In this document: positions 1-64,000 of the stretch, piece after piece
Numbering within the stretch: position 1 is the first letter of the stretch
How the letters are laid out: each line of letters starts with the position of its first letter
Source: Micavibrio sp.
GTDB lineage: Bacteria > Patescibacteriota > Minisyncoccia > Moranbacterales > GCA-2747515
Assembly (NCBI GenBank): GCA_020718085.1
Contig: DYDB01000001.1
Span: 47,384 to 111,383, forward strand
DNA: 64,000 nt
Direction: 5' to 3'
Notes under the pieces: generated by a model
Database searches by the model: none
The model's input: the letters and a program-made list of their open reading frames with translations, nothing else
What the model was told of the DNA's origin: nothing
Position numbers and translations under genes: made by a program

Positions 1-97
1 ATCAGTGTTCATACCTCCGACAAGCATTACATTTGTTGACATGGATGAAATGATGAAACAAATGAACCTATCGATCCCGGATGGCGATACGCAGTAA
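1..97 (+). CDS. 3' end of an upstream gene (partial, product unknown)
   Basis: Open frame from the window edge to TAA at 95-97 (...SITFVDMDEMMKQMNLSIPDGDTQ*), followed by a hairpin terminator. No start codon lies in the window. Confidence 0.25.
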   Translation, partial: SVFIPPTSITFVDMDEMMKQMNLSIPDGDTQ

Positions 98-121
98 ATG
101 TGTAATATAAGAACTTATAAG

Positions 122-149
122 AAAAACGGCCTTAACAGCCGTTTTTCCT
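122..149 (+). terminator. Rho-independent terminator
   Basis: GC hairpin aaaacggc/cttaaca/gccgtttt followed by a T-run. Confidence 0.55.
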
Positions 150-221
150 GTTGCCTACTTTGCAAAAAAATATTGCACGAGTATGATAGAATAAGAATAT
201 ATAAATGATAAATATGTTTTT

Positions 222-770
222 ATGACATGTAAAGGCGGTGTTAAAATTTTCCTTCTCCTGCTCATTATAATTGTAGTTGGGCTTTCGGCTGTTATGTTCT
301 CTTTTGATGATCATGGTATCGCAGAAAATGTGCAAAATAAAGCACAAGAGGCATTGCGAGACGGAGGTGAAAAAGTGATTGATAAAGTGGCCGAGGAAGG
401 GCGCGTTGCAGTCGGAGAGAAGCTCAAGGAGACCGGGGAAAAAATGATGACGGTGGAAAATAATGATCCGGGTGTGTACCAAAAATATGACGAAAATATT
501 GTTGCGCAGTATGAAAAAAATATTTTGTTCTTTACAGCATCATGGTGTCCCAGTTGTGTGGAGGCAGACAAAAATATACTGGCGCAAAAAAATATGATCC
601 CCACAATAATGGCAATTTATGCAGTGGATTATGATGCAGCAGTGCAATTACGTGAAAAATATCACATCGACAAACAACATACATTTGTGCAGATCGATCA
701 ATCAGGCAATGAGATTACGAGATGGACAAACAGTACAACAGTGGAAGACATTGTCTCACATATGCAGTAA
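222..770 (+). CDS. Membrane-anchored thioredoxin-like protein (CxxC)
   Basis: N-terminal hydrophobic helix. WCPSC active-site motif in a thioredoxin-fold context (FTASWCPSCV). Confidence 0.6.
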   Translation: MTCKGGVKIFLLLLIIIVVGLSAVMFSFDDHGIAENVQNKAQEALRDGGEKVIDKVAEEGRVAVGEKLKETGEKMMTVENNDPGVYQKYDENIVAQYEKNILFFTASWCPSCVEADKNILAQKNMIPTIMAIYAVDYDAAVQLREKYHIDKQHTFVQIDQSGNEITRWTNSTTVEDIVSHMQ

Positions 771-793
771 TAATATAAAGTTCAGAAAAAGGT

Positions 794-1927
794 ATGGATA
801 TTTATCAAGAATCAATCGCATTACATCACAAAAATCATGGAAAGATCTCACTTAGTCTAAAAGTTGATCTCAAAACAAAGAAAGATCTCTCATTAGCGTA
901 TTCACCAGGTGTTGCCGGTGTATCACGAGCAATCAGCGAGAATCCAGAAATGGTAAAGGATCTTACGATTAAGAAAAACACAATTGCCATAGTATCGGAT
1001 GGAAGCGCAATTCTGGGTCTGGGAAATCTCGGTGCAGAAGCCGCAATTCCAGTGATGGAGGGCAAAGCTGCTCTTTTTAAGAGATTTGCTGATGTTGATG
1101 CATTCCCAATTTGTCTTGCGACACAGGATGTGGAAGAGATCATTGAAACGGTTAAGCGAATCGCGCCGGTTTTTGGCGGAATCAATTTGGAGGATATCAG
1201 TGCACCGCGATGTTTTGAAATTGAAGAACGATTACGTAAAGAAATGACCATTCCAGTAATGCATGACGATCAACATGGCACGGCAGTTGTAGTACTGGCC
1301 GGACTTATGAATGCAATAAAAATTCGTGGTGGTCAAAAAGAAGATCTAAAAGTTGTGATGAATGGCGTGGGTTCTGCCGGTGTGGCAATTACAAAGATCC
1401 TTTTGGAGTGGGGTGTAAAAGATATTGTGCTTTCTGACAGTCGTGGTGTGGTCACGATAGATCGTGATGACATTAATGATGTGAAGAGATCGATGGCAGG
1501 ACAGACAAACCCGCGTAAAGTCTCAGGTATGATGGAAGATGCACTTGTGGGTGCAGATGTATTTATCGGCGTATCAGTTGGTAATATTCTTACAGAAAAG
1601 CATATAGAAAGAATGGCCAAAGACCCGATCATTTTTGCACTTGCAAATCCAGAACCGGAAATTATGCCGGATATTGCCAAAAAAGCCGGTGCATTTATTG
1701 TGGCAACAGGACGCAGTGATTTTCCAAATCAAGTGAACAATGTCTTGGCATTTCCAGGCATATTTCGAGGTGCTTTGGACCATGACATCGTACAATTTAC
1801 AGATGATATGTTCATTAAGGCGGCGCAGGCAATTGCAGCATGTGTAAGCGAACTATCCGTTGATATGATCATTCCAGACCCCTTTGACGAAAGTGTCGCA
1901 CCAGCGGTTGCTGCAGTGATCAGATAG
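794..1927 (+). CDS. NAD(P)-dependent malic enzyme (malate dehydrogenase, decarboxylating)
   Basis: YSPGVAGV and MHDDQHGTAVV motifs typical of the malic-enzyme family. GxGxAG Rossmann motif (NGVGSAGV). About 377 aa, like short bacterial malic enzymes. Confidence 0.85.
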   Translation: MDIYQESIALHHKNHGKISLSLKVDLKTKKDLSLAYSPGVAGVSRAISENPEMVKDLTIKKNTIAIVSDGSAILGLGNLGAEAAIPVMEGKAALFKRFADVDAFPICLATQDVEEIIETVKRIAPVFGGINLEDISAPRCFEIEERLRKEMTIPVMHDDQHGTAVVVLAGLMNAIKIRGGQKEDLKVVMNGVGSAGVAITKILLEWGVKDIVLSDSRGVVTIDRDDINDVKRSMAGQTNPRKVSGMMEDALVGADVFIGVSVGNILTEKHIERMAKDPIIFALANPEPEIMPDIAKKAGAFIVATGRSDFPNQVNNVLAFPGIFRGALDHDIVQFTDDMFIKAAQAIAACVSELSVDMIIPDPFDESVAPAVAAVIR

Positions 1928-2004
1928 TTAGCGCATGCGACAGTACCAATGATGTATGGTAAAATTGAAGTATGTTGACGTAATGAGAGAAAATAAAAGT
2001 ATAT

Positions 2005-3003
2005 ATGAAAAAAAATATCAAGAGAGTTTTCTATGCGCTTATTGTGATCTTCGTAGTCTTTTTTTTGTGGCAAAGATTTAGTGGAAAAACAAAGGATGCA
2101 CAACAAGAATCAATTGTCGTGGGAAAAGGTGCAGTTATGGAAACTGTGAGTGATAGTGGGGAGATTCAGCCAGTCTCATATGCCAATTTGTCTTTTGAAG
2201 TGCCAAGTGTGATCGAGTGGATCGGTGCGAATATTGGAGATGAAGTAAAAAAAGGACAGGTCATGATCCGGATCGATCGTGATCAATTGGGAGCACAAAT
2301 TCACAGTGCGCGCATTACTGTGGAAAAAGCAATTGCTGCAGAAGAGCTTGCACGACGTAAGTGGGATGATTATAAGCCGGAGCAAAAATACAGCATTCTT
2401 AAAGATGTAGAACAGGCGCGCGCGCAATTGGCAGCAACACGATCACAATGGACAAAAACTGAAATCGTATCACCAATTGATGGTATTGTTACACAGCAAG
2501 ACGGACGTGTGGGAGAGGTGGCGAGTGGCACCGTTATGCGTGTGATCGATCCTTCGGTCATGCACATTGAGGCATTTATGTCAGAGTCCGATGTGCCAAA
2601 GATGCATGTTGGTCAAGAGGCAAAGATCACATTTGACGCTTTTGATGATGAATTGTTTCGCGCAGAAATCGAGCAGATCGATCCAGAAGCTGTACAAATC
2701 CAAGACGTGACATATTATCGCACATTGCTCAAAATGGATCATGTGGAGGAACGTATGCGTCCAGGTATGAGCGTGGATGTGGATATTATCGTTGCACAAA
2801 AAGATGATGTTTTGGCAATTCCAATTCGATTTATGCGGTCGGATGACACGGGAGACTTTGTGTATATATCGGATGGAAAAGAAGGATATGCAAAACAATA
2901 TATTACACGTGGATTGGAAGGAGATAATGGTAACGTGGAGATCGTGAGCGGATTGCAAGAGGGACAAGAGATCTTTGCGATATATGATGAAGATAAAAAA
3001 TGA
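2005..3003 (+). CDS. HlyD/MacA-family periplasmic adaptor (membrane fusion protein)
   Basis: N-terminal TM anchor, coiled-coil region and lipoyl/beta-barrel segments. First gene of a three-gene ABC efflux unit. Confidence 0.7.
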   Translation: MKKNIKRVFYALIVIFVVFFLWQRFSGKTKDAQQESIVVGKGAVMETVSDSGEIQPVSYANLSFEVPSVIEWIGANIGDEVKKGQVMIRIDRDQLGAQIHSARITVEKAIAAEELARRKWDDYKPEQKYSILKDVEQARAQLAATRSQWTKTEIVSPIDGIVTQQDGRVGEVASGTVMRVIDPSVMHIEAFMSESDVPKMHVGQEAKITFDAFDDELFRAEIEQIDPEAVQIQDVTYYRTLLKMDHVEERMRPGMSVDVDIIVAQKDDVLAIPIRFMRSDDTGDFVYISDGKEGYAKQYITRGLEGDNGNVEIVSGLQEGQEIFAIYDEDKK

Positions 3004-3004
3004 T

Positions 3005-3784
3005 ATGGCACAAGAAGAGGTGATCATTGCATGTAAGAATTTGCAGAAGGTGTATGATATGGGTGAAACAAAAACACATGCACTTTGTGATGCGTCATGT
3101 GAGATTCGGCGTGGGGAGTTTGTGTCAATTATGGGACCAAGCGGATCTGGTAAGTCAACTTTGATGCATGTACTCAGTTTATTGGAGCGACCAACAGGCG
3201 GTTCGTATCTTTTTCGTGGGAAAGATGCATTGATCTTTGATGATGAAGAACTTGCGCGCATCCGTAATCAAGAAATTGGATTTGTGTTTCAATCTTTTAA
3301 TCTTTTATCGCGCGTAAGTGTGCTGGAGAATGTGGAATTGCCACTTTTGTATGATTTTTATAGTGATGACACGGCATCAGACAAAAAAACATTTCTCGGA
3401 AGATTATTAGGATCGACCGGAAAAAAAGAACGTGTTAAAAAAGCATTGGCGGATGTGGATATGTTACACAGGATCGACTTCATGCCGCACCAACTCTCCG
3501 GCGGAGAAAAACAGCGTGTGGCAATTGCACGTGCTCTTGTGAACAATCCGGATGTGATCTTTGCAGATGAGCCAACGGGCAATCTTGATTCTAAATCAGG
3601 AACGCAAGTTTTGCGCATCTTGCAACATTTGCATAAAAAGGGGCATACGATCATTTTGGTCACACATGAACATGCAACTGCTGAACATGCTGAAAGAATT
3701 TTGCGTATCAGTGATGGATGTATTGTGTCTGATGAAAAAGTTTCACAGAGGCGCTTTGCGGATGATGTTGTGCTTGTTAAATAA
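3005..3784 (+). CDS. ABC transporter ATP-binding protein (MacB/LolD-like)
   Basis: Walker [10 protein letters not shown], signature [15 protein letters not shown], Walker B IFADEPT, H-loop. ATG at 3005 abuts the adaptor stop. Confidence 0.85.
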
Positions 3785-3811
3785 TATACAAAAAACTGTT
3801 AGTATTTTTTT

Positions 3812-5059
3812 ATGATCCGTCAATTGCTTCTCTCACTTCGTATCACGTGGCAAAATTTTTTTGCGGCAAAGTTGCGCACATCTTTGACGGTTTTAGGTAT
3901 TGTTATTGGCATTGCTGCCATTTTGATCGTTATGAGCATCGGAGCGAGCGCACAAGATCTGATTCTTGGTCAAATTCGTGCTGTAGGATCGAATTTGATT
4001 GGTATTTTGCCAGGTGCATCGGAAGATGATGGTCCGCCGGCGAGTGCATTTGGTATTGTGATCACAACCCTTACAAATGATGACCTGGAGGCTTTGAGAA
4101 AAAAGAGTAATGTGCCACATGCGGTTGCAATTTCCGGTTATGTCACAGGTAACGCTATTGTCAAAAGTAAAAATTATACCAAATCACAAACGTTTCAAGG
4201 CGTCTCGGCAGATATGATCAATGTGGAAAACAACACAATTTCTACCGGACGTTTTTTTTCTGTTGCGGAAGATGAAAAAAATGCACACGTTGCCGTATTG
4301 GGAGCGACAATTGCAAAAGACATTTTTGATGATGCTGATCCTCTTGGTAAAAAAATCAAGATCGATGATCAAACATTTCGAGTTGTTGGCGTACTAAAGC
4401 CAAAGGGTTCATCATTGATCTCTAATTTTGACGAGATGATCTATATCCCACTTCAGGCTGCACAAAAAAATCTTTTGGGAATTGATCACTTGAATTTCAT
4501 TCGTTTACGTGTGGATAGTGAAGAACATATGGTACAAACAGAAAAAGATGTAGATGCGCTTTTACGATCAAGACATGATATTCCTGATGATGAAAATGGG
4601 GATTATTCCATACGCAATATGGCAAGCGCTTTGTCGATCATCAATAATGTAACCAACATTATGAAATATTTTCTTGCAGCAGTTGCTGCGGTCTCTTTGA
4701 TCGTCGGAGGAATTGGTGTGATGAACATCATGTTCATTGCACTATCACAACGTATTCGTGAAATTGGTTTACGCAAGGCAGTAGGCGCACGCAAAAGAGA
4801 TATTGTGACGCAATTCCTTTTTGAGTCCATGACCATTGCTTGTGTTGGAGGAATTGTTGGATTTTTAAGCGGTTTGGGTGTGGTGTATTTTGTAGGCTAT
4901 GTTGCACGCGTACAAGGTTATACATGGACGGTCTTTCTTTCGTGGAATATGGTCGTGATGGCATTGATCACATCAGCGATCTTGGGATTCTTTTTCGGCA
5001 TTTATCCGGCATGGAAAGCATCGAAAATCTCTCCAATGGAAGCATTACGTTACGAATAA
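3812..5059 (+). CDS. ABC transporter permease, FtsX/MacB type
   Basis: N-terminal TM, large periplasmic domain and C-terminal FtsX-like four-TM bundle (GGIGVMNIM...RIREIGLRKAVGA). Confidence 0.8.
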   Translation: MIRQLLLSLRITWQNFFAAKLRTSLTVLGIVIGIAAILIVMSIGASAQDLILGQIRAVGSNLIGILPGASEDDGPPASAFGIVITTLTNDDLEALRKKSNVPHAVAISGYVTGNAIVKSKNYTKSQTFQGVSADMINVENNTISTGRFFSVAEDEKNAHVAVLGATIAKDIFDDADPLGKKIKIDDQTFRVVGVLKPKGSSLISNFDEMIYIPLQAAQKNLLGIDHLNFIRLRVDSEEHMVQTEKDVDALLRSRHDIPDDENGDYSIRNMASALSIINNVTNIMKYFLAAVAAVSLIVGGIGVMNIMFIALSQRIREIGLRKAVGARKRDIVTQFLFESMTIACVGGIVGFLSGLGVVYFVGYVARVQGYTWTVFLSWNMVVMALITSAILGFFFGIYPAWKASKISPMEALRYE

Positions 5060-5064
5060 AAAAT

Positions 5065-6321
5065 ATGAATATCATTTCTCTTATTATTATTTCGGTCAAA
5101 AGTCTCTTTTCGCATAAGATGCGTACAGTTTTGACGCTTTTGGGTATTATTGTAAGTGTAATGGCGATCATGAGCGTGGTGACAATGGGTGAATCCTTTC
5201 AGTCATATGTGAGCGGTGAAATTGAGGCATTTGGCACCGACACGATCCAAGTAGAAACATCCCTTCCTGAAACGGAGCATGTATCTTCTGAGAATGCATC
5301 AAGCATGGCGATGGGCGTGCAAATTACTACGCTTACGGAAGATGATGCAGAGGCATTGGCGCAATTGCCAAATGTTGTAGCGTATAACACGGGACTTCTC
5401 GGACAGGCGCGGGCGAAGTATGATGATAAAAAAAGATATGTAACAATTTTGGGGTCTAGTGCTGATGCACTAGTTGTCGATCCTGGCGCTGAGATCGCAT
5501 ACGGAAGATTTTTTACAGAAGAAGAACATCGCACATCGGAAAATGTGATCGTTGTAGGTTCCACAGTTGCAGAAGCACTTTTTGATAAGGTGGGGGATGA
5601 AGTGATTGGAACACGCGTTACTCTCAATGATAATCGATATAAGGTGGTGGGTATTTTGAAAGAGCGTGGCGCTTCATTTGGATTTTCTTTTGATGATATG
5701 GTATATATGCCGCATACCACATTACAAAAAAAGATCTTGGGCATTGATTACTTGAGTTACATTACTTTTAAGGTGGGTGATGTGCAAACAATTGATCAAA
5801 CAGCAGAAAGTATGCGATGGATATTGCGCTCGCGTCATGAAATTGATACGCCAAGTGAGGATGATTTTTCTGTTATGACGATCATTGAAGCACAAGACAT
5901 GTTTGATACAATCCTTGGCGGTGTAAATATCTTACTTCTGGCTCTGGCTTCCATTTCTCTTTTGGTTGGTGGAATTGGAATTATGAATATTATGCTGGTG
6001 TCGATTGAAGAACGGCGCATGGAAATTGGTTTGCGGAAAGCTCTTGGTGCGCGTAAGCGAGACATCATCAAGCAGTTTGTGATCGAATCAATTGTGATCG
6101 CATGTGCAGGATCGATCATTGGCATTATTATCACCACAGTTCTTCTCTCCGCTGCATTTGCTGCGATTCGTTATGCAGGGTTTGATGACATTAATTTTTA
6201 TATTCCCACACGAGCAATACTTGTGGCGATGATCTTTTCTGTGTCATCAGGCATTATCTTTGGTGTATATCCGGCACGTCGTGCAGCGGCGATCTCACCC
6301 ATGCAAGCAATCTCCTCGTAA
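5065..6321 (+). CDS. ABC transporter permease, FtsX/MacB type (paralogue)
   Basis: Same architecture and motifs as 3812-5059 (GGIGIMNIM...RRMEIGLRKALGA). Start moved to the ATG at 5065, just after the stop of the upstream gene. Confidence 0.8.
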   Translation: MNIISLIIISVKSLFSHKMRTVLTLLGIIVSVMAIMSVVTMGESFQSYVSGEIEAFGTDTIQVETSLPETEHVSSENASSMAMGVQITTLTEDDAEALAQLPNVVAYNTGLLGQARAKYDDKKRYVTILGSSADALVVDPGAEIAYGRFFTEEEHRTSENVIVVGSTVAEALFDKVGDEVIGTRVTLNDNRYKVVGILKERGASFGFSFDDMVYMPHTTLQKKILGIDYLSYITFKVGDVQTIDQTAESMRWILRSRHEIDTPSEDDFSVMTIIEAQDMFDTILGGVNILLLALASISLLVGGIGIMNIMLVSIEERRMEIGLRKALGARKRDIIKQFVIESIVIACAGSIIGIIITTVLLSAAFAAIRYAGFDDINFYIPTRAILVAMIFSVSSGIIFGVYPARRAAAISPMQAISS

Positions 6322-6357
6322 TAACGGTTCAAATAAAGTAGAAATTGTGTATTTTTT

Positions 6358-6416
6358 GTCATTCCAGACCTGCCTACCGACAGGCAAACGTCGACTTTGT
6401 TTCTAGGATGACAAGC
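6358..6416. repeat. MITE-like repeat, family B (gtcattccGACCctgcctaccgRcaggca...ggatgacaag)
   Basis: Near-identical copy at 27141-27198. The core also occurs reverse-complemented at 13285-13332, and fragments occur at 52694-52719 and 53287-53310. Confidence 0.6.
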
Positions 6417-6431
6417 ATATCAGTTTCATAT

Positions 6432-6459
6432 AAAAAACCGCCACGGAGGGCGGTTTTTT
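6432..6459. terminator. Bidirectional rho-independent terminator
   Basis: aaaaaaccgcc-acggag-ggcggtttttt: a perfect 6-bp GC stem flanked by an A-run and a T-run. Lies between convergent genes ending at 6321 (+) and 6478 (-). Confidence 0.8.
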
Positions 6460-6477
6460 CGTAAATGCGTGGAAAAG

Positions 6478-6720
6478 CTATTTTTTACGTCCAGTAAGGA
6501 GAGCAGCAATGCTTGCGCCGATTGCTGCACCTGCAGCAGCAGAAATTGCAGCTGCCTTTGCCGGGTTCTTCTTGATGAAATCAGCAACTTTCTTTTCTGC
6601 AACAACGAGTTCCTTTTTTACTTTTTTCATCTCTCTTTCAGCCACTTTTTGCAGCTTTTGAGCCTCTTTTTTAGCAATTGCACGCGGGTCAATCTTCTTT
6701 TTTGCGGTTTTTTGTACCAT
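6478..6720 (-). CDS. Small Lys-rich protein with C-terminal Gly/Ala-rich hydrophobic segment (function unknown)
   Basis: 80-aa ORF. Charged coiled-coil-like N-terminal part, then AAAISAAAGAAIGASIAALLTG followed by RKK. Ends at the bidirectional terminator. Confidence 0.5.
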   Translation of the reverse strand: MVQKTAKKKIDPRAIAKKEAQKLQKVAEREMKKVKKELVVAEKKVADFIKKNPAKAAAISAAAGAAIGASIAALLTGRKK

Positions 6721-6897
6721 TGTTTTATTTTTACATATTACACGCCCTCATTATAACACATTATGTAAAAATACCAACAAAAAGCCATTTTTTATGGTAT
6801 TATGAGATACTTGACAAAAAAGCAATTTTCTGCTATTATAGTTGGTTAACTCGACGATGTACGGAGATGTCTATCATAATAGAAATTATATTGTTTT

Positions 6898-7860
6898 ATG
6901 AACAGCAATCAACAAAAAAAGATCACTGTGATCATTCCTACATTTAATGTGGAGGATTTGATTGAGCAGGCAATTCGCTCTGTTTTATGGGCAGATGAGA
7001 TCTTTGTTGTGGACTCTTTTTCGACAGATCGTACAGTTGAGATCGCAAAAAAATATGGTGTGCGTGTTGTACAACATGAGTATGTGTACAGTGCAAAACA
7101 GAAAAACTGGGCAATTCCACAAGCAAAAAATGACTGGATACTTCTTCTTGATAGTGATGAGGTTGTAACAGATGAGCTTCGTGATACGATCCAACACATG
7201 CTTGCAACAAATAATATTGAATCATTTGATGGATTTGGTATTGCACGCAAACACTACTTTTTGGGAAAGTTCTTGCGATGGGGCGGACGATATCCATTGT
7301 ATAATATTCGATTATTCCGTAAGTCATGTCGCTATGAAGATCGCAATGTGCATGCACATATCATTCTTGCAAAAGATCGTATGAAAAATATTTCCGGAGA
7401 TATCTTGCACTATAGTGATCGATCATTGGAACAGTTTTTTGAGAAATTCAATCGATATTCCACATGGCAAGCAAACTACATGTTGCGTGTCTATGAACAT
7501 GGTATGACAAAGATCTCGTGGACAATGTTTTTGACAAATCCGTTTTATGCAAAGGCGATGATCAAAGACTTATGGACGTTTATTCCGTTGACGCCGCTCA
7601 TTCGCTTTGTATACATGTTCGTATTACGGTTAGGATTTTTGGATGGACGACACGGATTTATGATCGCATTCTTCTATGCATTTCAAGATTATGTTGCAAA
7701 AACCAAATATCTCGAGATGCGTAAAAAATCACCGAAGATGCGTCTCACATTCCAAAAGTATGTTGCAAAAAGTTGTGCATCACTCTGGCAATCACATAAA
7801 GGTTTTGGTAGCTATGTCGATAATGACTTCTCAATTAAAAGTAATAATGTAACCATATGA
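6898..7860 (+). CDS. Glycosyltransferase family 2
   Basis: N-terminal ITVIIPTFNVEDLIEQAIRSV...VVDSFSTDRT...LLDSDE (GT2 DxD-type signature). Confidence 0.75.
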   Translation: MNSNQQKKITVIIPTFNVEDLIEQAIRSVLWADEIFVVDSFSTDRTVEIAKKYGVRVVQHEYVYSAKQKNWAIPQAKNDWILLLDSDEVVTDELRDTIQHMLATNNIESFDGFGIARKHYFLGKFLRWGGRYPLYNIRLFRKSCRYEDRNVHAHIILAKDRMKNISGDILHYSDRSLEQFFEKFNRYSTWQANYMLRVYEHGMTKISWTMFLTNPFYAKAMIKDLWTFIPLTPLIRFVYMFVLRLGFLDGRHGFMIAFFYAFQDYVAKTKYLEMRKKSPKMRLTFQKYVAKSCASLWQSHKGFGSYVDNDFSIKSNNVTI

Positions 7861-8678
7861 ACCATATAACAATTACAGACATGATGTCACGATGGCGTAT
7901 GCTCTTGGTGTTCACAATTGTGTTTGGACTCATTGCATTCATTGTATCTGCACTGCTTCCTGCGAAGTATCAAAGTGACATACAAATGATCGTGATCCAA
8001 AAACAAGCGGATGACAAGGTGGACGCATTCAGTGCGACAAAGTCTGCAGAGTTCTTGAGCAATATTTTTGCACAAGCGATCTATACTACGTCGTTTTTCA
8101 ATAGCGTGCAGGATGCACCGTTTGATGTGCGACGCACATTTTCTCATGATCCGGAAAAACGTCAAAAAGAATGGGAAAAATTCATCAATGTAAAAAAAGT
8201 GAACAATACCGGTATTCTCAAGATCAGTGTATATGACGAATCTCGCAAAACAGCGGAAGAAACAGCAAAAGCGATCGCATATATTTTGACCACGAACAGT
8301 GAATCATATCATGGTGGTGGCGCGCGGGTGGAAGTGCGTTTGATCGACGGACCAAATACACCGCTTCGACCGACAGTGCCATATATTATTCCCAATACGA
8401 TCGTTGGTGCACTTGGCGGCATGATCATTGCAATGATACTTATCTATTTTTTCCCGGCAGTACAATTTAGTACGTCACATACGCCCATAGATCAATATGC
8501 GCAAGAAGTGGAAGAAATGATGGTATATGAGCCGACCACAGTTGTATTCGCACCGGAAGAAATGCAAGAAGATATCGTATCTGAACATTTCAATAAGGTG
8601 GGTGGGACGATCGAATTTGATCCTGAGGTGGAGGAACTTCACAAGCGGATCAGTGAATTTCGTACAACAAACGGTTAA
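7857..8678 (+). CDS. Wzz-like polysaccharide chain-length determinant (PCP family)
   Basis: N-terminal TM, central periplasmic segment and C-terminal TM (GALGGMIIAMILIYFF). Start overlaps the GT2 stop. Lies in a glycan-synthesis cluster. Confidence 0.55.
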   Translation: MNHITITDMMSRWRMLLVFTIVFGLIAFIVSALLPAKYQSDIQMIVIQKQADDKVDAFSATKSAEFLSNIFAQAIYTTSFFNSVQDAPFDVRRTFSHDPEKRQKEWEKFINVKKVNNTGILKISVYDESRKTAEETAKAIAYILTTNSESYHGGGARVEVRLIDGPNTPLRPTVPYIIPNTIVGALGGMIIAMILIYFFPAVQFSTSHTPIDQYAQEVEEMMVYEPTTVVFAPEEMQEDIVSEHFNKVGGTIEFDPEVEELHKRISEFRTTNG

Positions 8679-8863
8679 AAAGATATTGCATGCACACGTG
8701 ATCCATGATACACTGACCTACTTAATAGGAAAGAATCAAAGGATCACACATTCTGCTGTGTAGCACAAAGATTTTTGTGCTACATGCAGAGTCAGAAAAG
8801 GTCTGATTCTAGAATTTGTTCTTATAAAAGAAGTATTTACATAGCCTAAGGAGGGCAAAGAAG

Positions 8864-9628
8864 ATGAGAAAATTGATGGCAGTTCTGGTAGTCTTGGTGT
8901 CATGTGCATTTGCGTCAAATTCAATTGCGGCTGTGCACGTCTATGGAAAATTGGAAAGGGTAGCGGCAGTCGTTGTGTATCTTGAGGGTCAAGGTGCACA
9001 AGATGTTTATGCCCATCCCACATCAGAGGTCATGGGAACGTACAAAGGAAAGCCATGGCCCGGTGTCAATGTCGCGACAGTGGAAAGCAGTGATGGATCC
9101 CAGGGTATTTTCGTTCCGGTTTCCAACAGCGTGCTTAAGGAAGGATTGTGCGATGATCAAAAGACGCTTCTGCGAACTTTTGTTCCACCGCCAGCTCCAG
9201 CAAAAAAAGCTCCGGCAAAGAATCTCTATGCTGGTACAGTGCCTGCAAGTTCCATGCGTACCATTCAGAGCGGTGACTCATGTGATGAGCGCCAATTTTC
9301 TGGTATGGTAACAAAGGGAGCGCTCGAGGCATCAGGCGGACAAACCGTCGATGTACTTGAGCTTCATAGACGTGCCGGAAAATCCATGGAATACAAGGCC
9401 AAACGCTTGCGAGTAGATGCATCGTCCGGTATTGCCATTCCGATGGTATGGTCCTCAGACGGAAGCTGTGTACGAAAGTACTCCGAGCAGTCCTTGACTG
9501 AGTCAGAGTTACGGACGCTTCTTTCAACCTCCGAATCGTTGCGGTCTACGACTGTAAGTGATATTGGGCGAAAAAACTTCGGTGCACATCTCACCGAAGG
9601 GGTATATCTGATATATCCGACCAAATAA
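8864..9628 (+). CDS. Secreted protein of unknown function (signal peptide), paralogue of 9812-10249
   Basis: Strong RBS aaggaggg. Signal peptide MRKLMAVLVVLVSCAFASNSIAA. The C-terminal about 110 aa align with the downstream ORF (FSGMVTK...KAKRLRV...GIAxP). Local GC is higher. Confidence 0.6.
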   Translation: MRKLMAVLVVLVSCAFASNSIAAVHVYGKLERVAAVVVYLEGQGAQDVYAHPTSEVMGTYKGKPWPGVNVATVESSDGSQGIFVPVSNSVLKEGLCDDQKTLLRTFVPPPAPAKKAPAKNLYAGTVPASSMRTIQSGDSCDERQFSGMVTKGALEASGGQTVDVLELHRRAGKSMEYKAKRLRVDASSGIAIPMVWSSDGSCVRKYSEQSLTESELRTLLSTSESLRSTTVSDIGRKNFGAHLTEGVYLIYPTK

Positions 9629-9688
9629 GGTGTAAAAAAAGAGCATTGGTCCCCATGTGGATCCGTGCTCTTTTCCTTTTTTCAGCTC

Positions 9689-9717
9689 TTGACAGCGAAG
9701 TGTTTTTGGTATATAAT
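9689..9717 (+). promoter_or_regulatory. Consensus sigma70-type promoter (TTGACA-17-TATAAT)
   Basis: TTGACA at 9689-9694, a 17-nt spacer, and TATAAT at 9712-9717. Lies about 95 nt upstream of the 9812 start. Confidence 0.6.
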
Positions 9718-9811
9718 ACATGGTTCTATGGTGATCGCAGTTCTGTGACACTGAGAATAGGGAATGGTTGTTCTTATTAATAATCATCGAAATCCCAAGG
9801 AGGAAACTGCG

Positions 9812-10249
9812 ATGAAAAAGACCCTGGTGTTGCTGGTTGGGATGTGCGTAGCAGGTTGGGTGGCGAGCGCTTCTGCGGTGGACTTCGTGCAAACGGATGG
9901 AGCGATCTGTAAGGATCGCCCGTTCTCAGGCATGGTCACCAAGGCTGTGCTTGAAGTCGGTCCTTCCGATGCAATCGAAGTGATCGATCGCGGCGCAGAG
10001 TTCAAGAAGCCGGCCGCACGCTTCAAGGCCAAGCGTATCCGAATTGAAGAGGACGGCATTGCGTATCCGCTCATGGATAGCAATGACAAAAAATGCGTCG
10101 CCACAACCGCATCTGCGATGTTTGAAGAGCGAGAAGTGGAAGCCGGACTTCTCATGCCTGGCGAAAAGCTTCGTGCCCTAAGCGTCACGGATGAAGGTCG
10201 CAACAAGATCGGCGAATACAAGACGGTCCAGGTCTGGATCATCGAGTAA
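9812..10249 (+). CDS. Small secreted protein of unknown function, paralogue of 8864-9628
   Basis: RBS aaggagg. Signal peptide MKKTLVLLVGMCVAGWVASASA. Shares the Cys-bracketed domain with the upstream ORF. Confidence 0.6.
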   Translation: MKKTLVLLVGMCVAGWVASASAVDFVQTDGAICKDRPFSGMVTKAVLEVGPSDAIEVIDRGAEFKKPAARFKAKRIRIEEDGIAYPLMDSNDKKCVATTASAMFEEREVEAGLLMPGEKLRALSVTDEGRNKIGEYKTVQVWIIE

Positions 10250-10261
10250 GCGCCGGTAACA

Positions 10262-10310
10262 AGGGTGTTGCAAGAATGCTATAATGGCAAACTTGCAACA
10301 CCCTTTTTTC
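10262..10310 (+). terminator. Rho-independent terminator
   Basis: agggtgttgcaag...cttgcaacaccct: a 13-bp perfect stem followed by TTTTTT. Confidence 0.8.
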
Positions 10311-10371
10311 ATTATAAAATATATCTATTTATCTTTTTTCAAACAGTAAGTAATGATCTAATAACATACAT

Positions 10372-10480
10372 GTCTTTGCGAGGAGCGGAACGAAATATAG
10401 CGACGAAGCAACCTTTGGTCATTGTATAAAAATATAACATATTAGTATGGGATTGCTTCGTTGTCTCTCCTCGCAAAGAC
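10372..10480. repeat. MITE-like repeat, family A (TIR gtctttgcgaggag...acgaagcaa / ttgcttcgt...ctcctcgcaaagac)
   Basis: A 109-bp element with about 30-bp terminal inverted repeats. Related copies lie at 49047-49204 and 58552-58649. Confidence 0.6.
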
Positions 10481-10631
10481 AACTAGATGAAAAGTTTTTT
10501 GGACTGCCACGAATACAAGTTATCCTTGCAGAGACAAAAAGGCGTCTTCGCGAAGTCGCTTTGCGACTGTGGCGAACTAGAGAACTTACATCATTTCACA
10601 TTTTGTACGTTAAATGCACTATCGAAATTGA

Positions 10632-10660
10632 TTGACAAAATATGAAAAATATGATATAAT
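10632..10660 (+). promoter_or_regulatory. Consensus sigma70-type promoter (TTGACA-17-TATAAT)
   Basis: TTGACA at 10632-10637, a 17-nt spacer, and TATAAT at 10655-10660. Lies about 135 nt upstream of the lipoprotein gene. Confidence 0.65.
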
Positions 10661-10797
10661 TGCAAGTTATGTGAATAGTTGTGTATAAAGATCAAAAACG
10701 CTTCTGTGCATAAGAATTTGTGCCCACAAGCGTGATCTTTATCAAAGATCACATGAGGTTTGTAAACTTAAAAATTTAGCCAATGGAGGTTGGTGAT

Positions 10798-11787
10798 ATG
10801 AGATACTACGTTATGTATGTGTTCTGTTGTCTCGTATTGTTGTCCGGTTGTGCCGCTGGAAACCAGGGTAAGGTGCCCAGTTTTGCAATGGTGCAGGGAG
10901 AACAAGGTGTTGCTCTGCCGCATCCCGATGCGGTGGAAGATAAAAACAAGGGGGAGACGCTCGTAACATTTACGGCGATCATTCCACCAGAATTTATTGT
11001 TGAAACACGGGGAACGCTCAAATCCGTGTATCCACTGGTGGGTGCACATATGAGTGATCCGAGCAAAAAGATCGAGGACGGCTTCTGCTATATTGAGGGA
11101 AGTAAAGCACTCTACAAAAATCCGTGGGGACTTATTCCCGCGGTATGTACTGTGACTGGTACAAAGAAGCAATTCGAGAAGTACCGTTGGACAATTGTCA
11201 ATCAAGATGGTGGTGTGTGGGCGACTTCGCCAACAGCAACCGCGATGATCGACGACAAGCAGTGGGACTTCATGAAATTCGAAAATGATTTCACACATCG
11301 CACGGAAGTTTTGACCAAGGTTGGTGATACTCTTTATGAGATCAACGAGTTCTGGAAGGAACGGTACCGTGAACTTGGGCAAGTTCCCAAGAACGATGTA
11401 TATGAGATCGTGATCGATCCTAAAAACCCAAAATGGCAAGCATATCGTGAGAAGCTTATCAAAGAGATGGGTTTTTCGATTGCATTGCCAAACGGTGAGC
11501 CTGTCGTGTCGACGGTTGACCGTGACAAGATGGTTGAGATCCTTGCTGAAGTACCACGTGTGACAAAATGGCAGAAGATGGTGTCACATTTGGGCGTGTC
11601 AATTGGCACGCCGGAGGTCATGGCGATCTCTGCTGCAAGCAGCATATTAAACGGCGGTATAGCTGCGTTGTTCGACAACCAGCTTTATACAAATACGGCC
11701 AGAGGTCTCGCACAGCGACGTGATTTTGCGCCGCATATGAGATTTTGGTACGATGAAGTTCAACAAGCAATGAGGAGCAGACAATGA
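10798..11787 (+). CDS. Lipoprotein of unknown function
   Basis: RBS ggagg. Signal peptide with lipobox LLSGC. Stop overlaps the start of the next ORF (ATGA). Confidence 0.6.
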   Translation: MRYYVMYVFCCLVLLSGCAAGNQGKVPSFAMVQGEQGVALPHPDAVEDKNKGETLVTFTAIIPPEFIVETRGTLKSVYPLVGAHMSDPSKKIEDGFCYIEGSKALYKNPWGLIPAVCTVTGTKKQFEKYRWTIVNQDGGVWATSPTATAMIDDKQWDFMKFENDFTHRTEVLTKVGDTLYEINEFWKERYRELGQVPKNDVYEIVIDPKNPKWQAYREKLIKEMGFSIALPNGEPVVSTVDRDKMVEILAEVPRVTKWQKMVSHLGVSIGTPEVMAISAASSILNGGIAALFDNQLYTNTARGLAQRRDFAPHMRFWYDEVQQAMRSRQ

Positions 11788-13181
11788 GAACACGAACTTT
11801 TCTATCGGCATTGTTGCTTTGTGTTGTGGGTGCTGTTAGTGCCTTCGCACAGAGCGGATCTGACACGTTGGGACTTTCTTCCAATGTTGTTTCAACACTC
11901 AACAAGTCTTCCGTATGTGCCACTGTGGTGCAGACGGGAGAGAAAATCACCTTTGCCAATGTTGGCGGGGTGAAAGTCGGCAAAACCGATAGTGGTATCT
12001 GGATGCAATTTATCGCATTCCAAGACAAACTCCCGTTCAAAGGAGCAAATGCCATTATCGCAAAAGGTGGAAACATTGAGCGCAAGGTTGTAGATGTCAT
12101 GCCCTGTGAAGGAAATGCATCAATTGCAATCGCATCAATGACCACCGAACCGGCACGCATTGCGCGACCGAATCGCCGAGTTGCGGAGGAGTTATCTGCA
12201 GCGCAAACCCAAAATGTGGGAGCGCAACGGCAGATCATGCCAAAAGCACTTCCGCAAGGCGTGGAAGAGGTTGAGCGTGAAGTTGCAAAACTTTTCCCGC
12301 AAGATGAAGTTGTAGAAGATAGTGGTCCAAAACCGGTCGTCGCTTACGATAGTAAGAACGCCGCCGGTGAAGGATCTGTCTTTGACAATCTGGACGCAAA
12401 GGTTACAGTTACACGCATGGGTTCCATGAGTGGCAGTGATCGCAAGCGTGATGGGAAAAGCATTACTGTTGAAGGTACGTATTATCAACCGGCGTGGGAT
12501 GGTAAGGGTCGCATAGGCGCCCATGCCACTTACACCAATGGCGAAAGTAATAGCAAAAACCCCGCCAATGGTCGTACAACAAATACAGATTATTGGAAGG
12601 TTGGCGCTGGTGGTGTATCTGAGTATGAGTTTGCCCCCAATACAGATTTCGTTGTAGAGGGTGATCTGCTCTATCAGGACACCAAGAGTCGTATTCCAGC
12701 AAAAAATTTCCGCTCCCATCAAACGGAGTGGCAAGCAGATCTCGATCTGTCGATTGCCAGCGATGACAATCGGAAAAATGGCTATGCCTTATTTCCGTAT
12801 TGGGAAGTCGGTGCCAGGGCAATCAAGTCATTCGGTGTGGATTATTCCGACACCAGCAATAAGAATGACTGGTATGATAACAGTCGCTACAGCGTCTACG
12901 GTAATGTGGATCTCTATGATTTCCATGCTGGAGATGTATGGCGATTCACTCCAACTGCCGGTTTGGAAGGTGGGTACATGGTTGGGAAAAGTGCTTCTTT
13001 CATAGAGCCTGGACTCAGCATCAAAACCGCCTACAAAGGCAAAGAGATCCTCGAGACGGGTGTTGACTGGCGATTCCTCTCCGGAGATAATCGTTGGAAC
13101 GCATTTGGTACGATCAGACCACTGCGCATTGGACGCATTCTGTGGGCCGAAGGCACCGCAGATTACGAATCAAAACGTTAA
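11784..13181 (+). CDS. Secreted beta-rich protein (outer-membrane beta-barrel-like), function unknown
   Basis: Signal peptide ...AVSAFAQS. The C-terminal half is rich in alternating aromatic/Gly residues (YxY, WxV). Translationally coupled to the lipoprotein. Confidence 0.5.
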   Translation: MRTRTFLSALLLCVVGAVSAFAQSGSDTLGLSSNVVSTLNKSSVCATVVQTGEKITFANVGGVKVGKTDSGIWMQFIAFQDKLPFKGANAIIAKGGNIERKVVDVMPCEGNASIAIASMTTEPARIARPNRRVAEELSAAQTQNVGAQRQIMPKALPQGVEEVEREVAKLFPQDEVVEDSGPKPVVAYDSKNAAGEGSVFDNLDAKVTVTRMGSMSGSDRKRDGKSITVEGTYYQPAWDGKGRIGAHATYTNGESNSKNPANGRTTNTDYWKVGAGGVSEYEFAPNTDFVVEGDLLYQDTKSRIPAKNFRSHQTEWQADLDLSIASDDNRKNGYALFPYWEVGARAIKSFGVDYSDTSNKNDWYDNSRYSVYGNVDLYDFHAGDVWRFTPTAGLEGGYMVGKSASFIEPGLSIKTAYKGKEILETGVDWRFLSGDNRWNAFGTIRPLRIGRILWAEGTADYESKR

Positions 13182-13200
13182 GTAAAGACAAACCTCAACC

Positions 13201-13245
13201 GAAGCCGTGTAAACTTATAATAGTTTACACGGCTTCTTTCTTTTG
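13201..13245 (+). terminator. Rho-independent terminator
   Basis: gaagccgtgtaaact/tataat/agtttacacggcttc: a 15-bp perfect stem followed by tttcttttg. Confidence 0.85.
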
Positions 13246-13284
13246 TAGCGAAAAATTGATAAGATGAATGTGTGAGAGTCAATT

Positions 13285-13332
13285 GTCATTCCCGCGTAGC
13301 CTGCCTGCCGGTAGGCAGGGTCGGAATGACAA
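13285..13332. repeat. Family B repeat core (reverse orientation, palindromic)
   Basis: gcctgcctgccggtaggcagggtcggaatgac is the reverse complement of the B1/B2 core. It is flanked by a gtcattcc / ggaatgac inverted pair. Confidence 0.5.
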
Positions 13333-13402
13333 ATGTACAGATTTTTTATCAAATTATTCCGTATCAAAAATATAAATAAGGATTTAATGTAAACCAATTA
13401 TT

Positions 13403-13942
13403 GTGAAGAAAAAAATACTTTTAATTTCAGGTACGATCTTTGCACTTGTGTGTACAATGTATGCGGTCTTTTTGATGTGTGCTGCGAGTGTGGAGTATGG
13501 GATATTTCTTATACAAGAAGAACAATCGGATCATTATATAAAGATGCATGAAAAGATAAAACGTGTGGACATGCTGATGCAAAAAGAAATACCAGCATCT
13601 CTTGTAGTGATACAGACATCCAAAAAAATTTCAAACAGTGAAAAGATCACTATTATGGAGCAATTGCGCACCCTGGAGGAAGTTGCGGCGGAAATTGAGC
13701 GGGAAACAATGTACTATGATGAAGATAATACCGTACACATGTTCTTTCCACCGGAGGGGCGTACGGTAACGTATTTTCAGGAAGCGCGTAATACGCCACT
13801 GTATATTTCTCGGTGTGTACGAAGTATGGAGCAGGCGATCTTTGCAACTACTCTTGTCAAAGATCAAAAAAACATCGTACAGGAAAACATGATGTTGCTA
13901 CAAGAAGAATTGCGACGTTTGTCAGTGATATCAAATTATTAG
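13403..13942 (+). CDS. Hypothetical membrane-anchored protein
   Basis: 179-aa ORF with an N-terminal TM helix. No recognisable motifs. Confidence 0.45.
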   Translation: MKKKILLISGTIFALVCTMYAVFLMCAASVEYGIFLIQEEQSDHYIKMHEKIKRVDMLMQKEIPASLVVIQTSKKISNSEKITIMEQLRTLEEVAAEIERETMYYDEDNTVHMFFPPEGRTVTYFQEARNTPLYISRCVRSMEQAIFATTLVKDQKNIVQENMMLLQEELRRLSVISNY

Positions 13943-13966
13943 AGAAGTATTATGTGTTATTCGTCT

Positions 13967-14050
13967 TTGCGCCTGCCCGTCCTCTGGCGGGAGGAGTTTA
14001 CGACGAAGTTTACCTGCCGGCTGGCAGGCAATCTTGAGCAGCGATCACAC
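13967..14050. repeat. Degenerate hybrid of repeat families A and B
   Basis: gtctttgcg...cctgccggctggcaggcaatcttgagca combines the family A TIR with family B and A3-like cores. Confidence 0.35.
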
Positions 14051-14076
14051 ACCAAGTGAGTGATTTGAATAAACGC

Positions 14077-15447
14077 CTAAAGAAGGTGTCTATTTTTAGT
14101 TGTTCCATAACAGGAAAGTGCACAAGCAACAAGTGTCCATAAAAACCACTGCACTGCAGTACCGCGCCAAATATTTGAGCTCATACCAAAACCGATTTGC
14201 GCGATAAAAAGCAAAATGATCACAAGGACGAAGAGTCGTTCGTTACTCAATGGAAGTGATCGGTAAGTTCTGATGAGGTGTACAAGTGTCATGCCCAAAA
14301 GAAATGTGAAAAGTCCAAAACCGATAAGGCCGGTTTCCTGCAGCACTTTGATCATGTCATTGTGCGTATAGGGATTGCCTGCATAATAGCCTTGTTCTTT
14401 TTCAAATATGGCAATCTCTGTTCCGGCGCCATAGCCAAATGTTGGGGAAAGTTGCCATGCGGCAATGGCATTTTTCCATTGTTGTATACGCCAGCGAATT
14501 GAGCTGTCTGCCGGAGGGTTGTAGATCTCTTCGATGCGATCATGCACGGTTTGTGATGCAAAGAACAATGCAACGGCAATGGCACATGTGATAAAAAGGA
14601 TCTTTGGTGCACGGAGGAGACTGAACAGTGCAAAAAATAATATAAAAGCAAACCATCCACCACGACTGAATGTCAAAAGCAAAATAGTGATCGTGATCAG
14701 TAAAAGTGCAATTGTGGCATTGCGATTTTGCAATTGAGCGAACTTTTCGAATGAACGATATGTGAGCAGAGCAACAATGATCAAAAGAAATGAAGCAAAC
14801 GAATTAGGGTGTTTAAATGTGCCAAAAAGACGACCTTCTGTGCCGGTGTTGTCGCTGTATCCTGTGCTTGTGGCAAGTTGAAAGATCGCAAAAATGAGAG
14901 GGAGGATCGATGCGATGATAACGGACGTGAGGATCGTTGTGCGTGCGTGCGGCATTTTTTCACAAAGTATGTATGCGCTGAAAAATGCGGCAAATATACT
15001 GATGAGTCGCAATGTTTCCTGAAATGTTGCTCCCTTGTCGATTGAATAAAATACGCTGATAGCGGAAAATAAAATGAAGAGTCCAAAAGAGACGATGAGC
15101 GGTTTGTGGGAAAGTTTGGTGTAATTTGTTATAATGAGCGCAGTGCTCATGATGATGAGCATGATGCCCAGAATTGCGGCAATATTGAGTGTAACAGTTT
15201 CGGAAAGCGAAACGGAAAAAAAACTATCCAGAAAATCTACAGATGCACGCATGGTGAGCAATGCAATAAAACCCCACAAGGGTTTGTAAAAGAAGATTGT
15301 GGTGATCAGGTAAAGTATGGCCATGCCGCCCGTGACGACAGCAGGTAAAAGAAAAGAGATGTGCAAGATCAAGATCACAACAAAACCAATGATGAGAATG
15401 ATCCCTGTTGTTTTATGTGATATGATCGAGAGATCACTGCTTTTCAT
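14077..15447 (-). CDS. O-antigen ligase/polymerase family membrane protein (Wzy/WaaL-like)
   Basis: More than 10 predicted TM helices. A periplasmic loop carries SRGGWFAFILF, the typical O-antigen ligase signature. Confidence 0.7.
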   Translation of the reverse strand: MKSSDLSIISHKTTGIILIIGFVVILILHISFLLPAVVTGGMAILYLITTIFFYKPLWGFIALLTMRASVDFLDSFFSVSLSETVTLNIAAILGIMLIIMSTALIITNYTKLSHKPLIVSFGLFILFSAISVFYSIDKGATFQETLRLISIFAAFFSAYILCEKMPHARTTILTSVIIASILPLIFAIFQLATSTGYSDNTGTEGRLFGTFKHPNSFASFLLIIVALLTYRSFEKFAQLQNRNATIALLLITITILLLTFSRGGWFAFILFFALFSLLRAPKILFITCAIAVALFFASQTVHDRIEEIYNPPADSSIRWRIQQWKNAIAAWQLSPTFGYGAGTEIAIFEKEQGYYAGNPYTHNDMIKVLQETGLIGFGLFTFLLGMTLVHLIRTYRSLPLSNERLFVLVIILLFIAQIGFGMSSNIWRGTAVQWFLWTLVACALSCYGTTKNRHLL

Positions 15448-15512
15448 AGAAAAAAATTATTCCTTAGTTTTTTTGTATTGCTTTATTATAGCATGAATGA
15501 GATGATAAATAT

Positions 15513-16781
15513 ATGAAAATTTTACAAATACATAAATATTATAGTAGAAAGCGCGGTGGCGGATCAGTCTCGGCTTTTTTTGAAACCAAAGAATTACTTG
15601 AATCCATGGGGCATGAAGTGATGGTTTTTTCCATGCATGATGCGGACAATGAATATGCGCGAGAAAGTGCATTTTTTGCAGCACATTTTGATATTCGCAC
15701 CGCCAAAGGCATGTGGCAAAAAATGCGTCTTTTGCCGCGTGTTCTGTACAATCGTGAGGCGATGCAAAAATTGGATCTGTTGCTCCAAAAGAAAAAGCCG
15801 GATGTTGCACATGTGCACAACATTTATCATTATTTGACGCCGGGTATTTTTCGCGTGCTCAAGAAACATCATATCCCGATCGTCTTTAAATTATCGGATT
15901 ACCATGCAATTTGCCCAAATTATAAATTGTTCTCACATGGCAAGATTGATCATTCGTGTAAAAATGGATCATATTATAAGTTATTTTTCAATCGATCGAT
16001 CGGAAACTCATGGAGTGAGAGTTTTGTGGGCATGATCGAGGGGTATGTGAATAAGTGGTGCAAATTTTATCAAAATGTTGATGTATTTACAGCGCCGAGT
16101 GAGTTTATGCGCGACTTGTGTGTGACGTATGGCGTGCCAAAAAAGAAGATCCATATTTTGCGCAACGTATTGAATTTTCACGCATATCCTACACACACTG
16201 TACAAAAAGATCATTTTTTTCTTTATATGGGGCGCATTGCCGAAGAAAAAGGTTTACCGGTTCTGATCGCTGCAATGAAAATACTCAAGGATAAAAATGT
16301 TCTGGGTGAGTGGCGATGTGTGATTGCCGGGAAAGGACCGGAAGAAGAACGTCTGCGTTTGCTAGTGCACAGTGAAGATCTTGAAGATGTAGTAAACTTT
16401 TCGGGATTTTATCCCAAAGGAAGTCATGAATGGTTTGCACTTATGCAGAGAGCAGCTGTCGCTGTGTTACCATCTGTGTGGTATGATAATTCACCGATTG
16501 CAATTTCAGAATCCATGGCCTGTGCAACCCCTGTTATCGTCTCTGATGCTGGAGGTACGAAGGAAATGATCCAAGATGGAGAAAGTGGTTTGATATTCCA
16601 CTCTGAAGACAGTGAGGACCTTGCACAAAAAATGCAACAATTTATCGATGATCCGTCGCTATGTGATCGCATGGGTGCAGAGGCACGAGAACGTGTTTTT
16701 GTGATCAATAATGAAAAAAATTATTACACGCAGCTGATGCAAATTTATCATGCGGCCATTCACAAAAACACACATGAATAA
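15513..16781 (+). CDS. Glycosyltransferase family 4 (GT-B fold)
   Basis: C-terminal EX7E-type region (EEKGLPVLIAAMKIL...PSVWYDNSPIAISESMACATPVIVSDAGGTKEMI). Confidence 0.8.
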   Translation: MKILQIHKYYSRKRGGGSVSAFFETKELLESMGHEVMVFSMHDADNEYARESAFFAAHFDIRTAKGMWQKMRLLPRVLYNREAMQKLDLLLQKKKPDVAHVHNIYHYLTPGIFRVLKKHHIPIVFKLSDYHAICPNYKLFSHGKIDHSCKNGSYYKLFFNRSIGNSWSESFVGMIEGYVNKWCKFYQNVDVFTAPSEFMRDLCVTYGVPKKKIHILRNVLNFHAYPTHTVQKDHFFLYMGRIAEEKGLPVLIAAMKILKDKNVLGEWRCVIAGKGPEEERLRLLVHSEDLEDVVNFSGFYPKGSHEWFALMQRAAVAVLPSVWYDNSPIAISESMACATPVIVSDAGGTKEMIQDGESGLIFHSEDSEDLAQKMQQFIDDPSLCDRMGAEARERVFVINNEKNYYTQLMQIYHAAIHKNTHE

Positions 16782-16785
16782 CTTT

Positions 16786-18078
16786 ATGACAAAAAAAAAT
16801 ATACGCAAAGTCGCTGATATGGCACATCAGGTCATGATTGGCGGAAAGGCGGGGGAGCGCACAATGCGATTTGCGAAAGATCTTTCCATCACACTTTTGG
16901 GAGGATTGGGCGCTTTTGTTTTGCTATTTGTGGCAAATATTGTGGTAGCACGTGTTTTGGGGCCGGAAGAATATGGAAGATACGCTGTTTTTTTTGCGAT
17001 CGCGCAGGTCGTATCCTTGCTCTATGTACTAGAGCTTGATGTGTCTGCTCTCTATTTTCTTGCAAGTAAAGATATTCACAAGAAAGAGATCACAGCATCG
17101 ATCATGATGATGTTCGGGATCAACATTGTGGTTTTTACATTTTTGGCATGGAGTGCTTTTTATTTTTTCAATTTTACACAAGTGACACAAAATGTTCTTG
17201 TGGGTGCGTTGGGATTTGCGATCGTGCTTTCCGTGAAGCGTATGATCGATGCGTTCTTGCGTGCAGATGAACAATTTATGCATCAAGCATTTTTACGTTT
17301 AGGAGAAGGTGTGGTGGTCATTGTGACTCTGGGTGTTTTTTTAGGGTTGTTGGTGCAACGAACTTTTGTGAGCTATGCAGGTTCATTAGTTATTGGAGGT
17401 GTGATATTTTCGATCATTGGCAGTATGTACATACGACATTTTTTTACAGTCAGAGGATGGACCGCGAAACGTATGAACGATATCTTTCGATATAACATTT
17501 TTGGACTTATAAATGCGATCATCAATGGTATTGTGAAAAATGCGGATACATTAGTGATTGCCGCAGTACTTGGTACGAAAACAGCGGGTATTTATGCCAT
17601 TTATTTTACTGCATCGGTTGTGATCGGTGCACGTGTGACACAATTGTTCATCAATGTTTTTTTTCCATCGATACGTACGCATGTAGATCAGATACAGAAT
17701 GTGATCCGCAAAGTGGATCGTATGTTTGTACGCATGTTCTTGCCACTTGTATTTTGTGCAAGCTGTGGTGTTGCCGTGATCATTTTATTGTATGGTGATG
17801 CATATCCGTTCATGTGGCAGTGGATTGTGTTAGGGGGCATATATATAGCTGTGCATTTCTTTGCATCATTGTATGGATGGATCCTATCCAGCATGTCACA
17901 AAAAGGGTACAAGCAATACAACCAATCGTACATGTATGGTTTTATCGTTTATGCGGGTATTATTGCGGGAACATATTACATGCATGCATTGACGATCGTC
18001 ACGTTTTTGATCGCACTTATTTTTTATCGCATTATGGGAGGTGCTGTAGCATATTTATATGTGAAGCAAAAGATCTAG
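16786..18078 (+). CDS. Polysaccharide biosynthesis protein / Wzx-like flippase (MOP superfamily)
   Basis: About 12 TM helices throughout and a glycan-cluster context. The start is uncertain; I chose an internal Met after the GT4 stop. Confidence 0.6.
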   Translation: MTKKNIRKVADMAHQVMIGGKAGERTMRFAKDLSITLLGGLGAFVLLFVANIVVARVLGPEEYGRYAVFFAIAQVVSLLYVLELDVSALYFLASKDIHKKEITASIMMMFGINIVVFTFLAWSAFYFFNFTQVTQNVLVGALGFAIVLSVKRMIDAFLRADEQFMHQAFLRLGEGVVVIVTLGVFLGLLVQRTFVSYAGSLVIGGVIFSIIGSMYIRHFFTVRGWTAKRMNDIFRYNIFGLINAIINGIVKNADTLVIAAVLGTKTAGIYAIYFTASVVIGARVTQLFINVFFPSIRTHVDQIQNVIRKVDRMFVRMFLPLVFCASCGVAVIILLYGDAYPFMWQWIVLGGIYIAVHFFASLYGWILSSMSQKGYKQYNQSYMYGFIVYAGIIAGTYYMHALTIVTFLIALIFYRIMGGAVAYLYVKQKI

Positions 18079-18149
18079 TTTTTGCGCACAAAATATACTA
18101 TGTGGTATAATTATTCATGTAATTAATTTTTGTTGGAAAAAACAATATT

Positions 18150-18614
18150 ATGAGAACAAAAAATACACGCAGAGGGTTTACGCTTATAGAATTGTTGATC
18201 ATTATAGCGATCATTGGTCTTTTGGCGGCAAATATTTTGGTGGCACTTTCTGCCGCAAAAGTGAAAGCAAATCGAACGGCTGCATATGCGGAGGCACGAC
18301 ACGTATTGTCAAAAATTGAGGAATGCACGCTCGCAAAAAGTCCTATGACTATTCCAAATGCAAACAATTCGGTATGTCCCGCATCGGAGAATGTAAAATG
18401 GCCTGATCTTACAAAATATGACTTTGCGTATACTGCACGTGCTTATTCGGATGGATTAGGTCAATACTATTTTTCCATCTATCGTACAGATGGTGCTGTG
18501 CCGCCAAGTGCCCATAATAATGAGATTTTCTGTTGTAAGAAAGATGGTTGTGATGTCATAACTGATTCAACACCCGGATCAGGTAATACATGTGCAACAC
18601 ATGCAGGATTTTAA
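18150..18614 (+). CDS. Type IV pilin / pseudopilin (prepilin-type N-terminal cleavage/methylation domain)
   Basis: RRGFTLIELLIIIAIIGLLAA is the class III signal peptide and conserved N-terminal helix. Cys pairs in the C-terminal part. Confidence 0.7.
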   Translation: MRTKNTRRGFTLIELLIIIAIIGLLAANILVALSAAKVKANRTAAYAEARHVLSKIEECTLAKSPMTIPNANNSVCPASENVKWPDLTKYDFAYTARAYSDGLGQYYFSIYRTDGAVPPSAHNNEIFCCKKDGCDVITDSTPGSGNTCATHAGF

Positions 18615-18641
18615 GCATTAAATAGTAACTTAAGAAAATAT

Positions 18642-18782
18642 ATGATCGAAAAATTACGTGATTTTTTAGAAGAAAAGACAAATGGGGTTATTCACACCAA
18701 TCAGGAAGTCGTATACCTCTTGGTTGTGGTCGTTCTGGCTGTTGCGCTTGTGTTCAATCTCATGTACCGCATGAGCTTGTGA
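18642..18782 (+). CDS. Small hydrophobic protein (46 aa), hypothetical
   Basis: ATG-initiated ORF with one TM helix (VVYLLVVVVLAVALVF). Ends just before the terminator. Confidence 0.3.
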   Translation: MIEKLRDFLEEKTNGVIHTNQEVVYLLVVVVLAVALVFNLMYRMSL

Positions 18783-18805
18783 TGGCATAAAGATGTCAAA
18801 AAAAT

Positions 18806-18846
18806 AAAAACACTCCGAAGAAATGGGAGTGTTTTTATTTTTTTAT
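18806..18846. terminator. Bidirectional rho-independent terminator
   Basis: aacactcc-gaagaaatg-ggagtgtt stem flanked by an A-run and a T-run. Lies between convergent 18642-18782 (+) and prfA (-). Confidence 0.8.
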
Positions 18847-19925
18847 GACGCTTGCTTGGCAAGTTTGATGCGTATGTCCTCCTCTTGCAATGTCTGTACG
18901 ATCTCCGTGATATTTCCATTTAAAATGCTTTCCATATTGCTCCAACTTTGTTTGATGCGGTGGTCTGTGATGCGATCTTGGGGAAAATTATAGGTGCGGA
19001 TCTTCTCACTGCGATCCCCTGTGCCTACTTGTGAACGTCGCGCATCGCCGATCTCTTTGGCGTATTTTTCTTCTTCAATTTGTAAGAGGCGAGAACGAAG
19101 CACTTTCATGGCTTTTGCTTTGTTTTTATGTTGAGATTTTTCATCTTGACATGAGACAACTGTGTTCGTGGGAATATGTGTGATGCGTACAGCGCTCATG
19201 GTTGTATTTACACTTTGTCCGCCCGGTCCGGATGAGGCAAAAGTATCAATGCGCAGATCTTTGTCATTGATCTCGATCTCCACTTCTTCTGCTTCAGGGA
19301 GTACGGCAACTGTGGCAGTTGATGTGTGAATGCGTCCCTGTTTTTCTGTCTCCGGAATGCGTTGAACGCGGTGCACACCGGATTCATATTTCATGAGCTT
19401 GAAAACGGATGGTGTGCCGGCAGGTGCTTCAATTTCAAATATGACCTCCTTATAACCGCCAACGCCTGTGACATTGGAATGCATAATTGATGTTTTCCAG
19501 CCATTGAGTTCGGCAAATCGTACGTACATGCGAAAGAGATCCGTGGCAAATAGGCCGGATTCATCACCGCCTGCACCGGCGCGAATTTCAACAATGGCAT
19601 TTTTTGCATCGTGAGGATCTGCCGGCAAGAGAAGGACCTCCAATTCTTTTTCCAATGCAACGCTCTTCTGTGAAAGTATAACATTGTCCTCCACGGCCAT
19701 TTGTGTGATTTCGGGATCTGTTTCTGTATTGATGATTGCGGCATTGTCTTGCATCGATGCCAACACATGTTCAAACTCGTCGATCTTGGCGATGACGGTA
19801 TTCATTTCAGCTTGTTTTTTGCTCAATTCGATCATGCGTTTTGGATCTTGCGCAAGTGAAGGATCATTGAGAGCGATGCTGATGTCGTGATATTCTTTTT
19901 TGACTTTAGCAATAATGTCTTGCAT
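18843..19925 (-). CDS. prfA: Peptide chain release factor 1
   Basis: GGQ motif [13 protein letters not shown]1-type tripeptide region [16 protein letters not shown] (PxT). 360 aa. Confidence 0.9.
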
Positions 19926-20026
19926 AAAATTTTGTATCAGATGTTATGTCTACTATAAGGCAGAATGAATATGCCGTCAAAAACAAAAACATCATGCATA
20001 AAACATGATGTTCTCGTATATCGTCG

Positions 20027-20317
20027 TTAAGCAGCAGCTTTTTCTTTTTTCTTGGTCTTTGCCACTTTTTTTACAGCTTTGTCTTTGACTGTTTTGCGAG
20101 TAGCTTGTGCTTTCTGTGATTTTTCCAAAAGTTTTTTGAAACGGTCAACACGTCCGGTCGCATCAACAATTTTTTGTTTGCCGGTATAGATCGGGTGGCA
20201 TTGAGAGCATGTTTCAATGGAAATATTCTCTTTTGTGCCTCCAATTGTGAATATCGCACCACAAGAACAAGTTGCTGTTGTTTGTGTGTGATACTGCGGA
20301 TGAATCTCTTTTTTCAT
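20027..20317 (-). CDS. rpmE: 50S ribosomal protein L31
   Basis: MKKEIHPQY...CSCG...CSQCHPIYTG zinc-ribbon L31 with a Lys-rich C-terminal extension. Confidence 0.85.
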   Translation of the reverse strand: MKKEIHPQYHTQTTATCSCGAIFTIGGTKENISIETCSQCHPIYTGKQKIVDATGRVDRFKKLLEKSQKAQATRKTVKDKAVKKVAKTKKKEKAAA

Positions 20318-20382
20318 ATACGTATATCAAGTGGTTACATGTATGTTATGATACTCCACGCATCCTAACACAAGAAATGGTA

Positions 20383-20411
20383 ATTGACAAGGGTTGAATA
20401 GTGCGTTACAA
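20383..20411 (+). promoter_or_regulatory. Sigma70-type promoter for rpsB-tsf (TTGACA-17-TACAAT)
   Basis: TTGACA at 20383-20388, a 17-nt spacer, and TACAAT at 20406-20411. A cctgtcgacagg hairpin lies in the leader at about 20453-20464. Confidence 0.5.
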
Positions 20412-20535
20412 TTTATGCGTTAATTTATCAAGCATATATTTCCATGTAACCCATTCCTGTCGACAGGATTTTTATATCTCTGTTGATACGGGTTGTATAG
20501 GCGGGGTATATGTGTAATTTGTAAGGAAAAACCCT

Positions 20536-21300
20536 ATGGCGCGTTTGAAAACCGCAGAAAAAGAGAGTAAAAGTGAAGTTGTGGAAGCAGTAAATCCACG
20601 TAAGAACATTTTTGAGGCAATTGATCTGGAAAGTCTCGAATTGACAATGGCAGCACTCCTGAAAGCAGGTGTGCATTTTGGTCATCAAAAATCTCGTCGC
20701 AATCCTCGCATGAGTGAATACATTTATACAACACGAAATAATATTAATATTATCGATCTAGCAAAGACGGTTGAACGTTTGAAAGAAGCATTGGAGTTTA
20801 TTGTATCGATGAAAAAAAGTGGTAAACAGATTCTTTTCGTGGGCACAAAAAGACAAGCATATGATCTCGTGAGGGATATTGCAAAATATACCGGCAATCC
20901 ATTTGTTGTGGAAAGATGGCTCGGTGGGACGTTTACCAACTTTGGAAATATCCGTCGACGTACGCGATATATGACACGTTTGCAAGAACAAATTGCAAAA
21001 GGTGAACTGAAAAAATATACAAAGTTCGAACAGATGAAAAAGATCGAAGAGGCAGAAAAACTTGATCGTCGTATGGGAGGTATCGCAGAAATGCGTGATC
21101 TGCCTGGTGCAATATTTGTTACAGATGTTGAGGCAGACAATCTCGCAATTCGTGAGGCAATAGCAATGAACATTCCCGTAATTGCCCTTGTGGATACAAA
21201 TGTCAATCCAGCAGGTGTGACATATCCGATTCCTGCAAATGATGATGCAATTTCTTCGCTTACGATGATCCTTGCACATGTATGCAAATCACTTCGATAA
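20536..21300 (+). CDS. rpsB: 30S ribosomal protein S2
   Basis: AGVHFGHQKSRRNPRM and the rest of the length match S2. An rpsB-tsf pair follows. Confidence 0.95.
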   Translation: MARLKTAEKESKSEVVEAVNPRKNIFEAIDLESLELTMAALLKAGVHFGHQKSRRNPRMSEYIYTTRNNINIIDLAKTVERLKEALEFIVSMKKSGKQILFVGTKRQAYDLVRDIAKYTGNPFVVERWLGGTFTNFGNIRRRTRYMTRLQEQIAKGELKKYTKFEQMKKIEEAEKLDRRMGGIAEMRDLPGAIFVTDVEADNLAIREAIAMNIPVIALVDTNVNPAGVTYPIPANDDAISSLTMILAHVCKSLR

Positions 21301-21360
21301 GACGAATAGAGAAAAGATCCCAAAACGTAAAATGCAAAAAACTCTAAATTCAAAAATCAT

Positions 21361-21945
21361 ATGAGCACATTAGAACAAATCAAAAAGATCCGTGAGCAAA
21401 CCGGTGCAGGTATTATCGATGTGAAAAAAGCGCTTGATGAGGCAAAGGGTGATGAAACGAAAGCCATTGAGATCTTGCGTAAAAATGGACAGAGCAAGGC
21501 CTTGAAAAAAGCAGATCGAGATGCACGTGAGGGTGTGATCGGCATGTATGTGCACTCCAATCAAAAAATGGGTGCAATGGTGAAGGTTTTGTGTGAAACG
21601 GATTTTGTTGCTCGTAATGAAGATTTTCAAAAATTTGCAAGCGATATTGCAATGCATATTACAGCAAGTGCCCCACAGTGTTTGCGACCGGAGAGCGTGG
21701 ATGACGCATTCGTGGCAAAAGAGCGAGAGATCTGGACTGAGCAATTGAAAAATGAGGGTAAGCCTGCAGAGATCATGGATAAGATCATGGCAGGTAAAGA
21801 GCAAAAACTTCGTAATGAACTTGCACTTTTGACACAATCTTTTGTCAAAGAGCCGGATAAAACAGTGGAAGAATATCTTAATGAGCATATTGCCAAGATC
21901 GGTGAAAAGATCGAAATTGGTGAATTTGCGCGTTTTGCTTTCTAA
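21361..21945 (+). CDS. tsf: Elongation factor Ts (short form)
   Basis: N-terminal UBA-like IKKIREQTGAGIIDVKKAL, the EF-Ts signature. 194 aa. Confidence 0.9.
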   Translation: MSTLEQIKKIREQTGAGIIDVKKALDEAKGDETKAIEILRKNGQSKALKKADRDAREGVIGMYVHSNQKMGAMVKVLCETDFVARNEDFQKFASDIAMHITASAPQCLRPESVDDAFVAKEREIWTEQLKNEGKPAEIMDKIMAGKEQKLRNELALLTQSFVKEPDKTVEEYLNEHIAKIGEKIEIGEFARFAF

Positions 21946-21987
21946 ATGTATTATTGAAATATCCATAATACATTTTGTGAAACCGTT

Positions 21988-22542
21988 ATGATTTATTTGA
22001 TCGTCCCACCCATTATTATTGTTTTTGCTGTTGCAATTCTGATTATCTTTCTTACAAAAGTATCGTCGAAAGACCGTGATTCAGGCAGTTTTGTGTTGTC
22101 TGAACGAAGAAGTATCAGACATCACTTGAGTTCGGGGAAAAGATATTTACGTGGCGCGAGTGAAGGTGCAACGCAAAAAATCAAAGATCGTCTGACATGG
22201 AAAGATGACCAAAAAATTTCTACAAGTACACAAGATGCCAAGCCGATGTATACTGGCACAGGAGACAATAATGGTGGAGATAAAATTGTTTCACTGCGCA
22301 AAAAAAGTATGGTCAGTGATAAGATCGAAAATGGAGAGACGCGAGACCCAGAAGAACTGGCTCTCATGAAAGAAATTGAAGAAGATCCGCATGATAGTAA
22401 GCGGTATGAAAGACTAGGAGATTATTATATGGAACATGAACAATTTGCAGATGCACGAGAATGTTATAAGTATGTATTGCGTCTCGACCCGCGACACAAG
22501 CGTGCCCAGGTTGCAATGAAAAATCTCGATCGCGTCCTATAA
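21988..22542 (+). CDS. Hypothetical membrane-anchored protein with C-terminal TPR-like helices
   Basis: N-terminal TM. The C-terminal part has YYMEHEQFADARECYKYVLRLDP (TPR-like). Confidence 0.45.
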   Translation: MIYLIVPPIIIVFAVAILIIFLTKVSSKDRDSGSFVLSERRSIRHHLSSGKRYLRGASEGATQKIKDRLTWKDDQKISTSTQDAKPMYTGTGDNNGGDKIVSLRKKSMVSDKIENGETRDPEELALMKEIEEDPHDSKRYERLGDYYMEHEQFADARECYKYVLRLDPRHKRAQVAMKNLDRVL

Positions 22543-22681
22543 AATGAAAGAATATTATCATTTTTTGTTAAAAAACATCCTCTCCCTAAGGGAGAGGATT
22601 GAGGTGAGGGAGGAATAAAATTATTAATTACGCAATAGAGTATTGATTAATTCTTCCTATCAGTATATACTAATATGGAAT

Positions 22682-22754
22682 GCCACTTTAGCTCAGTTGG
22701 TAGAGCATCGGTTTTGTAAACCGCAGGTCGTCAGTTCGAGTCTGACAAGTGGCT
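22682..22754 (+). tRNA. tRNA-Thr (anticodon UGU)
   Basis: Cloverleaf folded by hand: acceptor gccactt/aagtggc, anticodon loop tttgtaa with U33-UGU-A37, short variable loop, T-loop ttcgagt. CCA is not encoded. Confidence 0.75.
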
Positions 22755-22868
22755 CAAGACAGTAGAAAGTTTGTAAAGTTAAAAGTTATGAAGGAAGGAT
22801 CTGTGTGTATATTACACACTTATTATCTTTTGACTTTATGAACTTTTCAACTTTGTGACTGTTAAATT

Positions 22869-22951
22869 GGGTCGGTGGCAGAGTGGTCAAATGCACCTGA
22901 CTGTAAATCAGGCGTCTTCGGACTTCGGGGGTTCAAATCCCTCCCGGCCCA
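22869..22951 (+). tRNA. tRNA-Tyr (anticodon GUA)
   Basis: Anticodon stem-loop cctga/ctgtaaa/tcagg. The long variable arm (cgtcttcggacttcg) is typical of bacterial Tyr. T-loop ttcaaat. Confidence 0.8.
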
Positions 22952-23019
22952 CAATACAACCAAGAGAGCGGATGTGGCCGATTACTGTAAAGTGTCGGCT
23001 TTATCTGTAAAAGGCATAT

Positions 23020-23092
23020 GCCTAGATAGCTCAGTCGGTAGAGCACATCCATGGTAAGGATGAGGTCGCCGGTTCAATCCCGGCTCTAGGCT
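23020..23092 (+). tRNA. tRNA-Thr (anticodon GGU)
   Basis: Acceptor gcctaga/tctaggc. D-arm gctcagtcggtagagc. Anticodon loop atggtaa (GGU). T-loop ttcaatc. Confidence 0.85.
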
Positions 23093-23173
23093 CAGAATAA
23101 TAGTGTATAATAGAGAACATGGGAGTCTGTTGTGCGAGGACAGGCGGGCCTGTCCACCGGAGTTAAAACGTAG

Positions 23174-23244
23174 GCGGGTGTAGTTTAGTGGTAGAACGAG
23201 GGTCTCCAAAACCCTTAGTGGGAGTTCGATTCTCTCCACCCGTG
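23174..23244 (+). tRNA. tRNA-Trp (anticodon CCA)
   Basis: Anticodon stem-loop agggt/ctccaaa/accct (CCA). T-arm gggag/ttcgatt/ctctc. The acceptor pairs with a G1-U72 wobble. Exact ends are +/-2 nt. Confidence 0.75.
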
Positions 23245-23251
23245 CATACAA

Positions 23252-23286
23252 AAAACAGCTTCTTCTGGGGGGGGGCTGTTTTTGTT
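23252..23286 (+). terminator. Rho-independent terminator after the tRNA cluster
   Basis: aacagc ... G-rich loop ... gctgttttt followed by gttt. Confidence 0.5.
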
Positions 23287-23368
23287 TATCTTGATAGTAT
23301 AATAGCTGAAACCATGTTATGCTCAATAGACAAAAAATACGGTGTAATGAAGTAGATTTCAGAAAAAT

Positions 23369-23998
23369 ATGCAGAGTAATCTGAAAAAAATATTAGATGA
23401 TTTTAAGGACAAGCGATCTATTTATGAAGAGTTCTGTTTGGCGATGTATAAATTCTTGGATAGCATGCTTGTTATTGATGGTTGCAAATACCAGATATTT
23501 TATAGGATCAAAGAATTTGACAAACTTGAAGAAAAAATTATACGTAAAGAAAAAGAGGGGATCGTCTATACGAACCTTGAAGAATTGGAAGATTTGGCGG
23601 GTCTTCGAATCCTATTTTATCTCGAGTCAGATAAGGATAAATTTGTGAAAAAATTACTATCGGAATTGACGGGAGATGTTACTATTAAAAATCATAAAAA
23701 ATTATCCGGCTATGAAGCAACACACATCATTACAAGTTTTGGAGAAAAAAGGATCAGTTTGAGCGAATACAGCAAGTTTGAGGGATTGAAATGTGAAATA
23801 CAATTGACATCCATCTTGCATCATGCGTGGTCGGAAATTGAACATGACATGATCTACAAAGACACTTTGGGAGTCAAGAATAGTAAAGTGAAAAGTGTTT
23901 TTATAAAAAAAGAGATGAAAAAGATCCTATCAAATTATCTCATTAAGGCTTCCACTGAGCTGGACAATCTGGTCAAAAAAATTAAAAAAAGGAAATAA
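23369..23998 (+). CDS. RelA/SpoT-domain nucleotidyltransferase (small alarmone synthetase-like; possible toxSAS-type toxin)
   Basis: Motifs EDLAGLRILF, GYEATHII and EIQLTSILHHAWSEIEHDMIYK align with the RelQ/RelP synthetase motifs (DIAGLRI, GYRSxHL, EIQIRTxxMxxWAxxEHxxxYK). 209 aa. Lies in an AT-rich, codon-shifted island. Confidence 0.7.
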   Translation: MQSNLKKILDDFKDKRSIYEEFCLAMYKFLDSMLVIDGCKYQIFYRIKEFDKLEEKIIRKEKEGIVYTNLEELEDLAGLRILFYLESDKDKFVKKLLSELTGDVTIKNHKKLSGYEATHIITSFGEKRISLSEYSKFEGLKCEIQLTSILHHAWSEIEHDMIYKDTLGVKNSKVKSVFIKKEMKKILSNYLIKASTELDNLVKKIKKRK

Positions 23999-24119
23999 AA
24001 TGGCTTCACCCGTGCAGATAGGAATAGAACCAAAATTTGAGGCTAGGGAAGCCTTTTTTTGGTTTCAATCTTTTAGGATAAGAATGGAAGAGTGGAAATT
24101 TTTATGATAGAGTTTAATT

Positions 24120-25220
24120 ATGAAAGCAAAAGTTCATAAAATTGAAGACTTTGGTTATGATCCATTTTTTGAATCCAATCGTGTAAAACTCGGACTGGAT
24201 GTTTTTCATGTGGCTCGAGTGATCTCTGAACAAAAGGGAATTTATAAGGTTAAAAATGCCAATGGTGAATATTTGGCAAAAATAACCGGAAAACAAATTT
24301 TTAAAGCCTCTTCTAAGGAAGATTATCCGTCTGTGGGTGATTGGGTGGCAATTTCTGAATTGGAAGTGCATAAAGCAATGATCCGTAGTATATTACCGAG
24401 GAGAACAGTGATGAAGAGGAAATGCAGTGGTAAAAAAAATGAAACCCAAATAATAGCAACGAATATTGACGTGGCCTTTGTCATTGAATCAGTTGATAGG
24501 GACTATAATTTGAATCGATTTGAAAGATATTTTGCCATAGCGAATGATGGGGGCATAAAACCAGCTATCATATTGAACAAAGTAGATCTGATCTCCAAAG
24601 AAGAATTATATGCAAAAATTTCCCAAATAAAAGACAGATTCAAAGATGTTGAAGTCATTCCAACTAGCGCTGTGACGGATGAAGATCTGGATGAATTAAG
24701 GGGATATATAAAAAAGGGTAAAACGTATTGTTTTCTAGGTTCCTCCGGAGTGGGAAAATCTTCTTTGATAAATAAACTGATTGGTAGTGGGAGTGAGATA
24801 AAAACTGGAGACGTCGGTTTACGTTCCGGGAGAGGAAAGCATGTAACTACAACGAGAGAAATGTATTTTTTGAAAAATGGTGGCATTGTAATAGATACTC
24901 CCGGGATGCGAGAGGTGGGGATGACTGACACAACTGCTGGTGTAGATAATTTATTCGATGAGATCACAACTCTCGCCAAGAAATGTAAATTTATCGACTG
25001 TGATCATATTCATGAACCTAAATGCGAAGTTTTAGTTGCGCTAAAAGCAGGCCTGTTGGACAAAGAAAAGTATGCCAATTACATTCGATTAAAAAAAGAG
25101 TCTGAACATTATGAGATGACTCAACGTGAAAAAAAAGAAAAAGATCGAAAATTTGGTAAATTTATGAAAAATGCCAAGAAGGATTTGAAAAAGTATAAAA
25201 ACAAAAATTATAGTGTGTAA
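24120..25220 (+). CDS. rsgA: RsgA/YjeQ-type circularly permuted GTPase (ribosome small-subunit biogenesis GTPase family)
   Basis: N-terminal OB-like region. G4 NKVDL precedes G1 GSSGVGKSSLIN. GRGKHVTTTRE and IDTPGMRE motifs. C-terminal zinc finger CKFIDCDHIHEPKC. Lys-rich tail. Confidence 0.85.
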   Translation: MKAKVHKIEDFGYDPFFESNRVKLGLDVFHVARVISEQKGIYKVKNANGEYLAKITGKQIFKASSKEDYPSVGDWVAISELEVHKAMIRSILPRRTVMKRKCSGKKNETQIIATNIDVAFVIESVDRDYNLNRFERYFAIANDGGIKPAIILNKVDLISKEELYAKISQIKDRFKDVEVIPTSAVTDEDLDELRGYIKKGKTYCFLGSSGVGKSSLINKLIGSGSEIKTGDVGLRSGRGKHVTTTREMYFLKNGGIVIDTPGMREVGMTDTTAGVDNLFDEITTLAKKCKFIDCDHIHEPKCEVLVALKAGLLDKEKYANYIRLKKESEHYEMTQREKKEKDRKFGKFMKNAKKDLKKYKNKNYSV

Positions 25221-25346
25221 TCTGTAATTGGCGGTGGATTCATCGAAGATGGCTCTCGATAAATAGTTAATTCCCACTAAGTCTAAGTTTGCATTTTCTT
25301 AACAAAATGCTACTTTTAGAATAGCTTAATATTTAGATACAACCTA

Positions 25347-25661
25347 ATGTTCTGGCGAAAGCACAAAAATATACATTTAATTTCAGCAGTCTTTCTTGGT
25401 TGTTTATTTTTGTCTGGGTGTGACGATTCAAACAATCGACTAGAGGAAATTGAACAAGCAAGAGAAATGGGCTACGAGATGGGAATGGAGGAGGGTTATA
25501 GTGTTGGTATAGATGATGTAAAATCCGGACTTGTGTCAATTGAGGATACTGAGATTTGCTTGGATTACTATGAATTAGGCTATCAAGATGCTATCACTGA
25601 TATCGAGAAATACGGAATAACAAGAGTAAAGAATGAAGATTTGCCAAGAGAAGTTCAATAA
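25347..25661 (+). CDS. Small acidic lipoprotein, hypothetical
   Basis: Signal peptide with lipobox FLSGC, followed by an acidic E/G/Y-rich 80-aa region. Confidence 0.45.
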   Translation: MFWRKHKNIHLISAVFLGCLFLSGCDDSNNRLEEIEQAREMGYEMGMEEGYSVGIDDVKSGLVSIEDTEICLDYYELGYQDAITDIEKYGITRVKNEDLPREVQ

Positions 25662-25745
25662 TGATTATGAATGCAAAAAATTGTTAAAAATATTTTTGAC
25701 TAAATTTATTTTTTTAGTAAAATCCTGTTGAGTATTTGAAAAAAT

Positions 25746-26384
25746 ATGACCGAAGAAGAATATAAGAATAGATTTGAAAAGTTATATCAACTTCTAACAA
25801 GAGCTCATTTGTGTTTTTTTGTTTGGAAGGGTCTTAAAAATGTAAAATATCAACCTCAATTTGACAGAGATAAAAATTTTTGGAGTGCTGTCGTTCCTTC
25901 CCTAGAGTCATCGTGGCTTCAATCTTTAGCTAATATTTACGAAGAATCAGATTACAGCAGAAAGGATAAAATTATATCGGTATATTCATTGATAAATAAT
26001 CAAAAAGATGTAGAAAGAAAGGTGAGAGCGGAAGTTATTATTAATCAGAATCAATCCATAATTAAAAACATTTCAATTCTTAGGAATAATCAGTTAGCTC
26101 ATTATAATGCCAATCATTTATTAAACCCAAAAGAGTTATTGGAAAAATTTCCTGTGAAATATGGGGAAGTGGAAAGATTGCTAGAAATAACTGAAGAACT
26201 ATTACGTTGTCTGCACCCCGAAAACAATCATAGTTTTTCGTTTGAGGGATTTGATAAGGAATCACAACGGGATTCAACTTTAATTATGGATAGGATTGAG
26301 TATTATCTAAAGCAGGAAAAGAAACACTATGAGAAAATGAAAGATGAAAATAAGTATGTTCATTTTCCGCCTCAAAAAGACTGA
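25746..26384 (+). CDS. Hypothetical protein with an Rx5H (HEPN-like) motif; candidate Abi-type protein
   Basis: 212-aa all-helical-looking ORF. LRNNQLAHYNANH contains R-x5-H in a predicted helix, as in HEPN RNase families (Rx4-6H). No other motifs. Confidence 0.5.
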   Translation: MTEEEYKNRFEKLYQLLTRAHLCFFVWKGLKNVKYQPQFDRDKNFWSAVVPSLESSWLQSLANIYEESDYSRKDKIISVYSLINNQKDVERKVRAEVIINQNQSIIKNISILRNNQLAHYNANHLLNPKELLEKFPVKYGEVERLLEITEELLRCLHPENNHSFSFEGFDKESQRDSTLIMDRIEYYLKQEKKHYEKMKDENKYVHFPPQKD

Positions 26385-26539
26385 TTATTATCAAATTTTT
26401 TCTTAAATCGGATGTGTATACATTCGTTTTTTTCATAAAAATATCCCTAAAAACATTTATCACATCGTACAGATACAAAAAAGAGATTTTATGCAATCTC
26501 TTTTCGTGCTGAGAATTATGATATAATCACAGAATTCAT

Positions 26540-27109
26540 ATGCAAAACACTATCGAAAATAAAACTATTCAAAAAGAAGATTGGTCTGGAAAAAAACTAG
26601 GATCATTTGAAATTTCTGACTGTACATTCAACGGATGTGATTTTACGGAAACTGATTTTTCCGGAACGAAGTTCATTGATTGTATCTTCGATGGATGTAA
26701 TTTCTCGAACTCAAAAATATTAAATTGCAGTTTTTGCGACGTTACTTTTAAGGAATGTAAAATAAGTGGTGTGGTCTTTGGTGAAATAAATAAATTCTTA
26801 CTTTCTTGGAAATTTTATGATTGTGCCATAGATCTTTGCAGTTTCAGTATGTTGGATATCAAAAACTCCGAGTTTATTGCATGTGAGATCTACGAAACTG
26901 ATTTTGTGAACACTGATCTTAGTGAGTCTAATTTCTCACAATCTGATCTGAGGGGGAGTAAATTTCAAGATACAAATTTAAGTAAAGCTAATTTTGTGGG
27001 AGCAATAAATTATTTTATAGATCCTACAGCCAATAAGATCACAAAAGCGAGATTTTCATCACCGGAAGTGTTAGCTCTGCTTGCGGGTTTTGATATAACC
27101 ATTGAATAG
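26540..27109 (+). CDS. Pentapeptide-repeat protein (Qnr/MfpA-like fold)
   Basis: Tandem A(D/N)(L/F)xx pentapeptides throughout (CTFNGCDFTETDFSGTKFIDCIFDGCNFSNSKILNCSF...SDLRGSKFQDTNLSKANFVGA). Confidence 0.75.
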   Translation: MQNTIENKTIQKEDWSGKKLGSFEISDCTFNGCDFTETDFSGTKFIDCIFDGCNFSNSKILNCSFCDVTFKECKISGVVFGEINKFLLSWKFYDCAIDLCSFSMLDIKNSEFIACEIYETDFVNTDLSESNFSQSDLRGSKFQDTNLSKANFVGAINYFIDPTANKITKARFSSPEVLALLAGFDITIE

Positions 27110-27140
27110 ATTGAGAGCTTGCGCAATTATCATTATTTCT

Positions 27141-27198
27141 GTCATTCCGACCCTGCCTACCGGCAGGCAGGCTTCGACTTTGCTCAGGATGACAAGTG
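27141..27198. repeat. MITE-like repeat, family B (best copy)
   Basis: gtcattccgaccctgcctaccggcaggcaggcttcgactttgctcaggatgacaagtg. Internal palindrome cctgcctaccggcaggcagg. Near-identical to 6358-6416. Confidence 0.6.
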
Positions 27199-27249
27199 CG
27201 TAATTTTTGAGAGTATCAGTTTAGAATAGGGCTTATCTTATTTTTTTAA

Positions 27250-27284
27250 CATAAAAACAAAAAGAACGGTCGTGTGCCGTTCTT
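27250..27284 (-). terminator. Rho-independent terminator for the MarR gene
   Basis: agaacgg-tcgtgtg-ccgttct stem with a T-run on the minus strand (reverse complement of ataaaaacaaaa). Confidence 0.6.
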
Positions 27285-27296
27285 TGTATACATGAT

Positions 27297-27755
27297 CTAT
27301 TGCCTAAGGTTTTTCCCAATTTCTATGAGTAATGCTGAAAACTCATCCATTTTTTTTGTTTTGTTCTTTGGAATGACATCTTCACAAAAGATCTCCATGC
27401 GTTCAATGCCTTCTTCCAGCTTCATTTTTCCTCCAGGTGCGAGTACTACTTGACTGACGCGAGCATCGTGCGCATGTGCTTCTTTTTTAATGAGGCCGAT
27501 CTTTTCCATCGGAAGGAGCAGGCGAGTGATGCCGGAGGCGGTTAGACCCACTTTCTCTGCCAAATCGATACGACGCATAGTGCAATTTGTTGCCTGACTA
27601 AGGTGGTAGAGAATGATAAATTCATTAAATCCAATACCATTCAAACGTGCGTCTAAGCGACGATTTAATTCGGTCTGAAATTTTGCAATATCAATGAGAA
27701 ACTTCGCGGATGAATTAATTTTGTACATATTATTGATTAATAGTTGATATGTCAA
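27297..27755 (-). CDS. MarR-family transcriptional regulator
   Basis: Winged-HTH region LSQATNCTMRRIDLAEKVGLTASGITRLLLPMEKIGLI. 152 aa. Confidence 0.8.
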   Translation of the reverse strand: MTYQLLINNMYKINSSAKFLIDIAKFQTELNRRLDARLNGIGFNEFIILYHLSQATNCTMRRIDLAEKVGLTASGITRLLLPMEKIGLIKKEAHAHDARVSQVVLAPGGKMKLEEGIERMEIFCEDVIPKNKTKKMDEFSALLIEIGKNLRQ

Positions 27756-27948
27756 ACATATATCAAATTGTAATGTGTGTCAAGCGATGCAAAAATGTGA
27801 GGTGTGCAAAACAGTGGAATACATATGAGAACATTGACAAAATCGTGAAAAAGTGTAGAATTGTCGATTGGCGTTATTTTACAAAAGAATAGATATTATA
27901 AATGATATTCAGTCATTTTTTCACAATAAACTCAGGAGGAGTACGGCA

Positions 27949-29613
27949 ATGACGGAGACAAAAGATAATACCGGTATGAGCGAAGAATGTGCGAATTTTT
28001 TTGAGATCGCATTTGAGCATCATCCAATGCAGACGATCGCCGTGAATCTTGAGGGAGTGATCGTTGCAGTAAATCGTGCAAAACGAAATTCGGGGGATCG
28101 CGCGGCGGAAAAGGGCATGAAAATGTATGTGGATTATGCTGCGGGTCACGATATTGATATGTTTGCGGAATTGCTCAAAGTGATGCAAGGTACGGAAACA
28201 GTAACGTATCCCATGATGGCATATCGGGATAAGATCCTTGATATTACCATCACGCCCACACCATATGGTGCGCTCATTATTTCAGCAGATGTGACACAGC
28301 GTATCATTACAGAGCAAAAGCTTAAAAGAAGTGAGGAGCGGTTTCGATTGCTCGTGGAACAGATCTCATGCATGGCCATTCAGGGATATAAATTGGATGG
28401 TACGATCACATATTGGAACAAGGCATCAGAAAAACTGTATGGTTATCATGCTGATGAAGTGATTGGTGACAATTTGCTTGAGACGATTATTCCTCCAGGT
28501 ATGCGAGAAGATGTAAAACTGGGCATGGATTTTATGATCAAAAGCGGGGAGCCAATTCCCTCTGGCGAATTGGCGCTTATGCGCAAAGATGGGACGCTTG
28601 TTACGGTATTTTCCAGTCATGCACTTCTGTGTGATCATAATGGAGATTCGGAATTGTTTTGTGTGGATATCGATCTCACAGAACAGAAAAAAGCGGAGGA
28701 CCTACTGCGAAAAAATGAAGCACTTCTGCGCGCGCTCACAGAGGCGGCACAAGATGCGATCATTGCGATGAATGAAGAGGGTAAGATCTTTCTGTGGAAT
28801 CCAGCTGCACAACGCATGCTTGGATATTCTTGCGGGGAGGTTATAGGACAGCCGTTGCATGAGTGTATTGCACCAGAAGATTATCGCGAGATGTCAAAAA
28901 AAGGCATTGAGCAGTTCATTCAGACTGGTGAAGGTGCGGCAATCGGAAAAACTACTGATCAAAGAGCGTTACATAAAGATGGACATGTGATCGATGTGCA
29001 ATTATCTCTCTCTCGTCTTCCCATGGAAAATGGTTGGGGATCTGTAGGTATTTTGCGGGATGTAACTGAACAAAAATTGGCGGAGCGGGCATTGCGCGAA
29101 AGTGAAGAGCGCTTGCGAGTTGTGAGCATGACGGATCAATTGACGGGCCTGTACAATCGGTGGCATTTCAGTCATGAGTTACAGCGAGAAGTGGATCGTT
29201 CAGAGCGGTATGGACAACCGTTGTCAGTGATCATGTTCGACATTGACGACTTTAAACAGTTTAATGAAATATACGGACATGCGGCAGGAGATCGTGTTTT
29301 GCAAATTTTGGGACACGTTGTGAAAGGTAGTATGCGAAAGAGCGACATTGCATGTCGTATTGGCGGGGAGGAATTCTTTATCATTTTGCCAATGACCTCA
29401 AGATCTGTTGCGCAAACAATCGCATTTCGGATCAGTACAAGCCTTAAGATGCAATCTTTAGACTTTGCACTTGATAAGAAGATCACCTTCAGTTGTGGCG
29501 TATGTCAATATACCTCTGGACAAAGTCCGGATGATCTCTCTCGTCGTGTCGATCAACTGATGCGACAAGCAAAGAGTGAAGGCAAGGATCGGATCATTTG
29601 TGATCAGACGTGA
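27949..29613 (+). CDS. PAS-domain diguanylate cyclase (GGDEF)
   Basis: Two to three PAS S-box segments (ITYWNKASEKLYGY..., IFLWNPAAQRMLGY...). C-terminal GGDEF with RIGGEEFFIILP and RYGQPLSVIMFDIDDFKQFN. Confidence 0.85.
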   Translation: MTETKDNTGMSEECANFFEIAFEHHPMQTIAVNLEGVIVAVNRAKRNSGDRAAEKGMKMYVDYAAGHDIDMFAELLKVMQGTETVTYPMMAYRDKILDITITPTPYGALIISADVTQRIITEQKLKRSEERFRLLVEQISCMAIQGYKLDGTITYWNKASEKLYGYHADEVIGDNLLETIIPPGMREDVKLGMDFMIKSGEPIPSGELALMRKDGTLVTVFSSHALLCDHNGDSELFCVDIDLTEQKKAEDLLRKNEALLRALTEAAQDAIIAMNEEGKIFLWNPAAQRMLGYSCGEVIGQPLHECIAPEDYREMSKKGIEQFIQTGEGAAIGKTTDQRALHKDGHVIDVQLSLSRLPMENGWGSVGILRDVTEQKLAERALRESEERLRVVSMTDQLTGLYNRWHFSHELQREVDRSERYGQPLSVIMFDIDDFKQFNEIYGHAAGDRVLQILGHVVKGSMRKSDIACRIGGEEFFIILPMTSRSVAQTIAFRISTSLKMQSLDFALDKKITFSCGVCQYTSGQSPDDLSRRVDQLMRQAKSEGKDRIICDQT

Positions 29614-29620
29614 AAATAAA

Positions 29621-29662
29621 AATCGGTCTCCATGAATTAATGGAGGCCGATTTTCTTTTTTA
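29621..29662 (+). terminator. Rho-independent terminator
   Basis: aatcggtctcca-tgaattaa-tggaggccgatt: a 12-bp stem with one G-U pair, followed by ttttcttttttatt. Confidence 0.85.
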
Positions 29663-29761
29663 TTGACATTTTATGCATATAATGAAACGATGTTGACACA
29701 AGTTGTTCGTTTACAGAATGGTAGAACAATAAAAAACATGAAGCAGTCAAGGAGGTATGGC

Positions 29762-30817
29762 ATGAAGCAGGGTAAGCGGTGGGGTGATGTGATCATTTTT
29801 ACAGGTTTGGATAACGATTCATTGGCAGAAGGTATGTGTCTCAAATTGCGCGAATACCTTGGGGAAGACCCGCAAAAGGGACATATCAGATTTGGTAAAT
29901 TTGATGATATCGAGATCAAAGACTCCTTTCCTGATTTCGAGGATATCCGCGGGAAAACGGTTGTATTCTTTGAATGTCTTAAATCTCTGGAAACGACTGT
30001 GCGTCTCTTGCAATTGTGTTGGGCGGCGAAGTATCTATATGGTGCAAAATATGTCATTATCGCAACATCCTTCTTGCATTATCGTCGGCAAGATCATCCG
30101 GAGAAAATTCATGAGATCCATCGCAATAGATGGTTGATAGAACAAATGAAACACAATGGCGTAGATCATTTGATCGTAGCAACACCTCATTCTGACCAAA
30201 CGCGAAAAAATTGTGAGGAGGTTGGCATTGCGTTTCGCGAAGTTGATTTTACGGAAGCGTTCGCAAGTGTATGCAAGCCGTTGCTTCCGGAAAAAGGAGA
30301 AAATAAAAAGGCGGTTGTTTTTGCTCCTGATGAAGGTTCAATTGCAAGGGCGATCGTATTTGCACAACATCTTGATGTTGACGTTTTGTTCCAACTTAAA
30401 GATCGCGGTCACAACAACGAAGTGGCGATCTTGGAGGCAGATCAAGAAATGATCGACCAGATCATTGCAAAGTACGGCTATGAACGTCTGTATTTTGCGA
30501 CGCATGATCTGATCAAAGATGCAATCGTGATCATGATCGATGATGAGGTGACAACCGGCACTACAGCCAACAAGCAAGCAAAGAATTTGTTGAAATGGGG
30601 TGCTGCCATAATCATGTTGTTTGTGACGCATCCAGTTTGCAGTAATCAGTGGATGGAAAAATTGATGGATGGTGCACCATTTGGCAAGATCTGTTTTACC
30701 AATACGATCTTTCGAGGCAAGGAGCATCGTACAGGTGGTAGTGTGCATGATGTTTCAGCGGCGGGACTCATGGCATCAGGTGTCTATCGCGTTTTGCGAC
30801 AATTGTTCAATCGGTAG
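29762..30817 (+). CDS. prs: Ribose-phosphate pyrophosphokinase (PRPP synthetase)-like
   Basis: N-terminal Pribosyltran_N-like region. PRTase motif VIMIDDEVTTGTT. RBS aaggagg upstream of the ATG at 29762. Confidence 0.65.
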   Translation: MKQGKRWGDVIIFTGLDNDSLAEGMCLKLREYLGEDPQKGHIRFGKFDDIEIKDSFPDFEDIRGKTVVFFECLKSLETTVRLLQLCWAAKYLYGAKYVIIATSFLHYRRQDHPEKIHEIHRNRWLIEQMKHNGVDHLIVATPHSDQTRKNCEEVGIAFREVDFTEAFASVCKPLLPEKGENKKAVVFAPDEGSIARAIVFAQHLDVDVLFQLKDRGHNNEVAILEADQEMIDQIIAKYGYERLYFATHDLIKDAIVIMIDDEVTTGTTANKQAKNLLKWGAAIIMLFVTHPVCSNQWMEKLMDGAPFGKICFTNTIFRGKEHRTGGSVHDVSAAGLMASGVYRVLRQLFNR

Positions 30818-30918
30818 TTTTGGCGATAGCGGCGCATTCGATATATTCGAGTGTGCCGCTTCTTTTTTGAATTTTTGCATAAATATGCGATAATGAAGAT
30901 ATAATTTTGTTATAATAG

Positions 30919-31329
30919 ATGTTTATGAAAAATGTTACCCAGATCATCAAAACGTCCTATTTTTATATCGTGATCGCTGTGAGCATGCTATTCGTTGGCT
31001 CAGGTATTGGCATGCTATTCAACACTGCGTTGCAGTATTATTTTTTCCCGATGGCGGAAAGAGGGGGATACAGTCAATGCACACAAGAACCACCGATGTA
31101 TTATCTCAGCGATAAAGGATGTATGAATGGTGCAACAACAGAAGAGCAGCAAGCAACTCTGAACAATTTGATACGAGATTATGAAACATGGAAAACACAA
31201 AATTCTGGAGAGGCGTGTTTTAGTGCACAACGTCAAAAGAGCATCGTGGATGCTCTGACAATGCTCTTTGTTGCATCTCCGATCTTGATCTTACATATCT
31301 TTCTATTGAAAAAACAAAAAGCGGAATAA
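30919..31329 (+). CDS. Hypothetical membrane protein
   Basis: N- and C-terminal TM helices. 136 aa. Confidence 0.4.
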   Translation: MFMKNVTQIIKTSYFYIVIAVSMLFVGSGIGMLFNTALQYYFFPMAERGGYSQCTQEPPMYYLSDKGCMNGATTEEQQATLNNLIRDYETWKTQNSGEACFSAQRQKSIVDALTMLFVASPILILHIFLLKKQKAE

Positions 31330-31564
31330 TAAAATACATAAGATCAATTTTGATGTACAAGGCAACAAGTTGTGTGATGATGTTGCATAAATATGATTTT
31401 TGGTGTACTATGCAGGGGCAGAGGTATAGGCTTTGTTGAAAGAAAAAGCGGCTGTATGCCGTACTAGGTAGTAATGATGAATAAAAGACACCAGGTCTTT
31501 TTTCGTCTGTTATATAACTCGTTCTTAGAGAGAACTTGTTTTTTCACGTTCTTTTCAGATCAAC

Positions 31565-32065
31565 GTGTGTAAAACACACATAAAAAAGGAGGTTGTTTTG
31601 ACTTTGACGTTATTTTTGCTTCTTACGTATGCTCTTCCGTATGAATCAAGTGGCATGACAGCACAACAATTTATTGGACAATACATACCATTTCGTATTG
31701 AAACAGCAGAGGTGAGGACAACGGCATATTTTACGCCGGTGCCACAGCAAAGAAACTACAAGGCACTTGTAAAATTAAATGGCAGAGGTAAAAAAACGAG
31801 TACGGGTGCTACGCCGCAAATTCCCACCAAGACGACACTTGGCACGATCGCTGCGGGTCCGGACACGCCATTTGGTACGATCATGTTCGTACCAGACTAT
31901 GGTTTGGGCGTTGTAGAAGATCGTGGCGGTGCGATCAAGGGCAAAAGGCGATTGGATCTTTATTGCGGAAAAGGCGAAAAAGCTTACCAAGAAGCCAAGG
32001 AATGGGGCGTGCAGAATCAAAAAATTGTCAAGATCATATGGGAGAATAAAAAACGGTCTATATGA
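31565..32065 (+). CDS. 3D-domain protein (MltA/YabE-like cell-wall-associated)
   Basis: C-terminal [42 protein letters not shown], the 3D-domain signature. The true start may be the TTG or ATG downstream of the aaggagg RBS at about 31586. Confidence 0.6.
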
Positions 32066-32163
32066 CAAACCACATCCAAATCGGGAATGCGTACAGTGAT
32101 ACGTATTCCCGATTTTTTTATACAGCATGTCGTATGATACAATAAAAATATGAGATAAAATAT

Positions 32164-32865
32164 ATGACAAAAGTTGTTTTTGGGTACAAAGAGAAATTTG
32201 ACGCATGGAGCTGGGTGTTGATCGCACAAGATAAAGATCTGTGGGGCATTGAGTGGGAAGATCAGGTGACACATATTCCGCCAGAACTTTTGGCAAAGAT
32301 CGAAAAAGCACGTTTTTGGCGTGCACAAAATATGGTCATGAAACACTTGGTGCACGACCCTCTACGTAAAAACAAGCGAGCAACAATCAAGATCGAACTG
32401 ATGGCGTTGGAACAAGCGTGGCGAATAGTGGAAGATCGCTATTTTGATGTGCTTGCCACAGTGACGAAAAAGCCGATCTTTCGCAAAAAGTTTGCGTGTT
32501 ACATGACGACCGGTTACATGTGTCCATATAATGAAAAAGAGAAATGGTTCATGACATCGCTATGGCATTCCACGGCATTTTCTGTGGTGACGGTGTGTCA
32601 TGAGATCATGCATCTACAATTCTTGTTCTATTATGGGGAATATATAAAAAAATGCGGCTTAACAGTATCTCAACAAGAAGACCTAAAAGAATCACTCACA
32701 TTTCTTCTCAATGAAGAGGAGTTTCATGGTATGATGTTATGTGAGGATGTTGGCTATCCTGATCATGAAAAACTGCGCGCATATTTACAAAAAATATGGC
32801 GTAAAGAGCGAGATTTTGATATTTTGATAGATCGTGCCATAGTGTATATGAAAAAACATGAGTAA
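32164..32865 (+). CDS. Hypothetical protein with HExxH motif (putative zinc metallohydrolase)
   Basis: VTVCHEIMHLQF contains HEIMH. No other assignable motifs. Confidence 0.45.
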   Translation: MTKVVFGYKEKFDAWSWVLIAQDKDLWGIEWEDQVTHIPPELLAKIEKARFWRAQNMVMKHLVHDPLRKNKRATIKIELMALEQAWRIVEDRYFDVLATVTKKPIFRKKFACYMTTGYMCPYNEKEKWFMTSLWHSTAFSVVTVCHEIMHLQFLFYYGEYIKKCGLTVSQQEDLKESLTFLLNEEEFHGMMLCEDVGYPDHEKLRAYLQKIWRKERDFDILIDRAIVYMKKHE

Positions 32866-33013
32866 TTATTTTAGGACTTACGCATTTGGATGAAGTTCGA
32901 GAAAAATGTGAGGAGTGGAGTAAGTTGTATATACATATACAACGTCGAGCACCGGAGCATTTGACGAAGAAATACGTCAAATGCGTAAGTCCAATATTTT
33001 TTAAAATCTTTTT

Positions 33014-33601
33014 ATGGAGAACATTGGTATAACGAGAGATGTTGCGTTGCAGCTTATAGATCAGCATATTGTCGATCCTGTGACGCGGTTGCATTTGCGT
33101 GAATCTGAGGAGATCATGCGAGCTCTTGCGCGACATTTTGGTGAGGATGAAGACGTGTGGGGTATCGCAGGATTATTACATGATATTGATTGGGATCTGA
33201 CAAAAAATGATACTGCACAACATTGTATAATGTGTCAGGACATTTTGAAAAATGCGGGTGCGACGGACTTTCTTATTACAACGATCGTCTCCCATGGCTA
33301 TGGAAACGAATCAATCCCCGCACTTATGGCGTATAAACGCACAATGCGCATACAATATGCACTGGCTGCTGCAGAAACATTGACAGGACTTATTATTGCA
33401 TCGGCGCTTATGCAGCCGGACAAAAAACTTGCAAGCGTGAAAGCGAGTTCTTTGAAAAAGAAATTCAAAAACAAGGCTTTTGCGGCACGATGTGATCGTG
33501 CGATCATTGCCGAATGCGAACAGGCAGGTATTGCGTTGGACGATTTTTTGAATCTGGGGCTCATTTCTTTGCAGGGCATTGGCGATGAATTAGGTATGTA
33601 A
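33014..33601 (+). CDS. HD-domain phosphohydrolase
   Basis: H...HD motif: RLHLRESEEIMRALARHFGEDEDVWGIAGLLHDIDW. Confidence 0.65.
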   Translation: MENIGITRDVALQLIDQHIVDPVTRLHLRESEEIMRALARHFGEDEDVWGIAGLLHDIDWDLTKNDTAQHCIMCQDILKNAGATDFLITTIVSHGYGNESIPALMAYKRTMRIQYALAAAETLTGLIIASALMQPDKKLASVKASSLKKKFKNKAFAARCDRAIIAECEQAGIALDDFLNLGLISLQGIGDELGM

Positions 33602-33649
33602 CGTGGTTTTTTGACTGTGACTCACAATACGTGATATGATGCGAGGGAA

Positions 33650-34819
33650 ATGTTAAATTTTTTATTTTTTATGAGCGCAAAACATAAGAAAAAAGGGAAG
33701 AATAAAAATAAAAAGGAAATTAACGTTCAGTCAGAGCAAAAAAATGTGACGGATGACAGTGCGGTTTTTGTGACGGATCAAGAAACATCTGTGGAACAGG
33801 TGCAGCCGGATAGGACAGTGGAGCAGAAAGAAAAAGGGTCTTCACATAAAAAACAGAAAAAAAGAATAAAGCGCTCCCATATTTTGTATGGAGCTGTTTT
33901 TCTTGTCACGATCAGTACGTTCATTGCGTGCGGTGCATACTATTATCATGTGCATCAAGATGCTATCGTGTATGAACGAAAATTGCAATCAGAGCAATAT
34001 GAGAAATTCATGCAACAGTTTGAGGATGTAAATACACAAGAAATTGTGACAATTCAGGAACGTATATTAACGGATACATGGAAAAAATTTACAAGTCAAT
34101 ATTATGGATTTGAGATCATGTATCCAAGTGATGGATGGATGACAAATGTGCATAAGATCGATCCGCAACAAACAAAAGCGATCTACCGGATAGATTTTCT
34201 CAAGCATAGCGATGTATACAATGAGCCGGTAGGATTTTCTGTGTCAGTATATGACATGAACGTAACGAAAGAATTGGCCCAAACAGATGAATTTCCTGCA
34301 ATGAGGAACAATGATATATCAGCCGCGGGATTATGTGCTGTGCCAAGTGGACACATGTTTGAAACAGGAGATTATCCTGCGGAGGAATTATATGTGCCGC
34401 CACGTGATGAATGTTATGAGAGCGGACTTTTCTTCACTGTTGTGAAAGGGCAATATATTTACAACATTACACCGATCGTCAATGAGAGCGCAAAAAATGG
34501 TGATAGTGATCCGATGATCGCCACGGTGGATGTCGTGCCGGAGTTTTTTTCCGCCGTATCGCGATTTGCAAATATTGAGATCGTGCGTCCAAAACCAAAA
34601 CCGGCTGTCGTGCGAAGTAGCGCACCGATGCCTGCAACGTATAAAAAAGATCATCTTGGACGAAATGTTTGTGAGAAAAAGAATGATAAGCCTGGTAAAA
34701 GTAAAGAAAACAATAAGGGGAAAATGCATATGGATATGGAATGTTGTCTTGATCCGGATGAATATCCCAATCCACATTGCTATTATGATCCGGGAAAATA
34801 CGGTAAATATATGAAGTAA
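33650..34819 (+). CDS. Hypothetical membrane-anchored protein with Lys-rich N-terminus and Cys-rich C-terminus
   Basis: KHKKKGKNKNKK N-terminal tail, a single TM (ILYGAVFLVTISTFIACGAYYY), and C-terminal MECCLDPDEYPNPHCYYDPGKYGKY. Confidence 0.4.
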   Translation: MLNFLFFMSAKHKKKGKNKNKKEINVQSEQKNVTDDSAVFVTDQETSVEQVQPDRTVEQKEKGSSHKKQKKRIKRSHILYGAVFLVTISTFIACGAYYYHVHQDAIVYERKLQSEQYEKFMQQFEDVNTQEIVTIQERILTDTWKKFTSQYYGFEIMYPSDGWMTNVHKIDPQQTKAIYRIDFLKHSDVYNEPVGFSVSVYDMNVTKELAQTDEFPAMRNNDISAAGLCAVPSGHMFETGDYPAEELYVPPRDECYESGLFFTVVKGQYIYNITPIVNESAKNGDSDPMIATVDVVPEFFSAVSRFANIEIVRPKPKPAVVRSSAPMPATYKKDHLGRNVCEKKNDKPGKSKENNKGKMHMDMECCLDPDEYPNPHCYYDPGKYGKYMK

Positions 34820-34870
34820 TGTAAATGGCACCCCTCACGTTGGAGTAGGTGCCATTTTTTCATGTAATCA

Positions 34871-35983
34871 TTAGGATCCTTTCAGTTCACATATGAGCTC
34901 GTGCGTGGATACAATGCGATCCACACGATGTGCGTTGGTCCCAACGGTAAAGAGAGGTTGTTCATCTTTGGCATATCCTGCTGAGGATAAAAGCCCGTTG
35001 CAAATACAAAAATTTTGCTGCGAATTTTCTTTTGCTGCACAGATCGAGAATGATCCCTCAGCATCTTTTTGCAGTACATAACCTCGATTACAAAAAGGTC
35101 TGCGAAATTTGCCAAATGCGTACATGGGCGCATTGGTCAGTGTGCGAAAAGGCATGCCGCTTGGAGATCCTGGAGGACATGTTCTATTGTGACATACAAT
35201 AATTTCTTCCGGTGTGCATTCTATGACAGCTTGTTTGTACAAAAGGGAGGCGCCACTCTCTTCCGTTACGAGAAAACGTGTTCCCATTTGCACGCCGTCT
35301 GCACCGCGAGTGATCCAATCACAGATATCTTGATGCGTATAAATACCGCCAGCAACAATTACGGGAAAATCACCATTTGTCATGGCAAATTCCTTAATTG
35401 GTGGAAATATCGCATCAAGTTGATGTTCTGATCTCGTGAGGTCTTCGTATGCAAATCCGAGATGTCCGCCTGCCAATGGACCCTCTACAACAACAGCATC
35501 CGGTCTACGACCTTTTTTTGCCCAGCGTGCGCAGATCAGTCGGAGTGCGCGTACAGACGATACGATTGGTATGAGTGCAATATCTGCAGTGGTGCCGACA
35601 ACTTGTGGCAGTTGCAGAGGGAGTCCCGCGCCACAAATGATCATATCGGCCTTTGCATCAACTGCACCACGTACACTTGCGTCAAAATCTCGCGCAAGAT
35701 ATACCATGATATTGACACCAATGCCACCGTGACCCTGAGAAAGTATGCGTGCATTTTGCACTTCAAGGATCATGGCGTCGTAAGCATTGTATCGTTTTTT
35801 CAGATCATGTGATATGAGAAAATCCAAACATGCGCTCGAGAGAATGCCGATACAACCTTCATGTGCGACAGTTCCTGCAAGCATGTCGCGAGACACACCG
35901 ACACCCATGCCGCCTTGAATGATGGGAGCTTCGTACGTGCGGTCACGAATTGTTAATTTTGGCAAGATCATATGCACCTCCAT
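34871..35983 (-). CDS. Nitronate monooxygenase / FabK-like FMN oxidoreductase (NMO family)
   Basis: TIRDRTYEAPIIQGGMGVGVS...HEGCIGILSS fits the NMO TIM-barrel family. C-terminal Cys-containing extension. Confidence 0.65.
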   Translation of the reverse strand: MEVHMILPKLTIRDRTYEAPIIQGGMGVGVSRDMLAGTVAHEGCIGILSSACLDFLISHDLKKRYNAYDAMILEVQNARILSQGHGGIGVNIMVYLARDFDASVRGAVDAKADMIICGAGLPLQLPQVVGTTADIALIPIVSSVRALRLICARWAKKGRRPDAVVVEGPLAGGHLGFAYEDLTRSEHQLDAIFPPIKEFAMTNGDFPVIVAGGIYTHQDICDWITRGADGVQMGTRFLVTEESGASLLYKQAVIECTPEEIIVCHNRTCPPGSPSGMPFRTLTNAPMYAFGKFRRPFCNRGYVLQKDAEGSFSICAAKENSQQNFCICNGLLSSAGYAKDEQPLFTVGTNAHRVDRIVSTHELICELKGS

Positions 35984-36141
35984 GCATGTTGTGAAAAATG
36001 TTATATTAATTTATTAAAGAAACGTTGTGTAACACCAGTATAGAGAAGTTTTATTTTTTTACAATGGGATGGCACGCGTAGTAATTTTGTGATATACTTT
36101 TACACAGAAATATGATACGTGATATGAAAAAGTGATATTTT

Positions 36142-36804
36142 TTGACTAAAACAAAAATATTTATGGATCAACTTAAGGATAAGGGTTTTGTGGTTGCGAT
36201 GCTTGTAATGCTCTTTGGCAGCATAGGATATGCATACTGGCATTTTGTGATCGATAAAAATTATACACTTGTATATCATGCGGATTGCGATCCGACCATG
36301 GAGGTGTGTTATGTATGGGAGTGTGATCCTGAGGCGATCGATGAGGAGGAAAAGTGTACGGGTGATCCGGATGAGGATATATGGTACTACAAGCACTTGG
36401 AACGTTTGGCAAAAAATGTTCCAGAGTGCAAATCTGATGATGAGAATTGCGATGCTTTTGTGTGTGAAATAGGGGAAGAAGGTTGCGCTGAAGTGATGTG
36501 TACCAAAGAACTTGCGGAGATTGATGAGGTAGTATGCAGTGATCCTAATGCATATAATATTGCGCATCCTGAGGAATTGGAGGAAGATGAAGAAGGATCC
36601 TATGAGATGGATGAGGAAGAAATGATGGAAGAAGATGAAGAATCGGCCGATATGGGTGAGGGAGAAGTGGCGGGAGAAGAAGGAGATAGTGAGACAGAAT
36701 TGGAAACAATGGGAGATGGTAGTGGTGGCACAGTGGAAGAAGTAGTCGAAAATAATGAAATGGAAGGCGTCGTTGCGCCGGAAGATGTTGGTGTGGACAC
36801 ATAG
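36142..36804 (+). CDS. Membrane-anchored Cys-rich, highly acidic protein (hypothetical)
   Basis: N-terminal TM, eight Cys in CxxC-like pairs, then an E/D-rich low-complexity tail. Confidence 0.45.
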   Translation: MTKTKIFMDQLKDKGFVVAMLVMLFGSIGYAYWHFVIDKNYTLVYHADCDPTMEVCYVWECDPEAIDEEEKCTGDPDEDIWYYKHLERLAKNVPECKSDDENCDAFVCEIGEEGCAEVMCTKELAEIDEVVCSDPNAYNIAHPEELEEDEEGSYEMDEEEMMEEDEESADMGEGEVAGEEGDSETELETMGDGSGGTVEEVVENNEMEGVVAPEDVGVDT

Positions 36805-36903
36805 TTTTGGCGTGTGTCTTTTTTTATAGGTATAATAAATACGTGAAGTGTTACTGCTGTGTTATAAAAGTGATAAAATGTAAAAAGTAGTTGTAGAAAA
36901 TAT

Positions 36904-38031
36904 ATGTATAACAGTAAACCGGATGGTTTTCATTTTTTATTGGAATTTTTTGGGTGTGATATCAAGCAGATCAATGACATGGATTTTTGGCGCACAGAGC
37001 TCCACGCAGCAATCGAGGGCACGTCCATGGAATCATTGCATGATTTTTTCTTTAAATTCGAACCGCATGGCATTACGGGATATCTTCTTCTTTCTTCTTC
37101 ACATATCTCTATTCACACATGGCCGGAAAACGGGTATGTAGTGTGCGATGTTTTCACCTGCTCTACAGAAGTGGAGACAGAGAAAGCTGTGCAACATCTC
37201 AAGGATCAGATCACACATGATCGCGTAGAGGTAAAGAAGATCCAGCGTGGATTTAAGGTGTCACGCAAAGGTGGTGTAGTGCAAGATGTTGCGCAATGCA
37301 CGCTTGATCGACACTGTGTGAAACTGCCTGTGTATAGCACGGGAAAGAAAATGCCGTTGGATGTATTGCAGTTGATTGTGGAAATTGAAACAGCTGTGCA
37401 GAAGATCTCGATCGTTGATACACTGGAATTTGGGAAGTGCTTGATCATCAACGGAATATTGCATACAGCGGAAAAAGATCATTATCTCTATGACCGTGAG
37501 CTCATTAAGCAATTGCGGTCCAGCGATAAGGACATTCTCATTCTAGGTGGTGGTGATGGCTATGTGGCACGGCGTGTAATATCGGAAAATCCGAATGCAC
37601 AGATCAATGTGGATGTGGTGGACATGGATGTGGAAGTGGTCAAGGCATGTGAACGCTACTTGGGACAAGGTGTCTTTCAACGAAATGAGGCGCGGATCCA
37701 TATTGGAGATGCATTACATTTTCTCAAGATGACACGCAAGAAATATGACGGCATTATATTTGATCTCACAAAAGAACCGATCGGACGTGCAGAGGATGAA
37801 CAATTCATCCAGTTTTATAAAGATTTGTGTGCTTTGGCACATACACATACCAAAGACCAAGGATGGATTGCCATACAAGCAGGCACATCTTCTGTCGTAA
37901 AGAAATATATGGACACGGCAACGGTCATCACATCGATCTTGCATGATACGCGATGGAAAAAAATTGACCGCAGTGATGTCATGATCCCAAGTCATGGGGA
38001 AAATTATGCATTCCTCTTTGCAAAGAAATAA
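36904..38031 (+). CDS. Fusion: pyruvoyl-dependent S-adenosylmethionine decarboxylase (SpeH/class 1b) + spermidine synthase (aminopropyltransferase)
   Basis: N-terminal LLSSSHISIHTWPENGYVVCDVFTC (AdoMetDC proenzyme motif). C-terminal ILILGGGDGYVARRV...IIFDLTK (SpeE). 375 aa. Confidence 0.75.
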   Translation: MYNSKPDGFHFLLEFFGCDIKQINDMDFWRTELHAAIEGTSMESLHDFFFKFEPHGITGYLLLSSSHISIHTWPENGYVVCDVFTCSTEVETEKAVQHLKDQITHDRVEVKKIQRGFKVSRKGGVVQDVAQCTLDRHCVKLPVYSTGKKMPLDVLQLIVEIETAVQKISIVDTLEFGKCLIINGILHTAEKDHYLYDRELIKQLRSSDKDILILGGGDGYVARRVISENPNAQINVDVVDMDVEVVKACERYLGQGVFQRNEARIHIGDALHFLKMTRKKYDGIIFDLTKEPIGRAEDEQFIQFYKDLCALAHTHTKDQGWIAIQAGTSSVVKKYMDTATVITSILHDTRWKKIDRSDVMIPSHGENYAFLFAKK

Positions 38032-38053
38032 GCTTAAATAACTATTCACATAC

Positions 38054-38803
38054 ATGGAAAATATCAACACAGGAGAAAAAAGGGAAGATGTCGTGAAGAT
38101 CACACAACCGATCTATGCAACAGGAGAGCAAATGGAGATCATTGTAAAAGAAAAATTAGCGGAGATGACGTCTGAATTTCAAAAGATCACCTTTGTGGAT
38201 ACAAAAGATTTTGGGCGATGTTTGATCATTGACGATGTGATTCAGACATCAGAAGCAGATCATGAAATTTATGATGCGGAAATGTTAAGTAGAATGAAAC
38301 CAACTGATCGCGATGTTATGATCCTAGGTGGTGGTGATGGATATATCGCTCAAATGGCAATAGCCAAAAATGATCAGGTGCATGTAACGATCGCTGATCT
38401 TGATAGTATGGTGGTGGAGGGATGTAAAAAATATCTCGATCAAAAAGTTTTTGAAGATGAACGGGTAAAATTACACATTGGTGACGCACTTGCGTATATG
38501 CGTGAAAGTGGGCAAGAATATGATGGTGTTGTATGTGATCTGACTGATGCACCGGTGGGCGCCAAAGAACTGGAAGAGTTTGAGAAGTTTTTTGAAGAGG
38601 TGATCATGTTGTCACATAAATGCATACGCAGTGGAGGATGGATGAGCTTTCAATCTGGTGCATCGGAAGTCTCGGAACAATTTATTAATTCTGTCGTTAT
38701 CGTTGAGGCTATTCTCAGGAAATATTTTAGCACTATAGAACGCAGTGACGTCATGATCCCGAGCTATGGAGAAAGTTGTGCATTTCTCTTTGCACAGAAA
38801 TAA
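38054..38803 (+). CDS. Spermidine synthase-like aminopropyltransferase (paralogue of the fused SpeE domain)
   Basis: VMILGGGDGYIAQMA. C-terminal DVMIPSYGESCAFLFAQK matches DVMIPSHGENYAFLFAKK in the upstream gene. Confidence 0.7.
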   Translation: MENINTGEKREDVVKITQPIYATGEQMEIIVKEKLAEMTSEFQKITFVDTKDFGRCLIIDDVIQTSEADHEIYDAEMLSRMKPTDRDVMILGGGDGYIAQMAIAKNDQVHVTIADLDSMVVEGCKKYLDQKVFEDERVKLHIGDALAYMRESGQEYDGVVCDLTDAPVGAKELEEFEKFFEEVIMLSHKCIRSGGWMSFQSGASEVSEQFINSVVIVEAILRKYFSTIERSDVMIPSYGESCAFLFAQK

Positions 38804-38836
38804 TAAACTGATATTAATAATGCACGCATATTTTTC

Positions 38837-40573
38837 ATGAAACGTTCCGCCATACATCTTGCAACGATCAAAAAATATATTCAACCGCAAAAAAATATGT
38901 TTGTGGTGGCATTGGTTTTTGTGTTGATCGAAAATGGTATTCAGTTGATCCTGCCACTTTTCTATGGTAAGTCCGTTGATCTGGTGATCACACAGAAAAG
39001 TTTTTCTATCACTGTTGTTGTGCTCATTGGCAGTTGGTTTGTGTTGAGTCTTGTGAGTGAATGGGCGATGCGTATGCGTGTACGATGGGGTGTGCGCATC
39101 GGATACAGAGTGGGCATAGATATGTTCACGCGATATGTGCGTCACCTGATCCGTTTGCCTCTCTCATTTCATAAGAGTCATAAAACAGGGGAATATATCG
39201 AGCGATTTGATCGCGCGGATGCGTATATGGACCGTGTGATCAATGAGGGAGTGTTGCAAAGTGCGCCACATATTCTCACGTCATTTTTGGCTTTTTGTGT
39301 GATCGTGTGGATCCAGTGGGAATTAGCATTGATCTACTTATTGTTCGTGGCCATATTTGTCATCATAACGATCAACAAAACAAAGCCAATTGTTGCATAC
39401 AACGAGGATATCAGTGAAAAATTGGAAGACATTTATGGAGATGTCTTTGAGCGTACGCCAAATGTTTTTGCGATCAAGGCGCATGGTGCTGAAGAAGATG
39501 AATATGTACAGAATCAAGAAAAATATGAAAAAGTCTACCACTTATTCGATCGGTACACGGGTTTTCTCATGAAATTGCAATTCTGGCAACACGTCATTTT
39601 TTCCACCGGTTTTCTTTTGCTTTTTCTCACGGGATTATATTTTATCACGCGTGACATGGTGACGATCGGACAGTTCATCATGCTTTTGGCATATATCAAT
39701 ATGGCGTCAGCGTCCATTCAAACACTTGGAAGTAATTATAAGGATCTGCAAGAAGGTTTGGTGACGATTGCACGTGCCGAAGAAATTTATCGCGTACCTG
39801 AGGAAAAATATCTCAACCTGCACGCTCAGTCGATGGATCGTTGTGAAGGAAAGATTGAATTTGATCATGTGTATTTTTCATACAAAGATCAAGAGATTCT
39901 CAAAGACGTCAATTTTACGATAAATCCGGGGCAGATGGTGGCGATCGTGGGGAAAAGCGGACAAGGGAAAACAACATTAGTGGATATGATCCCGCGTTTT
40001 CTCATTCCTACGGATGGTGCGGTTCGTGTTGATGGTGTTGATGTGCGTGATATCAAACTGGATGATCTGCGCAAACAAATTGCAATTGTCTCACAAGAGA
40101 ATGGACTCTTTCACGACTCGATCAAAAATAATATCGTTTATGCGCGCAAAAGCGCACGACCGGATGAGGTATTGCGTGTAGCGCGGCAATCGCATTGTCA
40201 TGAGTTTATCCATAAATTACCAAAAAATTATGACACGCTGATTGGTGATCGCGGTGCAAAACTTTCTGCAGGTCAGAGACAACGTTTGTCGATCGCACGT
40301 GCGATCTTGCGTGATCCGCGCATTCTCATTCTCGATGAAGCAACGAGCGCACTGGACAGTGAATCGGAAAAATATATTCAAAACGCAATGGAAGAAGTCA
40401 TGAAAGGACGCACAACAATCGTGATCGCACATCGTCTGAGCACGATCCGCAAAGCAGACCTGATCCTTGTAGTAGAAAATGGACGCATCATAGAGCGTGG
40501 TGATCATGAAGAGCTTATGGACCATGGAGGAGTATATAAAAAACTACATGAATTACAGCATACAGGTGTGTAG
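38837..40573 (+). CDS. ABC exporter, fused permease-ATPase (MsbA/ABCB type)
   Basis: Six-TM N-terminal domain. Walker A GKSGQGKTT, signature LSAGQRQRLSIARAIL, Walker B ILILDEATSALD. Confidence 0.85.
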   Translation: MKRSAIHLATIKKYIQPQKNMFVVALVFVLIENGIQLILPLFYGKSVDLVITQKSFSITVVVLIGSWFVLSLVSEWAMRMRVRWGVRIGYRVGIDMFTRYVRHLIRLPLSFHKSHKTGEYIERFDRADAYMDRVINEGVLQSAPHILTSFLAFCVIVWIQWELALIYLLFVAIFVIITINKTKPIVAYNEDISEKLEDIYGDVFERTPNVFAIKAHGAEEDEYVQNQEKYEKVYHLFDRYTGFLMKLQFWQHVIFSTGFLLLFLTGLYFITRDMVTIGQFIMLLAYINMASASIQTLGSNYKDLQEGLVTIARAEEIYRVPEEKYLNLHAQSMDRCEGKIEFDHVYFSYKDQEILKDVNFTINPGQMVAIVGKSGQGKTTLVDMIPRFLIPTDGAVRVDGVDVRDIKLDDLRKQIAIVSQENGLFHDSIKNNIVYARKSARPDEVLRVARQSHCHEFIHKLPKNYDTLIGDRGAKLSAGQRQRLSIARAILRDPRILILDEATSALDSESEKYIQNAMEEVMKGRTTIVIAHRLSTIRKADLILVVENGRIIERGDHEELMDHGGVYKKLHELQHTGV

Positions 40574-40791
40574 GTTTGTATCATGGCCATTGTAAGAGAA
40601 AAGCATTGTAAAACCCCTATTTTCAAGGGGTTTTTTGTTAAGATTGTGAAAAACCGCATAAATAAAGGGTTTTTTGGATATAAATATTGACAAAAATGTA
40701 ATAATGGTGTATAATAACAATTCAATCGTTTATTTAAAAATTTAATATATAAACCCAAATATCGCCTTCACAAAAAGGCAAAGGAGGCGAT

Positions 40792-41730
40792 ATGCCTACA
40801 GTAATTGATGTCGCAATTGAACTTTTCATTGCCACAACCATGGTGTTGTGTATGATGAGACTGATCCAAAAATGGTCATGGGACAAAGTGATCATGACCA
40901 TGTATTTGGTTTTGATTGCGGTTGTTTTCGGTGACTATGTCACCATCGAATCTATCAAAAATGTGTTGCCAATAATTCTTGATTTTTTGAAAGATTTTGG
41001 TATTCGCATCCTTGCGATCGTTCTCATGATCGCATGTGCTTTACAGATCGCACACCTGGTTGGCATCTTTTTCAAAAGTTGCGTCTGGCAGTTTTTTGTA
41101 AAAGCTTTTCAGGTTACTCTGCAAGTCATCGCTGACATTCATCCATGGGCTGCAAAAGTGGTCGGTGGCATGATGTGGGTAGGCGGTTTGGTCAAAGTTG
41201 CTCTCAGTCATTTTTATGATATCGAGGGTGATGATGAGGCAGAGGAAGTTGTTGATAAAGTACGCGAGCTACATCTTATGAGTTTGTTGTACGATATCAT
41301 CGACTATTGGGCTGCGGGACTCTGTGCTCTGCTGGTGTCATATCTGGCAGAGTATCAATTCACGTATGCTCAAAAATCAGGAATCGTCTGGATTGTGATC
41401 GATGTTCCCTTTGCGTTGAGTGCTTTATACGGATGCTTTAAATCCGGTAAAGATCTCACGTGGGGTGAGGCACACAGACGAGCTCATGATGGCGTATACG
41501 CATACAACCGTATCGCAGGATGGATCTACAGGGTCGTCCAGCATGTGGTTGGCACCATTTGGGATGGACCGGAGCAGATTGCAATATTTTATGCGCAAGA
41601 ACTCAGGACCAAAACCAAGATGGTTATGCTCGCCATCGCCCTGAGTATTCCTCAAGCTGCATTTTGGGCTTGGGCGTACACACTTGGAAACGATGCGATT
41701 ATCGTTCGTTTTCTCGAGTGGCTCGGTTAG
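40792..41730 (+). CDS. Hypothetical polytopic membrane protein
   Basis: RBS aaaggagg. Multiple TM helices. No motifs. Confidence 0.5.
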   Translation: MPTVIDVAIELFIATTMVLCMMRLIQKWSWDKVIMTMYLVLIAVVFGDYVTIESIKNVLPIILDFLKDFGIRILAIVLMIACALQIAHLVGIFFKSCVWQFFVKAFQVTLQVIADIHPWAAKVVGGMMWVGGLVKVALSHFYDIEGDDEAEEVVDKVRELHLMSLLYDIIDYWAAGLCALLVSYLAEYQFTYAQKSGIVWIVIDVPFALSALYGCFKSGKDLTWGEAHRRAHDGVYAYNRIAGWIYRVVQHVVGTIWDGPEQIAIFYAQELRTKTKMVMLAIALSIPQAAFWAWAYTLGNDAIIVRFLEWLG

Positions 41731-41746
41731 ATTGATAGAGGCGTTT

Positions 41747-41780
41747 GTTTTATAAAAAACAGACGCCTCTTTACTTTTTT
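41747..41780 (+). terminator. Rho-independent terminator
   Basis: agaggcgt ... acgcctct stem followed by ttactttttt. Confidence 0.7.
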
Positions 41781-41841
41781 AGATAACATAAAAAACAAAA
41801 ATATGTTATACTGTTAAAAAGTATTAAGAATATTTTTATAT

Positions 41842-42372
41842 ATGCAAAGAAGAACATATTCTTGGATGAATCCATCAGTCGAAGTGCGAGAAACATTAGA
41901 GACGGGCAGAGGGATTTTTGCAATAAAAAATATTAGTAAGGGAGATTTGATCTCTGTGTTTGGTGGGTATGTGATAACACGTGCTGAGGAGCTTGAGCTG
42001 CCTGATGAATTTAATGACGAAGGTGTTCAAATTAGTGAGGATTTAATTTTGGGCATAAAAAGTGAAGCGGATCTTGAAGATGCGAGCTATATTAATCACA
42101 GTTGTAATCCAAACGCTGGATATAATGGACAAATATTTCTTGTGGCGATGCATGATATCAAAAATGGTGAGGAGATTACATTTGATTATGCGATGTGCTT
42201 ATATCAGTCAGAAAATGAAAAAAAGTATTCTTTTAAATGTTTCTGTGGAGCATTAAATTGTCGGAAAATTATTACAGACAATGATTGGAAAATTCCTGAG
42301 TTACAAAAAAAATATGATGGCTATTTCCAATGGTTTTTACAAAAGAGGATTAATGATAAGAATGATAACTAG
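41842..42372 (+). CDS. SET-domain protein (putative protein lysine methyltransferase)
   Basis: GRGIFA...NHSCNPNAGY...EEITFDY. Post-SET cysteines CFCGALNC. 176 aa. AT-rich, codon-shifted region. Confidence 0.8.
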   Translation: MQRRTYSWMNPSVEVRETLETGRGIFAIKNISKGDLISVFGGYVITRAEELELPDEFNDEGVQISEDLILGIKSEADLEDASYINHSCNPNAGYNGQIFLVAMHDIKNGEEITFDYAMCLYQSENEKKYSFKCFCGALNCRKIITDNDWKIPELQKKYDGYFQWFLQKRINDKNDN

Positions 42373-42378
42373 TTGTGT

Positions 42379-43134
42379 ATGAATGTCTATACGAACATCG
42401 ATGATGCTTCTTTGGAAATAAAAAACAGATGGAATAATGATGGTTTGAAAAAAAAAGTTTTGGAATATTTTGATGGAGATTTGCCTAAAACATTTTGTGA
42501 GCCACGTGCTGTACTAAGTCGCAATATTGCCACTCCGGATATTGAATGTGTGCATTTTTTTAACTTGGCAAAAAAGATTGGATTATTGCCAATTATTTGT
42601 GAAGGTGTTGGTGATAAATTTTCATCTGCGAGTTCTGATAAAGTTGGGCTTGTAAAATTAAATTTTTTTGACGGTTATGATAAAAACCATCAGTTGTTAA
42701 GACATCATAAAAAAATTATTGACATACCTTCAAATGATGGTAAAAAGTTCAATGTAATTAATACATTATGGGGTGAAAATCTAGTCGATTTTCACCATCG
42801 AATATTAAAAGAATATTTACATGAAAGTGTTGACTTATTTGATGATTTTGACTGGTTTCATAAAATTGGCATGAAAACAACAATTGGTGAATATTACAAA
42901 AATTTTTTTGTTTTTTTTGTATGTCATGGGGTATTATTTGAAAATTTTGTCACTGATGCAGAGGAATTGGAATTCTTTGATAAAATAGTTCAACCAGCAT
43001 TTGAATATATCGAAAGTTATTTTGGTGTAAAACCTCTCATTGTGGAACTTGCTCCTCATGATCAAGCTAATAACCCATATTGGTGGTGCTATCCGTCAGA
43101 TGTAGAAAAATATATTTTAAAAGTAGATATGTAA
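42379..43134 (+). CDS. Hypothetical protein (no recognisable domain) immediately downstream of the SET gene
   Basis: ATG 7 nt after the SET stop. About 251 aa, soluble, His-rich patches (HHKK, FHHRI). Confidence 0.5.
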   Translation: MNVYTNIDDASLEIKNRWNNDGLKKKVLEYFDGDLPKTFCEPRAVLSRNIATPDIECVHFFNLAKKIGLLPIICEGVGDKFSSASSDKVGLVKLNFFDGYDKNHQLLRHHKKIIDIPSNDGKKFNVINTLWGENLVDFHHRILKEYLHESVDLFDDFDWFHKIGMKTTIGEYYKNFFVFFVCHGVLFENFVTDAEELEFFDKIVQPAFEYIESYFGVKPLIVELAPHDQANNPYWWCYPSDVEKYILKVDM

Positions 43135-43144
43135 AATAAAAAAT

Positions 43145-44791
43145 ATGGACTATAATTATATTACGAATATCAAGTCTTGTCACATTGCTATTCCACACCT
43201 CTTACATTATTCTCATATCCCAACCATTTGCATAGCAATGTTTTTTGCGATCTTTATTCTTACAAAGAATCGCACTCTTGTTTCCTATGTATTTTTTTTC
43301 ATGGTCTCGAGTTTCTCTTTGTGGGTTATGGGAAGCTACATAACTTGGATTGGAACAGATGGCTCATATATAATGTTTTCCTGGGCGACGCTAGCCATCT
43401 TTGATGTTTTGATGTATCTCTCAAGTGTATATTTTGTGTACCTTTTTATTGATGGAAAAGATATTTCTTATTTTAAGAAAGTGATTTTATTGATTCTTTT
43501 TATCCCAGTATTATTTCTTTTCACAACATCAATAAACTTAAAAAGTTTTAATTTAATGGAATGTGAAGCAACAGAGAGTTATTTTAACAGCTATGTTTAC
43601 TTTGTGGAAATCATCTCAGTGTTATGGATAATCTTTATTGTTATTAACCGATACTTTCGATCTACATCTGAATTGCGCCGTAAAATAGCTTTCTTGTCCG
43701 TTGGATTAGTCTTCTTTTTAGCCGTGTATTTTCTTCTTGGTTTATTGGCTGCACAAGATATCCTTCCATATTCTTTTGAATTTTATGCACTTTTTGGCAT
43801 GGATGTTTTTATAGCAGTAATGGCATATTTAATTGTGCAATATGGTGCAATGGACATCAAGCTTGCGCGGGCACAAGCTCTTGTATGGTCTCTCATTTTA
43901 CTCATCGGTGCGCAGTTTTTCTTTATTCGCAATCCGACCAATCAAGTGCTTAACAGTATCGCATTTGTTTTGGTGTGTTTTATCGGGTATGGTGTGGTGA
44001 AGAGCGTGAGGCGTGAAGAGCAGCAGAATGACAGGCTCATTCATTTTTCCAAGGAATTGACGCGTGCCAATGCAGAGTTAAAACGTTTGGATAGTGCAAA
44101 GTCGGAGTTTATTTCAATTGCGTCGCATCAATTGCGCACACCGCTTACGGCGATCAAAGGATATATCTCACTGATCTTGGAGGGGGCATATGGACAAAAT
44201 GCAGACAAAACCGATGATGCGCTCAACAAAATTTTCTTGGCAAATGAGCGTCTCATTCAACTGGTAGAAGACATGCTCAATCTTACGCGTATTGAATCGG
44301 GGAGATTGGATTATCACTTGGAAGATAATGTGCAAGTGGAAGATATCTTGTCTGAACTCAAGGATATGTTTATTTTGCGTACACAGGATAAAAATTTGGA
44401 CTTTGTCATTGATACGGGAGACACGCAATTACCGCCGATTAAAGCGGATAAATCCAAATTGCGTGAAGTAATTTCAAACTTGATCGACAATGCGATCAAA
44501 TATACCAAGGAAGGCTTCATTCATGTTTCAGCACAGAAAGATGGCAGTATCGTACGCGTCACGATCGCTGACTCCGGCATGGGCATCTCCGAAGAATCAC
44601 TCAAAACACTTTTTGCCAAATTTTCTCGTGGAACCGATTCGACCAAGGTATACACCGACGGTTCGGGCTTGGGACTCTATGTGGGTAAAAATTTGATCGA
44701 ATCACAGGGTGGGCACATCTACGCAGAATCCGATGGTGTAAACAAAGGCTCTCGCTTCATCGTAGAAATGCCAATTGCAAAAGGAAATTAG
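43145..44791 (+). CDS. Sensor histidine kinase (polytopic membrane sensor, orphan)
   Basis: About 6-7 N-terminal TM helices. H-box FISIASHQLRTPL, N-box ISNLIDNAIKYT, G1 DSGMGI, G2 GSGLGLYV. No response regulator nearby. Confidence 0.85.
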   Translation: MDYNYITNIKSCHIAIPHLLHYSHIPTICIAMFFAIFILTKNRTLVSYVFFFMVSSFSLWVMGSYITWIGTDGSYIMFSWATLAIFDVLMYLSSVYFVYLFIDGKDISYFKKVILLILFIPVLFLFTTSINLKSFNLMECEATESYFNSYVYFVEIISVLWIIFIVINRYFRSTSELRRKIAFLSVGLVFFLAVYFLLGLLAAQDILPYSFEFYALFGMDVFIAVMAYLIVQYGAMDIKLARAQALVWSLILLIGAQFFFIRNPTNQVLNSIAFVLVCFIGYGVVKSVRREEQQNDRLIHFSKELTRANAELKRLDSAKSEFISIASHQLRTPLTAIKGYISLILEGAYGQNADKTDDALNKIFLANERLIQLVEDMLNLTRIESGRLDYHLEDNVQVEDILSELKDMFILRTQDKNLDFVIDTGDTQLPPIKADKSKLREVISNLIDNAIKYTKEGFIHVSAQKDGSIVRVTIADSGMGISEESLKTLFAKFSRGTDSTKVYTDGSGLGLYVGKNLIESQGGHIYAESDGVNKGSRFIVEMPIAKGN

Positions 44792-44829
44792 TCTCAATAG
44801 GTAAATAAGAATGGAGAAATAACAATATT

Positions 44830-44856
44830 ATCCCGCACTTCTTGCGGGATTTTTCC
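44830..44856 (+). terminator. Rho-independent terminator
   Basis: tcccgca-cttctt-gcggga followed by ttttt. Confidence 0.7.
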
Positions 44857-44941
44857 TTATGGTCTATAGTTTATGTTCTGAAATTTATTCAGGATGATAT
44901 ATAATATCCGCGATCTCTTTTGAAATGCTACCAAGGTGAAT

Positions 44942-44970
44942 TTGACAAAAAATGGAAAAAGCGATACTAT
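44942..44970 (+). promoter_or_regulatory. Sigma70-type promoter upstream of secE-nusG (TTGACA-17-TACTAT)
   Basis: TTGACA at 44942-44947, a 17-nt spacer, and TACTAT at 44965-44970. Confidence 0.45.
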
Positions 44971-45016
44971 GGTGATGTATCTAGAGCCCGAGGGGGCTTT
45001 TTAAAATCCACGAAAT

Positions 45017-45202
45017 ATGGAGAAAATCACACAATTTTTGCGGGAAGCGTATGGTGAATTGAGACGCGTTTCATGGCCATCACGCGAACAAACGATCCAG
45101 TACACAACTCTTGTGGTTGTGATCAGTATTGGTATAGCGCTCTTTTTGGGTCTTTTGGACTATTTGTTCAGTGACATCATAAAGAATGTGATCATCAAAT
45201 AA
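45017..45202 (+). CDS. secE: Preprotein translocase subunit SecE
   Basis: 61 aa with a single C-terminal TM. Position upstream of nusG-rplK-rplA. FLREAYGELRRVSWPSREQ motif. Confidence 0.8.
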   Translation: MEKITQFLREAYGELRRVSWPSREQTIQYTTLVVVISIGIALFLGLLDYLFSDIIKNVIIK

Positions 45203-45241
45203 AAAATTTTTAAGTAATTTGTATCGTAATATTTAGCATAT

Positions 45242-45787
45242 ATGGCAAAACAAACGCAACATCACGGTATAGCGTGGTATGTTCTTCATACATATTCCGG
45301 TTACGAGGATAATGTGGCCCGCAATTTGCGACAACGTATCGAGTCCATGGACATGCAAGATTTTATCTTTGATGTGATCGTGCCGGTGGAAAAAAAGATC
45401 AAGATCAAAAACAGCAAACGTGTAACAGTTGAAGAAAAGATCTATCCCGGATACGTTTTGGTTCAGATGGTGGTAACAGATGCATCATGGTATGTGGTAC
45501 GTAATACGCCAAATGTGACTGGATTTATCGGATTGGGCACAACGCCAACGCCGGTAGATGCAAATGAAATTCTCTCGATCAAGAAAAAAATGGGACAAAA
45601 CGAACCGCGATATCGTATTGACGTGAAAAAGGGAGAGAGTATAAAGATCGTCGATGGTCCGTTCAAAGATTTTGATGGTGAGGTAAAAGAAATTGATGAG
45701 GCAAAAGGAAAAGTGAAGGTACTCGTTCTCGTATTTGGTCGCGAAACACCGGTAGAATTGGACTTCCTCCAGATCAAAAAAATATAA
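45242..45787 (+). CDS. nusG: Transcription termination/antitermination factor NusG
   Basis: NGN domain WYVLHTYSGYE. KOW domain KIVDGPFKDFDGEV. Confidence 0.9.
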   Translation: MAKQTQHHGIAWYVLHTYSGYEDNVARNLRQRIESMDMQDFIFDVIVPVEKKIKIKNSKRVTVEEKIYPGYVLVQMVVTDASWYVVRNTPNVTGFIGLGTTPTPVDANEILSIKKKMGQNEPRYRIDVKKGESIKIVDGPFKDFDGEVKEIDEAKGKVKVLVLVFGRETPVELDFLQIKKI

Positions 45788-45842
45788 TATATCTAAACCT
45801 AACTACTTACTACGCACACTACTAACTACTAACTAATATATT

Positions 45843-46271
45843 ATGGCAGTAAAGAAAATCAAGACAGTGATCAAATTGCAGATCCAGGCAGGCAAAGCAA
45901 ATCCAGCTCCTCCAGTGGGACCGGCATTGGGTCAACACGGACTCAACATTCAGGATTTTTGTATGCAATTCAATGAGGCATCCAAAGAGCGCATGGGTGA
46001 TGTCGTTCCAGTTGAGATCACAGTATATGAAGATCGCACTTTCAGTTTTGAGATGAAGACATCTCCTGCATCAGAATTGCTCAAAAAAGCAGCTGGTGCA
46101 CAAAAAGGCGCAAGTAATCCTGTGACAGATAAGGTAGGTAAGGTGACAAAAGCACAGGTACGTGAAATTGCTGAGGTGAAGATGGTAGATCTCAATGCAG
46201 CAAGTGTGGAAGCAGCGATGAAGATCATTGAAGGCACAGCACGCTCAATGGGCATCACTGTGGAAGAATAA
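45843..46271 (+). CDS. rplK: 50S ribosomal protein L11
   Basis: [28 protein letters not shown] is the L11 signature. Confidence 0.95.
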
Positions 46272-46386
46272 TATTTGAATGAAGAATTAATAATGAAGAA
46301 TGAATAACATTTTTCACTATTAATTATTAATTGTTAATTAATTTCGTGGGAGAGTTGTATGACTCGTATGTACCACAAAAAATACT

Positions 46387-47058
46387 ATGAAAAGAAGCAA
46401 ACGATATAACAGTGCAATGGAGAAACGCACAAGTGAAAAAATGATCTTGGTAGACGCGGTAACTTTTGTGAAAGAAAGTGCTAAAGCAAAGTTTGATGAG
46501 TCAATTGAAGTGCATGTACGTCTCAATATTGACGCACGCAAGGGCGAACAAGCAGTGCGCGGTAGCGTTTCTTTGCCAAACGGCATCGGAAAGTCTGTAC
46601 GTGTTGGTGTGATCACAGAGGACAAAAAAGATGAGGCTCTCAAAGCAGGTGCAGATGTTGTCGGCGGACAAGAATTGATCGACAAGATCAAAGCCGGTGC
46701 GTTGCCAGAAGTGGATATTCTCGTGGCAACACCTGATATGATGCCAAAACTTGCGCCGGCAGCTCGTATCCTTGGACCACGTGGTCTCATGCCAAGTCCA
46801 AAAACAGATACAGTAACGTCAAATGTAGGTGAAGCGGTAGAATCTCTCAAAAAAGGTAAGGCAAATTTCAAAAATGACAACTCCGGTAATGTGCATCAAG
46901 TGATCGGTAAAGCGTCTTTCGATGCAGAAAAACTTACACAAAATTATACAGCATTCATTGATGCAATAAAATTGTGTCGCAATGAAGCACATAAAGGACA
47001 ATTTATCGCATCGATCAGTATGTGTTCAACGATGGGTCCAGCAGTGGTCATTGAATAA
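46387..47058 (+). CDS. rplA: 50S ribosomal protein L1
   Basis: Full-length similarity to L1 (VHVRLNIDARKGEQAVRGSVSLPNG...). Position after rplK. Confidence 0.95.
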   Translation: MKRSKRYNSAMEKRTSEKMILVDAVTFVKESAKAKFDESIEVHVRLNIDARKGEQAVRGSVSLPNGIGKSVRVGVITEDKKDEALKAGADVVGGQELIDKIKAGALPEVDILVATPDMMPKLAPAARILGPRGLMPSPKTDTVTSNVGEAVESLKKGKANFKNDNSGNVHQVIGKASFDAEKLTQNYTAFIDAIKLCRNEAHKGQFIASISMCSTMGPAVVIE

Positions 47059-47182
47059 TATTACACATTTTACAAAAATGTCTGCAGAATATTTCTGTGG
47101 ACTTTTTTGTTGGAATGGTATATACTTTTCAAGTAAAACTTGCATGTACGGCAAAACATAATTATTAAATATATTACACTTT

Positions 47183-47752
47183 ATGCACAAAGGAAAAATC
47201 ATTCTTGGATTAGTGGGAGAAACCGGAAGTGGAAAAGATACGGTTGCGCATTATCTTGATAGACGGTACAACGTGGAATTGTTACGATTCAGTCGTCCAC
47301 TCAAAAAGACTCTCGATCTTTTCTTTGAGCAATCTTCCAAAGAAGATCAGGCATGGTTGTATTTGGTGTTTAAAGAGCGATTTGGTGAAGATGTTTTACA
47401 TAAAGGTGTTGCGCGATATATTGCACAGCATGACGGCATTATGTGTGTCAATGGCATGCGCATGATGATGGATCTGGATTTTATTCGTTCATTCGAAAAC
47501 AATTATATTATTTACGTAACAGCTGATCAGAAATTACGTTGGAAACGTACGGCAAGTCGCGGAGAGAAATCCGATGATGATCAGACATTTGAAGAATTTC
47601 AAAAATTTGAAGCTGCAGCAGAAACGGAACAGGCGATTCCGGCGATTGGAAAAAATGCAGATTTTGTCGTACGCAATGAAGGTACGATGGATGAGCTTCT
47701 TTGGCAGGTAGATGATGTGATGAAGACCATCTTGAAAAGTCAATCAAAATAA
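47183..47752 (+). CDS. P-loop kinase, T4 gp1-like dNMP kinase family (paralogue A)
   Basis: GLVGETGSGKDT P-loop resembles the T4 dNMP kinase SGKDT loop. Paralogous to 48358-48909. Confidence 0.5.
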   Translation: MHKGKIILGLVGETGSGKDTVAHYLDRRYNVELLRFSRPLKKTLDLFFEQSSKEDQAWLYLVFKERFGEDVLHKGVARYIAQHDGIMCVNGMRMMMDLDFIRSFENNYIIYVTADQKLRWKRTASRGEKSDDDQTFEEFQKFEAAAETEQAIPAIGKNADFVVRNEGTMDELLWQVDDVMKTILKSQSK

Positions 47753-47770
47753 TTATATTAAATCAATCTT

Positions 47771-48268
47771 ATGAAAAAAAGCGTAAAAAAACATAAGAGA
47801 GCAACATGGGATGAGTATTTTCTAAATCTTGTGGAGTTGGTGGGTTCACGAGGCACATGTGATCGTGGGCGCAGTGGTTGTGTTGTAGTAAAAGATAAAA
47901 GAATTATTGCGACAGGGTATGTGGGTTCTCCTATGGGTATCGGACATTGTGATGAGTTGGGACATGAGATGCATACAGTGGTGCAAGAAAACGGTGAAAC
48001 ATCACAGCATTGCATTCGCACTACGCATGCAGAGCAGAATGCAATTGTTAATGCGGCACGATTTGGAACAGCGCTAGATGGTGCAACGTTGTATTGTCAT
48101 ATGACACCATGTTATGTATGTGCAAAAATGATTATCAACGCCGGTATAAAAAAAGTTGTTTGTAACAAGGATTATCATAAAGGACAGAGAAGTAAAGAAA
48201 TATTCAAAGAAGCGGGAGTTGATTACGTGTTGATTAACGAGGAAACTGAAACATATAAAAACATGTAA
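47771..48268 (+). CDS. dCMP deaminase (CMP/dCMP-type zinc deaminase)
   Basis: HAEQNAI and PCYVCAKMI zinc-binding motifs. Confidence 0.8.
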   Translation: MKKSVKKHKRATWDEYFLNLVELVGSRGTCDRGRSGCVVVKDKRIIATGYVGSPMGIGHCDELGHEMHTVVQENGETSQHCIRTTHAEQNAIVNAARFGTALDGATLYCHMTPCYVCAKMIINAGIKKVVCNKDYHKGQRSKEIFKEAGVDYVLINEETETYKNM

Positions 48269-48357
48269 TGTTTGATCTTCTAATAACTGTAAATCATAAA
48301 GAATAATCGGATATCGACTAAAGCTTTATAACTTTATAAACTTTTAACTTAGAAAAT

Positions 48358-48909
48358 ATGGCAAAGATCATTATTGGGCTTGCGGGAGAGATGGCAAGTG
48401 GCAAGGGGACAGTTGCACAGTATTTGGCCACGGAGAAAAAAGCGTCAACGCACCGCTTTTCAACGATGTTGCGTGACGTTTTGGATCGATTGCACTTGGA
48501 ACAATCGCGAGATCATATGCAAAAACTTTCTTTCATTATACGTGAAACATATGGACAGGATGCTCTTGCACATGTGATGGCGGAAGATGTGAAAAAGGAC
48601 ACTGCAGAGGTGATCGTGGTGGACGGTGTGCGACGTATGGATGATATTGTGTTTCTCAAGCAAATACCGGAATTCAAACTTGTGTATATTGATGTCAACT
48701 TAGAAACACGTTATGAACGCATTATAAAGCGCAGTGAAAATCCCGATGATCAAAACAAAACCTTTGAACAGTTCGTTACGGAAAGCAAAGCTGATGCGGA
48801 GTTGCAAATCGCAGGACTCAAAGAATATGCAGATATTGTGATTGATAACAATGGGGATATCGAGAGTCTTTATGCACAAATAGATATTCTTCTGGCGGAC
48901 GTGGAGTAA
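48358..48909 (+). CDS. P-loop kinase, T4 gp1-like dNMP kinase family (paralogue B)
   Basis: GLAGEMASGKGT P-loop. Shared blocks with 47183-47752 (RFS, DGxRxxxD, DDQxxTFExF). Confidence 0.5.
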   Translation: MAKIIIGLAGEMASGKGTVAQYLATEKKASTHRFSTMLRDVLDRLHLEQSRDHMQKLSFIIRETYGQDALAHVMAEDVKKDTAEVIVVDGVRRMDDIVFLKQIPEFKLVYIDVNLETRYERIIKRSENPDDQNKTFEQFVTESKADAELQIAGLKEYADIVIDNNGDIESLYAQIDILLADVE

Positions 48910-49046
48910 TTTACAATTTTCAATTCACAATTTACAATCAATTTTTCAATTTAGCAATTTTCAAAAATTGAGCAATTGAAAAATTCTGTCAGATGTATTT
49001 TTATGTGTAGTGCCTTGCAAGAGTGGATTTTATGACCCGCTTCTTT

Positions 49047-49204
49047 TCTTTGCGCGTCATAATAAAAATTTGCGAGGCACAGTATAATTACGCTCCTGCA
49101 AAACGTCATCGCGAGGAATGTAGCGACGAAGCGATCTTTTCCTTGCACATGCAATTTTTCGTACAATAACCGAGATTGCTTCGTTACTGTGTTCCTCGCA
49201 AAGA
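49047..49204. repeat. MITE-like repeat, family A (copy 2, with nested hairpin)
   Basis: Ends in gattgcttcgttactgtgttcctcgcaaagac. Left arm gcgaggaatgtagcgacgaagcgatc. Nested tttgcgagg...cctgcaaa hairpin. Confidence 0.55.
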
Positions 49205-49356
49205 CAATAAGTCGCGTGTGTTTTTGGATAAAAGTGAATAGTAAAAAATTTTTGACATTGTTTTTGTGATGTGACATGATGATATATTCGGTCAATGGTG
49301 ACTGGAGAAAGATCGTTTTTTAACATATAAAAATATATGATAAAGGAGGTGTTCTG

Positions 49357-49521
49357 ATGCGATGTGGTCACTCGTTTTGTCGATGTGGGTATAGTAATAT
49401 AAGAAGCTGCAAACGCTTTGGACGCTTCTATGTCTTTATATGTCGTCATTGTGGTCATATACGGGCAAAACATGAGTGTGAGGTTCAATTTGTTGTTATG
49501 GCGCAGTTCAAAAGAAAATAA
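49357..49521 (+). CDS. Small Cys/His-rich zinc-ribbon-like protein (54 aa), hypothetical
   Basis: Strong RBS aaaggagg 7 nt upstream. MRCGHSFCRCGYSNIRSCKRFGRFYVFICRHCGHIRAKHEC. Too short for the supplied ORF track. Confidence 0.4.
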   Translation: MRCGHSFCRCGYSNIRSCKRFGRFYVFICRHCGHIRAKHECEVQFVVMAQFKRK

Positions 49522-49548
49522 GATGTCAACAAAAAAGGAGAATCTACC

Positions 49549-50589
49549 ATGGCTGAAGCGGGCGCAAAACGTTCAAAAAAAACTGTTGCGGTAGGGAAGA
49601 TGTATCGGATTATCGATCCATCAGCCACTATTGCTTCTCATCTCGATGGTAAATCAGTTGAAGAACGTATTGAAGAGTGTGGACGGATTTGCTACAAAAC
49701 AGAAGATAAAATTACGGGGATGTCTGCAATCGGTTTTGGACGAAAAATGGTTGTGGATATGCATAACTCCGTTTTGGAAATGGCAGTGGTGACATATCAT
49801 GTACTTGCGATGGGTGATGTGCGCAAGTTGCGTGAGGTGTCGAAGTATGTGGTCATCGACGAATATGAAGAGGGCTATCTCATCACAGGAAGTATTCGTG
49901 CATTTCGTGAAGCATATATGTTGTGTCCGCAAGATACACTGATCAAGGGTCTTGTGCATGCTGTTGCAAAGCGTCACCCGATCTTTTTTGAAGACATGGT
50001 TTTGGGTGGTGACAATCGCATGGAGCAACTCATCGAAAAAGTCGAGCTCAACATGCTTGATGGAGAGATCAGAGCGTCATCTCCCAAGCTGTGGCGCAGG
50101 CATCGATTTGTCGCAGTGAAATTCATTGTCAATCGTGCTGTGACGCATGAACTTGTCAGGCATCGTCCGTGCGCATTTTTGCAAGAAAGCCAACGGTATT
50201 GCAATTATGGGCAGGATCGGTTCGACAGGTTGGTGACGTTTATCAAGCCACTGTTCTTTCCAAAAGGAACACCAGAATACAGTGAGTGGTTGAGGTCAGT
50301 GAGATTTTCGGCAAAACAGTATCTCAAACTTCTCGAAACATCATCGCCACAAGCAGCGCGTACCGTTCTGATCAATAGTTGCAAGACGGAGATCATTGTT
50401 TTTTGCAATATCGTGCAATGGAACCATATACTGCACATGCGTACAAGTCCGGCAGCAGAGCCATCAATGCGTGAAGTAATGATCCCGCTGCAGGCACAAA
50501 TGCGTGAGCTTTTCTCGGGAGAATCGTTTGATAAGCGCTCTCCTGAAGGCTTCCTCGTCTCGAAGGAAGAAGCGGAAGTTGAGGCATAA
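49549..50589 (+). CDS. thyX: Flavin-dependent thymidylate synthase ThyX
   Basis: ThyX signature RHRxxxxxxSQRY is present as RHRPCAFLQESQRY. RBS aaaaaggag. Confidence 0.8.
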   Translation: MAEAGAKRSKKTVAVGKMYRIIDPSATIASHLDGKSVEERIEECGRICYKTEDKITGMSAIGFGRKMVVDMHNSVLEMAVVTYHVLAMGDVRKLREVSKYVVIDEYEEGYLITGSIRAFREAYMLCPQDTLIKGLVHAVAKRHPIFFEDMVLGGDNRMEQLIEKVELNMLDGEIRASSPKLWRRHRFVAVKFIVNRAVTHELVRHRPCAFLQESQRYCNYGQDRFDRLVTFIKPLFFPKGTPEYSEWLRSVRFSAKQYLKLLETSSPQAARTVLINSCKTEIIVFCNIVQWNHILHMRTSPAAEPSMREVMIPLQAQMRELFSGESFDKRSPEGFLVSKEEAEVEA

Positions 50590-50732
50590 GCGTAAGAAAA
50601 ATAATGTTGTAGATAAAGCCGCCCATGGGAACACCTGTGGGCGGTCATTTTTTAAATAATTGAATAGTTACCTTTGAATATTATGGAAAAAGTGCTAGAA
50701 TAACGGGGTTAATACTAAGTTTTATAAAAAAC

Positions 50733-51062
50733 ATGAATTTTACTGAATATCAAAATGAGTCGCGTAAAACGGCACTTTATCCCAATGTGGGGAATAATTT
50801 TGTGTATCCGACGCTTGGGCTTTCCGGGGAAGCAGGGGAAGTGGCAGATAAACTCAAAAAAACGATTCGTGACGATGGTGGTGTGTTGACAGAAGAAAAA
50901 AAACGAGAAGTTGGGAAAGAATTGGGTGATGTGCTCTGGTATGTGTCGCAAGTAGCATCAGAGCTCGAGTTGTCGCTTGATGAGATCGCGCAGAAAAATT
51001 TGGAAAAGCTGTTGTCACGTATGGATCGAGGTGTGATCAAGGGGAGTGGAGACAATAGATGA
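50733..51062 (+). CDS. MazG-like nucleoside triphosphate pyrophosphohydrolase
   Basis: GLSGEAGEVADKL and ELGDVLWYV helices of the all-alpha NTP-PPase fold. Confidence 0.7.
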   Translation: MNFTEYQNESRKTALYPNVGNNFVYPTLGLSGEAGEVADKLKKTIRDDGGVLTEEKKREVGKELGDVLWYVSQVASELELSLDEIAQKNLEKLLSRMDRGVIKGSGDNR

Positions 51063-51184
51063 ATTACCCAATTCTAATTTCCAATTTTAAATTTTGAATG
51101 AAATTCAAATTTTAAAAAATTAAAACATTCATGATATTGACTTGAAATTCGAAATTTCGAATTCAAAATTAATTATAAAATCCT

Positions 51185-52663
51185 ATGACCACAAAATACA
51201 ATGTAACGATCGGTATGGAGATCCATGTGGAACTCAAAACAAAATCCAAAATGTTCTCCAGTGCGCCAAATCATTTGGGTATGGAAAAGACGCCAAATAC
51301 ATCAATTGACCCGGTAACGATGGCACAACCTGGTAGTTTACCGGTGCCGAACCGGCAAGCAATCGAATTTGTACAAAAAGCGGGGCTGGCATTGGAGTGC
51401 GAGATTGCTCGCAAAAGCAAATTCGATCGAAAAAATTATTTTTATCCCGATTTGCCAAAAGGATATCAAATTTCGCAATATGATATGCCGCTGTGTGAAC
51501 ATGGAAAGGTAATGATCGGTGACAAAGAAATTGGCATTACACGCATTCACATGGAAGAAGATACGGGTAAATCTACACATCCATCCGGCATGTCATATTC
51601 ACTTGTGGATCTTAATCGTGCAGGTGTGCCACTTATGGAGCTTGTAACTGAACCGGATATTACCAGTGGAGCGCAGGCAAGACTTTTTTGTCAGAAATTA
51701 CAGCAGATCTTTCGTTATATAGATATTGCCGATGCGGATATGGAAAAGGGACAGATGCGTTGTGAGGTGAATATTTCTCTTTACAAAAATGGTTCAGATC
51801 GCTTAAGTGGTCAAAAGGTGGAGATCAAAAATCTCAGCTCGTTCCGTGTTGTGGAAAGGGCCATTGATTATGAAATTGAAAGACAGACGAAAGCACTTGA
51901 GGGTAATGAGGTGATCGTACAGGAAACGCGCGGATGGGACGATGTAAAAGGCAAAACCGTGTCACAACGCAAAAAAGAAAATGCGCATGACTACCGTTAC
52001 TTCCCAGAACCGGATATTCCTCCGATGACGTTTACTGATGCATATGTGGAACAATTGCGTCGTACACTTCCAGAGTTGCCACGACAAAAGGAAGAACGTT
52101 TTACCGCAGAATATAATTTGAGTGCGCAAAATTGTGGTGTGATCACGGCTGATATTGACATGGCAAATTATTTTGAACAGGTGGTAAGTGAGATCATGGA
52201 TAAGAAAGCATCCGGAGAAATGCATGCGGATTCCGAAAAAACAATAAAACTTGCTGCAAACTATTTGGTGAGTGAGGTGCAGAAGCATCTCGTAAAGGAT
52301 GGACAAAGAATTAGTGAGACAAAAATATCTGCAGAAAATTTTGCAGAACTGATGGCGATCATTGCTGATGGCACGATCAACTCTTCTGCCGCACAGATCG
52401 TATTGGAAGAAATGTTCTATGGGGAAGAAGATGATCCGAGTCGCATCATCGAAGCAAAAAATCTTGCGCAAGTGTCGGACGTTGGTGCATTGGAGCAACA
52501 AGTTGATGAGGTGATCGCGTCAAATGAACAATCTGTTGTGGATTATAAAGCAGGGAAGGAAAATGCCATCAAATACCTTATGGGACAAGTAATGAAAGTA
52601 TCGGGAGGTAAGGCAAATCCGCAAATGGTGATGGAAATTCTTGTAAAAAAATTGGCTGAATAA
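51185..52663 (+). CDS. gatB: Asp-tRNA(Asn)/Glu-tRNA(Gln) amidotransferase subunit B
   Basis: N-terminal IGMEIHVEL...KMFSSAP and full-length GatB/YqeY architecture. Confidence 0.9.
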   Translation: MTTKYNVTIGMEIHVELKTKSKMFSSAPNHLGMEKTPNTSIDPVTMAQPGSLPVPNRQAIEFVQKAGLALECEIARKSKFDRKNYFYPDLPKGYQISQYDMPLCEHGKVMIGDKEIGITRIHMEEDTGKSTHPSGMSYSLVDLNRAGVPLMELVTEPDITSGAQARLFCQKLQQIFRYIDIADADMEKGQMRCEVNISLYKNGSDRLSGQKVEIKNLSSFRVVERAIDYEIERQTKALEGNEVIVQETRGWDDVKGKTVSQRKKENAHDYRYFPEPDIPPMTFTDAYVEQLRRTLPELPRQKEERFTAEYNLSAQNCGVITADIDMANYFEQVVSEIMDKKASGEMHADSEKTIKLAANYLVSEVQKHLVKDGQRISETKISAENFAELMAIIADGTINSSAAQIVLEEMFYGEEDDPSRIIEAKNLAQVSDVGALEQQVDEVIASNEQSVVDYKAGKENAIKYLMGQVMKVSGGKANPQMVMEILVKKLAE

Positions 52664-52670
52664 AATAGAC

Positions 52671-52820
52671 ACCCTCATCCGCCCTTCGGGCACCCTGCCT
52701 ACCGGACAGGCAGGCTTCTCCCATGGGGAGAAGGGGTAAGAAGAAAGAATAAGAGTAAGAAAATTTAAAAAACATTTAAGCCCCCTCTCCCTCTGGGAGA
52801 GGGTTGGGGTGAGGGTGATA
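52671..52820. repeat. Composite GC-rich repeat module upstream of DUF559 gene
   Basis: accctcatccgcccttcgggcacc + family B core + ttctcccatggggagaagggg + ccctctccctctgggagagggttggggtgagggtg. The modules recur at 53202-53326. Confidence 0.55.
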
Positions 52821-52847
52821 ATGTAGATTTTTAGAGGTAAAGATCTT

Positions 52848-53198
52848 ATGTATAATACTTCTATCTCAAAAGCACAATTGTTACGTAAAAAACAAACGCC
52901 ACAAGAAATAAAAATGTGGGCGCGATTGCGCAATCGTCAGTTTCATGACTTAAAATTCCGTAGACAATGTGTGATCGGTCGATATATTGTGGATTTTCTT
53001 TGCATGGAAAGCAAACTAATTATTGAAATTGACGGATGGCAGCATAAGCAAGGATTTTCCGGAATTGAAGAAATTGAACGTACGAAATTTTTAGAAAAAG
53101 AGGGTTATCACATTGTGCGTTTTTGGAATAATGAGATCGATCAAAATATTGATGGTGTGTTCTTGCGGTTAGAGGAGGAAATTGATGATCGTCTTTGA
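52848..53198 (+). CDS. DUF559 endonuclease-domain protein (Vsr-like fold)
   Basis: QTPQEIKMWARLRNRQ...KFRRQ...GRYIVDFLC...LIIEIDGWQH is typical of DUF559. Confidence 0.7.
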   Translation: MYNTSISKAQLLRKKQTPQEIKMWARLRNRQFHDLKFRRQCVIGRYIVDFLCMESKLIIEIDGWQHKQGFSGIEEIERTKFLEKEGYHIVRFWNNEIDQNIDGVFLRLEEEIDDRL

Positions 53199-53201
53199 TT
53201 A

Positions 53202-53326
53202 ACCCTCATCCGCCCCTTGGGCACCTTCTCCCATAGGAGAAGGGGTAAAAGGAAAAGTATTCTAAAAACACCCTCTCCCTCTGGGAGAGTCTGCCTGTCC
53301 GGTTGGCAGGGGCTGGAGTAAGGGTG
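53202..53326. repeat. Composite GC-rich repeat module downstream of DUF559 gene
   Basis: accctcatccgccccttgggcacc + ttctcccataggagaagggg + ccctctccctctgggagag + inverted family B core tctgcctgtccggttggcagg. Confidence 0.55.
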
Positions 53327-53905
53327 TTAAATTAACGCATTGATATGAAAAAAGTAGTAGATCGTACCAATTACTTCGTGTATGAAAAATTGGGGTTCTT
53401 TGAAATAGCGTCCGCGATAGTATGTGGCACGATGGAGGGAAAAGTTGGAGATGTTTTGTTGGTTGGCAAGTAGGGCAATGCGACCGAGATGAAAATCATT
53501 TGATACAAAAACAAAGCTTGTATTTTCCGGAAGATTTTTGATCGTTGCGCGCGTGTTGAGTCCGTTATAATCAGCAACGATCTTTTTTGACTCTATATTA
53601 TTTTTTTGTGCTAGTTTCTTCATAACATCCACTTCATGTGCGCCGTAAGTGGATGGTCCACCGGAAAAGATGAGGCACGATACTATTTTATTTTTATACA
53701 GATCAATGCCGGTCATGGTGCGATCGTATAATGCATGAGAGGGGATATTATCTTTCCATACAGCTGCGCCGAAAACAACAGCACAATCTTTGTGAGCAGT
53801 ATCTGCGGCTGTGTAATTTTTTAGTGTATAAAGCGCGCTCACTGTAATTACTGCAGTGATCATGACAATGCACACAATACAAATTTTGACGAATTTTTTT
53901 ATCAT
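53327..53905 (-). CDS. DUF218 (YdcF/SanA/ElyC-family) membrane-anchored protein
   Basis: N-terminal TM. CAVVFGAAVW...SGG...VSNDFHLGR blocks of DUF218. Confidence 0.6.
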   Translation of the reverse strand: MIKKFVKICIVCIVMITAVITVSALYTLKNYTAADTAHKDCAVVFGAAVWKDNIPSHALYDRTMTGIDLYKNKIVSCLIFSGGPSTYGAHEVDVMKKLAQKNNIESKKIVADYNGLNTRATIKNLPENTSFVFVSNDFHLGRIALLANQQNISNFSLHRATYYRGRYFKEPQFFIHEVIGTIYYFFHINALI

Positions 53906-53908
53906 GAT

Positions 53909-54859
53909 CTAATTCTTTAGAAATTTTTGCGAAAGTTCAATGGCATCTTCTTCCGTGGTAATACGTACAATTGGCGCACCTTGTTTCTCCCAGCGTCGAA
54001 TCCACGTCTCTTGTCTTTTGGCATAGCTTTTGAGATCACGGATCGTATGATCGCGCATGAGGTCAAATGAGATCTGTCCACGCACATAGCGTGTACACCA
54101 TTTATATTCCAAACCAAAACTTTCCAGGCGTGACCATGGTACGTGCAACATATGATGTGCATGAAGAATTTCATCAAATATGCCTGCATCGAACCATGTG
54201 TCCATGCGTTTTTCTATTCGCGTATGTAGTATATCGCGCGGATGGGAAAGTGCAATGATGAGATCGTTTTGAGGATCGATCGGAGTGCGTGTTTCTGATG
54301 GAACACGTCCAAGTGCCGATGCAATTTCAATTGCACGGATCAGTCGTACAGGATTGTGTGCATCAACTTTTTTTGCATAGACAGGATCGATCTCCGTTAA
54401 TTTTTGTAGTAGTTGTTCTAAGGTGTGCTTTTGAAGTACAGTGCGCAGTTTTGAATTTGGTAATACAGTGGGGAAAATGACGTTCTCCACAAGTGCCTGT
54501 GCCCAAAACATTGTGCCACCACAGATGATCGGAAGTTTGTTTCTTTTTTTAATATCATTTTGTATTTGTGTGGCTTTGCGGACAAATTTGGCGACATTGT
54601 ATGCAGTGTTCGGATGTACGATGTCGATCATATGATGGTATATATCATCGGATATATATACATATTTTTTTCGGTCGAGGAAATCAGTATATGGTGCAAG
54701 ATGCCCAGGTTCTTTGCCTGTGCCAATCGTAAGATCGCGGTAGATTTGTCGAGAGTCCGCACTGATGATTTCGCCGTTGAAATGCTTGGCCAGTGCAATG
54801 GCAACGTGAGATTTACCAGAGGCTGTTGGTCCAATGATAGTGATCCTTTTATTCCGCAT
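53909..54859 (-). CDS. miaA: tRNA dimethylallyltransferase
   Basis: P-loop IIGPTASGKSHVAIALA and ISADSRQIYRDLTIGTGK. Confidence 0.9.
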   Translation of the reverse strand: MRNKRITIIGPTASGKSHVAIALAKHFNGEIISADSRQIYRDLTIGTGKEPGHLAPYTDFLDRKKYVYISDDIYHHMIDIVHPNTAYNVAKFVRKATQIQNDIKKRNKLPIICGGTMFWAQALVENVIFPTVLPNSKLRTVLQKHTLEQLLQKLTEIDPVYAKKVDAHNPVRLIRAIEIASALGRVPSETRTPIDPQNDLIIALSHPRDILHTRIEKRMDTWFDAGIFDEILHAHHMLHVPWSRLESFGLEYKWCTRYVRGQISFDLMRDHTIRDLKSYAKRQETWIRRWEKQGAPIVRITTEEDAIELSQKFLKN

Positions 54860-54977
54860 AGAAAAATTTTATTAAAAAATCATTGTGGATGAATGATAAT
54901 GGGTGATGTGTTTATATGCACAAAAAAAGGTTAGTCCACATTATTATAATGTGGACTAACCCATGAAAATGTCAAGG

Positions 54978-55664
54978 TTATTTGTGTATGCCGTTGATAA
55001 GAGTTTGTCTCTGATCTTCTACGAACGCGTTAATGGAATCAAAAATAGCACCCATGCCTTTGTCGATGACGGACAATATTTTGAGTTCATTATTTCCGTC
55101 GAGGGACAACATCGGTGTGATTGACCCAACTACGAGATGGCGAATGTCCAGTGCTTTAGCGATATGAAAAAAACCGGTGTGGAATTGTTGCATATCTCTT
55201 ATGCCACCTTCGGGAAAGATCACAATTGAACAATCGGTATCTTTGCTGAGAGATGAAATAATTTTTCCACACCTTCCTCCGGGAATGTGGGTGATTGGGA
55301 GATGCCATGTTTCTTGCATCGCAACTTGCCATCCGATGTCATGTGCCAATGTCACAAATCTTCGATTGCCGAGAGCTTCTCTCAAGAGTGCTTGTCGAAT
55401 GATCGGAAACCAAAACGACGGGAATTCACGAGTGTTCCCACCCTTGAGTCCGCTAATGTGTTCAGCTGGTAAGGTAAGCGTATCATCCGCAGCCGGATGG
55501 TTTGTGATGAACATCACTCGTGCATCTTCGGGTAAGTCGATTTTCTCAGCGCTTATATGTACAAATGTTTTTAGTTGTTGAATGAGTTGCTCAATGGTCA
55601 GAAGACCTCTGAAGTATTGATGCGAAAAATCCAGGTACAAATTTCTGGTGTGCGTACGTGACAT
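54978..55664 (-). CDS. Lysophospholipid acyltransferase (PlsC/AGPAT family)
   Basis: Motif I ITNHPAADD (NHx4D). Motif III VIFPEGG. Confidence 0.65.
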   Translation of the reverse strand: MSRTHTRNLYLDFSHQYFRGLLTIEQLIQQLKTFVHISAEKIDLPEDARVMFITNHPAADDTLTLPAEHISGLKGGNTREFPSFWFPIIRQALLREALGNRRFVTLAHDIGWQVAMQETWHLPITHIPGGRCGKIISSLSKDTDCSIVIFPEGGIRDMQQFHTGFFHIAKALDIRHLVVGSITPMLSLDGNNELKILSVIDKGMGAIFDSINAFVEDQRQTLINGIHK

Positions 55665-55756
55665 GAGATCTCCAAAATTTTTGAATTGATGAAAAAAATG
55701 AAAAAAACGGTCGTATCTTGTGTTGTTAAGTCTACCAATGAATAAAATTCATTGTA

Positions 55757-56467
55757 TCAAACAACGATATTTTTGACAAGTTTTTGCACATCAAGAGGAT
55801 GTTCATCAAACCAATGATTGCTGTCAATGTTAGTTATATGGGAGCTTGGAAGCAGGGATGTGAGCGTGTCAACATTTTTTTTATCAATAATGTCATTTTT
55901 TGGATAAAAAATATGACATTCTTGTGTAACATTGCACAGATCATCAGTGATCATAAAGTTTTTATAGGCGTTGACCCATGGTTGATCGAGAAGTTTGACT
56001 TTTTTTTGAGATACTTTGCATAATACGGGATCTTGCGTTGAAAAAATGTGATCAATATCTGTAATATCAATGCGTGGCAAAATAATCTCGTTTAGAAAGA
56101 CTGCCGGTGCCGTCAAAATGATCTTTGTGTCTCGGTCAAATACTTTATGACACGCAAGGGCAATTGCACATCCCTGTGAATGTGCAACGATCACGATCTT
56201 ATTTTTGGGATAATGGTTTTGCAGACCTCGGAACTCACGCATTAAATGATCTTGCATTTCAATTGGATTCCACAGTTTTTGTTCATGGTCTTCATGACCA
56301 TAAAATGTGACGGTGTATACTGCATGATCATTAGCTACCAGTTCGCTTCGCAATTTATGCAGAAAGCCCTGCGTGTAATTTCCCAAAAAGCCGGGGACGA
56401 TCATATAGATCGGTTGTGAGTCGTCCCTTAGATGCCCAAAGATCTTTGATGGAACTTCGTGAATCAT
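55757..56467 (-). CDS. Alpha/beta hydrolase (esterase/lipase-like)
   Basis: Nucleophile elbow VAHSQG (GxSxG). About 236 aa. Confidence 0.6.
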   Translation of the reverse strand: MIHEVPSKIFGHLRDDSQPIYMIVPGFLGNYTQGFLHKLRSELVANDHAVYTVTFYGHEDHEQKLWNPIEMQDHLMREFRGLQNHYPKNKIVIVAHSQGCAIALACHKVFDRDTKIILTAPAVFLNEIILPRIDITDIDHIFSTQDPVLCKVSQKKVKLLDQPWVNAYKNFMITDDLCNVTQECHIFYPKNDIIDKKNVDTLTSLLPSSHITNIDSNHWFDEHPLDVQKLVKNIVV

Positions 56468-56476
56468 AAAAAAATT

Positions 56477-58228
56477 TTATGAGAGTTTACTTATGAATGA
56501 TGTAAGAGCAACAACACCTTCGTCACCATTATCGCGTGAGCGCACCGAAACAGTTTTATCGGCAACCTCTTTTTCACCAACAACGAGAATATAAGGCATC
56601 TTTTCTTTTTCTGCCAAGCGAATGCGTTTACCGAGAGTTTCAGATTGGTCATAAAGTTCAGTACGAAATTCCGCTTCAGAAAGTGCATCGCATACACTTT
56701 TGCCATAATCATTGAATTTTTCTGATACAGGGATCACGGCGATTTGCACGGGGGAGAGCCAGAGAGGGAATGCGCCGGCAAAGTGTTCAATGATGACCGA
56801 AAGAAATCGTTCAAGTGATCCTGCAATTGCACGGTGGATCATGACGGGTGTTTGTTTGCTGTTCGCTTCATCAGTATATTCCAAACCAAATCGTTCCGGC
56901 ATGACAAAATCAAGCTGTGCTGTTGCCAATTGCCACTCGCGACCGATTGCATCACGGAACATGAAATCCAATTTTGGTCCATAGAATGCTGCTTCACCCT
57001 CAACGCGTTTGTAGGGCAGATTTTCTTTTTGTGCAATTTCCTCCAAAGTTTTTTCTGCCACGTCCCATTTTGTAGGATCGCCCAAATACTTTTCCGGTGT
57101 TTGCGGATCGCGTACAGACACGGAAACCCAATAATCACCGTCATTGAACATGTTGAGTGAGGTATAAAAATCCTTGATCACAGAAACAATGCCTCCAACC
57201 TCGGATTCAATTTGTTGTGGTGTGCAAAATACGTGACCATCATCCTGAGAGATCGATCGCACGCGAGAGAGTCCCAGTAGTTCACCTGCTTGTTCATCAC
57301 GATACACCATTGTGGTTTCCATAAAACGGACTGGCAAGTCACGATAAGATCGCTGACGAGCAGCATAAATTTGCGTATGGTGCGGACAGTTCATGGGTTT
57401 CATGACAAATTCCTGATCTGATTGACCCTTGACTTTGAATAGTTCATCACCAAATTTTGCCCAATGACCTGATGTTTCGTAGAGATCTTTTTTTGTAATG
57501 TGAGGGATCGTTACTTTCTGATAGCCAAACTTTTTTTGGAGGGTTTGAATTTTTTCAACGATCAGATCGCGCAGCAACGTTCCTTTTGGTGTAAAAAGGG
57601 GAAGTCCGCCACCAACGAGCTCGGAAAATGTAAAGAGGTCCAACTCTTTGCCAAGCTTGCGATGGTCTCGTTTTTTTGCTTCTTCGATTTGTGTGAGATG
57701 TGCATCCAATTCTTCCTTTGTATCAAAAAGTATGCCACAAATGCGGGTGAGCTGTTCGCGCTTCTCGTCGCTTTTCCAGTATGCGCCGGCAAGTCGGGTA
57801 ATTTTGAGTGCAGAGGCATCGATCTCTCCGCTGTTCTCTACATGTGGACCGCGACAAAGATCTGCAAAATCTTTGGATGTATATATGGACACAATGGTCT
57901 CACCCCCTTGTGCCAGATCATCGATGATCTCCACTTTATATTTTTGACCTAATGCAGAAAATTTTTCTTTTGCATCAGAAATGGACATCTCGGATCGCTC
58001 AAAGGAAATTTTTTGTCCGATCAGTTTTTTCATGCGTTTCTCGATCTGTTTGAGATCTGATTCCGTGAGAGGTTCTGCAGTTTCAACGTCATAATAGAAA
58101 CCATCGTCTACAACCGGCCCGATACCAAAGAGGGCATCTGGTCGTATTTGTTTGATTGCCATTGCAAGGAGATGCGCTGCGGAGTGGCGTTTTTTATTTA
58201 ATTCTTCTGATGGATGTTGTGAACACAT
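56477..58228 (-). CDS. thrS: Threonine--tRNA ligase (short form)
   Basis: Class II motifs, HRAIAGSLERF, and a C-terminal anticodon-binding domain. Second additional domain HSAAHLLAMA (HxxxH). Confidence 0.9.
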   Translation of the reverse strand: MCSQHPSEELNKKRHSAAHLLAMAIKQIRPDALFGIGPVVDDGFYYDVETAEPLTESDLKQIEKRMKKLIGQKISFERSEMSISDAKEKFSALGQKYKVEIIDDLAQGGETIVSIYTSKDFADLCRGPHVENSGEIDASALKITRLAGAYWKSDEKREQLTRICGILFDTKEELDAHLTQIEEAKKRDHRKLGKELDLFTFSELVGGGLPLFTPKGTLLRDLIVEKIQTLQKKFGYQKVTIPHITKKDLYETSGHWAKFGDELFKVKGQSDQEFVMKPMNCPHHTQIYAARQRSYRDLPVRFMETTMVYRDEQAGELLGLSRVRSISQDDGHVFCTPQQIESEVGGIVSVIKDFYTSLNMFNDGDYWVSVSVRDPQTPEKYLGDPTKWDVAEKTLEEIAQKENLPYKRVEGEAAFYGPKLDFMFRDAIGREWQLATAQLDFVMPERFGLEYTDEANSKQTPVMIHRAIAGSLERFLSVIIEHFAGAFPLWLSPVQIAVIPVSEKFNDYGKSVCDALSEAEFRTELYDQSETLGKRIRLAEKEKMPYILVVGEKEVADKTVSVRSRDNGDEGVVALTSFISKLS

Positions 58229-58234
58229 ATTTTT

Positions 58235-58500
58235 TTAATTAAGATTTAATAATGAATAATTAATAATGAGCGCTATCATTTTTCTAAAAGAAAAATGAAA
58301 AAGCACCAACAACAACTACTGCAAACTTTGTACTGAGACCCCTTCTAGAGGGGCGGTTCCACTCAGTTTCCCGTTTTTGTTGTGGGCGCTCTTTGGTGTG
58401 TATCTTACGTGTACACCGTCTACGCTCGCTCTGCAGGTTGGTAGGCTGCATCAAACGCGTGTATGTGATTGTGATCCTATTCTTACATAATACATAGATA
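58235..58500 (-). ncRNA. Candidate T-box leader upstream of thrS
   Basis: The minus-strand leader contains ACUGAGUGGAACCGCCCC, which matches the T-box consensus AGGGUGGNACCGCG. A ggggcgg/cccctctagaagggg helix follows. Not fully folded by hand. Confidence 0.4.
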
Positions 58501-58551
58501 GATGTCAAATGAATGAACTTGAAACTTTTCACTTTTTTTCAAAAAAACCTT

Positions 58552-58649
58552 GTCATTGCGAGAAGCGTAGCAACGAAGCAATCTTGAGCATTAAACAAAA
58601 CTACAACATATCTGAATGAGATTTCTTCGTCGTTCCTTCTCGCAATGAC
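58552..58649. repeat. MITE-like repeat, family A (copy 3)
   Basis: gtcattgcgagaagcgtagcaacgaagcaatc ... gatttcttcgtcgttccttctcgcaatgac terminal inverted repeats. Confidence 0.6.
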
Positions 58650-58760
58650 GGCTGCTTTATTACAAACAATTGACGATTTAATATTATTTTGGTATAATGC
58701 TTTTTCTGTTAAGGGTGGATAAAATCAACGTTCTTTAATTTAAACGTGTTGGAGGTAATC

Positions 58761-59489
58761 ATGAAGAAGCTTACTGCAGAAAAAGCGCAAAAATTGTATC
58801 AAGCGCGATTTGAAAAAACGGCACGCTATGTTGCACAAATGTTATGTAAAAATTTGGACAAGGCATTGAGAAAGGCCTGCAAAACGGATGGCCGTAACTG
58901 TGCATCTCACACTTTTCAAATAGCAGGTCTGTACCAGTCAGAAGATTATGTTCTACCTGACGGCATGTTGGAGTGGAGACATAGATTGCCGGAAGATTCT
59001 GAGAACAGCCGGAAGTTGGTCAAGCAAATTGTGGTATTAGTGCAACAATACTATACAGGTTGGGATGTAAGATTGATGTATAATAAAATCGATTATGAAT
59101 TTTATAATAATACCTTAGTCTTTGATGCGAAATTTGTGGCTGAGGATATGCAAATTTGTCGACCGGAGGATTTTGATGCTGTATTTTATGCGCGTGTGAA
59201 TGATATGGTGCAGTACTTTGTGCAAAATATCCGAATTGCAATTAATAAGCAATTGGGCACGCGATCGATTCGTGAGGGATTTCGCTCAGAAGCAATCATA
59301 CATCATGTTGAACGATTGTGTTTTAATGAAGAAGAAGCTACAGCTGTTTTCAATAGAGTGAAAGAGGCTTTGTTTCAAGATGGGTGGCATATCAGCATAT
59401 GCGACATTGACATAAAAAAAAGCAACATGCTATATCCTCGTACATTATATAATTTTGAGATCAAGAGGTTGCCCGTGTCATCATCGTGA
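58761..59489 (+). CDS. Hypothetical protein
   Basis: RBS ttggaggt 6 nt upstream of the ATG. 242 aa. No recognisable motifs. Confidence 0.45.
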   Translation: MKKLTAEKAQKLYQARFEKTARYVAQMLCKNLDKALRKACKTDGRNCASHTFQIAGLYQSEDYVLPDGMLEWRHRLPEDSENSRKLVKQIVVLVQQYYTGWDVRLMYNKIDYEFYNNTLVFDAKFVAEDMQICRPEDFDAVFYARVNDMVQYFVQNIRIAINKQLGTRSIREGFRSEAIIHHVERLCFNEEEATAVFNRVKEALFQDGWHISICDIDIKKSNMLYPRTLYNFEIKRLPVSSS

Positions 59490-59549
59490 TGATGTGGCGC
59501 ATAGAACGTACATATCTACTGCTGGAATATATTTCCGGCAGTAGATTTT

Positions 59550-62500
59550 TTATTCTTCTGAAATCGCTGATGGATCAATAATTGTGAATAATTTTTCTTT
59601 GCACGTAGCATCAAAAGTGATGATGTATGATGTACGCATTTTTTGTCCGTTGTGAACAAGGAATACGTGTGCATTGCCAGGTTCGCATATGTCAAGGATC
59701 TCTTTGATCTGCGCAATGATCTCATATGTGCTTTCATCGGGAAGGGTGATATATAATTTAGTTTTGTTGAGCAGTGCTTTTTTTTCTTCTTTTCGCTCTG
59801 CTAGTTTTTCTTTTGTGATACCATATTTTTTGCGTGTGCTCATGACATTTTTTGCGTATTCATTTTTTTCTGTGGCGATTTCTTCGATTTCATTTGCGAT
59901 GAACTTAAGTTCATCATCCTTATCGGAGAGATTGCCTTTCATAACTACAGCTTTACCTTCGACGAGCAGATCTTTGTGTTCCTCAAGCATTTTTGGAAAG
60001 ATGATGCATTCAGTTGTGCTTTTACCATCTTCCAATGTGATGAATGCCATATTCTTGCCACTTTTGGTGAGAATGATCTTGATCGCGATGATGATACCAC
60101 CGACGGAAATCATTTTATTTGCCTTGTCTTGCTTAAGATCGTTGAGTGGTGTGCACATATAATCAAGGAAATCACGGTATTCATTGGATGGATGATCGGA
60201 GATATAAAGACCGATGAGCTGTTTTTCCCATGCAAGATGTTGTCTTTTGCCGGAATCAATGCCTTTTTTAAGTTTGATCTCTGCACGTGATAGTAATTCT
60301 GTACCAAAAAGAGAGTGTTGATTGATTTTTGTGCTGGATCGAAGTTCTTTGATAAATGTGAGAATGCTATCCATACTTGCGAGGATGTCGTCGCGCGCAC
60401 CAAAACTATCAAGTGCACCAACCATTGCAAGTGCATCGATCGACTTTTTATTGAGATCACGGATGGTAATGCGTGTACATAGGTCAGAGAGGTCCTTGTA
60501 TTTACCGCCACGTTTTCGCTCTTCAACGATCTCGCGCGCAACGGGACGTCCAACATTTTTGATCGCATTGAGGCCAAATCGAATGCGTGGGTTTTTCTTT
60601 TCTGTATCTGCAGGGTCATAGATGACTGCAAATTCCTGAAAACTCTCGTTGATGTCCGGTGGCAATACGACAATGTTCATATCGCGACATTCTGCCGCCT
60701 CAATCGCTATGCGATCGGTGTTTCCCTGATCGGATGTCATGAGAGCTGCCATAAATTCCGCGGGGTAGTGTGCTTTGAGGTATGCAGTTTGATAGCCGAT
60801 GAGTCCATAACATGCAGCATGAGAACGATTGAAACCATATCCGGCAAATGGTTCGATGAATGCAAAGACTTTTTCCGCAATTTCTTTTTTCACGTTATGT
60901 GCCACACATCCCTCGACAAATTTAATTTTTTGCTCCTTAATGAGCTTGATGATCTTTTTACCCATCGCTTTGCGTAAGATGTCAGCTTCACCGAGTGTAA
61001 AACCTGCCAAATCTTGCGCAATGCGCATAACCTGTTCCTGATAAACAGCAACGCCATAAGTGTCGGCAAGAATTGCCTCAAGTTTTGGATGAAGATAGGT
61101 CACTTTTTTCTTTCCATGTTTGCCATCGACAAAATCAGGGATCCACTCCATTGGTCCAGGACGATAAAGAGCGACCATTGCGATAATATCTTCCAAGACA
61201 GTCGGTTTAAGTGCTTTGAGATAGCGTTTCATACCACTGGATTCTAATTGAAATACGCCTGTAGTATGTGCTTCTTGCAACAGTTTGTACGTCTTAACGT
61301 CATCGAGGGGAATTTTTTCTATGTCGATCTTCGTGCCATGGATCCTTTTGACAATGCGTAAAGTGTTTTGAATGATCGTGAGGTTTTTGAGTCCCAGGAA
61401 GTCCATTTTGAGGAGCCCAATCTTTTCTACGGCTGAGAATTTTGTACTGGATGCATATTGTGTCACAGTTGCTTCATCATCACCGGAGACACGCTGCATG
61501 GCGGTGTATTCCACAACCGGCTTGTCAGTGATCACTACACCACAGGCATGTACAGAAGAGTGACGGCACAAGCCTTCCAGGCGACGTGCGCTGTCGATGA
61601 GGTCGCGTGCGTCGGAATTTTCTTTGTGTAAACGTTTGAAATCAGGAACATCGGAAAGTGCTTGATCGATGGATGTGAATTCCGGAATGAGCTTTGCCAC
61701 TTGATCGCAAAAGTTATAGGGATAGCCCAGTGCACGACCGGCGTCGCGTACAGCGGCACGTGCGGCCATTGTTCCAAATGTGATGATCTGCGCAACATGG
61801 TCCGCTCCGTATGTTTTGCGCACGTAAGCGAGAACATCATCGCGACGATCGTCCGCAAAATCCATATCAACATCGGGCATGGACACGCGTTCCGGGTTGA
61901 GAAAGCGTTCAAAGAGCAACTTATACTCGATCGGATCCATGTTGGTAATGCCTGTGAGATAAGATACAAATGAGCCCGCAGCACTTCCGCGTCCCGGACC
62001 AACAACGATCCCGTCGTTTTTTGCCCAGTTCACGAAATCTTGCACGATAAGAAAGTAGGAGGCATAGCCGGTTTTCTTGATAATGTCGAGCTCATACTTC
62101 ATGCGTTGTCGCTGAACACTGGTAATATTTGTGCCGAATTTTTTTGCAAGTCCCTCCTCACAAATGTCGTTTAGGTATTCATCTGCTGTTTTTCCTTCCG
62201 GAAGAGGAAACGATGGCAATTTTGTATGACCAAGTTCCAATTCAAATGTACAACGGTCAGCAATGCGCTGCGTATTGGCAAGCGCTTCCGGAACATCGGA
62301 AAAGATGGCAGAAAGTTCCTTTTCTGTACGGAAGGAAAGGTCAAAGCTCTTCATATTTGGTCGATCACCCTCGTCCACTTTTCGGTTCATTTGAATGCAT
62401 AAGAGCACATCGTGGATATCTCGATCATTTTTGTTGATGTAATAGACATCACCGCAAGCAACAAGTGGAATTTTTGTTTCTCTGCTCATTTTTTTTATGC

Positions 62501-63068
62501 CGACGTTGATCTTTTGTTGTGGTGGAAAATTTGGATGATCGTTGAGCTCAAGGAAAAAATGATCCTCGCCAAAAATGTCTTGGTAGAGAAGTGCTTTATC
62601 CTTTGCTTGTGCATAGCCGTCGTTTTGAAGTAGTTCGCCAACCTCGCCGAAGCTGTTGCCGGATAATGCAGTGATGCCGTCATGATGTGCACGTAGCACA
62701 TCATAATCTACGCGTGGCTTATAATAAAAACCATCCAGTTGTGCAATAGTGATGATCTTGAGAAGATTTTTGTAGCCGATCTCATTTTCTGCCAAAAGCA
62801 CGAGTTGATTTGTTTTGCGTGATTGAAGAGATGCTGTTTTCTTATCCATGCCACCGGGAGCGACAAGGATCTCTGTGCCGATGATCGGCTTGATCCCGCG
62901 TTCAGCTGCTTTGACGGAAAATTCCACCGCACCATATACGGCGCTTTTATCTGTAAGCGCAAGCGCATTCATGCCATTTTTTTCTGCGGCATCCAAAAGA
63001 TCATCGATCTTGGCAAGACCGCTGAGCAGAGAATGATCGGAGTGGACGTGAAGGTGGACAAATGACAC
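59550..63068 (-). CDS. dnaE: DNA polymerase III alpha subunit
   Basis: N-terminal PHP FVHLHVHSDHSLL. Polymerase core GSAAGSFVSY...PDVDMDF. 1172 aa. Confidence 0.95.
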   Translation of the reverse strand: MSFVHLHVHSDHSLLSGLAKIDDLLDAAEKNGMNALALTDKSAVYGAVEFSVKAAERGIKPIIGTEILVAPGGMDKKTASLQSRKTNQLVLLAENEIGYKNLLKIITIAQLDGFYYKPRVDYDVLRAHHDGITALSGNSFGEVGELLQNDGYAQAKDKALLYQDIFGEDHFFLELNDHPNFPPQQKINVGIKKMSRETKIPLVACGDVYYINKNDRDIHDVLLCIQMNRKVDEGDRPNMKSFDLSFRTEKELSAIFSDVPEALANTQRIADRCTFELELGHTKLPSFPLPEGKTADEYLNDICEEGLAKKFGTNITSVQRQRMKYELDIIKKTGYASYFLIVQDFVNWAKNDGIVVGPGRGSAAGSFVSYLTGITNMDPIEYKLLFERFLNPERVSMPDVDMDFADDRRDDVLAYVRKTYGADHVAQIITFGTMAARAAVRDAGRALGYPYNFCDQVAKLIPEFTSIDQALSDVPDFKRLHKENSDARDLIDSARRLEGLCRHSSVHACGVVITDKPVVEYTAMQRVSGDDEATVTQYASSTKFSAVEKIGLLKMDFLGLKNLTIIQNTLRIVKRIHGTKIDIEKIPLDDVKTYKLLQEAHTTGVFQLESSGMKRYLKALKPTVLEDIIAMVALYRPGPMEWIPDFVDGKHGKKKVTYLHPKLEAILADTYGVAVYQEQVMRIAQDLAGFTLGEADILRKAMGKKIIKLIKEQKIKFVEGCVAHNVKKEIAEKVFAFIEPFAGYGFNRSHAACYGLIGYQTAYLKAHYPAEFMAALMTSDQGNTDRIAIEAAECRDMNIVVLPPDINESFQEFAVIYDPADTEKKNPRIRFGLNAIKNVGRPVAREIVEERKRGGKYKDLSDLCTRITIRDLNKKSIDALAMVGALDSFGARDDILASMDSILTFIKELRSSTKINQHSLFGTELLSRAEIKLKKGIDSGKRQHLAWEKQLIGLYISDHPSNEYRDFLDYMCTPLNDLKQDKANKMISVGGIIIAIKIILTKSGKNMAFITLEDGKSTTECIIFPKMLEEHKDLLVEGKAVVMKGNLSDKDDELKFIANEIEEIATEKNEYAKNVMSTRKKYGITKEKLAERKEEKKALLNKTKLYITLPDESTYEIIAQIKEILDICEPGNAHVFLVHNGQKMRTSYIITFDATCKEKLFTIIDPSAISEE

Positions 63069-63238
63069 GGGTGGTAAAAAGTTATAAAGTTATACCTGCC
63101 CGCCGTGCTTTTTCACATACAATGCAGGCGGGAAGTTCATAAAGTATTGTAGCACAGGACGATTTTTGTGGAAAATGTCTGTTTTTGTAAATGAAAAAGC
63201 GATCATTTCTGATCGCTTTTGATGTGAGGATATATGCC

Positions 63239-63637
63239 CTATGGTATAAGATCTTCCGGTTTTATACCATCCGATTTTAGTCGATGTCTTCGAATATAGA
63301 TGGCATCAAGTGTGCGCCCGATTTCCTTTGCGAGCTCCAAGCCTTTTAGAGGGCTTGTGAGCACAAGAAGGTCTTGGGGGTCAGTCCATTCTTCGCCAAA
63401 ATTTTCTGCTTGTTTTTTGGACTTTGCTCGGTAAGCTCTGTTGTAAGCGTTTTCTTTTCGCGAGTTTCTTATGCGCCACTTGCGATTGGCGTAGCGATAC
63501 TTATCCGGGTTTTGCAGTTTTATGCGGGCCATGCGGACAGCTTCGGGAGAAACTCCAATTATTTTGGCGAGCTCACTGAGAGAAACTTCTCCGCTCAATA
63601 TTTTTTCTTTGTAAGGTGCATATTTCGATTCTCGCAT
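63239..63637 (-). CDS. Small HTH-domain protein (sigma-70 region-4-like), hypothetical
   Basis: RBS ggagg upstream of MRESKYAP. LSELAKIIGVSPEAVRMARIKL helix-turn-helix. Basic C-terminal part. Confidence 0.45.
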   Translation of the reverse strand: MRESKYAPYKEKILSGEVSLSELAKIIGVSPEAVRMARIKLQNPDKYRYANRKWRIRNSRKENAYNRAYRAKSKKQAENFGEEWTDPQDLLVLTSPLKGLELAKEIGRTLDAIYIRRHRLKSDGIKPEDLIP

Positions 63638-63702
63638 TCTTCCTCCGTTGAATTTGATGTGTGATATAGTATATGTAAACAAAAGAACAGCCCCTAATTA
63701 TA

Positions 63703-64000
63703 ACACAAAATCATGAAAATTGCAACATTTGATCACGAAAAAGCACATATTGATGCAGGTTATCATTTGATCGCTGGTGTAGATGAGGTGGGTCGCGGTC
63801 CGCTTGCCGGTCCGGTTGTAACGGCGGCGTGTGTGATAAAAGATGTCTCATGTTTCACACGGAACATGGATGATGATAGGCGGTGGCAACTTATTCGTGA
63901 TTCCAAATTACTCAGCGAAAAACAACGCAAAGAAGCATATAGCTTTGTAGAAGAATATTTTTTTGTTGGTATCGGACTCAGTACACCGGACACAATTGAT
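63703..64000 (+). CDS. rnhB: Ribonuclease HII (N-terminal part, continues beyond window)
   Basis: [17 protein letters not shown] is the RNase HII active-site motif. Confidence 0.8.

Follow-up and report, generated by a model that had tools for sequence, protein, structure and literature searches.

Families of surface proteins that share a C-terminal domain are known to be encoded beside the genes for wall polymers. These include the WxL/Csc proteins of lactobacilli and enterococci, and the products of the CWB2-containing cwp genes beside the PSII locus of Clostridioides difficile. Abundant envelope proteins offer a second point of reference. Their genes, such as slpA in Lactobacillus and ompA in E. 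coli, each have a strong promoter, a separate terminator and a 5' leader that is long and structured. The CPR, which make up a large share of bacterial diversity and most of which are thought to be attached to other cells, have, to our knowledge, very little recorded about the composition of their surfaces. Lineage-specific secreted proteins without an assigned role are, of course, common in their genomes.

Here, two such genes are described from an uncultured groundwater bacterium of the lineage Candidatus Moraniibacteriota (CPR). They lie within a window of 64,000 nucleotides, which is the whole stretch of DNA that was analysed, and encode proteins called P1 and P2 (Table 1). An earlier note on this DNA had proposed that the two adjacent open reading frames are paralogues, that both carry Sec signal peptides and strong ribosome binding sites, and that they share a conserved pair of cysteines. 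All of this holds. The proteins align with 36% identity over 126 amino acids (E 3e-20), AAGGAGG precedes each start codon, and the two cysteines are invariant in 32 of 32 aligned domains. For P2, the start that gives 145 amino acids is favoured over an in-frame ATG at 9764 because of this AAGGAGG.

The signal peptides were called by a heuristic pattern check, which is not SignalP. It finds a K/R start, a hydrophobic core and an A-x-A-type site in P1, in P2 and in every full-length relative. P1 begins with MRK, continues with LMAVLVVLVS and reaches its site at SIA, followed by A; P2 begins with MKK, continues with TLVLLVGMCVAGWV and reaches its site at ASA, followed by VD. Possible lipoboxes occur in several family members. 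Read in this way, P1 and P2 are real paralogues, exported by the predicted Sec route, that share a C-terminal domain of ~120 amino acids.

Table 1. Features of the P1/P2 region, in window coordinates.
Feature	Position	Strand	Basis
P1 promoter: -35 TTGCAT (8686-8691), 17-nt spacer, extended -10 TGATACACT (8706-8714)	8686-8714	+	read from sequence
Two neighbouring RNA hairpins, H1 (8754-8788) and H2 (8789-8809), in ~140-nt 5' leader of P1	8754-8809	+	covariation
P1 Shine-Dalgarno AAGGAGG	8848-8854	+	9 nt ahead of ATG
P1 gene, 254 aa	8864-9628	+	ORF
P1 intrinsic terminator: imperfect 19-nt arms (9637-9655/9656-9674), T-rich tail	9637-9686	+	hairpin scan
P2 promoter, exact consensus TTGACA-17-TATAAT	9689-9717	+	consensus scan
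P2 Shine-Dalgarno AAGGAGG	9797-9803	+	8 nt ahead of ATG 9812
P2 gene, 145 aa	9812-10249	+	ORF
P2 intrinsic terminator: 13-bp stem (10262-10274/10292-10304), 17-nt loop, T-run	10262-10309	+	sequence and hairpin scan
Lipoprotein gene promoter, second exact TTGACA-17-TATAAT	10632-10660	+	consensus scan
Lipoprotein gene, LSGC lipobox, GC-elevated, co-conserved	10798-11787	+	order as in L004, L006, L007
Gene for 465-aa exported protein, GC-elevated, co-conserved	11784-13181	+	order as in L004, L006, L007
Terminator, 15-bp stem, end of GC-elevated block	13201-13236	+	scan

The shared domain is larger than had been thought. The cysteine-bracketed stretch of ~65 amino acids that the earlier note took for the domain is only the first half of a module of ~120-125 amino acids (128-252 in P1, 20-145 in P2) that reaches the C-terminus. 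In P1, the family domain (amino acids 128-252, nucleotides 9245-9619) follows a signal peptide (~1-23), an N-terminal alpha/beta domain (24-107) and a Pro/Ala/Lys linker (108-127). P2 is a signal peptide (1-22) and the family domain alone (~24-145). The possibility that the N-terminal domain of P1 is an internal duplicate of the C-terminal domain was rejected, the hhalign probability being 0.2%. Mature P2 contains exactly two cysteines, as do the mature parts of the family proteins that consist of this domain only, and the pair probably forms a stabilising disulfide. Glu39 is likewise invariant in the aligned domains, Glu97 and a K-x-K-R motif are nearly so, and a C-D-E motif is mostly kept. 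The isoelectric point of the domain ranges from 5.0 to 9.6 across the family. No common charge that would mark it as a binder of acidic polymers emerges from such a spread, and the idea that the domain is basic throughout the family and binds polyanions was rejected for this reason.

An exhaustive HMM search with the shared domain recovers 38 clusters among 1.84 billion representatives, so the open reading frames do have homologues; a word search alone recovered 10. Among ~185,000 reference genomes the family is restricted to one species, and scans of viral and JGI metagenome sequences with the family pattern gave no relatives. The domain is a mobile module. It is found alone, as in P2, or following N-terminal modules of at least three unrelated kinds, namely the alpha/beta domain of the P1 type, a coiled-coil stalk with a borderline LysM, and a module rich in Cys. 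The long paralogues (P0007-P0010, P0012, P0013, P0015) run from a signal peptide through a borderline LysM and a repetitive, coiled-coil-like stalk to the C-terminal family domain. Here, the Pfam score for LysM (PF01476) is 20.9 in P0009, equal to the cutoff, and 14.6 in P0007, and in the PDB the N-terminal profile matches best to the LysM effector Ecp6 (E 0.0025). The LysM/coiled-coil and P1-type modules are also joined to unrelated C-termini (P0025, P0029, P0044-P0046).

The ~120-amino acid domain is previously undescribed, with no known family or PDB fold among the libraries searched. P1 and P2 match nothing in Pfam even at E values up to 1, and match NCBIfam and PHROGs at chance level only, far under the cutoffs; PADLOC gave no match for the shared domain. 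Of 40 family members, a single one has a Pfam match, to a LysM located outside the domain that they share. At gathering score, LysM is absent from P1 and P2, and wall-anchoring Pfam domains of the SLH, CWB2, WxL and SLAP types occur in 0 of the 40. The shared domain resembles no PDB chain by sequence profile or by fold, and literature searches found no description of proteins of the P1/P2 type. The novelty claimed in the earlier note therefore survives, no well-characterised family having come up in these libraries or in the PDB, even if the size claimed does not. The structure prediction that the note had suggested gives a confident AlphaFold model of P1 (pLDDT 89.9 overall, 97-98 in the C-terminal domain, below 50 in the linker). 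Built with 40 sequences, it replaced a P2 model from 10 sequences (pLDDT 54). The predicted topology of the domain is alpha+beta, in the order beta, alpha, four betas, short alpha, two betas.

Both genes were said to stand behind a perfect consensus promoter. This is true of P2; the exact TTGACA-17-TATAAT occurs three times in 64 kb, against 0.02 sites expected. P1, however, has a non-consensus -10 hexamer, TACACT (8709-8714), with a TG extension, 17 nucleotides from TTGCAT, and this promoter scored under the threshold of the promoter scanner. Alignment of the P1 promoter shows that TTGCAT/TTGCGT and TGnTAnnCT are kept in five of five loci. L004 keeps both hexamers of the P2 promoter, and L006-L008 have equivalents close to the consensus. 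The terminator with a 13-bp stem reported after P2 is present, and that of P1 is kept in L004, with equivalent hairpins in L006-L008. In the loci examined, family members are predicted to be transcription units of their own; each combines a conserved leader and an intrinsic terminator with a sigma-70-type promoter and a Shine-Dalgarno sequence that are both strong.

A perfect palindrome of 26 bp had also been reported upstream of P1. An inverted repeat is indeed there, but it consists of 11-bp arms (8759-8769 and 8774-8784) around a 4-nucleotide spacer, and is nested within the stem of hairpin H1. The two leader hairpins are paired in 99.1% of alignment cells, against 28-51% in slid controls. 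Seven pairs have changed on both sides, a number reached by 0 of 500 shuffles, and the fold has a z-score of -4.2. The leader is ~97% identical to that of L004, although the P1 gene has a dS of 1.36. As a reading of the palindrome, an RNA hairpin is preferable to a DNA-binding site; the probable role of the hairpins is to make the mRNA more stable or to attenuate transcription. A scan of Rfam 15 gave one sub-threshold chance match (18 bits, against a gathering score of 48). Four metagenome stretches that match the leader as a DNA pattern were set aside as chance, none of the four having the long hairpin and none a family gene nearby.

Five orthologous loci have matching gene order, with protein identities of ~45-90%. 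In these, the P1/P2-type genes hold a constant position between Wzz-like and Wzy/GT4/flippase genes; each Moranbacteria locus has one to three family members, always at the same place in a Wzx/Wzy-type polysaccharide cluster. The surrounding cluster encodes a Wzy_C protein (E 5.9e-22), a flippase, glycosyltransferases and a pilin. Three further conserved genes adjoin the family members, for a lipoprotein, an exported protein of 430-465 amino acids and a small membrane protein. The lipoprotein and the 465-amino acid protein have no relatives in any sequence library searched, and PDB profile searches with these two and with a 179-amino acid protein gave no matches. The promoter and leader of the lipoprotein gene are ~93% identical to those of L004. 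At the P2 position of L006 stands a gene for 129 amino acids, whose profile match to the family has a probability of only 0.8%, too low to assign it there. The distant member P0031 (locus L015) lies in an unrelated setting without polysaccharide-synthesis genes, and its possibly mobile neighbourhood includes a transposase and ParG; the neighbouring genes have no matches in PHROG or Pfam. Therefore, the link to a glycan cluster may hold only in the Moranbacteria lineage.

The base composition of the region invites, of course, another kind of explanation. The GC content is 0.49 in the P1 gene and 0.55 in the P2 gene, against 0.41 in the window, much as had been noted, but the GC-rich stretch is not confined to these genes; it reaches ~13,200, taking in the next two. 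The earlier note had suggested acquired DNA or very high expression as the cause. For a recently acquired foreign island, or for spurious reading frames in GC-rich DNA, one can cite the raised GC itself, atypical codon usage, and synonymous divergence above that of the flanks in three of four block genes. Recent acquisition is rejected, however, because the rise is gene-specific and is found at all orthologous loci: these share gene order and show the elevation gene by gene, and in L007 a membrane-protein gene inside the block is not elevated. Orthologues in constant order at five loci, dN/dS of about 0.09 (0.097 in P1, 0.084 in P2) and the confident AlphaFold model also speak against both ideas, which are hardly credible. 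A ribosomal-like codon bias is rejected as the cause as well, since codon usage in the block departs from that in the ribosomal and EF-Ts genes of the window (r 0.83, where ribosomal and bulk genes reach 0.95). This, in turn, means that the argument for high expression is carried by the promoter, Shine-Dalgarno and leader signals only.

A cell-surface or envelope role is plausible for the family. In the best explanation, whose chances of being right as a whole are about even, the P1/P2-type proteins would be abundant in the cell envelope and tied to the surface glycan. The shared domain would be the functional part, serving to bind or assemble either the glycan of the cluster or partner proteins of the envelope. 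The modules that vary at the N-terminus (LysM, or lipid anchors in some members) would fix this domain to wall or membrane, and P2 would be its free form.

The same domain might instead be a small secreted enzyme, whether hydrolase, lyase or modifying enzyme, that acts on peptidoglycan or on the polysaccharide of the locus and is targeted to the wall by LysM or other N-terminal modules. The invariant Glu39, the near-invariant Glu97 and the conserved C-D-E and K-x-K-R would suit catalysis; indeed, the invariant glutamate and charged residues, which count here against the best explanation, fit an enzyme equally well. Wall hydrolases are commonly built with a LysM ahead of a C-terminal catalytic domain, the long paralogues have a borderline LysM and a C-terminal domain, and the genes sit within a glycan cluster. 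However, the domain has no likeness in sequence or fold to a known hydrolase, lyase or transferase, no invariant His, and no nucleophile apart from the two Cys. Two or three tandem paralogues with the same domain, each strongly promoted, suit structural proteins better, and an enzyme seems unlikely. Quite unlikely, too, is the view that an episymbiotic CPR bacterium secretes these proteins as effectors or toxins, built like polymorphic toxins. It draws on the pairing of the N-terminal modules with unrelated C-termini and on the different, possibly mobile, context of L015. Toxins would not be expected to lack a candidate immunity gene, and the genes downstream here encode a lipoprotein, a membrane protein or further paralogues with signal peptides. 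Several copies of one C-terminal domain per locus, strong purifying selection on that domain (dN/dS 0.034 in P1) and the lack of PADLOC or PHROG matches and of viral relatives also argue against them.

Wzy_C-family enzymes include O-oligosaccharyltransferases. The proteins could then be mainly substrates of O-glycosylation by the locus, with its Wzy_C-family protein as a PglL/PilO-like oligosaccharyltransferase and a glycoprotein coat as the product. The presence of this protein, a flippase, glycosyltransferases and a pilin gene in one cluster is consistent with this, as is the disordered linker of P1, rich in Pro, Ala, Lys and Ser. Such a linker is missing, however, from P2 and from most members that consist of the C-terminal domain only, and ligase, polymerase and oligosaccharyltransferase are indistinguishable at this sequence level. 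Glycosylation as the main role is improbable; it is compatible with the best explanation and does not exclude an envelope protein.

The envelope reading can be extended, into territory that is doubtful. The domain may be a new fold and the functional part of an envelope system peculiar to this CPR lineage, in which the domain family would act with the lipoprotein, the small membrane protein and the 465-amino acid exported protein, all encoded in the Wzx/Wzy cluster, to build an outer coat or mediate attachment to host cells, with expression under the control of a new structured leader RNA common to several family genes. What is gained is a domain family whose limits and invariant residues are defined and whose model is confident, a set of five conserved genes without known families inside a surface-glycan cluster, and a covarying leader RNA. 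Together they offer specific candidates for components of the envelope or of attachment in one CPR lineage. Their scope is narrow: 38 clusters overall, and one species among the reference genomes.

The long paralogues, with signal peptide, borderline LysM, stalk and C-terminal domain, are like LysM-anchored modular wall proteins; P1 and P2, both without LysM, are not, and none of the usual LysM partners (NlpC/P60, M23, amidase, Rpf) equals the shared domain. Polymorphic toxin systems likewise exchange N- and C-terminal modules across family members, but the loci here have no adjacent immunity gene, repeat their C-terminal domain and are under strong purifying selection. The proteins differ from S-layer proteins in being small (13-25 kDa when mature). 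By analogy, however, their genes resemble those of S-layer and other abundant envelope proteins, being apparently monocistronic, with consensus or extended -10 promoters, strong Shine-Dalgarno sequences, intrinsic terminators, and conserved leaders of 90-140 nucleotides with a stable hairpin. Against the WxL/Csc and CWB2 clusters, the family shows no detected WxL, CWB2 or SLH domain, and its shared domain can also be a whole protein. Yet the arrangement seems much the same: tandem paralogues that share one domain and differ in their other modules, signal peptides, and adjoining genes for a surface polysaccharide.

The two adjacent open reading frames P1 and P2 lie where the earlier note had placed them, and both encode proteins with a predicted Sec signal peptide (an n-region rich in Lys/Arg, then at least 10 hydrophobic core residues and a small-x-small site). 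A heuristic check puts cleavage between SIA and A in P1 and between ASA and V in P2, and finds the same pattern in all full-length relatives. Each gene has a strong ribosome binding site, AAGGAGG, 9 nt 5' of the start in P1 and 8 nt in P2. One public annotation starts P2 at an in-frame ATG at 9764 (161 aa) and P1 at Met5 (250 aa); SD positions and orthologues favor starts at 9812 (145 aa) and 8864 (254 aa). By BLASTP, residues 128-250 of P1 match residues 20-144 of P2 with 36% identity (E 3e-20), so that nearly the whole of mature P2 is covered by the homology. The module described from the sequence is thus real, but larger than had been thought: of its roughly 120 aa, the Cys-bracketed 65 aa make up the first half. 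In comparison with the orthologous locus L004, dN/dS is 0.097 for P1 (0.12 in its N-terminal domain, 0.034 in the shared C-terminal domain) and 0.084 for P2. Both genes, therefore, are protein-coding and under purifying selection.

The domain had been recognized as nothing familiar, and it is indeed absent from Pfam, NCBIfam, PHROGs and PADLOC; when its profile was run against every PDB sequence, matches stayed at chance level. As no characterized family was matched, and as both frames have homologs and are constrained, the domain family is real and previously undescribed. An alignment of 32 domains, numbered so that position 1 is P1 residue 128, holds C13, E39 and C75 invariant, with G20, K51, K53, R54, E97 and T117 at least 90% conserved. 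Proteins consisting of this domain alone have exactly two cysteines in the mature chain, the invariant pair, and the disulfide in the domain is putative. An AlphaFold model of P1, built from a 40-sequence alignment, has a mean pLDDT of 89.9 (97-98 in the C-terminal domain, 91-95 in the N-terminal domain, below 50 at linker residues 113-122). In this model the C-terminal domain has an alpha+beta arrangement, in which one short strand and a helix are followed by four strands, and these by a second, short helix and two final strands. It is possibly a new fold. The linker of P1, PPPAPAKKAPAK, is disordered.

Ten clusters came out of a word-indexed search across 5.8 billion proteins. An HMM search, exhaustive over 1.84 billion representatives, gave 38 hits, 29 with E ≤1e-10; the 38 include one weak hit, P0041, that is merely a eukaryote-like tandem repeat. 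Among 185,579 species-representative genomes, only one, labeled Candidatus Moraniibacteriota, has a relative. The exact proteins also occur on contigs, one up to 389 kb, of groundwater metagenome ERR628383 (project PRJEB6121), a project cited in studies on biofilms of Altiarchaeales from sulfidic springs in the subsurface (PMC4460559, PMC4975002). Many members, 137-163 aa long, are like P2 and have nothing but the domain after the signal peptide. In others it is C-terminal to one of three kinds of module: the P1-type (VHVYGK...GKPWPGVNV...VPVS...GLCxDQK), a borderline LysM followed by a long repetitive coiled-coil-like stretch, or a Cys-rich module (KQYVTING...). The Pfam LysM score is 20.9 bits, exactly at the gathering cutoff, and the best PDB match of the LysM-type profile is the LysM effector Ecp6 (E 0.0025). 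Some of these N-terminal modules are joined to unrelated C-termini, in proteins P0025, P0029 and P0044-P0046. No further copy of the domain or of its partner modules lies within the 64-kb window. The undescribed domain defines a modular family of exported proteins that is small and lineage-restricted.

The family genes keep a fixed place. In all five Moranbacteria-type loci (the window/L003, L004, L006, L007 and L008), a GT2 and a Wzz-like gene precede one to three family genes (370 and 144 aa in L007; 384, 250 and 145 aa in tandem in L008). On their 3' side come a membrane protein of ~177 aa, whose gene varies in position, a lipoprotein of ~334 aa and an exported protein of 431-465 aa; then Wzy_C (opposite strand), GT4, a Polysacc_synt flippase and pilin, with RF-1 further on. 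The L008 contig ends shortly after the membrane-protein gene, and gene order beyond that point rests on the other loci. The co-conserved neighbors have no relatives in any library searched. In the window, they lie at 10798-13942: a lipoprotein with an LSGC lipobox, a 465-aa exported protein and a 179-aa membrane protein. The C-terminal half of the 465-aa protein is Gly/aromatic-rich and beta-looking; in a lineage presumed to have a single membrane, a barrel-like protein would come as a surprise. The Wzy_C-family gene (14077-15447, minus strand, E 5.9e-22) shares the cluster with a type IV pilin-like N_methyl gene (18150-18614, plus strand). The Wzy_C product could act as a ligase or polymerase, or as a protein O-oligosaccharyltransferase of the PglL/PilO kind. 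A distant member, P0031, has a different and uninformative context in L015 (5078-10459), on a 96-kb contig with a DDE transposase and ParG, where it is directly 3' of four large unannotated genes. By BLASTP, the C-terminus of a 631-aa neighbor there is weakly similar (E 0.01) to the N-terminus of the 465-aa protein from the window.

Within this surface-glycan cluster and its conserved envelope genes of unknown function, the family genes are separate units with strong signals of their own.

Features of the P1-P2 region, in window coordinates
Feature	Position	Strand	Description
P1 promoter	8686-8691; 8706-8714	+	-35 TTGCAT; 17-nt spacer; extended -10 TGATACACT
Hairpin H1	8754-8788	+	P1 5' leader
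Hairpin H2	8789-8809	+	P1 5' leader; adjoins H1
P1	8864-9628	+	254 aa, family domain at C-terminus
P1 terminator	9637-9686	+	
P2 promoter	9689-9717	+	exact TTGACA-17-TATAAT
P2	9812-10249	+	145 aa, family domain fills mature chain
P2 terminator	10262-10274/10292-10304	+	13-bp stem plus T-run
Lipoprotein-gene promoter	10632-10660	+	second exact TTGACA-17-TATAAT

A perfect consensus promoter had been claimed for each gene. P2 has one, and also the 13-bp-stem terminator ascribed to it; the promoter scan gave no site scoring at least 9/12 in front of P1, so for P1 the claim was wrong. The exact consensus occurs three times in the window, against 0.02 expected. The third copy (40687-40715) stands before a gene (40792-41730) with a strong GGAGG, whose 312-aa product is a multi-pass membrane protein outside any Pfam family and may be another strongly expressed unknown. 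Every small paralog in the five loci has its own TTGACA-17-TAnnAT, preceded by the terminator of the upstream gene and followed by a leader of roughly 90 nt with an AGGAGG-type SD. The lipoprotein-gene leader is ~93% identical to that of L004. Relative to L004, the window has a single-copy AT-rich insertion of ~300 nt (~10310-10610), 3' of the P2 terminator and 5' of the lipoprotein promoter, with a perfect 15-bp inverted repeat (10371-10385/10467-10481, 81 nt apart) and a 62-aa frame called by public annotation.

The spacer between Wzz and P1 is kept in all five loci, despite protein divergence to ~45% identity; between the window and L004, its first ~146 nt differ at 5 positions, while synonymous divergence in P1 is 1.36. 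The 26-bp perfect palindrome reported at 8758-8783 is a real repeat, with 11-nt arms (8759-8769/8774-8784) and a 4-nt spacer between them. The stem sequences of H1 and H2 differ among loci while pairing is kept: 99.1% of cells are paired, versus 28-51% in slid registers, and seven stem pairs are altered on both sides, a number that none of 500 shuffles reached. The palindrome is therefore better read as the core of an RNA hairpin than as a fixed site for a DNA-binding protein. The two-hairpin leader also precedes the 250-aa paralog in L008. It has no Rfam match, and a search of the metagenome collection gave only four chance hits elsewhere. H2 was flagged as terminator-like and has a moderately T-rich stretch directly 3', so the leader could be an attenuator instead of, or besides, a stabilizer. 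A 7-bp inverted repeat (GTGATCC 8698-8704/GGATCAC 8740-8746) flanks the P1 -10 and predicted start site and co-varies among loci; one of its arms falls in the promoter spacer, which is not transcribed, so the repeat could serve as an operator instead of folding as RNA.

The region is GC-rich, as had been noted (P1 0.49 and P2 0.55, versus a window value of 0.41), and the rise extends through the next two genes to ~13,200. Recent acquisition does not explain it. The same genes are elevated in every orthologous locus, regardless of local background and gene by gene; in L007, the membrane-protein gene between elevated genes is not elevated. The block is thus not a recently acquired island. Codon bias of the window's ribosomal and EF-Ts genes was rejected as a cause; their GC3 is 0.30-0.43, and codon usage of the block correlates with theirs at 0.83, versus 0.95 for bulk against ribosomal genes. 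The rise is partly one of amino-acid composition, GC2 being 0.41-0.47 in P1, P2 and the 465-aa gene versus about 0.29-0.40 in most others. Synonymous divergence from L004 is 0.74-1.65 in the block (1.0-1.65 in three of its four genes, 0.74 in the 465-aa gene) and 0.32-0.78 in the flanking glycosyltransferase, Wzz and flippase genes, yet the block's promoters and leaders hardly differ. The contrast suggests that the coding parts have recombined differently in the past and that the leaders are strongly constrained; a history of recombination coupled to GC-biased repair would agree with the pattern of GC and divergence. Elsewhere, a GC-poor stretch (25000-27200, 0.31) with an AbiU2-type HEPN gene (25746-26384) and a pentapeptide-repeat gene (26540-27109) may be a small defense island.

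What might these proteins do? We give about an even chance to their being abundant cell-envelope proteins, with the shared domain as a module that binds or helps assemble the locus's glycan or partner proteins. Here, LysM, lipid anchors or the P1-type domain would tether the domain at the wall, and P2 would be its free form. The invariant acidic and basic residues, together with the LysM partnership, would also suit a small wall- or glycan-active enzyme, which we consider unlikely, at perhaps one chance in five. Somewhat less likely still is that the proteins are effectors or toxins, secreted and with interchanged modules; the lack of an immunity gene, the repeated copies of one domain and the strong purifying selection all weaken this reading. 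That P1 and P2 are substrates of O-glycosylation by the Wzy_C protein seems improbable, and is in any case compatible with a binding or assembly role. A foreign island or spurious reading frames, contradicted by the evidence, deserve almost no credence.

Modular exported envelope proteins of unknown function are common in CPR bacteria as a kind, while the family of P1 and P2 is very narrow. Should its domain prove to be a new fold for building the CPR surface coat or for attachment to a host, its significance would rise.

Follow-up and report, generated by a model that had tools for sequence, protein, structure and literature searches.

What are the closest described relatives, in architecture, of a lipoprotein encoded together with a secreted barrel-like protein in a surface-glycan cluster? 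In the Gfc/Yjb operons of the E. coli group-4 capsule, GfcA is secreted, GfcB is a lipoprotein, GfcC is periplasmic, and GfcD is a barrel. Among 12- to 14-stranded barrels, the EspP/Hbp autotransporter beta-domains (PF03797), CymA, and NanC/KdgM are the closest known systems. In Terrabacteria diderms, the OmpM/SlpA proteins, like the toga proteins of Thermotoga, have a module that binds peptidoglycan at the N-terminus and a barrel at the C-terminus, joined by a linker, and are abundant in the outermost layer (PMC10628300). EpsY/EpsX, a composite OPX/beta-barrel translocon, joins a Wza-class-3 protein to a PgaA-like porin, the two being paired within a Wzx/Wzy cluster (PMC9601211, PMC9603273); OPX proteins are defined by a Poly_export domain plus at least one SLBB domain (PMC9603273).

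We analyzed such a pair in a 64-kb stretch (the window) of the Moranbacteria contig DYDB01000001.1 (assembly GCA_020718085.1), and all window counts are limited to these 64 kb. The best RpsB matches are Candidatus Moraniibacteriota, a CPR lineage, in agreement with the CPR-like host suggested by the original prediction for this DNA. CPR bacteria are regarded either as monoderms or as lineages in which the outer membrane was lost, and are reported to be without outer-membrane markers. A barrel-type protein is therefore unexpected in this host, as that prediction had pointed out for a monoderm, and neither a membrane to hold it nor an insertase for it is known. The pair and its neighbors are organized as follows.

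6898-7860: GT2 gene, upstream in the cassette
7857-8678, plus strand: short Wzz/PCP-like chain-length determinant, 273 aa (Pfam Wzz, 27.1 bits)
8864-9628, plus strand: secreted 254-aa protein with a conserved C-terminal domain of ~125 aa; no Pfam match
9689-10249, plus strand: another exact consensus promoter (9689-9717), with the gene for a secreted protein paralogous to the 254-aa one
10632-10660, plus strand: sigma-70 promoter, exact TTGACA-17-TATAAT, consensus hexamers with extended -10 TG
10667-10797, plus strand: 5' UTR of ~130 nt, its start inferred from the -10 element
10798-11787, plus strand: lipoprotein gene, 329 aa, signal peptide and LLSG/C lipobox, orphan family
11784-13181, plus strand: gene for the 465-aa secreted partner; an ATGA overlap couples its translation to that of the lipoprotein gene
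11853-12113, plus strand: the beta domain at its N-terminus (residues ~24-110), where the model is most confident, with C45 and C108
12114-12368, plus strand: its variable linker (residues ~111-195), charged and Pro/Ala/Gln-rich, gapped or absent in relatives
12369-13178, plus strand: its conserved C-terminal domain (residues ~196-465), predicted as a porin-like barrel of ~12 long antiparallel strands with a short conserved tail
13201-13246, plus strand: intrinsic terminator, a 15-bp stem and 6-nt loop (13201-13236) followed by a T-rich tail
13403-13942, plus strand: 179-aa protein with a hydrophobic N-terminal stretch, by inspection a probable membrane anchor
14077-15447, minus strand: Wzy_C-family protein of the O-antigen polymerase, ligase, or O-oligosaccharyltransferase type (Pfam Wzy_C, 5.9e-22)
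15513-16781, plus strand: GT4 glycosyltransferase, cassette neighbor
16750-18078, plus strand: Wzx-type flippase (Polysacc_synt), cassette neighbor

The lipoprotein and the secreted beta-rich protein are encoded by a bicistronic operon, and related loci have kept its promoter and terminator. The promoter claimed by the original prediction lies where it was placed, with the -35 element TTGACA at 10632-10637, a 17-nt spacer, the -10 element TATAAT at 10655-10660, and the extended -10 TG at 10652-10653. Exact TTGACA-N17-TATAAT sites occur three times in the window against 0.02 expected from shuffles, and two of the three, at 9689 and 10632, fall inside the cassette. Among the related loci (designated L001, L083, and so on), the operon promoter is identical in L001 and retains 11 of 12 positions in L083, L084, L085, and L089. 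Between the -35 element and the start codon, the window and L001 are roughly 95% identical, as counted from the alignment, and the sequence diverges upstream of the -35 element. The 5' UTR folds into a long hairpin (10667-10756) followed by a small hairpin carrying the GGAGG Shine-Dalgarno sequence (10785-10789) in its loop, with a minimum free energy of -36.6 kcal/mol (z = -3.7). In L083, L084, L085, and L090 the UTR is about as long and also contains a long hairpin, though its sequence differs, and four pairs show compensatory changes; an Rfam search of the UTR matched no known RNA. The best start of the lipoprotein gene is ATG 10798, 8 nt 3' of GGAGG, and its stop codon TGA (11785-11787) overlaps the ATG at 11784 that opens the second gene, as predicted. 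Likewise, the 15-bp stem claimed for the terminator was found at 13201-13236, and a stem-loop with a T-rich tract was seen by eye 3' of the beta-protein gene in most folded loci, including L001, L083 to L085, L088, L089, and L090. Consensus hexamers, a 17-nt spacer, and a hairpin with a T-tract thus identify a sigma-70 promoter and an intrinsic terminator at the level of sequence prediction.

How widespread is the pair? An exhaustive HMM search of 1.84 billion proteins recovered only 40 representative clusters of the beta-protein family, and all named members belong to Candidatus Moranbacteria/Moraniibacteriota. Both families are confined to Moranbacteria-type contigs in the searches run. Neither was present at ~80 rpsB loci drawn from Moraniibacteriota, from further Patescibacteria, and from outside that phylum, and a GTDB genome scan with the 465-aa protein gave no match. 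One JGI metagenome scan (A5) yielded three loci, two of them with the whole cassette, and another (A1) yielded no match. A lipoprotein homolog lies directly upstream of the beta-protein gene in 12 of 12 independent loci, down to ~25% identity, and synteny with prfA, rpmE, rpsB, and tsf is kept in five of the loci (the window, L001, L083, L084, and L090) and partly in L085. The two families would be worth defining as new protein families.

The original prediction had also noted the raised GC of this block and had suggested that the barrel-type protein might be cargo from a diderm donor. The compositional observation stands: GC is 0.48-0.50 over 9-10 kb and 11-13 kb against ~0.41, and GC3 there is 0.44-0.63 against ~0.38 for most other genes. 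A rise in GC and GC3 across the genes of 8.9-13.2 kb is what a newly acquired foreign block would display. However, orthologous cassettes show this excess too, in hosts with a GC of 33-42%, and its level follows that of the host. A recent foreign origin of the block is therefore unsupported, and we rejected recent horizontal transfer as the cause of the excess. No homolog was found outside Moranbacteria-type contigs among the 1.84 billion representatives, and both the retained housekeeping synteny and the cassette synteny down to ~25% identity argue against importation as well. We consider a recent diderm origin extremely improbable.

The lipoprotein is present where the original prediction placed it. 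Its N-terminus is MRYYVMYVFCCLVLLSG/C, and by inspection the sequence VLLSG/C at residues 14-18 fits the lipobox pattern [LVI][ASTVI][GAS]C. Similarly, the motifs LSGC, LGGC, LVGC, MSGC, FSC, AAGC, and LLGC were read by inspection in the 11 homologs whose N-termini were read. A hydrophobic stretch of small residues near the C-terminus (residues ~268-292) is conserved. The lipoprotein matched nothing in Pfam, NCBIfam, or the PDB, and a profile search against the PDB and Pfam returned noise.

The partner begins with MRTRTFLSALLLCVVGAVSAFA/QSG, by inspection a Sec signal peptide as had been predicted. Cysteines C45 and C108 of the N-terminal domain are invariant in a five-sequence alignment, and in 16 of 41 relatives LysM domains take the position of this domain; Pfam finds no LysM in the window protein itself. 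The C-terminal 270 aa contain no Cys and are 11% Gly and 13% F+W+Y; the original prediction had described an alternating aromatic/glycine pattern in the C-terminal half. The protein ends in ...GTADYESKR, also as predicted, and is without a C-terminal aromatic beta-signal; most relatives end in varied polar tails. Searches of the 465-aa protein against Pfam, NCBIfam, and PDB sequences returned no match.

What fold does the C-terminal domain adopt? The AlphaFold model, built on a three-sequence alignment, is of low confidence (mean pLDDT 43.5), and a single-sequence model (pLDDT 31) was unusable. Residues 31-70 reach 72-78, the part of the N-terminal domain beyond them 54-65, the linker 22-34, and the predicted strands 33-68 per 10-residue block. 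In the model the strands of the C-terminal domain are 13-20 residues long and follow a strict up-down meander with short turns, and two structure-comparison methods gave only transmembrane barrels among the matches listed, with no sandwich, propeller, or beta-helix; the Foldseek matches include the intimin beta-domain (4e1s). This low-confidence model suggests an outer-membrane-type barrel rather than a beta-sandwich; the original prediction had raised the barrel first and had named a surface-layer or adhesin beta-sandwich as an alternative. At the sequence level, neither the single protein nor two C-terminal-domain profiles matched a barrel among PDB sequences, and the full-family profile matched only LysM. 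Neither the window protein nor its relatives reached a curated threshold for outer-membrane beta-barrel models: the best score of the relatives against Autotransporter (PF03797) was 21.5 bits against a gathering cut-off of 26, in 2 of 41 members, and OMP_b-brl_2 matched in relatives at E = 0.021. When both C-terminal-domain profiles were compared by hhalign with the beta-domain of E. coli Ag43, the probability was 0.2-0.3, which does not support homology to autotransporters, although the single-sequence template was weak.

S-layer genes often have long structured UTRs of the kind found here and lie beside their own glycan clusters. The barrel prediction might thus be an artefact, and the partner a soluble, wall-associated, beta-rich surface protein (an S-layer subunit, adhesin, or lectin with a beta-sandwich or beta-helix fold) held by LysM or the N-terminal domain and possibly glycosylated by the Wzy_C-type enzyme, the lipoprotein serving as membrane anchor or maturation factor. 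The low pLDDT and the absence of sequence homology to solved barrels are in keeping with such a protein, as is a host considered monoderm; LysM joined to a surface domain is a common architecture of monoderm wall proteins, and a strong promoter with a stabilizing 5' hairpin would suit a major surface protein. However, the long strands in a strict meander, the exclusively transmembrane-barrel matches listed by both structure comparisons, and the weak Pfam matches of the family, all of which are to membrane-barrel families, point the other way, and we regard a soluble protein as somewhat unlikely.

The pair is embedded in genes for a surface glycan. Wzx, Wzy_C, Wzz, GT4, and GT2 are encoded together, as in a Wzx/Wzy-dependent glycan cluster; no initiating phosphoglycosyl transferase was identified in the 64-kb window. 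Wzz and/or Wzy_C/GT4 genes occur within ~5 kb of the pair in 11 of 12 loci: the Wzz gene adjoins the pair in most loci, and the Wzy_C gene is next to it in 11 of 12. In L089 the pair is present without glycan genes nearby. The gene for the 179-aa protein lies downstream of the beta-protein gene in eight loci, and the paralog of the 254-aa protein has a likely start at ATG 9812 (146 aa) and a GC3 of 0.63.

Like EpsY/EpsX, the Moranbacteria pair comprises an extracytoplasmic partner gene and a gene for a predicted barrel set together inside a Wzx/Wzy cluster. Were it a true outer-membrane polysaccharide export translocon of this type, with the lipoprotein in a periplasmic, OPX-like position and the barrel as outer-membrane conduit for the Wzx/Wzy polymer, these Moranbacteria would have a lipid outer membrane. 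Several differences make this rather improbable. Poly_export (PF02563) and SLBB (PF10531), which define OPX proteins, are absent from all 11 lipoprotein homologs searched, even at E <= 1; the predicted barrel has ~12 strands rather than 16-18, against 18 for the composite translocon; and the Wzz protein is short, its best NCBIfam match being the CspC family (TIGR01006), under that model's cut-off. Furthermore, CPR bacteria are reported to be without outer-membrane markers, and the Omp85, POTRA, Lpt, TolC, and OmpA families were seen neither among the scanned ORFs of the 64-kb window nor among the Pfam matches tabulated for related loci. An upstream ABC system considered as a Lol lipoprotein-sorting system proved to be MacB-like (240 bits versus 52 for LolCE) and is thus not evidence for an outer membrane.

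CPR bacteria are commonly episymbionts. The barrel-like protein is secreted, has no evident membrane to reside in, and belongs to a strongly lineage-specific module. It could be imagined as a pore that the epibiotic cell delivers into the envelope of its host, either to take up nutrients or to attack, while the lipoprotein would act as its chaperone or provide immunity. Against this, the pair consistently lies within the glycan and envelope cluster of the cell itself, the LysM domains suggest binding of its own peptidoglycan, and no toxin-like or secretion-system-like genes were found near the pair. A host-directed pore is in our estimation very unlikely.

We tentatively favor the proposal that the two genes form an envelope module specific to the Moranbacteria clade, whose products are probably abundant and act together with the glycan cluster. 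The conserved operon anatomy, the constant adjacency of the two genes, their position, in almost all loci, between Wzz and Wzy_C, the orphan status of both families, LysM in 16 of 41 relatives, and the short Wzz with CspC as its best NCBIfam match support it. The single operon encodes a lipid-anchored lipoprotein and a Sec-secreted partner. The conserved C-terminal ~270 aa of the partner would fold as a porin-like antiparallel beta-barrel of ~12 strands, and its variable N-terminal domain, probably a disulfide-bonded beta domain here and LysM in many relatives, would keep the protein bound to the cell wall. From its anchor at the outward side of the cytoplasmic membrane, the lipoprotein may assemble or tether the barrel partner. 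The two would be an abundant component of the envelope's outermost layer, and the glycan made by the flanking genes may be passed through, attached to, or displayed on that layer.

The low pLDDT, the lack of profile similarity to solved barrels and to the Ag43 beta-domain, the Autotransporter scores below the gathering cut-off, the missing aromatic beta-signal, the host regarded as monoderm, the outer-membrane biogenesis genes not seen in the scanned window ORFs or related loci, and locus L089 are points against the envelope-module proposal.

The envelopes of CPR/Patescibacteria are essentially uncharacterized, and models of how diderms became monoderms assume that these bacteria are monoderm. 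The pair offers a conserved, probably abundant, lineage-restricted handle on the outermost layer of CPR cells. If the barrel is real, either it functions in the absence of BAM and of a classical outer membrane, or an outer layer has been kept or re-invented in some CPR bacteria. A bolder extension, which we judge unlikely, is that some Moranbacteria are not simple monoderms and carry an outer layer of barrel protein, either a lipid outer membrane or a toga-like sheath, that is tethered to peptidoglycan through LysM or the N-terminal domain, assembled by the lipoprotein rather than by BAM, and coupled in its biogenesis to the surface glycan. This would represent independent or relict outer-layer biogenesis in a clade thought to be without an outer membrane. 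Should the partner prove not to be a barrel, the two proteins would still be candidates for a major surface antigen or scaffold in a clade that has not been cultured.

Finally, how does the envelope module compare with the other known systems? Of the 12- to 14-stranded outer-membrane barrels, none has a family model that scores above its threshold, and the profile searches gave no similarity to solved barrels; the window protein has neither a C-terminal aromatic signal nor a passenger, and comes from a lineage considered to have no outer membrane. As in intimin and invasin, many relatives consist of a signal peptide, LysM, a linker, and a barrel-like domain. However, the family has no C-terminal passenger, only a tail of 20-60 aa, its Pfam matches include no inverse-autotransporter barrel family, and the window protein carries a Cys-containing N-terminal domain in place of LysM; the combination of LysM, inverse-autotransporter barrel, and passenger that marks inverse autotransporters is thus incomplete. 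Like the Gfc/Yjb operons, the cassette sets small secreted proteins, a lipoprotein, and a predicted barrel protein beside polysaccharide assembly genes, but gene order and sizes differ and YjbF, GfcC, and YjbH are not among the Pfam matches of the cassette. With OmpM/SlpA and the toga the module appears to share the logic of wall-binding module, linker, and barrel, a likeness of architecture only. The N-terminal SLH domain that tethers OmpM/SlpA had no match in any of the 41 family members; the tether here would be LysM or an uncharacterized domain, the predicted barrel is much smaller, and OmpM does not have the obligate lipoprotein partner seen here. In function, the pair would resemble the wall-tethered barrels of atypical envelopes, OmpM/SlpA-like or toga-like, rather than a classical proteobacterial porin, and it also resembles loci in which a surface-protein gene lies beside its glycan-assembly cluster.

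What does the genomic company of the lipoprotein and beta-protein genes say about their role? The gene neighbourhood is the strongest result of our analysis. We compared 12 independent loci (the window and the related loci L001, L083-L086, L088-L092 and L094/L095), whose proteins range from 86% to ~25% identical. The lipoprotein homolog lies directly 5' of the beta-protein gene in every one, overlapping it or no more than 20 nt away, and in L091 the pair is interrupted by a small LysM gene. A lipobox is present in all lipoprotein homologs whose N-termini were read. With the exception of L089, every locus also encodes a short Wzz-like and/or Wzy_C-family protein with a GT4 glycosyltransferase within ~5 kb of the pair (11 of 12). 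The closer relatives keep the complete order of GT2, Wzz, secreted protein(s), lipoprotein, beta-protein, a small protein whose N-terminal stretch is hydrophobic, Wzy_C on the opposite strand, GT4, Wzx, pilins, prfA, rpmE and rpsB; in L086 and L088 the pair sits on the other side of GT2-Wzz, still inside the cluster. For the Wzz, a short protein, the top NCBIfam match is to the CspC family, below that model's cut-off. The conserved adjacency thus marks the pair as the core unit, and the conserved context indicates that it became linked to a Wzx/Wzy-type glycan pathway early in the history of the clade.

The sequence features named in the original prediction (promoter, lipoprotein ORF, overlap, 465-aa ORF, terminator and GC) were all found in the window; the list below also gives the 5' UTR and an upstream ABC system:

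2005-6321: MacA-like adaptor, ABC ATPase and two MacB-type permeases
10632-10660: promoter, TTGACA (10632-10637), 17-nt spacer, TATAAT (10655-10660), with an extended -10 TG upstream of TATAAT
10667-10797: operon 5' UTR
10798-11787, plus strand: lipoprotein ORF, 329 aa, best start ATG 10798, 8 nt 3' of GGAGG, N-terminus MRYYVMYVFCCLVLLSG followed by C
11784-13181, plus strand: 465-aa beta-protein ORF, its ATG (11784) overlapped by the lipoprotein TGA stop
13201-13236: terminator with a 15-bp stem, 3' of the 465-aa ORF

The 465-aa protein begins with a typical Sec signal peptide (…AVSAFA/QSG) and ends in …GTADYESKR. Exact TTGACA-N17-TATAAT sites occur three times in the window versus 0.02 predicted from dinucleotide shuffles, and two of the three, at 9689 and 10632, fall within this gene cassette. 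The third (40687-40715) lies upstream of a 312-aa ORF (40792-41730) that by eye resembles a polytopic membrane protein and has no Pfam match. From the -35 to the start codon the window and L001 are ~95% identical by our own count from the alignment (proteins 84-86% identical), and upstream of the -35 they diverge; the promoters of L083, L084, L085 and L089 are of the TTGACA-17-TAnAAT type, matching at 11 of 12 positions. Folding of the ~130-nt 5' UTR gives a long hairpin at its 5' end (-36.6 kcal/mol, z = -3.7), and UTRs of similar length form comparable hairpins from different sequences in L083 (9867-10000), L084 (3911-4037), L085 (2435-2562) and L090 (4227-4359). In each UTR a small hairpin follows, with the Shine-Dalgarno GGAGG in its loop and compensatory changes present, and a GTGATC…GATCAC element is retained; no Rfam family matches the 5' UTR. 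Among the other loci folded, most show by eye a stem-loop and then a T-rich tract 3' of the beta-protein gene. Genes whose surface-protein mRNAs are very abundant, S-layer genes among them, typically combine a consensus promoter with a stabilising 5' hairpin.

GC content is elevated as predicted, at 9-10 and 11-13 kb (0.48-0.50 versus ~0.41), and GC3 in the four secreted-protein genes is 0.44-0.63 versus ~0.38 for most other genes. The highest value among the genes measured (0.63; likewise highest in L001, 0.65) belongs to a ~146-aa secreted protein, a paralog of the C-terminal domain of a 254-aa protein, that is preceded by the second exact promoter (9689-10249 unit). The original prediction offered cargo from a diderm donor as one explanation. 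Recent acquisition of this kind is not supported, because orthologous cassettes in relatives (loci of 33-42% GC) show this GC excess too, scaling with the host value, because synteny with ribosomal genes is kept, and because among the 1.84 billion representatives searched homologs turned up only in Moranbacteria-type contigs; horizontal transfer is largely excluded. The secreted-protein genes lie 5-10 GC points over their neighbours in the window (8864-13181), L001, L083, L084 and L091, and ribosomal genes do not. Simple expression-linked codon bias does not explain this, since rpsB and tsf are not GC-richer. Elsewhere in the window, GC drops to 0.31 over 25000-27200, where a pentapeptide-repeat protein (26540-27109) and a HEPN_AbiU2 protein (25746-26384) are encoded; this trough, which may represent a small islet of defence or mobile genes, lies beside a tRNA cluster (22682-23245; Thr-TGT, Tyr-GTA, Thr-GGT, Trp-CCA), 3' of which are a small RelA/SpoT-like synthetase (23369-23998) and RsgA.

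Both proteins lack matches in Pfam, in NCBIfam and among PDB sequences. When 5.8 billion proteins were searched with a word index, two relatives of the 465-aa protein and six of the lipoprotein came up, and an HMM search run exhaustively over 1.84 billion cluster representatives with a 3-sequence profile found 40 beta-protein family members at E <= 1e-3. All source-named members (MDZ7612157.1, MCX6765837.1, MFO7807088.1) are Candidatus Moranbacteria/Moraniibacteriota; neither family has been described before, and both are confined to a single CPR lineage. The beta-proteins share the C-terminal ~270 residues (window residues ~195-465), while their N-terminal parts vary: LysM domains, which bind peptidoglycan, occur in this part in 16 of 41 members, and the window protein has instead a ~85-residue beta domain with two invariant cysteines, then a low-complexity linker. 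In L090 (5383-6937) the gene has become two, an ORF of 190 aa for the N-domain and one of 326 aa for the C-terminal domain, and both encode a signal peptide; therefore the two domains can function as separate polypeptides. An 11-sequence alignment of the lipoprotein reveals invariant polar residues (H42-P43-D44, E69, D137, E162, D164, R168, E203, E273) and, ahead of a basic tail, a hydrophobic stretch of small residues that is likewise conserved, …TPEVMAFGAASSILNGGIAA…; these features could belong to an active site and/or form a helix that interacts with the membrane. The lipoprotein profile gave no informative match in PDB or Pfam.

Is the conserved C-terminal domain a barrel, as originally suggested? 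Single-sequence AlphaFold was uninformative (pLDDT 31), and the model from a 3-sequence alignment is of low confidence (mean pLDDT 43.5; by 10-residue block, 72-78 at N-domain residues 31-70 and 33-68 over the modelled C-terminal strands). It contains ~12 long antiparallel strands (residues 204-446), and structure comparison matched it to Fiu, PorV, FadL, PgaA, PelB, OmpG and autotransporter beta-domains; Foldseek matches of this low-confidence model include AaaA, EspP and Hbp (E = 4e-5 to 1e-3), as well as CymA, NanC/KdgM and the intimin beta-domain. Weaker pointers, independent of the model, are period-2 hydrophobicity of the family alignment in excess of column shuffles (z = 3.7), a composition of 11% Gly and 13% aromatic residues with no Cys, and weak Pfam matches of relatives to membrane-barrel families only: Autotransporter in two members (best E = 2.8e-5, 21.5 bits, under the cut-off of 26) and OMP_b-brl_2 (best E = 0.021). 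Against a barrel count the lack of PDB matches to C-terminal-domain profiles, a negative hhalign comparison with the E. coli Ag43 beta-domain, and the absence of a C-terminal aromatic signal. One main rival explanation is that the barrel prediction is wrong and the protein is a soluble, wall-bound surface protein. On balance a closed porin-like barrel is fairly probable; the sequence comparisons established no homology to a known barrel family. Such a barrel might also be a host-directed pore, another main rival.

The host is a CPR/Patescibacteria bacterium, because the closest RpsB sequences among 185,579 species representatives come from Candidatus Moraniibacteriota and Parcubacteria MAGs (best 75% identity). 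In its housekeeping genes (DnaE, ThrRS, GatB, RpsB, Tsf, PrfA, NusG, L1) the window is typical of a streamlined bacterium, and it encodes type IV pilins. It also holds an AdoMet-decarboxylase/spermidine-synthase fusion (375 aa) directly followed by a second spermidine-synthase gene (36904-38803); a SET-domain protein (41842-42372) adjoining a 30% GC ORF without assigned function (42373-43134) and a histidine kinase, all within 41842-44791; a PAS-GGDEF protein (27868-29613); and a ThyX-like protein (49549-50589) whose Thy1 match is confined to residues 191-320, its N-terminal ~190 aa having no Pfam match. Published work regards CPR bacteria as monoderms or as lineages that have lost their outer membrane (PMC8871954; PMC10160955; bioRxiv 10.1101/2021.05.31.446380). 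The third main rival is that the pair forms a true translocon for polysaccharide in an outer membrane, on the pattern of EpsY/EpsX (PMC9601211). The available sequence showed no gene for outer-membrane biogenesis, and this, together with the short Wzz, its CspC-family match and the MacB-like ABC system, agrees with a cell that lacks a classical outer membrane. That ABC system, upstream of the cassette and kept only in the closest relative, L001, was rejected as Lol (240 bits for MacB versus 52 for LolCDE).

Our reading of the operon is that it encodes an envelope module specific to the clade. We propose that the lipoprotein, anchored on the cytoplasmic membrane, would work with a secreted partner whose N-terminal part binds the wall and whose C-terminal part is a porin-like barrel, and that the two, jointly with the Wzx/Wzy glycan machinery encoded alongside, may construct or decorate the outermost layer. 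Membership in the wall-tethered barrel systems and in the lipoprotein-barrel systems of polysaccharide export failed in every test run; it is in architecture that the module is like both the wall-tethered barrels (OmpM/SlpA and the intimin translocation unit) and the lipoprotein-barrel pairs of polysaccharide export.

Follow-up and report, generated by a model that had tools for sequence, protein, structure and literature searches.

Gene content of the region

The window analysed here is a 64,000-nucleotide stretch from the genome of a groundwater Candidatus Moranbacteria (CPR/Patescibacteria). All five ORFs under study lie at the coordinates given in the first-pass annotation and on the + strand. 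They encode a small alarmone synthetase (23369-23998; RelA_SpoT, PF04607), RsgA (24120-25220; RsgA_GTPase and TIGR00157), a lipoprotein (25347-25661; lipobox LSGC), an AbiU2 HEPN protein (25746-26384; HEPN_AbiU2, PF18734) and a pentapeptide-repeat protein, or PRP (26540-27109; Pentapeptide families). The ORF list, the Pfam and TIGR profile matches and the lipobox bear out all five identities. Upstream, also on the + strand, ARAGORN and Rfam both place the expected cluster of tRNA-Thr(tgt), tRNA-Tyr(gta), tRNA-Thr(ggt) and tRNA-Trp(cca) at 22682-23245. A terminator-like hairpin after tRNA-Trp (23251-23283, + strand), with a 15-pair stem followed by a T-run, sets the synthetase gene apart from the tRNA transcript.

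The five genes had been described as separated by short gaps. They are indeed adjacent and on the same strand, but this does not imply an operon: the intergenic gaps measure 84-155 bp, and several contain terminator-like hairpins, including one between the synthetase gene and rsgA (24039-24055, +) and one after the AbiU2 gene (26409-26426, +). The former lies inside a 35-aa ORF (24000-24107) annotated by automatic gene callers. This ORF has matches in the same strain only, and no counterpart was found in the related locus L013, where yggT begins 57 bp past the synthetase gene; it is probably not a gene.

On the right, the AT-rich stretch ends at a short palindromic repeat of REP/MITE-like type (27140-27198), whose terminal inverted repeats are TGTCATTCC...GGATGACA. 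Part of this repeat (27140-27171) has an exact 32-nt inverted copy at 13300-13331, where the chance expectation is 0 matches, and its earlier description as MITE-like thus stands. Beyond it is the divergent MarR-family regulator already reported (27297-27755, - strand; Pfam MarR). This gene is of typical composition (GC z-score -0.35) and forms the start of a flank common to relatives, which contains PAS-GGDEF, PRPP-synthetase-like and 3D-domain genes; the flank genes are also found in L016. As originally noted, no integrase was found in the region, and neither a direct repeat nor a copy of a tRNA 3' end was detected.

Base composition and codon use

The reported AT-richness of the region is confirmed, with GC contents of 0.37, 0.37, 0.31 and 0.31 in the 1-kb windows from 23 to 27 kb against a mean of about 0.41 for the whole window, and gene-by-gene GC z-scores of -1.2 to -2.5. 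Codon use is also shifted. In the five genes, ATA accounts for 34 % of Ile codons (8 % in rpsB, tsf, prfA and rpmE; 10 % in 18 other long genes), AGA and AGG for 62 % of Arg codons (6 % and 12 %, respectively) and TTA for 27 % of Leu codons (5 % and 11 %). A codon shift had been claimed for the entire set; it is significant for RsgA (p = 3e-7), the lipoprotein (3e-3), AbiU2 (4e-7) and PRP (2e-4), but not for the RelA/SpoT gene when compared with the window (p = 0.12). Of the five genes, AbiU2 is lowest in GC3 and deviates most in codon use.

The small alarmone synthetase

The 209-aa synthetase matches RelA_SpoT at 50.2 bits (gathering score 27), and its only sequence matches in the PDB are RelQ and RelP. 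In a Foldseek search with its AF2 model (pLDDT 90.6), the best 39 matches are RelQ/RelP or Rel, with CapRel at ranks 40 and 46, and the top RelQ/RelP matches span the full length of the protein. Residues R46, K48, K56, D75, R80, Y115 and E143 are invariant and correspond to RelP R78, K80, K88, D107, R112, the stacking Tyr and E174, the roles of which have been described (PMC7983052). The protein is a solo, single-domain RelP/RelQ-like pyrophosphokinase with a complete catalytic core, and would move pyrophosphate from ATP onto the 3'-OH of a purine nucleotide. The acceptor is most likely GDP or GTP and the product (p)ppGpp. However, two nearly invariant motifs of the family, GYEATH and EIQLTS, replace the GYRSxH and EIQIRT of RelP/RelQ and the long RSH proteins; because of these departures, the acceptor substrate may differ from GDP/GTP. 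The best profile match of the synthetase is phrog_9640, a phage-protein family of about 365 aa (86.7 bits).

Among Moranbacteria, the synthetase is more conserved than RpsB, EF-Ts and RF1. It is 75 % identical to its orthologue in L010, where PrfA, RpsB, Tsf and L31 are 58-65 % identical, and 92 % identical to that in L013, where Tsf is 67 % identical. In every pair, the same codon is kept at only 50-61 % of conserved residues, and the synonymous sites are saturated. An identical four-tRNA set lies upstream of the orthologue in both L010 and L013, and the 3-kb surroundings of the synthetase contain no recurring gene family in the 84 loci compared. The gene had been counted as island cargo, an assignment that its typical codon use, the shared tRNA cluster and strong purifying selection contradict. 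It is instead a native core gene of Moranbacteria, in which purifying selection exceeds that on ribosomal and translation proteins, and would have been inherited vertically while fixed downstream of the tRNA cluster.

RsgA

The product of the second gene is a canonical RsgA/YjeQ, the late-assembly GTPase of the 30S subunit, with an OB fold, a circularly permuted GTPase domain and a zinc finger. It matches RsgA_GTPase at 159.7 bits and TIGR00157 at 157 bits (cutoff 100). The permuted order G4-G1-G3 (NKVD / GSSGVGKS / DTPG) and the zinc-finger motif C-x4-C-x-H-x5-C are readable in the sequence, which is 67-77 % identical to annotated RsgA proteins from many CPR lineages; E. coli RsgA structures match it at E = 1e-33. 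No second rsgA copy is present within the 64-kb window. The position of rsgA beside the synthetase gene is unique to one species and would represent a species-specific rearrangement.

A strain-variable cassette

The lipoprotein and AbiU2 genes form a cassette of about 1.24 kb (25267-26505; blastn limits 25231-26516), which is the only demonstrably variable DNA in the stretch. The window, L001 and L096 carry it, and haplotype L002 lacks it: L002 matches the window at 99.4-99.7 % identity as far as 25230, then has 36 unmatched bases, and matches again from 26517. L096, a 1232-bp contig from the same metagenome assembly as L002, corresponds to window positions 25374-26605 at 99.9 %, and the cassette may have been gained or lost between co-existing strains. 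Neither target-site duplications nor terminal inverted repeats were found at its ends, and homologous recombination within rsgA and PRP, the genes on either side, is the probable route of exchange.

The lipoprotein is small (104 aa) and acidic, has zero Pfam matches and belongs to a very rare family: only two real relatives, with 58 % and 42 % identity and the lipobox kept, were found among 1.84 billion representatives. It was not found in any of the eight other AbiU2 loci and is not a conserved partner of AbiU2. The AbiU2 protein (212 aa) matches HEPN_AbiU2 at 45.7 bits (threshold 26.8), covering nearly the whole profile. It contains an Rx5H motif (R113-x5-H119) in which R113, Q116 and H119 are invariant in the family. 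Its relatives adjoin a Type ISP restriction-modification gene, a SIR2_2 gene with an AAA_21 ATPase, a serine recombinase and an IS200-like transposase. The AbiU2 family has been described previously (PMC3710099), and family membership suggests that this protein, a predicted anti-phage RNase, most likely works in the manner of abortive infection.

The pentapeptide-repeat protein

The 189-aa PRP resembles AlbG/McbG, matching AlbG ('McbG-like protein', 2xt4) over its full length at E = 1e-33, and is likely to be a DNA mimic acting on gyrase. It is kept in Moranbacteria, with orthologues of 64-73 % identity no more than 5 kb from the synthetase gene in L013, L016, L004 and L017, and is part of the ancestral neighborhood of the synthetase.

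Interpretation of the locus

The first-pass annotation raised the possibility that the five genes make up a novel arrangement for alarmone-based toxicity and immunity or for abortive infection. In such a system, the product of the synthetase would target the neighboring RsgA, and the HEPN and pentapeptide-repeat proteins would serve as effector or immunity proteins. The adjacency of the five genes on one strand is consistent with this, as is the fact that RsgA belongs to a documented (p)ppGpp target class (PMC10582724). The inhibition of RsgA by (p)ppGpp in other bacteria is general physiology and needs no gene linkage. PADLOC also matched the synthetase to PDC-S33, a candidate defence family (41 bits), but the match extends only over the synthetase domain that the two share (positions 41-175 of the 349 in the profile). 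The proposal is extremely improbable given a synthetase that is a conserved core gene, terminator-like hairpins between the genes and a 99.5 % identical strain, L002, that is without two of the five. Synteny also contradicts it: the combination is confined to one species, RsgA, AbiU2 and the lipoprotein never occur within 10 kb of a synthetase homologue (80 GTDB and 9 metagenome loci), and relatives with a 74-92 % identical synthetase have it in other contexts, without these three genes. It is very unlikely, too, that the 209-aa protein is by itself a toxSAS (a tRNA-CCA pyrophosphokinase or (pp)pApp synthetase) with an antitoxin that is unlinked, very small or absent. The patchy distribution of the family over phyla at 40-54 % identity (CPR, Desulfobacterota, NC10, Lysobacterales) and the phage family as best profile match would fit a toxin, as would the replacement of two basic residues that (p)ppGpp synthetases conserve; in toxSAS, tRNA targeting has been linked to a reduced basic patch for the acceptor (PMC11782079). 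Yet there is no conserved neighbor across the 84 loci, the protein stops at residue 209 without a fused C-terminal pseudo-zinc-finger domain, and RelP/RelQ outrank CapRel in both structure and sequence matches. Conservation above that of ribosomal proteins and stable placement in small genomes are the opposite of typical toxin-antitoxin dynamics.

Two further readings concern parts of the region. The synthetase and PRP could be a functional pair, for example in alarmone-linked gyrase control or protection, with the genes between them as later insertions. Their proximity does recur, if weakly: they lie at most 5 kb apart, in differing arrangements, in L013, L016, L004, L017 and the window, in Sulfurospirillum (L087) only 10 bp lie between the gene for a 375-aa RelA_SpoT protein and a downstream PRP gene of the same family, and in L063 and L069 the synthetase homologue has a generic PRP some 450 bp further downstream. 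However, no PRP is found within 10 kb in L007, L010 and L025, the sister Sulfurospirillum loci L092 and L088 retain the synthetase with PRP lost, and only 4 of the 80 GTDB loci contain any PRP. A wider conserved neighborhood (PAS-GGDEF, PRPP-synthetase-like, 3D-domain and ABC-transporter genes) explains the proximity in Moranbacteria, and a functional pair is quite unlikely. Alternatively, RsgA, the lipoprotein, AbiU2 and PRP (24120-27109) may be one tract, horizontally acquired or recombined, from a lower-GC CPR relative, set between the native synthetase and MarR, with rsgA as a xenologous and possibly second copy; this is unlikely, if credible. These four consecutive genes have ATA/AGR/TTA codon indices of 0.39-0.46, where the window averages 0.144 +/- 0.078 (z = 3.1-4.0), resembling lower-GC relatives (L013, 0.43; L100, 0.37). 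L013, the closest by synthetase identity, has yggT rather than rsgA between the synthetase and PRP, and the putative block is bordered on the right by the REP/MITE-like repeat. The haplotypes differ at 5/89 bases in the 5' end of PRP versus 27/5813 upstream; recombination tracts therefore extend into PRP. Against import, the synthetase and PRP orthologues have a raised index in higher-GC backgrounds (0.33 vs 0.15 in L010; 0.37-0.42 vs 0.23 in L016), and the codon signal is therefore partly intrinsic to the genes, for instance through weak expression. PRP is an ancestral synthetase neighbor in four relatives, the block has neither an integrase nor a direct repeat or tRNA 3'-end copy, and RsgA, 67-77 % identical to all CPR lineages, carries no donor signal.

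The stretch is thus probably a mosaic of independently transcribed chromosomal genes and not a functional unit, in keeping with the fallback reading of the first-pass annotation, a mosaic of independent cargo genes. It would consist of four parts: a native synthetase, a canonical RsgA, the cassette of about 1.24 kb and a PRP from the ancestral neighborhood. The only gene of the region likely to serve in defence is AbiU2.

Organization and composition of the five-gene stretch

Five ORFs on the + strand follow a tRNA-Thr/Tyr/Thr/Trp cluster (22682-23245), at exactly the coordinates reported in the first-pass annotation: a RelA/SpoT-domain protein (hereafter the synthetase, 23369-23998), an RsgA GTPase (24120-25220), a lipoprotein (25347-25661), an AbiU2 HEPN protein with an Rx5H motif (25746-26384) and a pentapeptide-repeat protein (PRP, 26540-27109). 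The domain calls made there hold: Pfam and TIGR profile scores identify RelA_SpoT, RsgA_GTPase, HEPN_AbiU2 and pentapeptide domains, and the lipoprotein has a lipobox. That annotation proposed the five genes as a novel alarmone-based toxin or defence module, with a mosaic of independent genes as its fallback. The module is not supported: the combination of a small alarmone synthetase (SAS), a GTPase of a (p)ppGpp-target class, a HEPN protein and a PRP dissolves once relatives are compared. The mosaic is the best description, refined in that the first gene appears to be native core and not cargo. The novelty here lies in new members of known families, not in a new system. Exact copies of the window proteins are present on groundwater metagenome contigs, and the named close homologues belong to Candidatus Moranbacteria/Moraniibacteriota (CPR/Patescibacteria).

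The stretch is AT-rich, as had been proposed, with a GC content as low as 0.31-0.37 compared to ~0.41 for the whole window. The accompanying codon shift is large and real. ATA accounts for 34 % of Ile codons in the five genes, AGA/AGG for 62 % of Arg codons and TTA for 27 % of Leu codons, compared to 8-10 %, 6-12 % and 5-11 % elsewhere; GC3 by itself understated this shift, which was confirmed by the counts of specific codons. However, the shift is significant only for RsgA, the lipoprotein, AbiU2 and the PRP, a run of four genes with codon indices 3.1-4.0 sd above the window mean, and not for the RelA/SpoT gene (z = 0.9 relative to the window). The main rival explanation for the stretch, import of the block from RsgA to the PRP, is possible given that the codon index of these genes resembles that of lower-GC relatives, but the synthetase and PRP orthologues carry the same codon excess in two relatives (L010 and L016) whose background index is low, and part of the codon signal is thus intrinsic to the synthetase and PRP genes.

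The gaps between the genes are indeed short (84-155 bp), but terminator-like hairpins follow tRNA-Trp, the synthetase and AbiU2. A survey of ORFs and Pfam domains found no recombinase in the region, in agreement with the reported absence of an integrase. A search at the far border for a direct copy of the tRNA 3' end yielded nothing beyond repeats of 14-16 nt, as expected by chance; att-like repeats, target-site duplications and inverted repeats were likewise sought around both the island and the variable segment within it, with no match above chance level. Presence/absence polymorphism between close strains, as expected for a tRNA-targeted island, was detected for ~25267-26505 only (L002, a contig of a close relative, vs the window and the contig L096). 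In the region, Rfam identified the four tRNAs and no riboswitch or other regulatory RNA. The MITE-like repeat at the far end (27140-27198) is present and has a second exact copy, inverted, at 13300-13331.

Two other compositionally unusual patches occur in the window. The first (8864-13181) is GC-rich (0.48-0.53 vs 0.41) and contains four consecutive + strand ORFs (254, 161, 334 and 465 aa), all without a Pfam match; it ends beside the 13300-13331 copy of the REP/MITE-like repeat. The other (41842-43134) is AT-rich (GC 0.30-0.34) and codon-atypical (codon-index z = 3.3 and 2.3), encodes a 176-aa SET-domain protein and one of 253 aa without a Pfam match, with a histidine kinase just downstream, and may be another imported segment.

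The small alarmone synthetase

The 209-aa synthetase matches PF04607 over residues 46-165 (50.2 bits vs a threshold of 27) and lacks other domains, including HD hydrolase and regulatory domains. In a phmmer search of PDB sequences, the only matches at E <= 1 are RelQ and RelP, which are housekeeping enzymes; structures of toxSAS toxins are not among them. The AF2 model (pLDDT 90.6) is best matched in Foldseek by 5dec, 6ex0 and 6ewz, with 205-213 aligned columns and TM-scores of 0.60-0.73, and CapRel comes far lower, at ranks 40 and 46 (E = 4e-6 to 1e-5). Catalytic residues were assessed by the RxKxxxxxxxK motif (ATP phosphates), the DxxGxR motif (Mg2+ and adenine sandwich), the G-loop Tyr (acceptor base) and the Glu of ExQ. 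R46, K48, K56, D75, R80, G114-Y115, E143 and Q145 are invariant among 42 family members and align with residues of RelP and RelQ; in RelP, the corresponding roles are those of ATP-phosphate Lys/Arg, Mg2+-ligand Asp and Glu, adenine-sandwich Arg and acceptor-stacking Tyr (PMC7983052).

The protein thus resembles the RelP and RelQ enzymes of Firmicutes (SAS2/SAS1; 6EWZ, 6FGK, 5DEC, 2BE3) in its size (~210 aa), its single domain and its full-length fold match, with the synthetase alpha/beta core flanked by a helix at either terminus. It also keeps every donor-ATP, Mg2+ and acceptor-stacking residue, and is a solo gene with no antitoxin. It differs from them in its CPR host, in an identity of only ~20-24 % and in two nearly invariant motifs of its own: GYEATH replaces GYRSxH, and EIQLTS replaces EIQIRT, which makes the acceptor nucleotide uncertain. 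With a score of 33.4 bits against the RelQ/YjbM equivalog NF053588, far under the cutoff of 320, the protein is predicted to represent a distinct SAS subfamily and not RelQ itself. This ~210-aa subfamily also has a patchy distribution in scattered non-CPR lineages at 40-54 % identity (loci L018-L047), including Syntrophobacteraceae, Smithella, NC10, Lysobacterales, Nitrospirae and archaeal MAGs.

Comparisons with related loci indicate strong conservation. Between the window and L010, identity is 75 % for the synthetase and 58-65 % for RF1, S2, EF-Ts and L31; in the comparison with L013 the corresponding values are 92 % for the synthetase and 67 % for EF-Ts, and in that with L016 they are 84 % for the synthetase and 42-47 % for PAS-GGDEF and PRPP-synthetase-like proteins. 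In every pair, the same codon is kept at 50-61 % of conserved residues, whatever the protein identity. Synonymous sites are therefore saturated, which rules out recent horizontal transfer as the source of the high identity. By these comparisons, the synthetase is unusually constrained for a reduced CPR genome, and is among the most conserved proteins there.

The same four-tRNA cluster is found upstream of the synthetase orthologue in L010 (1.1 kb) and L013 (7.1 kb). The region downstream of tRNA-Trp is variable in the Moranbacteria clade. No genes separate tRNA-Trp from the synthetase in the window, three do in L010, and seven without Pfam annotation do in L013 (3208-9903), the closest relative by synthetase identity.

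Beyond this, the placements of synthetase orthologues at 74-92 % identity differ widely. In L013 and L014 (92 %), the gene order is synthetase, yggT, PRP, GT2 and ABC transporter; in L015 and L016 (84 %), a PRP lies directly upstream of the synthetase, and in L004 and L017 (80 % and 77 %) it lies 5 kb upstream. In L007 (83 %), the synthetase is flanked by a dCMP deaminase gene and greA, and in L010 and L025 (75 % and 74 %) it adjoins yggT. In the 80 GTDB loci, as in the metagenome loci, the 10 kb around each synthetase homologue hold no homologue of RsgA, AbiU2 or the lipoprotein.

A toxin-antitoxin reading of the synthetase was also considered. The described toxSAS toxins include CapRel, FaRel, FaRel2, PhRel and PhRel2 (Jimmy et al. 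2020, PMC7229694), and the window protein shares with them the RelA_SpoT synthetase fold, as well as domain-level matches to the PADLOC candidate PDC-S33 and to phrog_9640. These matches are confined to the shared synthetase domain of profiles ~350-365 aa in length, and in PDC-S33 cover only positions 41-175 of 349. Unlike toxSAS genes, the window synthetase is vertically inherited and slowly evolving, with no adjacent conserved antitoxin. When all ORFs within 3 kb were clustered across 84 loci, no recurrent partner or conserved neighbor was found, and the 209-aa protein lacks a fused C-terminal pseudo-zinc-finger antitoxin domain. A 35-aa ORF (24000-24107), annotated by automatic gene calling on public contigs, is strain-specific and probably spurious, since a terminator-like hairpin (24039-24055) lies inside it and relatives lack an equivalent. 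The toxin-antitoxin reading was rejected on these grounds. Instead, the RelQ/RelP matches, invariant catalytic residues, constraint, codon saturation and tRNA-linked position point to a native, vertically inherited and functionally important protein, predicted to be a small alarmone synthetase, and not to island cargo or a toxin.

RsgA

The GTPase scores 157.1 bits against TIGR00157 (equivalog cutoff 100) and 159.7 bits against RsgA_GTPase (residues 91-268), with a weak RsgA_N match at residues 33-88. The motifs NKVD, GSSGVGKS, DTPG and CKFIDCDHIHEPKC can be read from the translation, and the architecture is canonical, with an OB fold, a circularly permuted GTPase domain (G4-G1-G3) and a C-x4-C-x-H-x5-C zinc finger. 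Annotated RsgA proteins from many CPR lineages share 67-77 % identity with it, and E. coli RsgA structures match it with E = 1e-33. In its three-part architecture and equivalog score, it is therefore like the E. coli 30S-subunit biogenesis GTPase RsgA/YjeQ (2YKR, 5NO2); unlike typical members, it has a species-specific location and a codon use that is atypical for its genome (p = 3e-7 relative to the window). No second rsgA is present within the 64-kb window. The targets of (p)ppGpp include GTPases of the RsgA class (PMC10582724); nothing here suggests a dedicated linkage between RsgA and the synthetase.

The pentapeptide-repeat protein

The PRP matches the Pfam families Pentapeptide_4 and Pentapeptide, and residues 10-188 of its 189 match the topoisomerase-protecting protein AlbG (2xt4, annotated as a 'McbG-like protein') at E = 1.3e-33. 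It falls below all cutoffs for Qnr and MfpA equivalogs, the best being NF033086 (59.9 bits vs 240). It is of the same size class as the AlbG/McbG-like proteins (2XT4/2XT2), which are related to MfpA and Qnr, but unlike in those systems, its surroundings contain no albicidin or microcin gene cluster.

Four relatives carry orthologues at 64-73 % identity, none of them more than 5 kb from the synthetase. This proximity is due in part to a wider conserved neighborhood that includes PAS-GGDEF, PRPP-synthetase-like, 3D-domain and ABC-transporter genes. In Sulfurospirillum (L087, 9974-11711), a 375-aa RelA_SpoT protein is followed, 10 bp downstream, by a PRP belonging to the family of the window PRP; two sister loci, L092 and L088 (10001-11104), keep the synthetase and have lost the PRP. 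In two Desulfobacterota loci (L063, 295-2002; L069, 3939-5640), a generic PRP lies ~450 bp downstream of the synthetase homologue. We found no paper linking PRPs with SAS proteins, and the recurrent proximity is treated here as a weak lead and not a finding. There is a slim chance that the CPR synthetase constitutes an undescribed solo SAS subfamily, acting as the sole alarmone synthetase of reduced genomes or making a non-canonical product, with its proximity to PRPs reflecting a coupling of nucleotide signalling to gyrase protection.

The PAS-GGDEF (diguanylate-cyclase-type) and PRPP-synthetase-like neighbors are paired both in the window (27868-30817) and in L016 (12160-15025), with their order swapped, which suggests that these CPR genomes have kept genes for c-di-GMP signalling.

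The variable lipoprotein-AbiU2 cassette

The contig L002 (assembly GCA_017973895.1) matches the window at 99.4-99.7 % from prfA to the rsgA stop codon. After this come 36 unmatched bases and then the region upstream of the PRP (window position 26517 on), with the lipoprotein and AbiU2 genes missing. A 1232-bp contig from the same assembly, L096, corresponds to window positions 25374-26605 at 99.9 % and contains the cassette. The two contigs end at an identical position in the PRP, as expected for an assembly-graph branch point. Two haplotypes, with and without a ~1.24-kb cassette (~25267-26505), therefore co-exist, and this cassette is the only demonstrably mobile piece of the stretch. The junction flanks and the first 89 shared PRP bases are far more diverged than the upstream sequence (5/89 mismatches vs 27/5813; Poisson estimate p ~ 1e-4). 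Given this divergence, and the lack of target-site duplications or inverted repeats beyond chance level, the cassette was more probably exchanged through homologous recombination than inserted site-specifically. The haplotypes differ by a second, small indel between tRNA-Thr(ggt) and tRNA-Trp (L002 3724-3754 vs window 23141-23152), where L002 has ~31 extra unmatched bases and a 12-base duplicated overlap.

The AbiU2 protein matches PF18734 at profile positions 2-189 of 193 (45.7 bits vs 26.8), and R113 and H119 of its Rx5H motif are invariant in 10 members. Its fold, predicted to be all-alpha HEPN, was modelled as all-helical (pLDDT 76, below 50 at residues 117-126, directly after the motif), and in a Foldseek search of the PDB this model, weak after the motif, had no match reaching E <= 0.001. 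No PADLOC Abi model matches the protein, and none of its relatives was found in viral contigs. Relatives at 39-73 % identity occupy unrelated contexts: one directly follows a Type ISP restriction-modification gene (L102), one is flanked by a SIR2_2 gene and an AAA_21/AAA_15 ATPase (L104), one has a serine recombinase 5 kb away (L097) and one is alongside an IS200-like transposase (L105). A further relative, 72 % identical (L099, 156-5619), lies ~4.5 kb downstream of rpmG and tRNA-Trp, in the same general hotspot as in the window, with other neighbors (NUDIX and nucleoside deoxyribosyltransferase). These contexts fit the published description of the AbiU2 family, whose genes occur beside restriction-modification systems and other defence functions (Anantharaman et al. 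2013, PMC3710099). In its near-full-length PF18734 match, invariant Rx5H motif and defence-linked relatives, the window protein is like the AbiU2 HEPN family (Lactococcus AbiU); unlike described members, it has a CPR host and no Sel1-repeat partner, and sits with an orphan lipoprotein on a polymorphic cassette.

The lipoprotein has a lipobox and no Pfam match. HMMER detected only two relatives among 1.84 billion representative proteins, and the metagenome scan yielded no homologues. A role as a partner of AbiU2 was rejected, as neither of the two relatives sits in an AbiU2 locus.

Implications

Had the stretch been a new alarmone-based defence module, it would have been of consequence; what is left is modest. 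The stretch serves as a negative example for guilt by adjacency, in which a suggestive set of SAS, GTPase, HEPN and PRP genes falls apart when relatives are compared. The two co-existing CPR haplotypes, differing by a 1.24-kb AbiU2 cassette, represent turnover of defence genes in the wild. Finally, this lineage of Moranbacteria retains what is predicted to be a RelP/RelQ-like synthetase, under greater constraint than its translation proteins, which provides an entry point for asking if ultra-small CPR bacteria employ alarmone signalling, and in what way.
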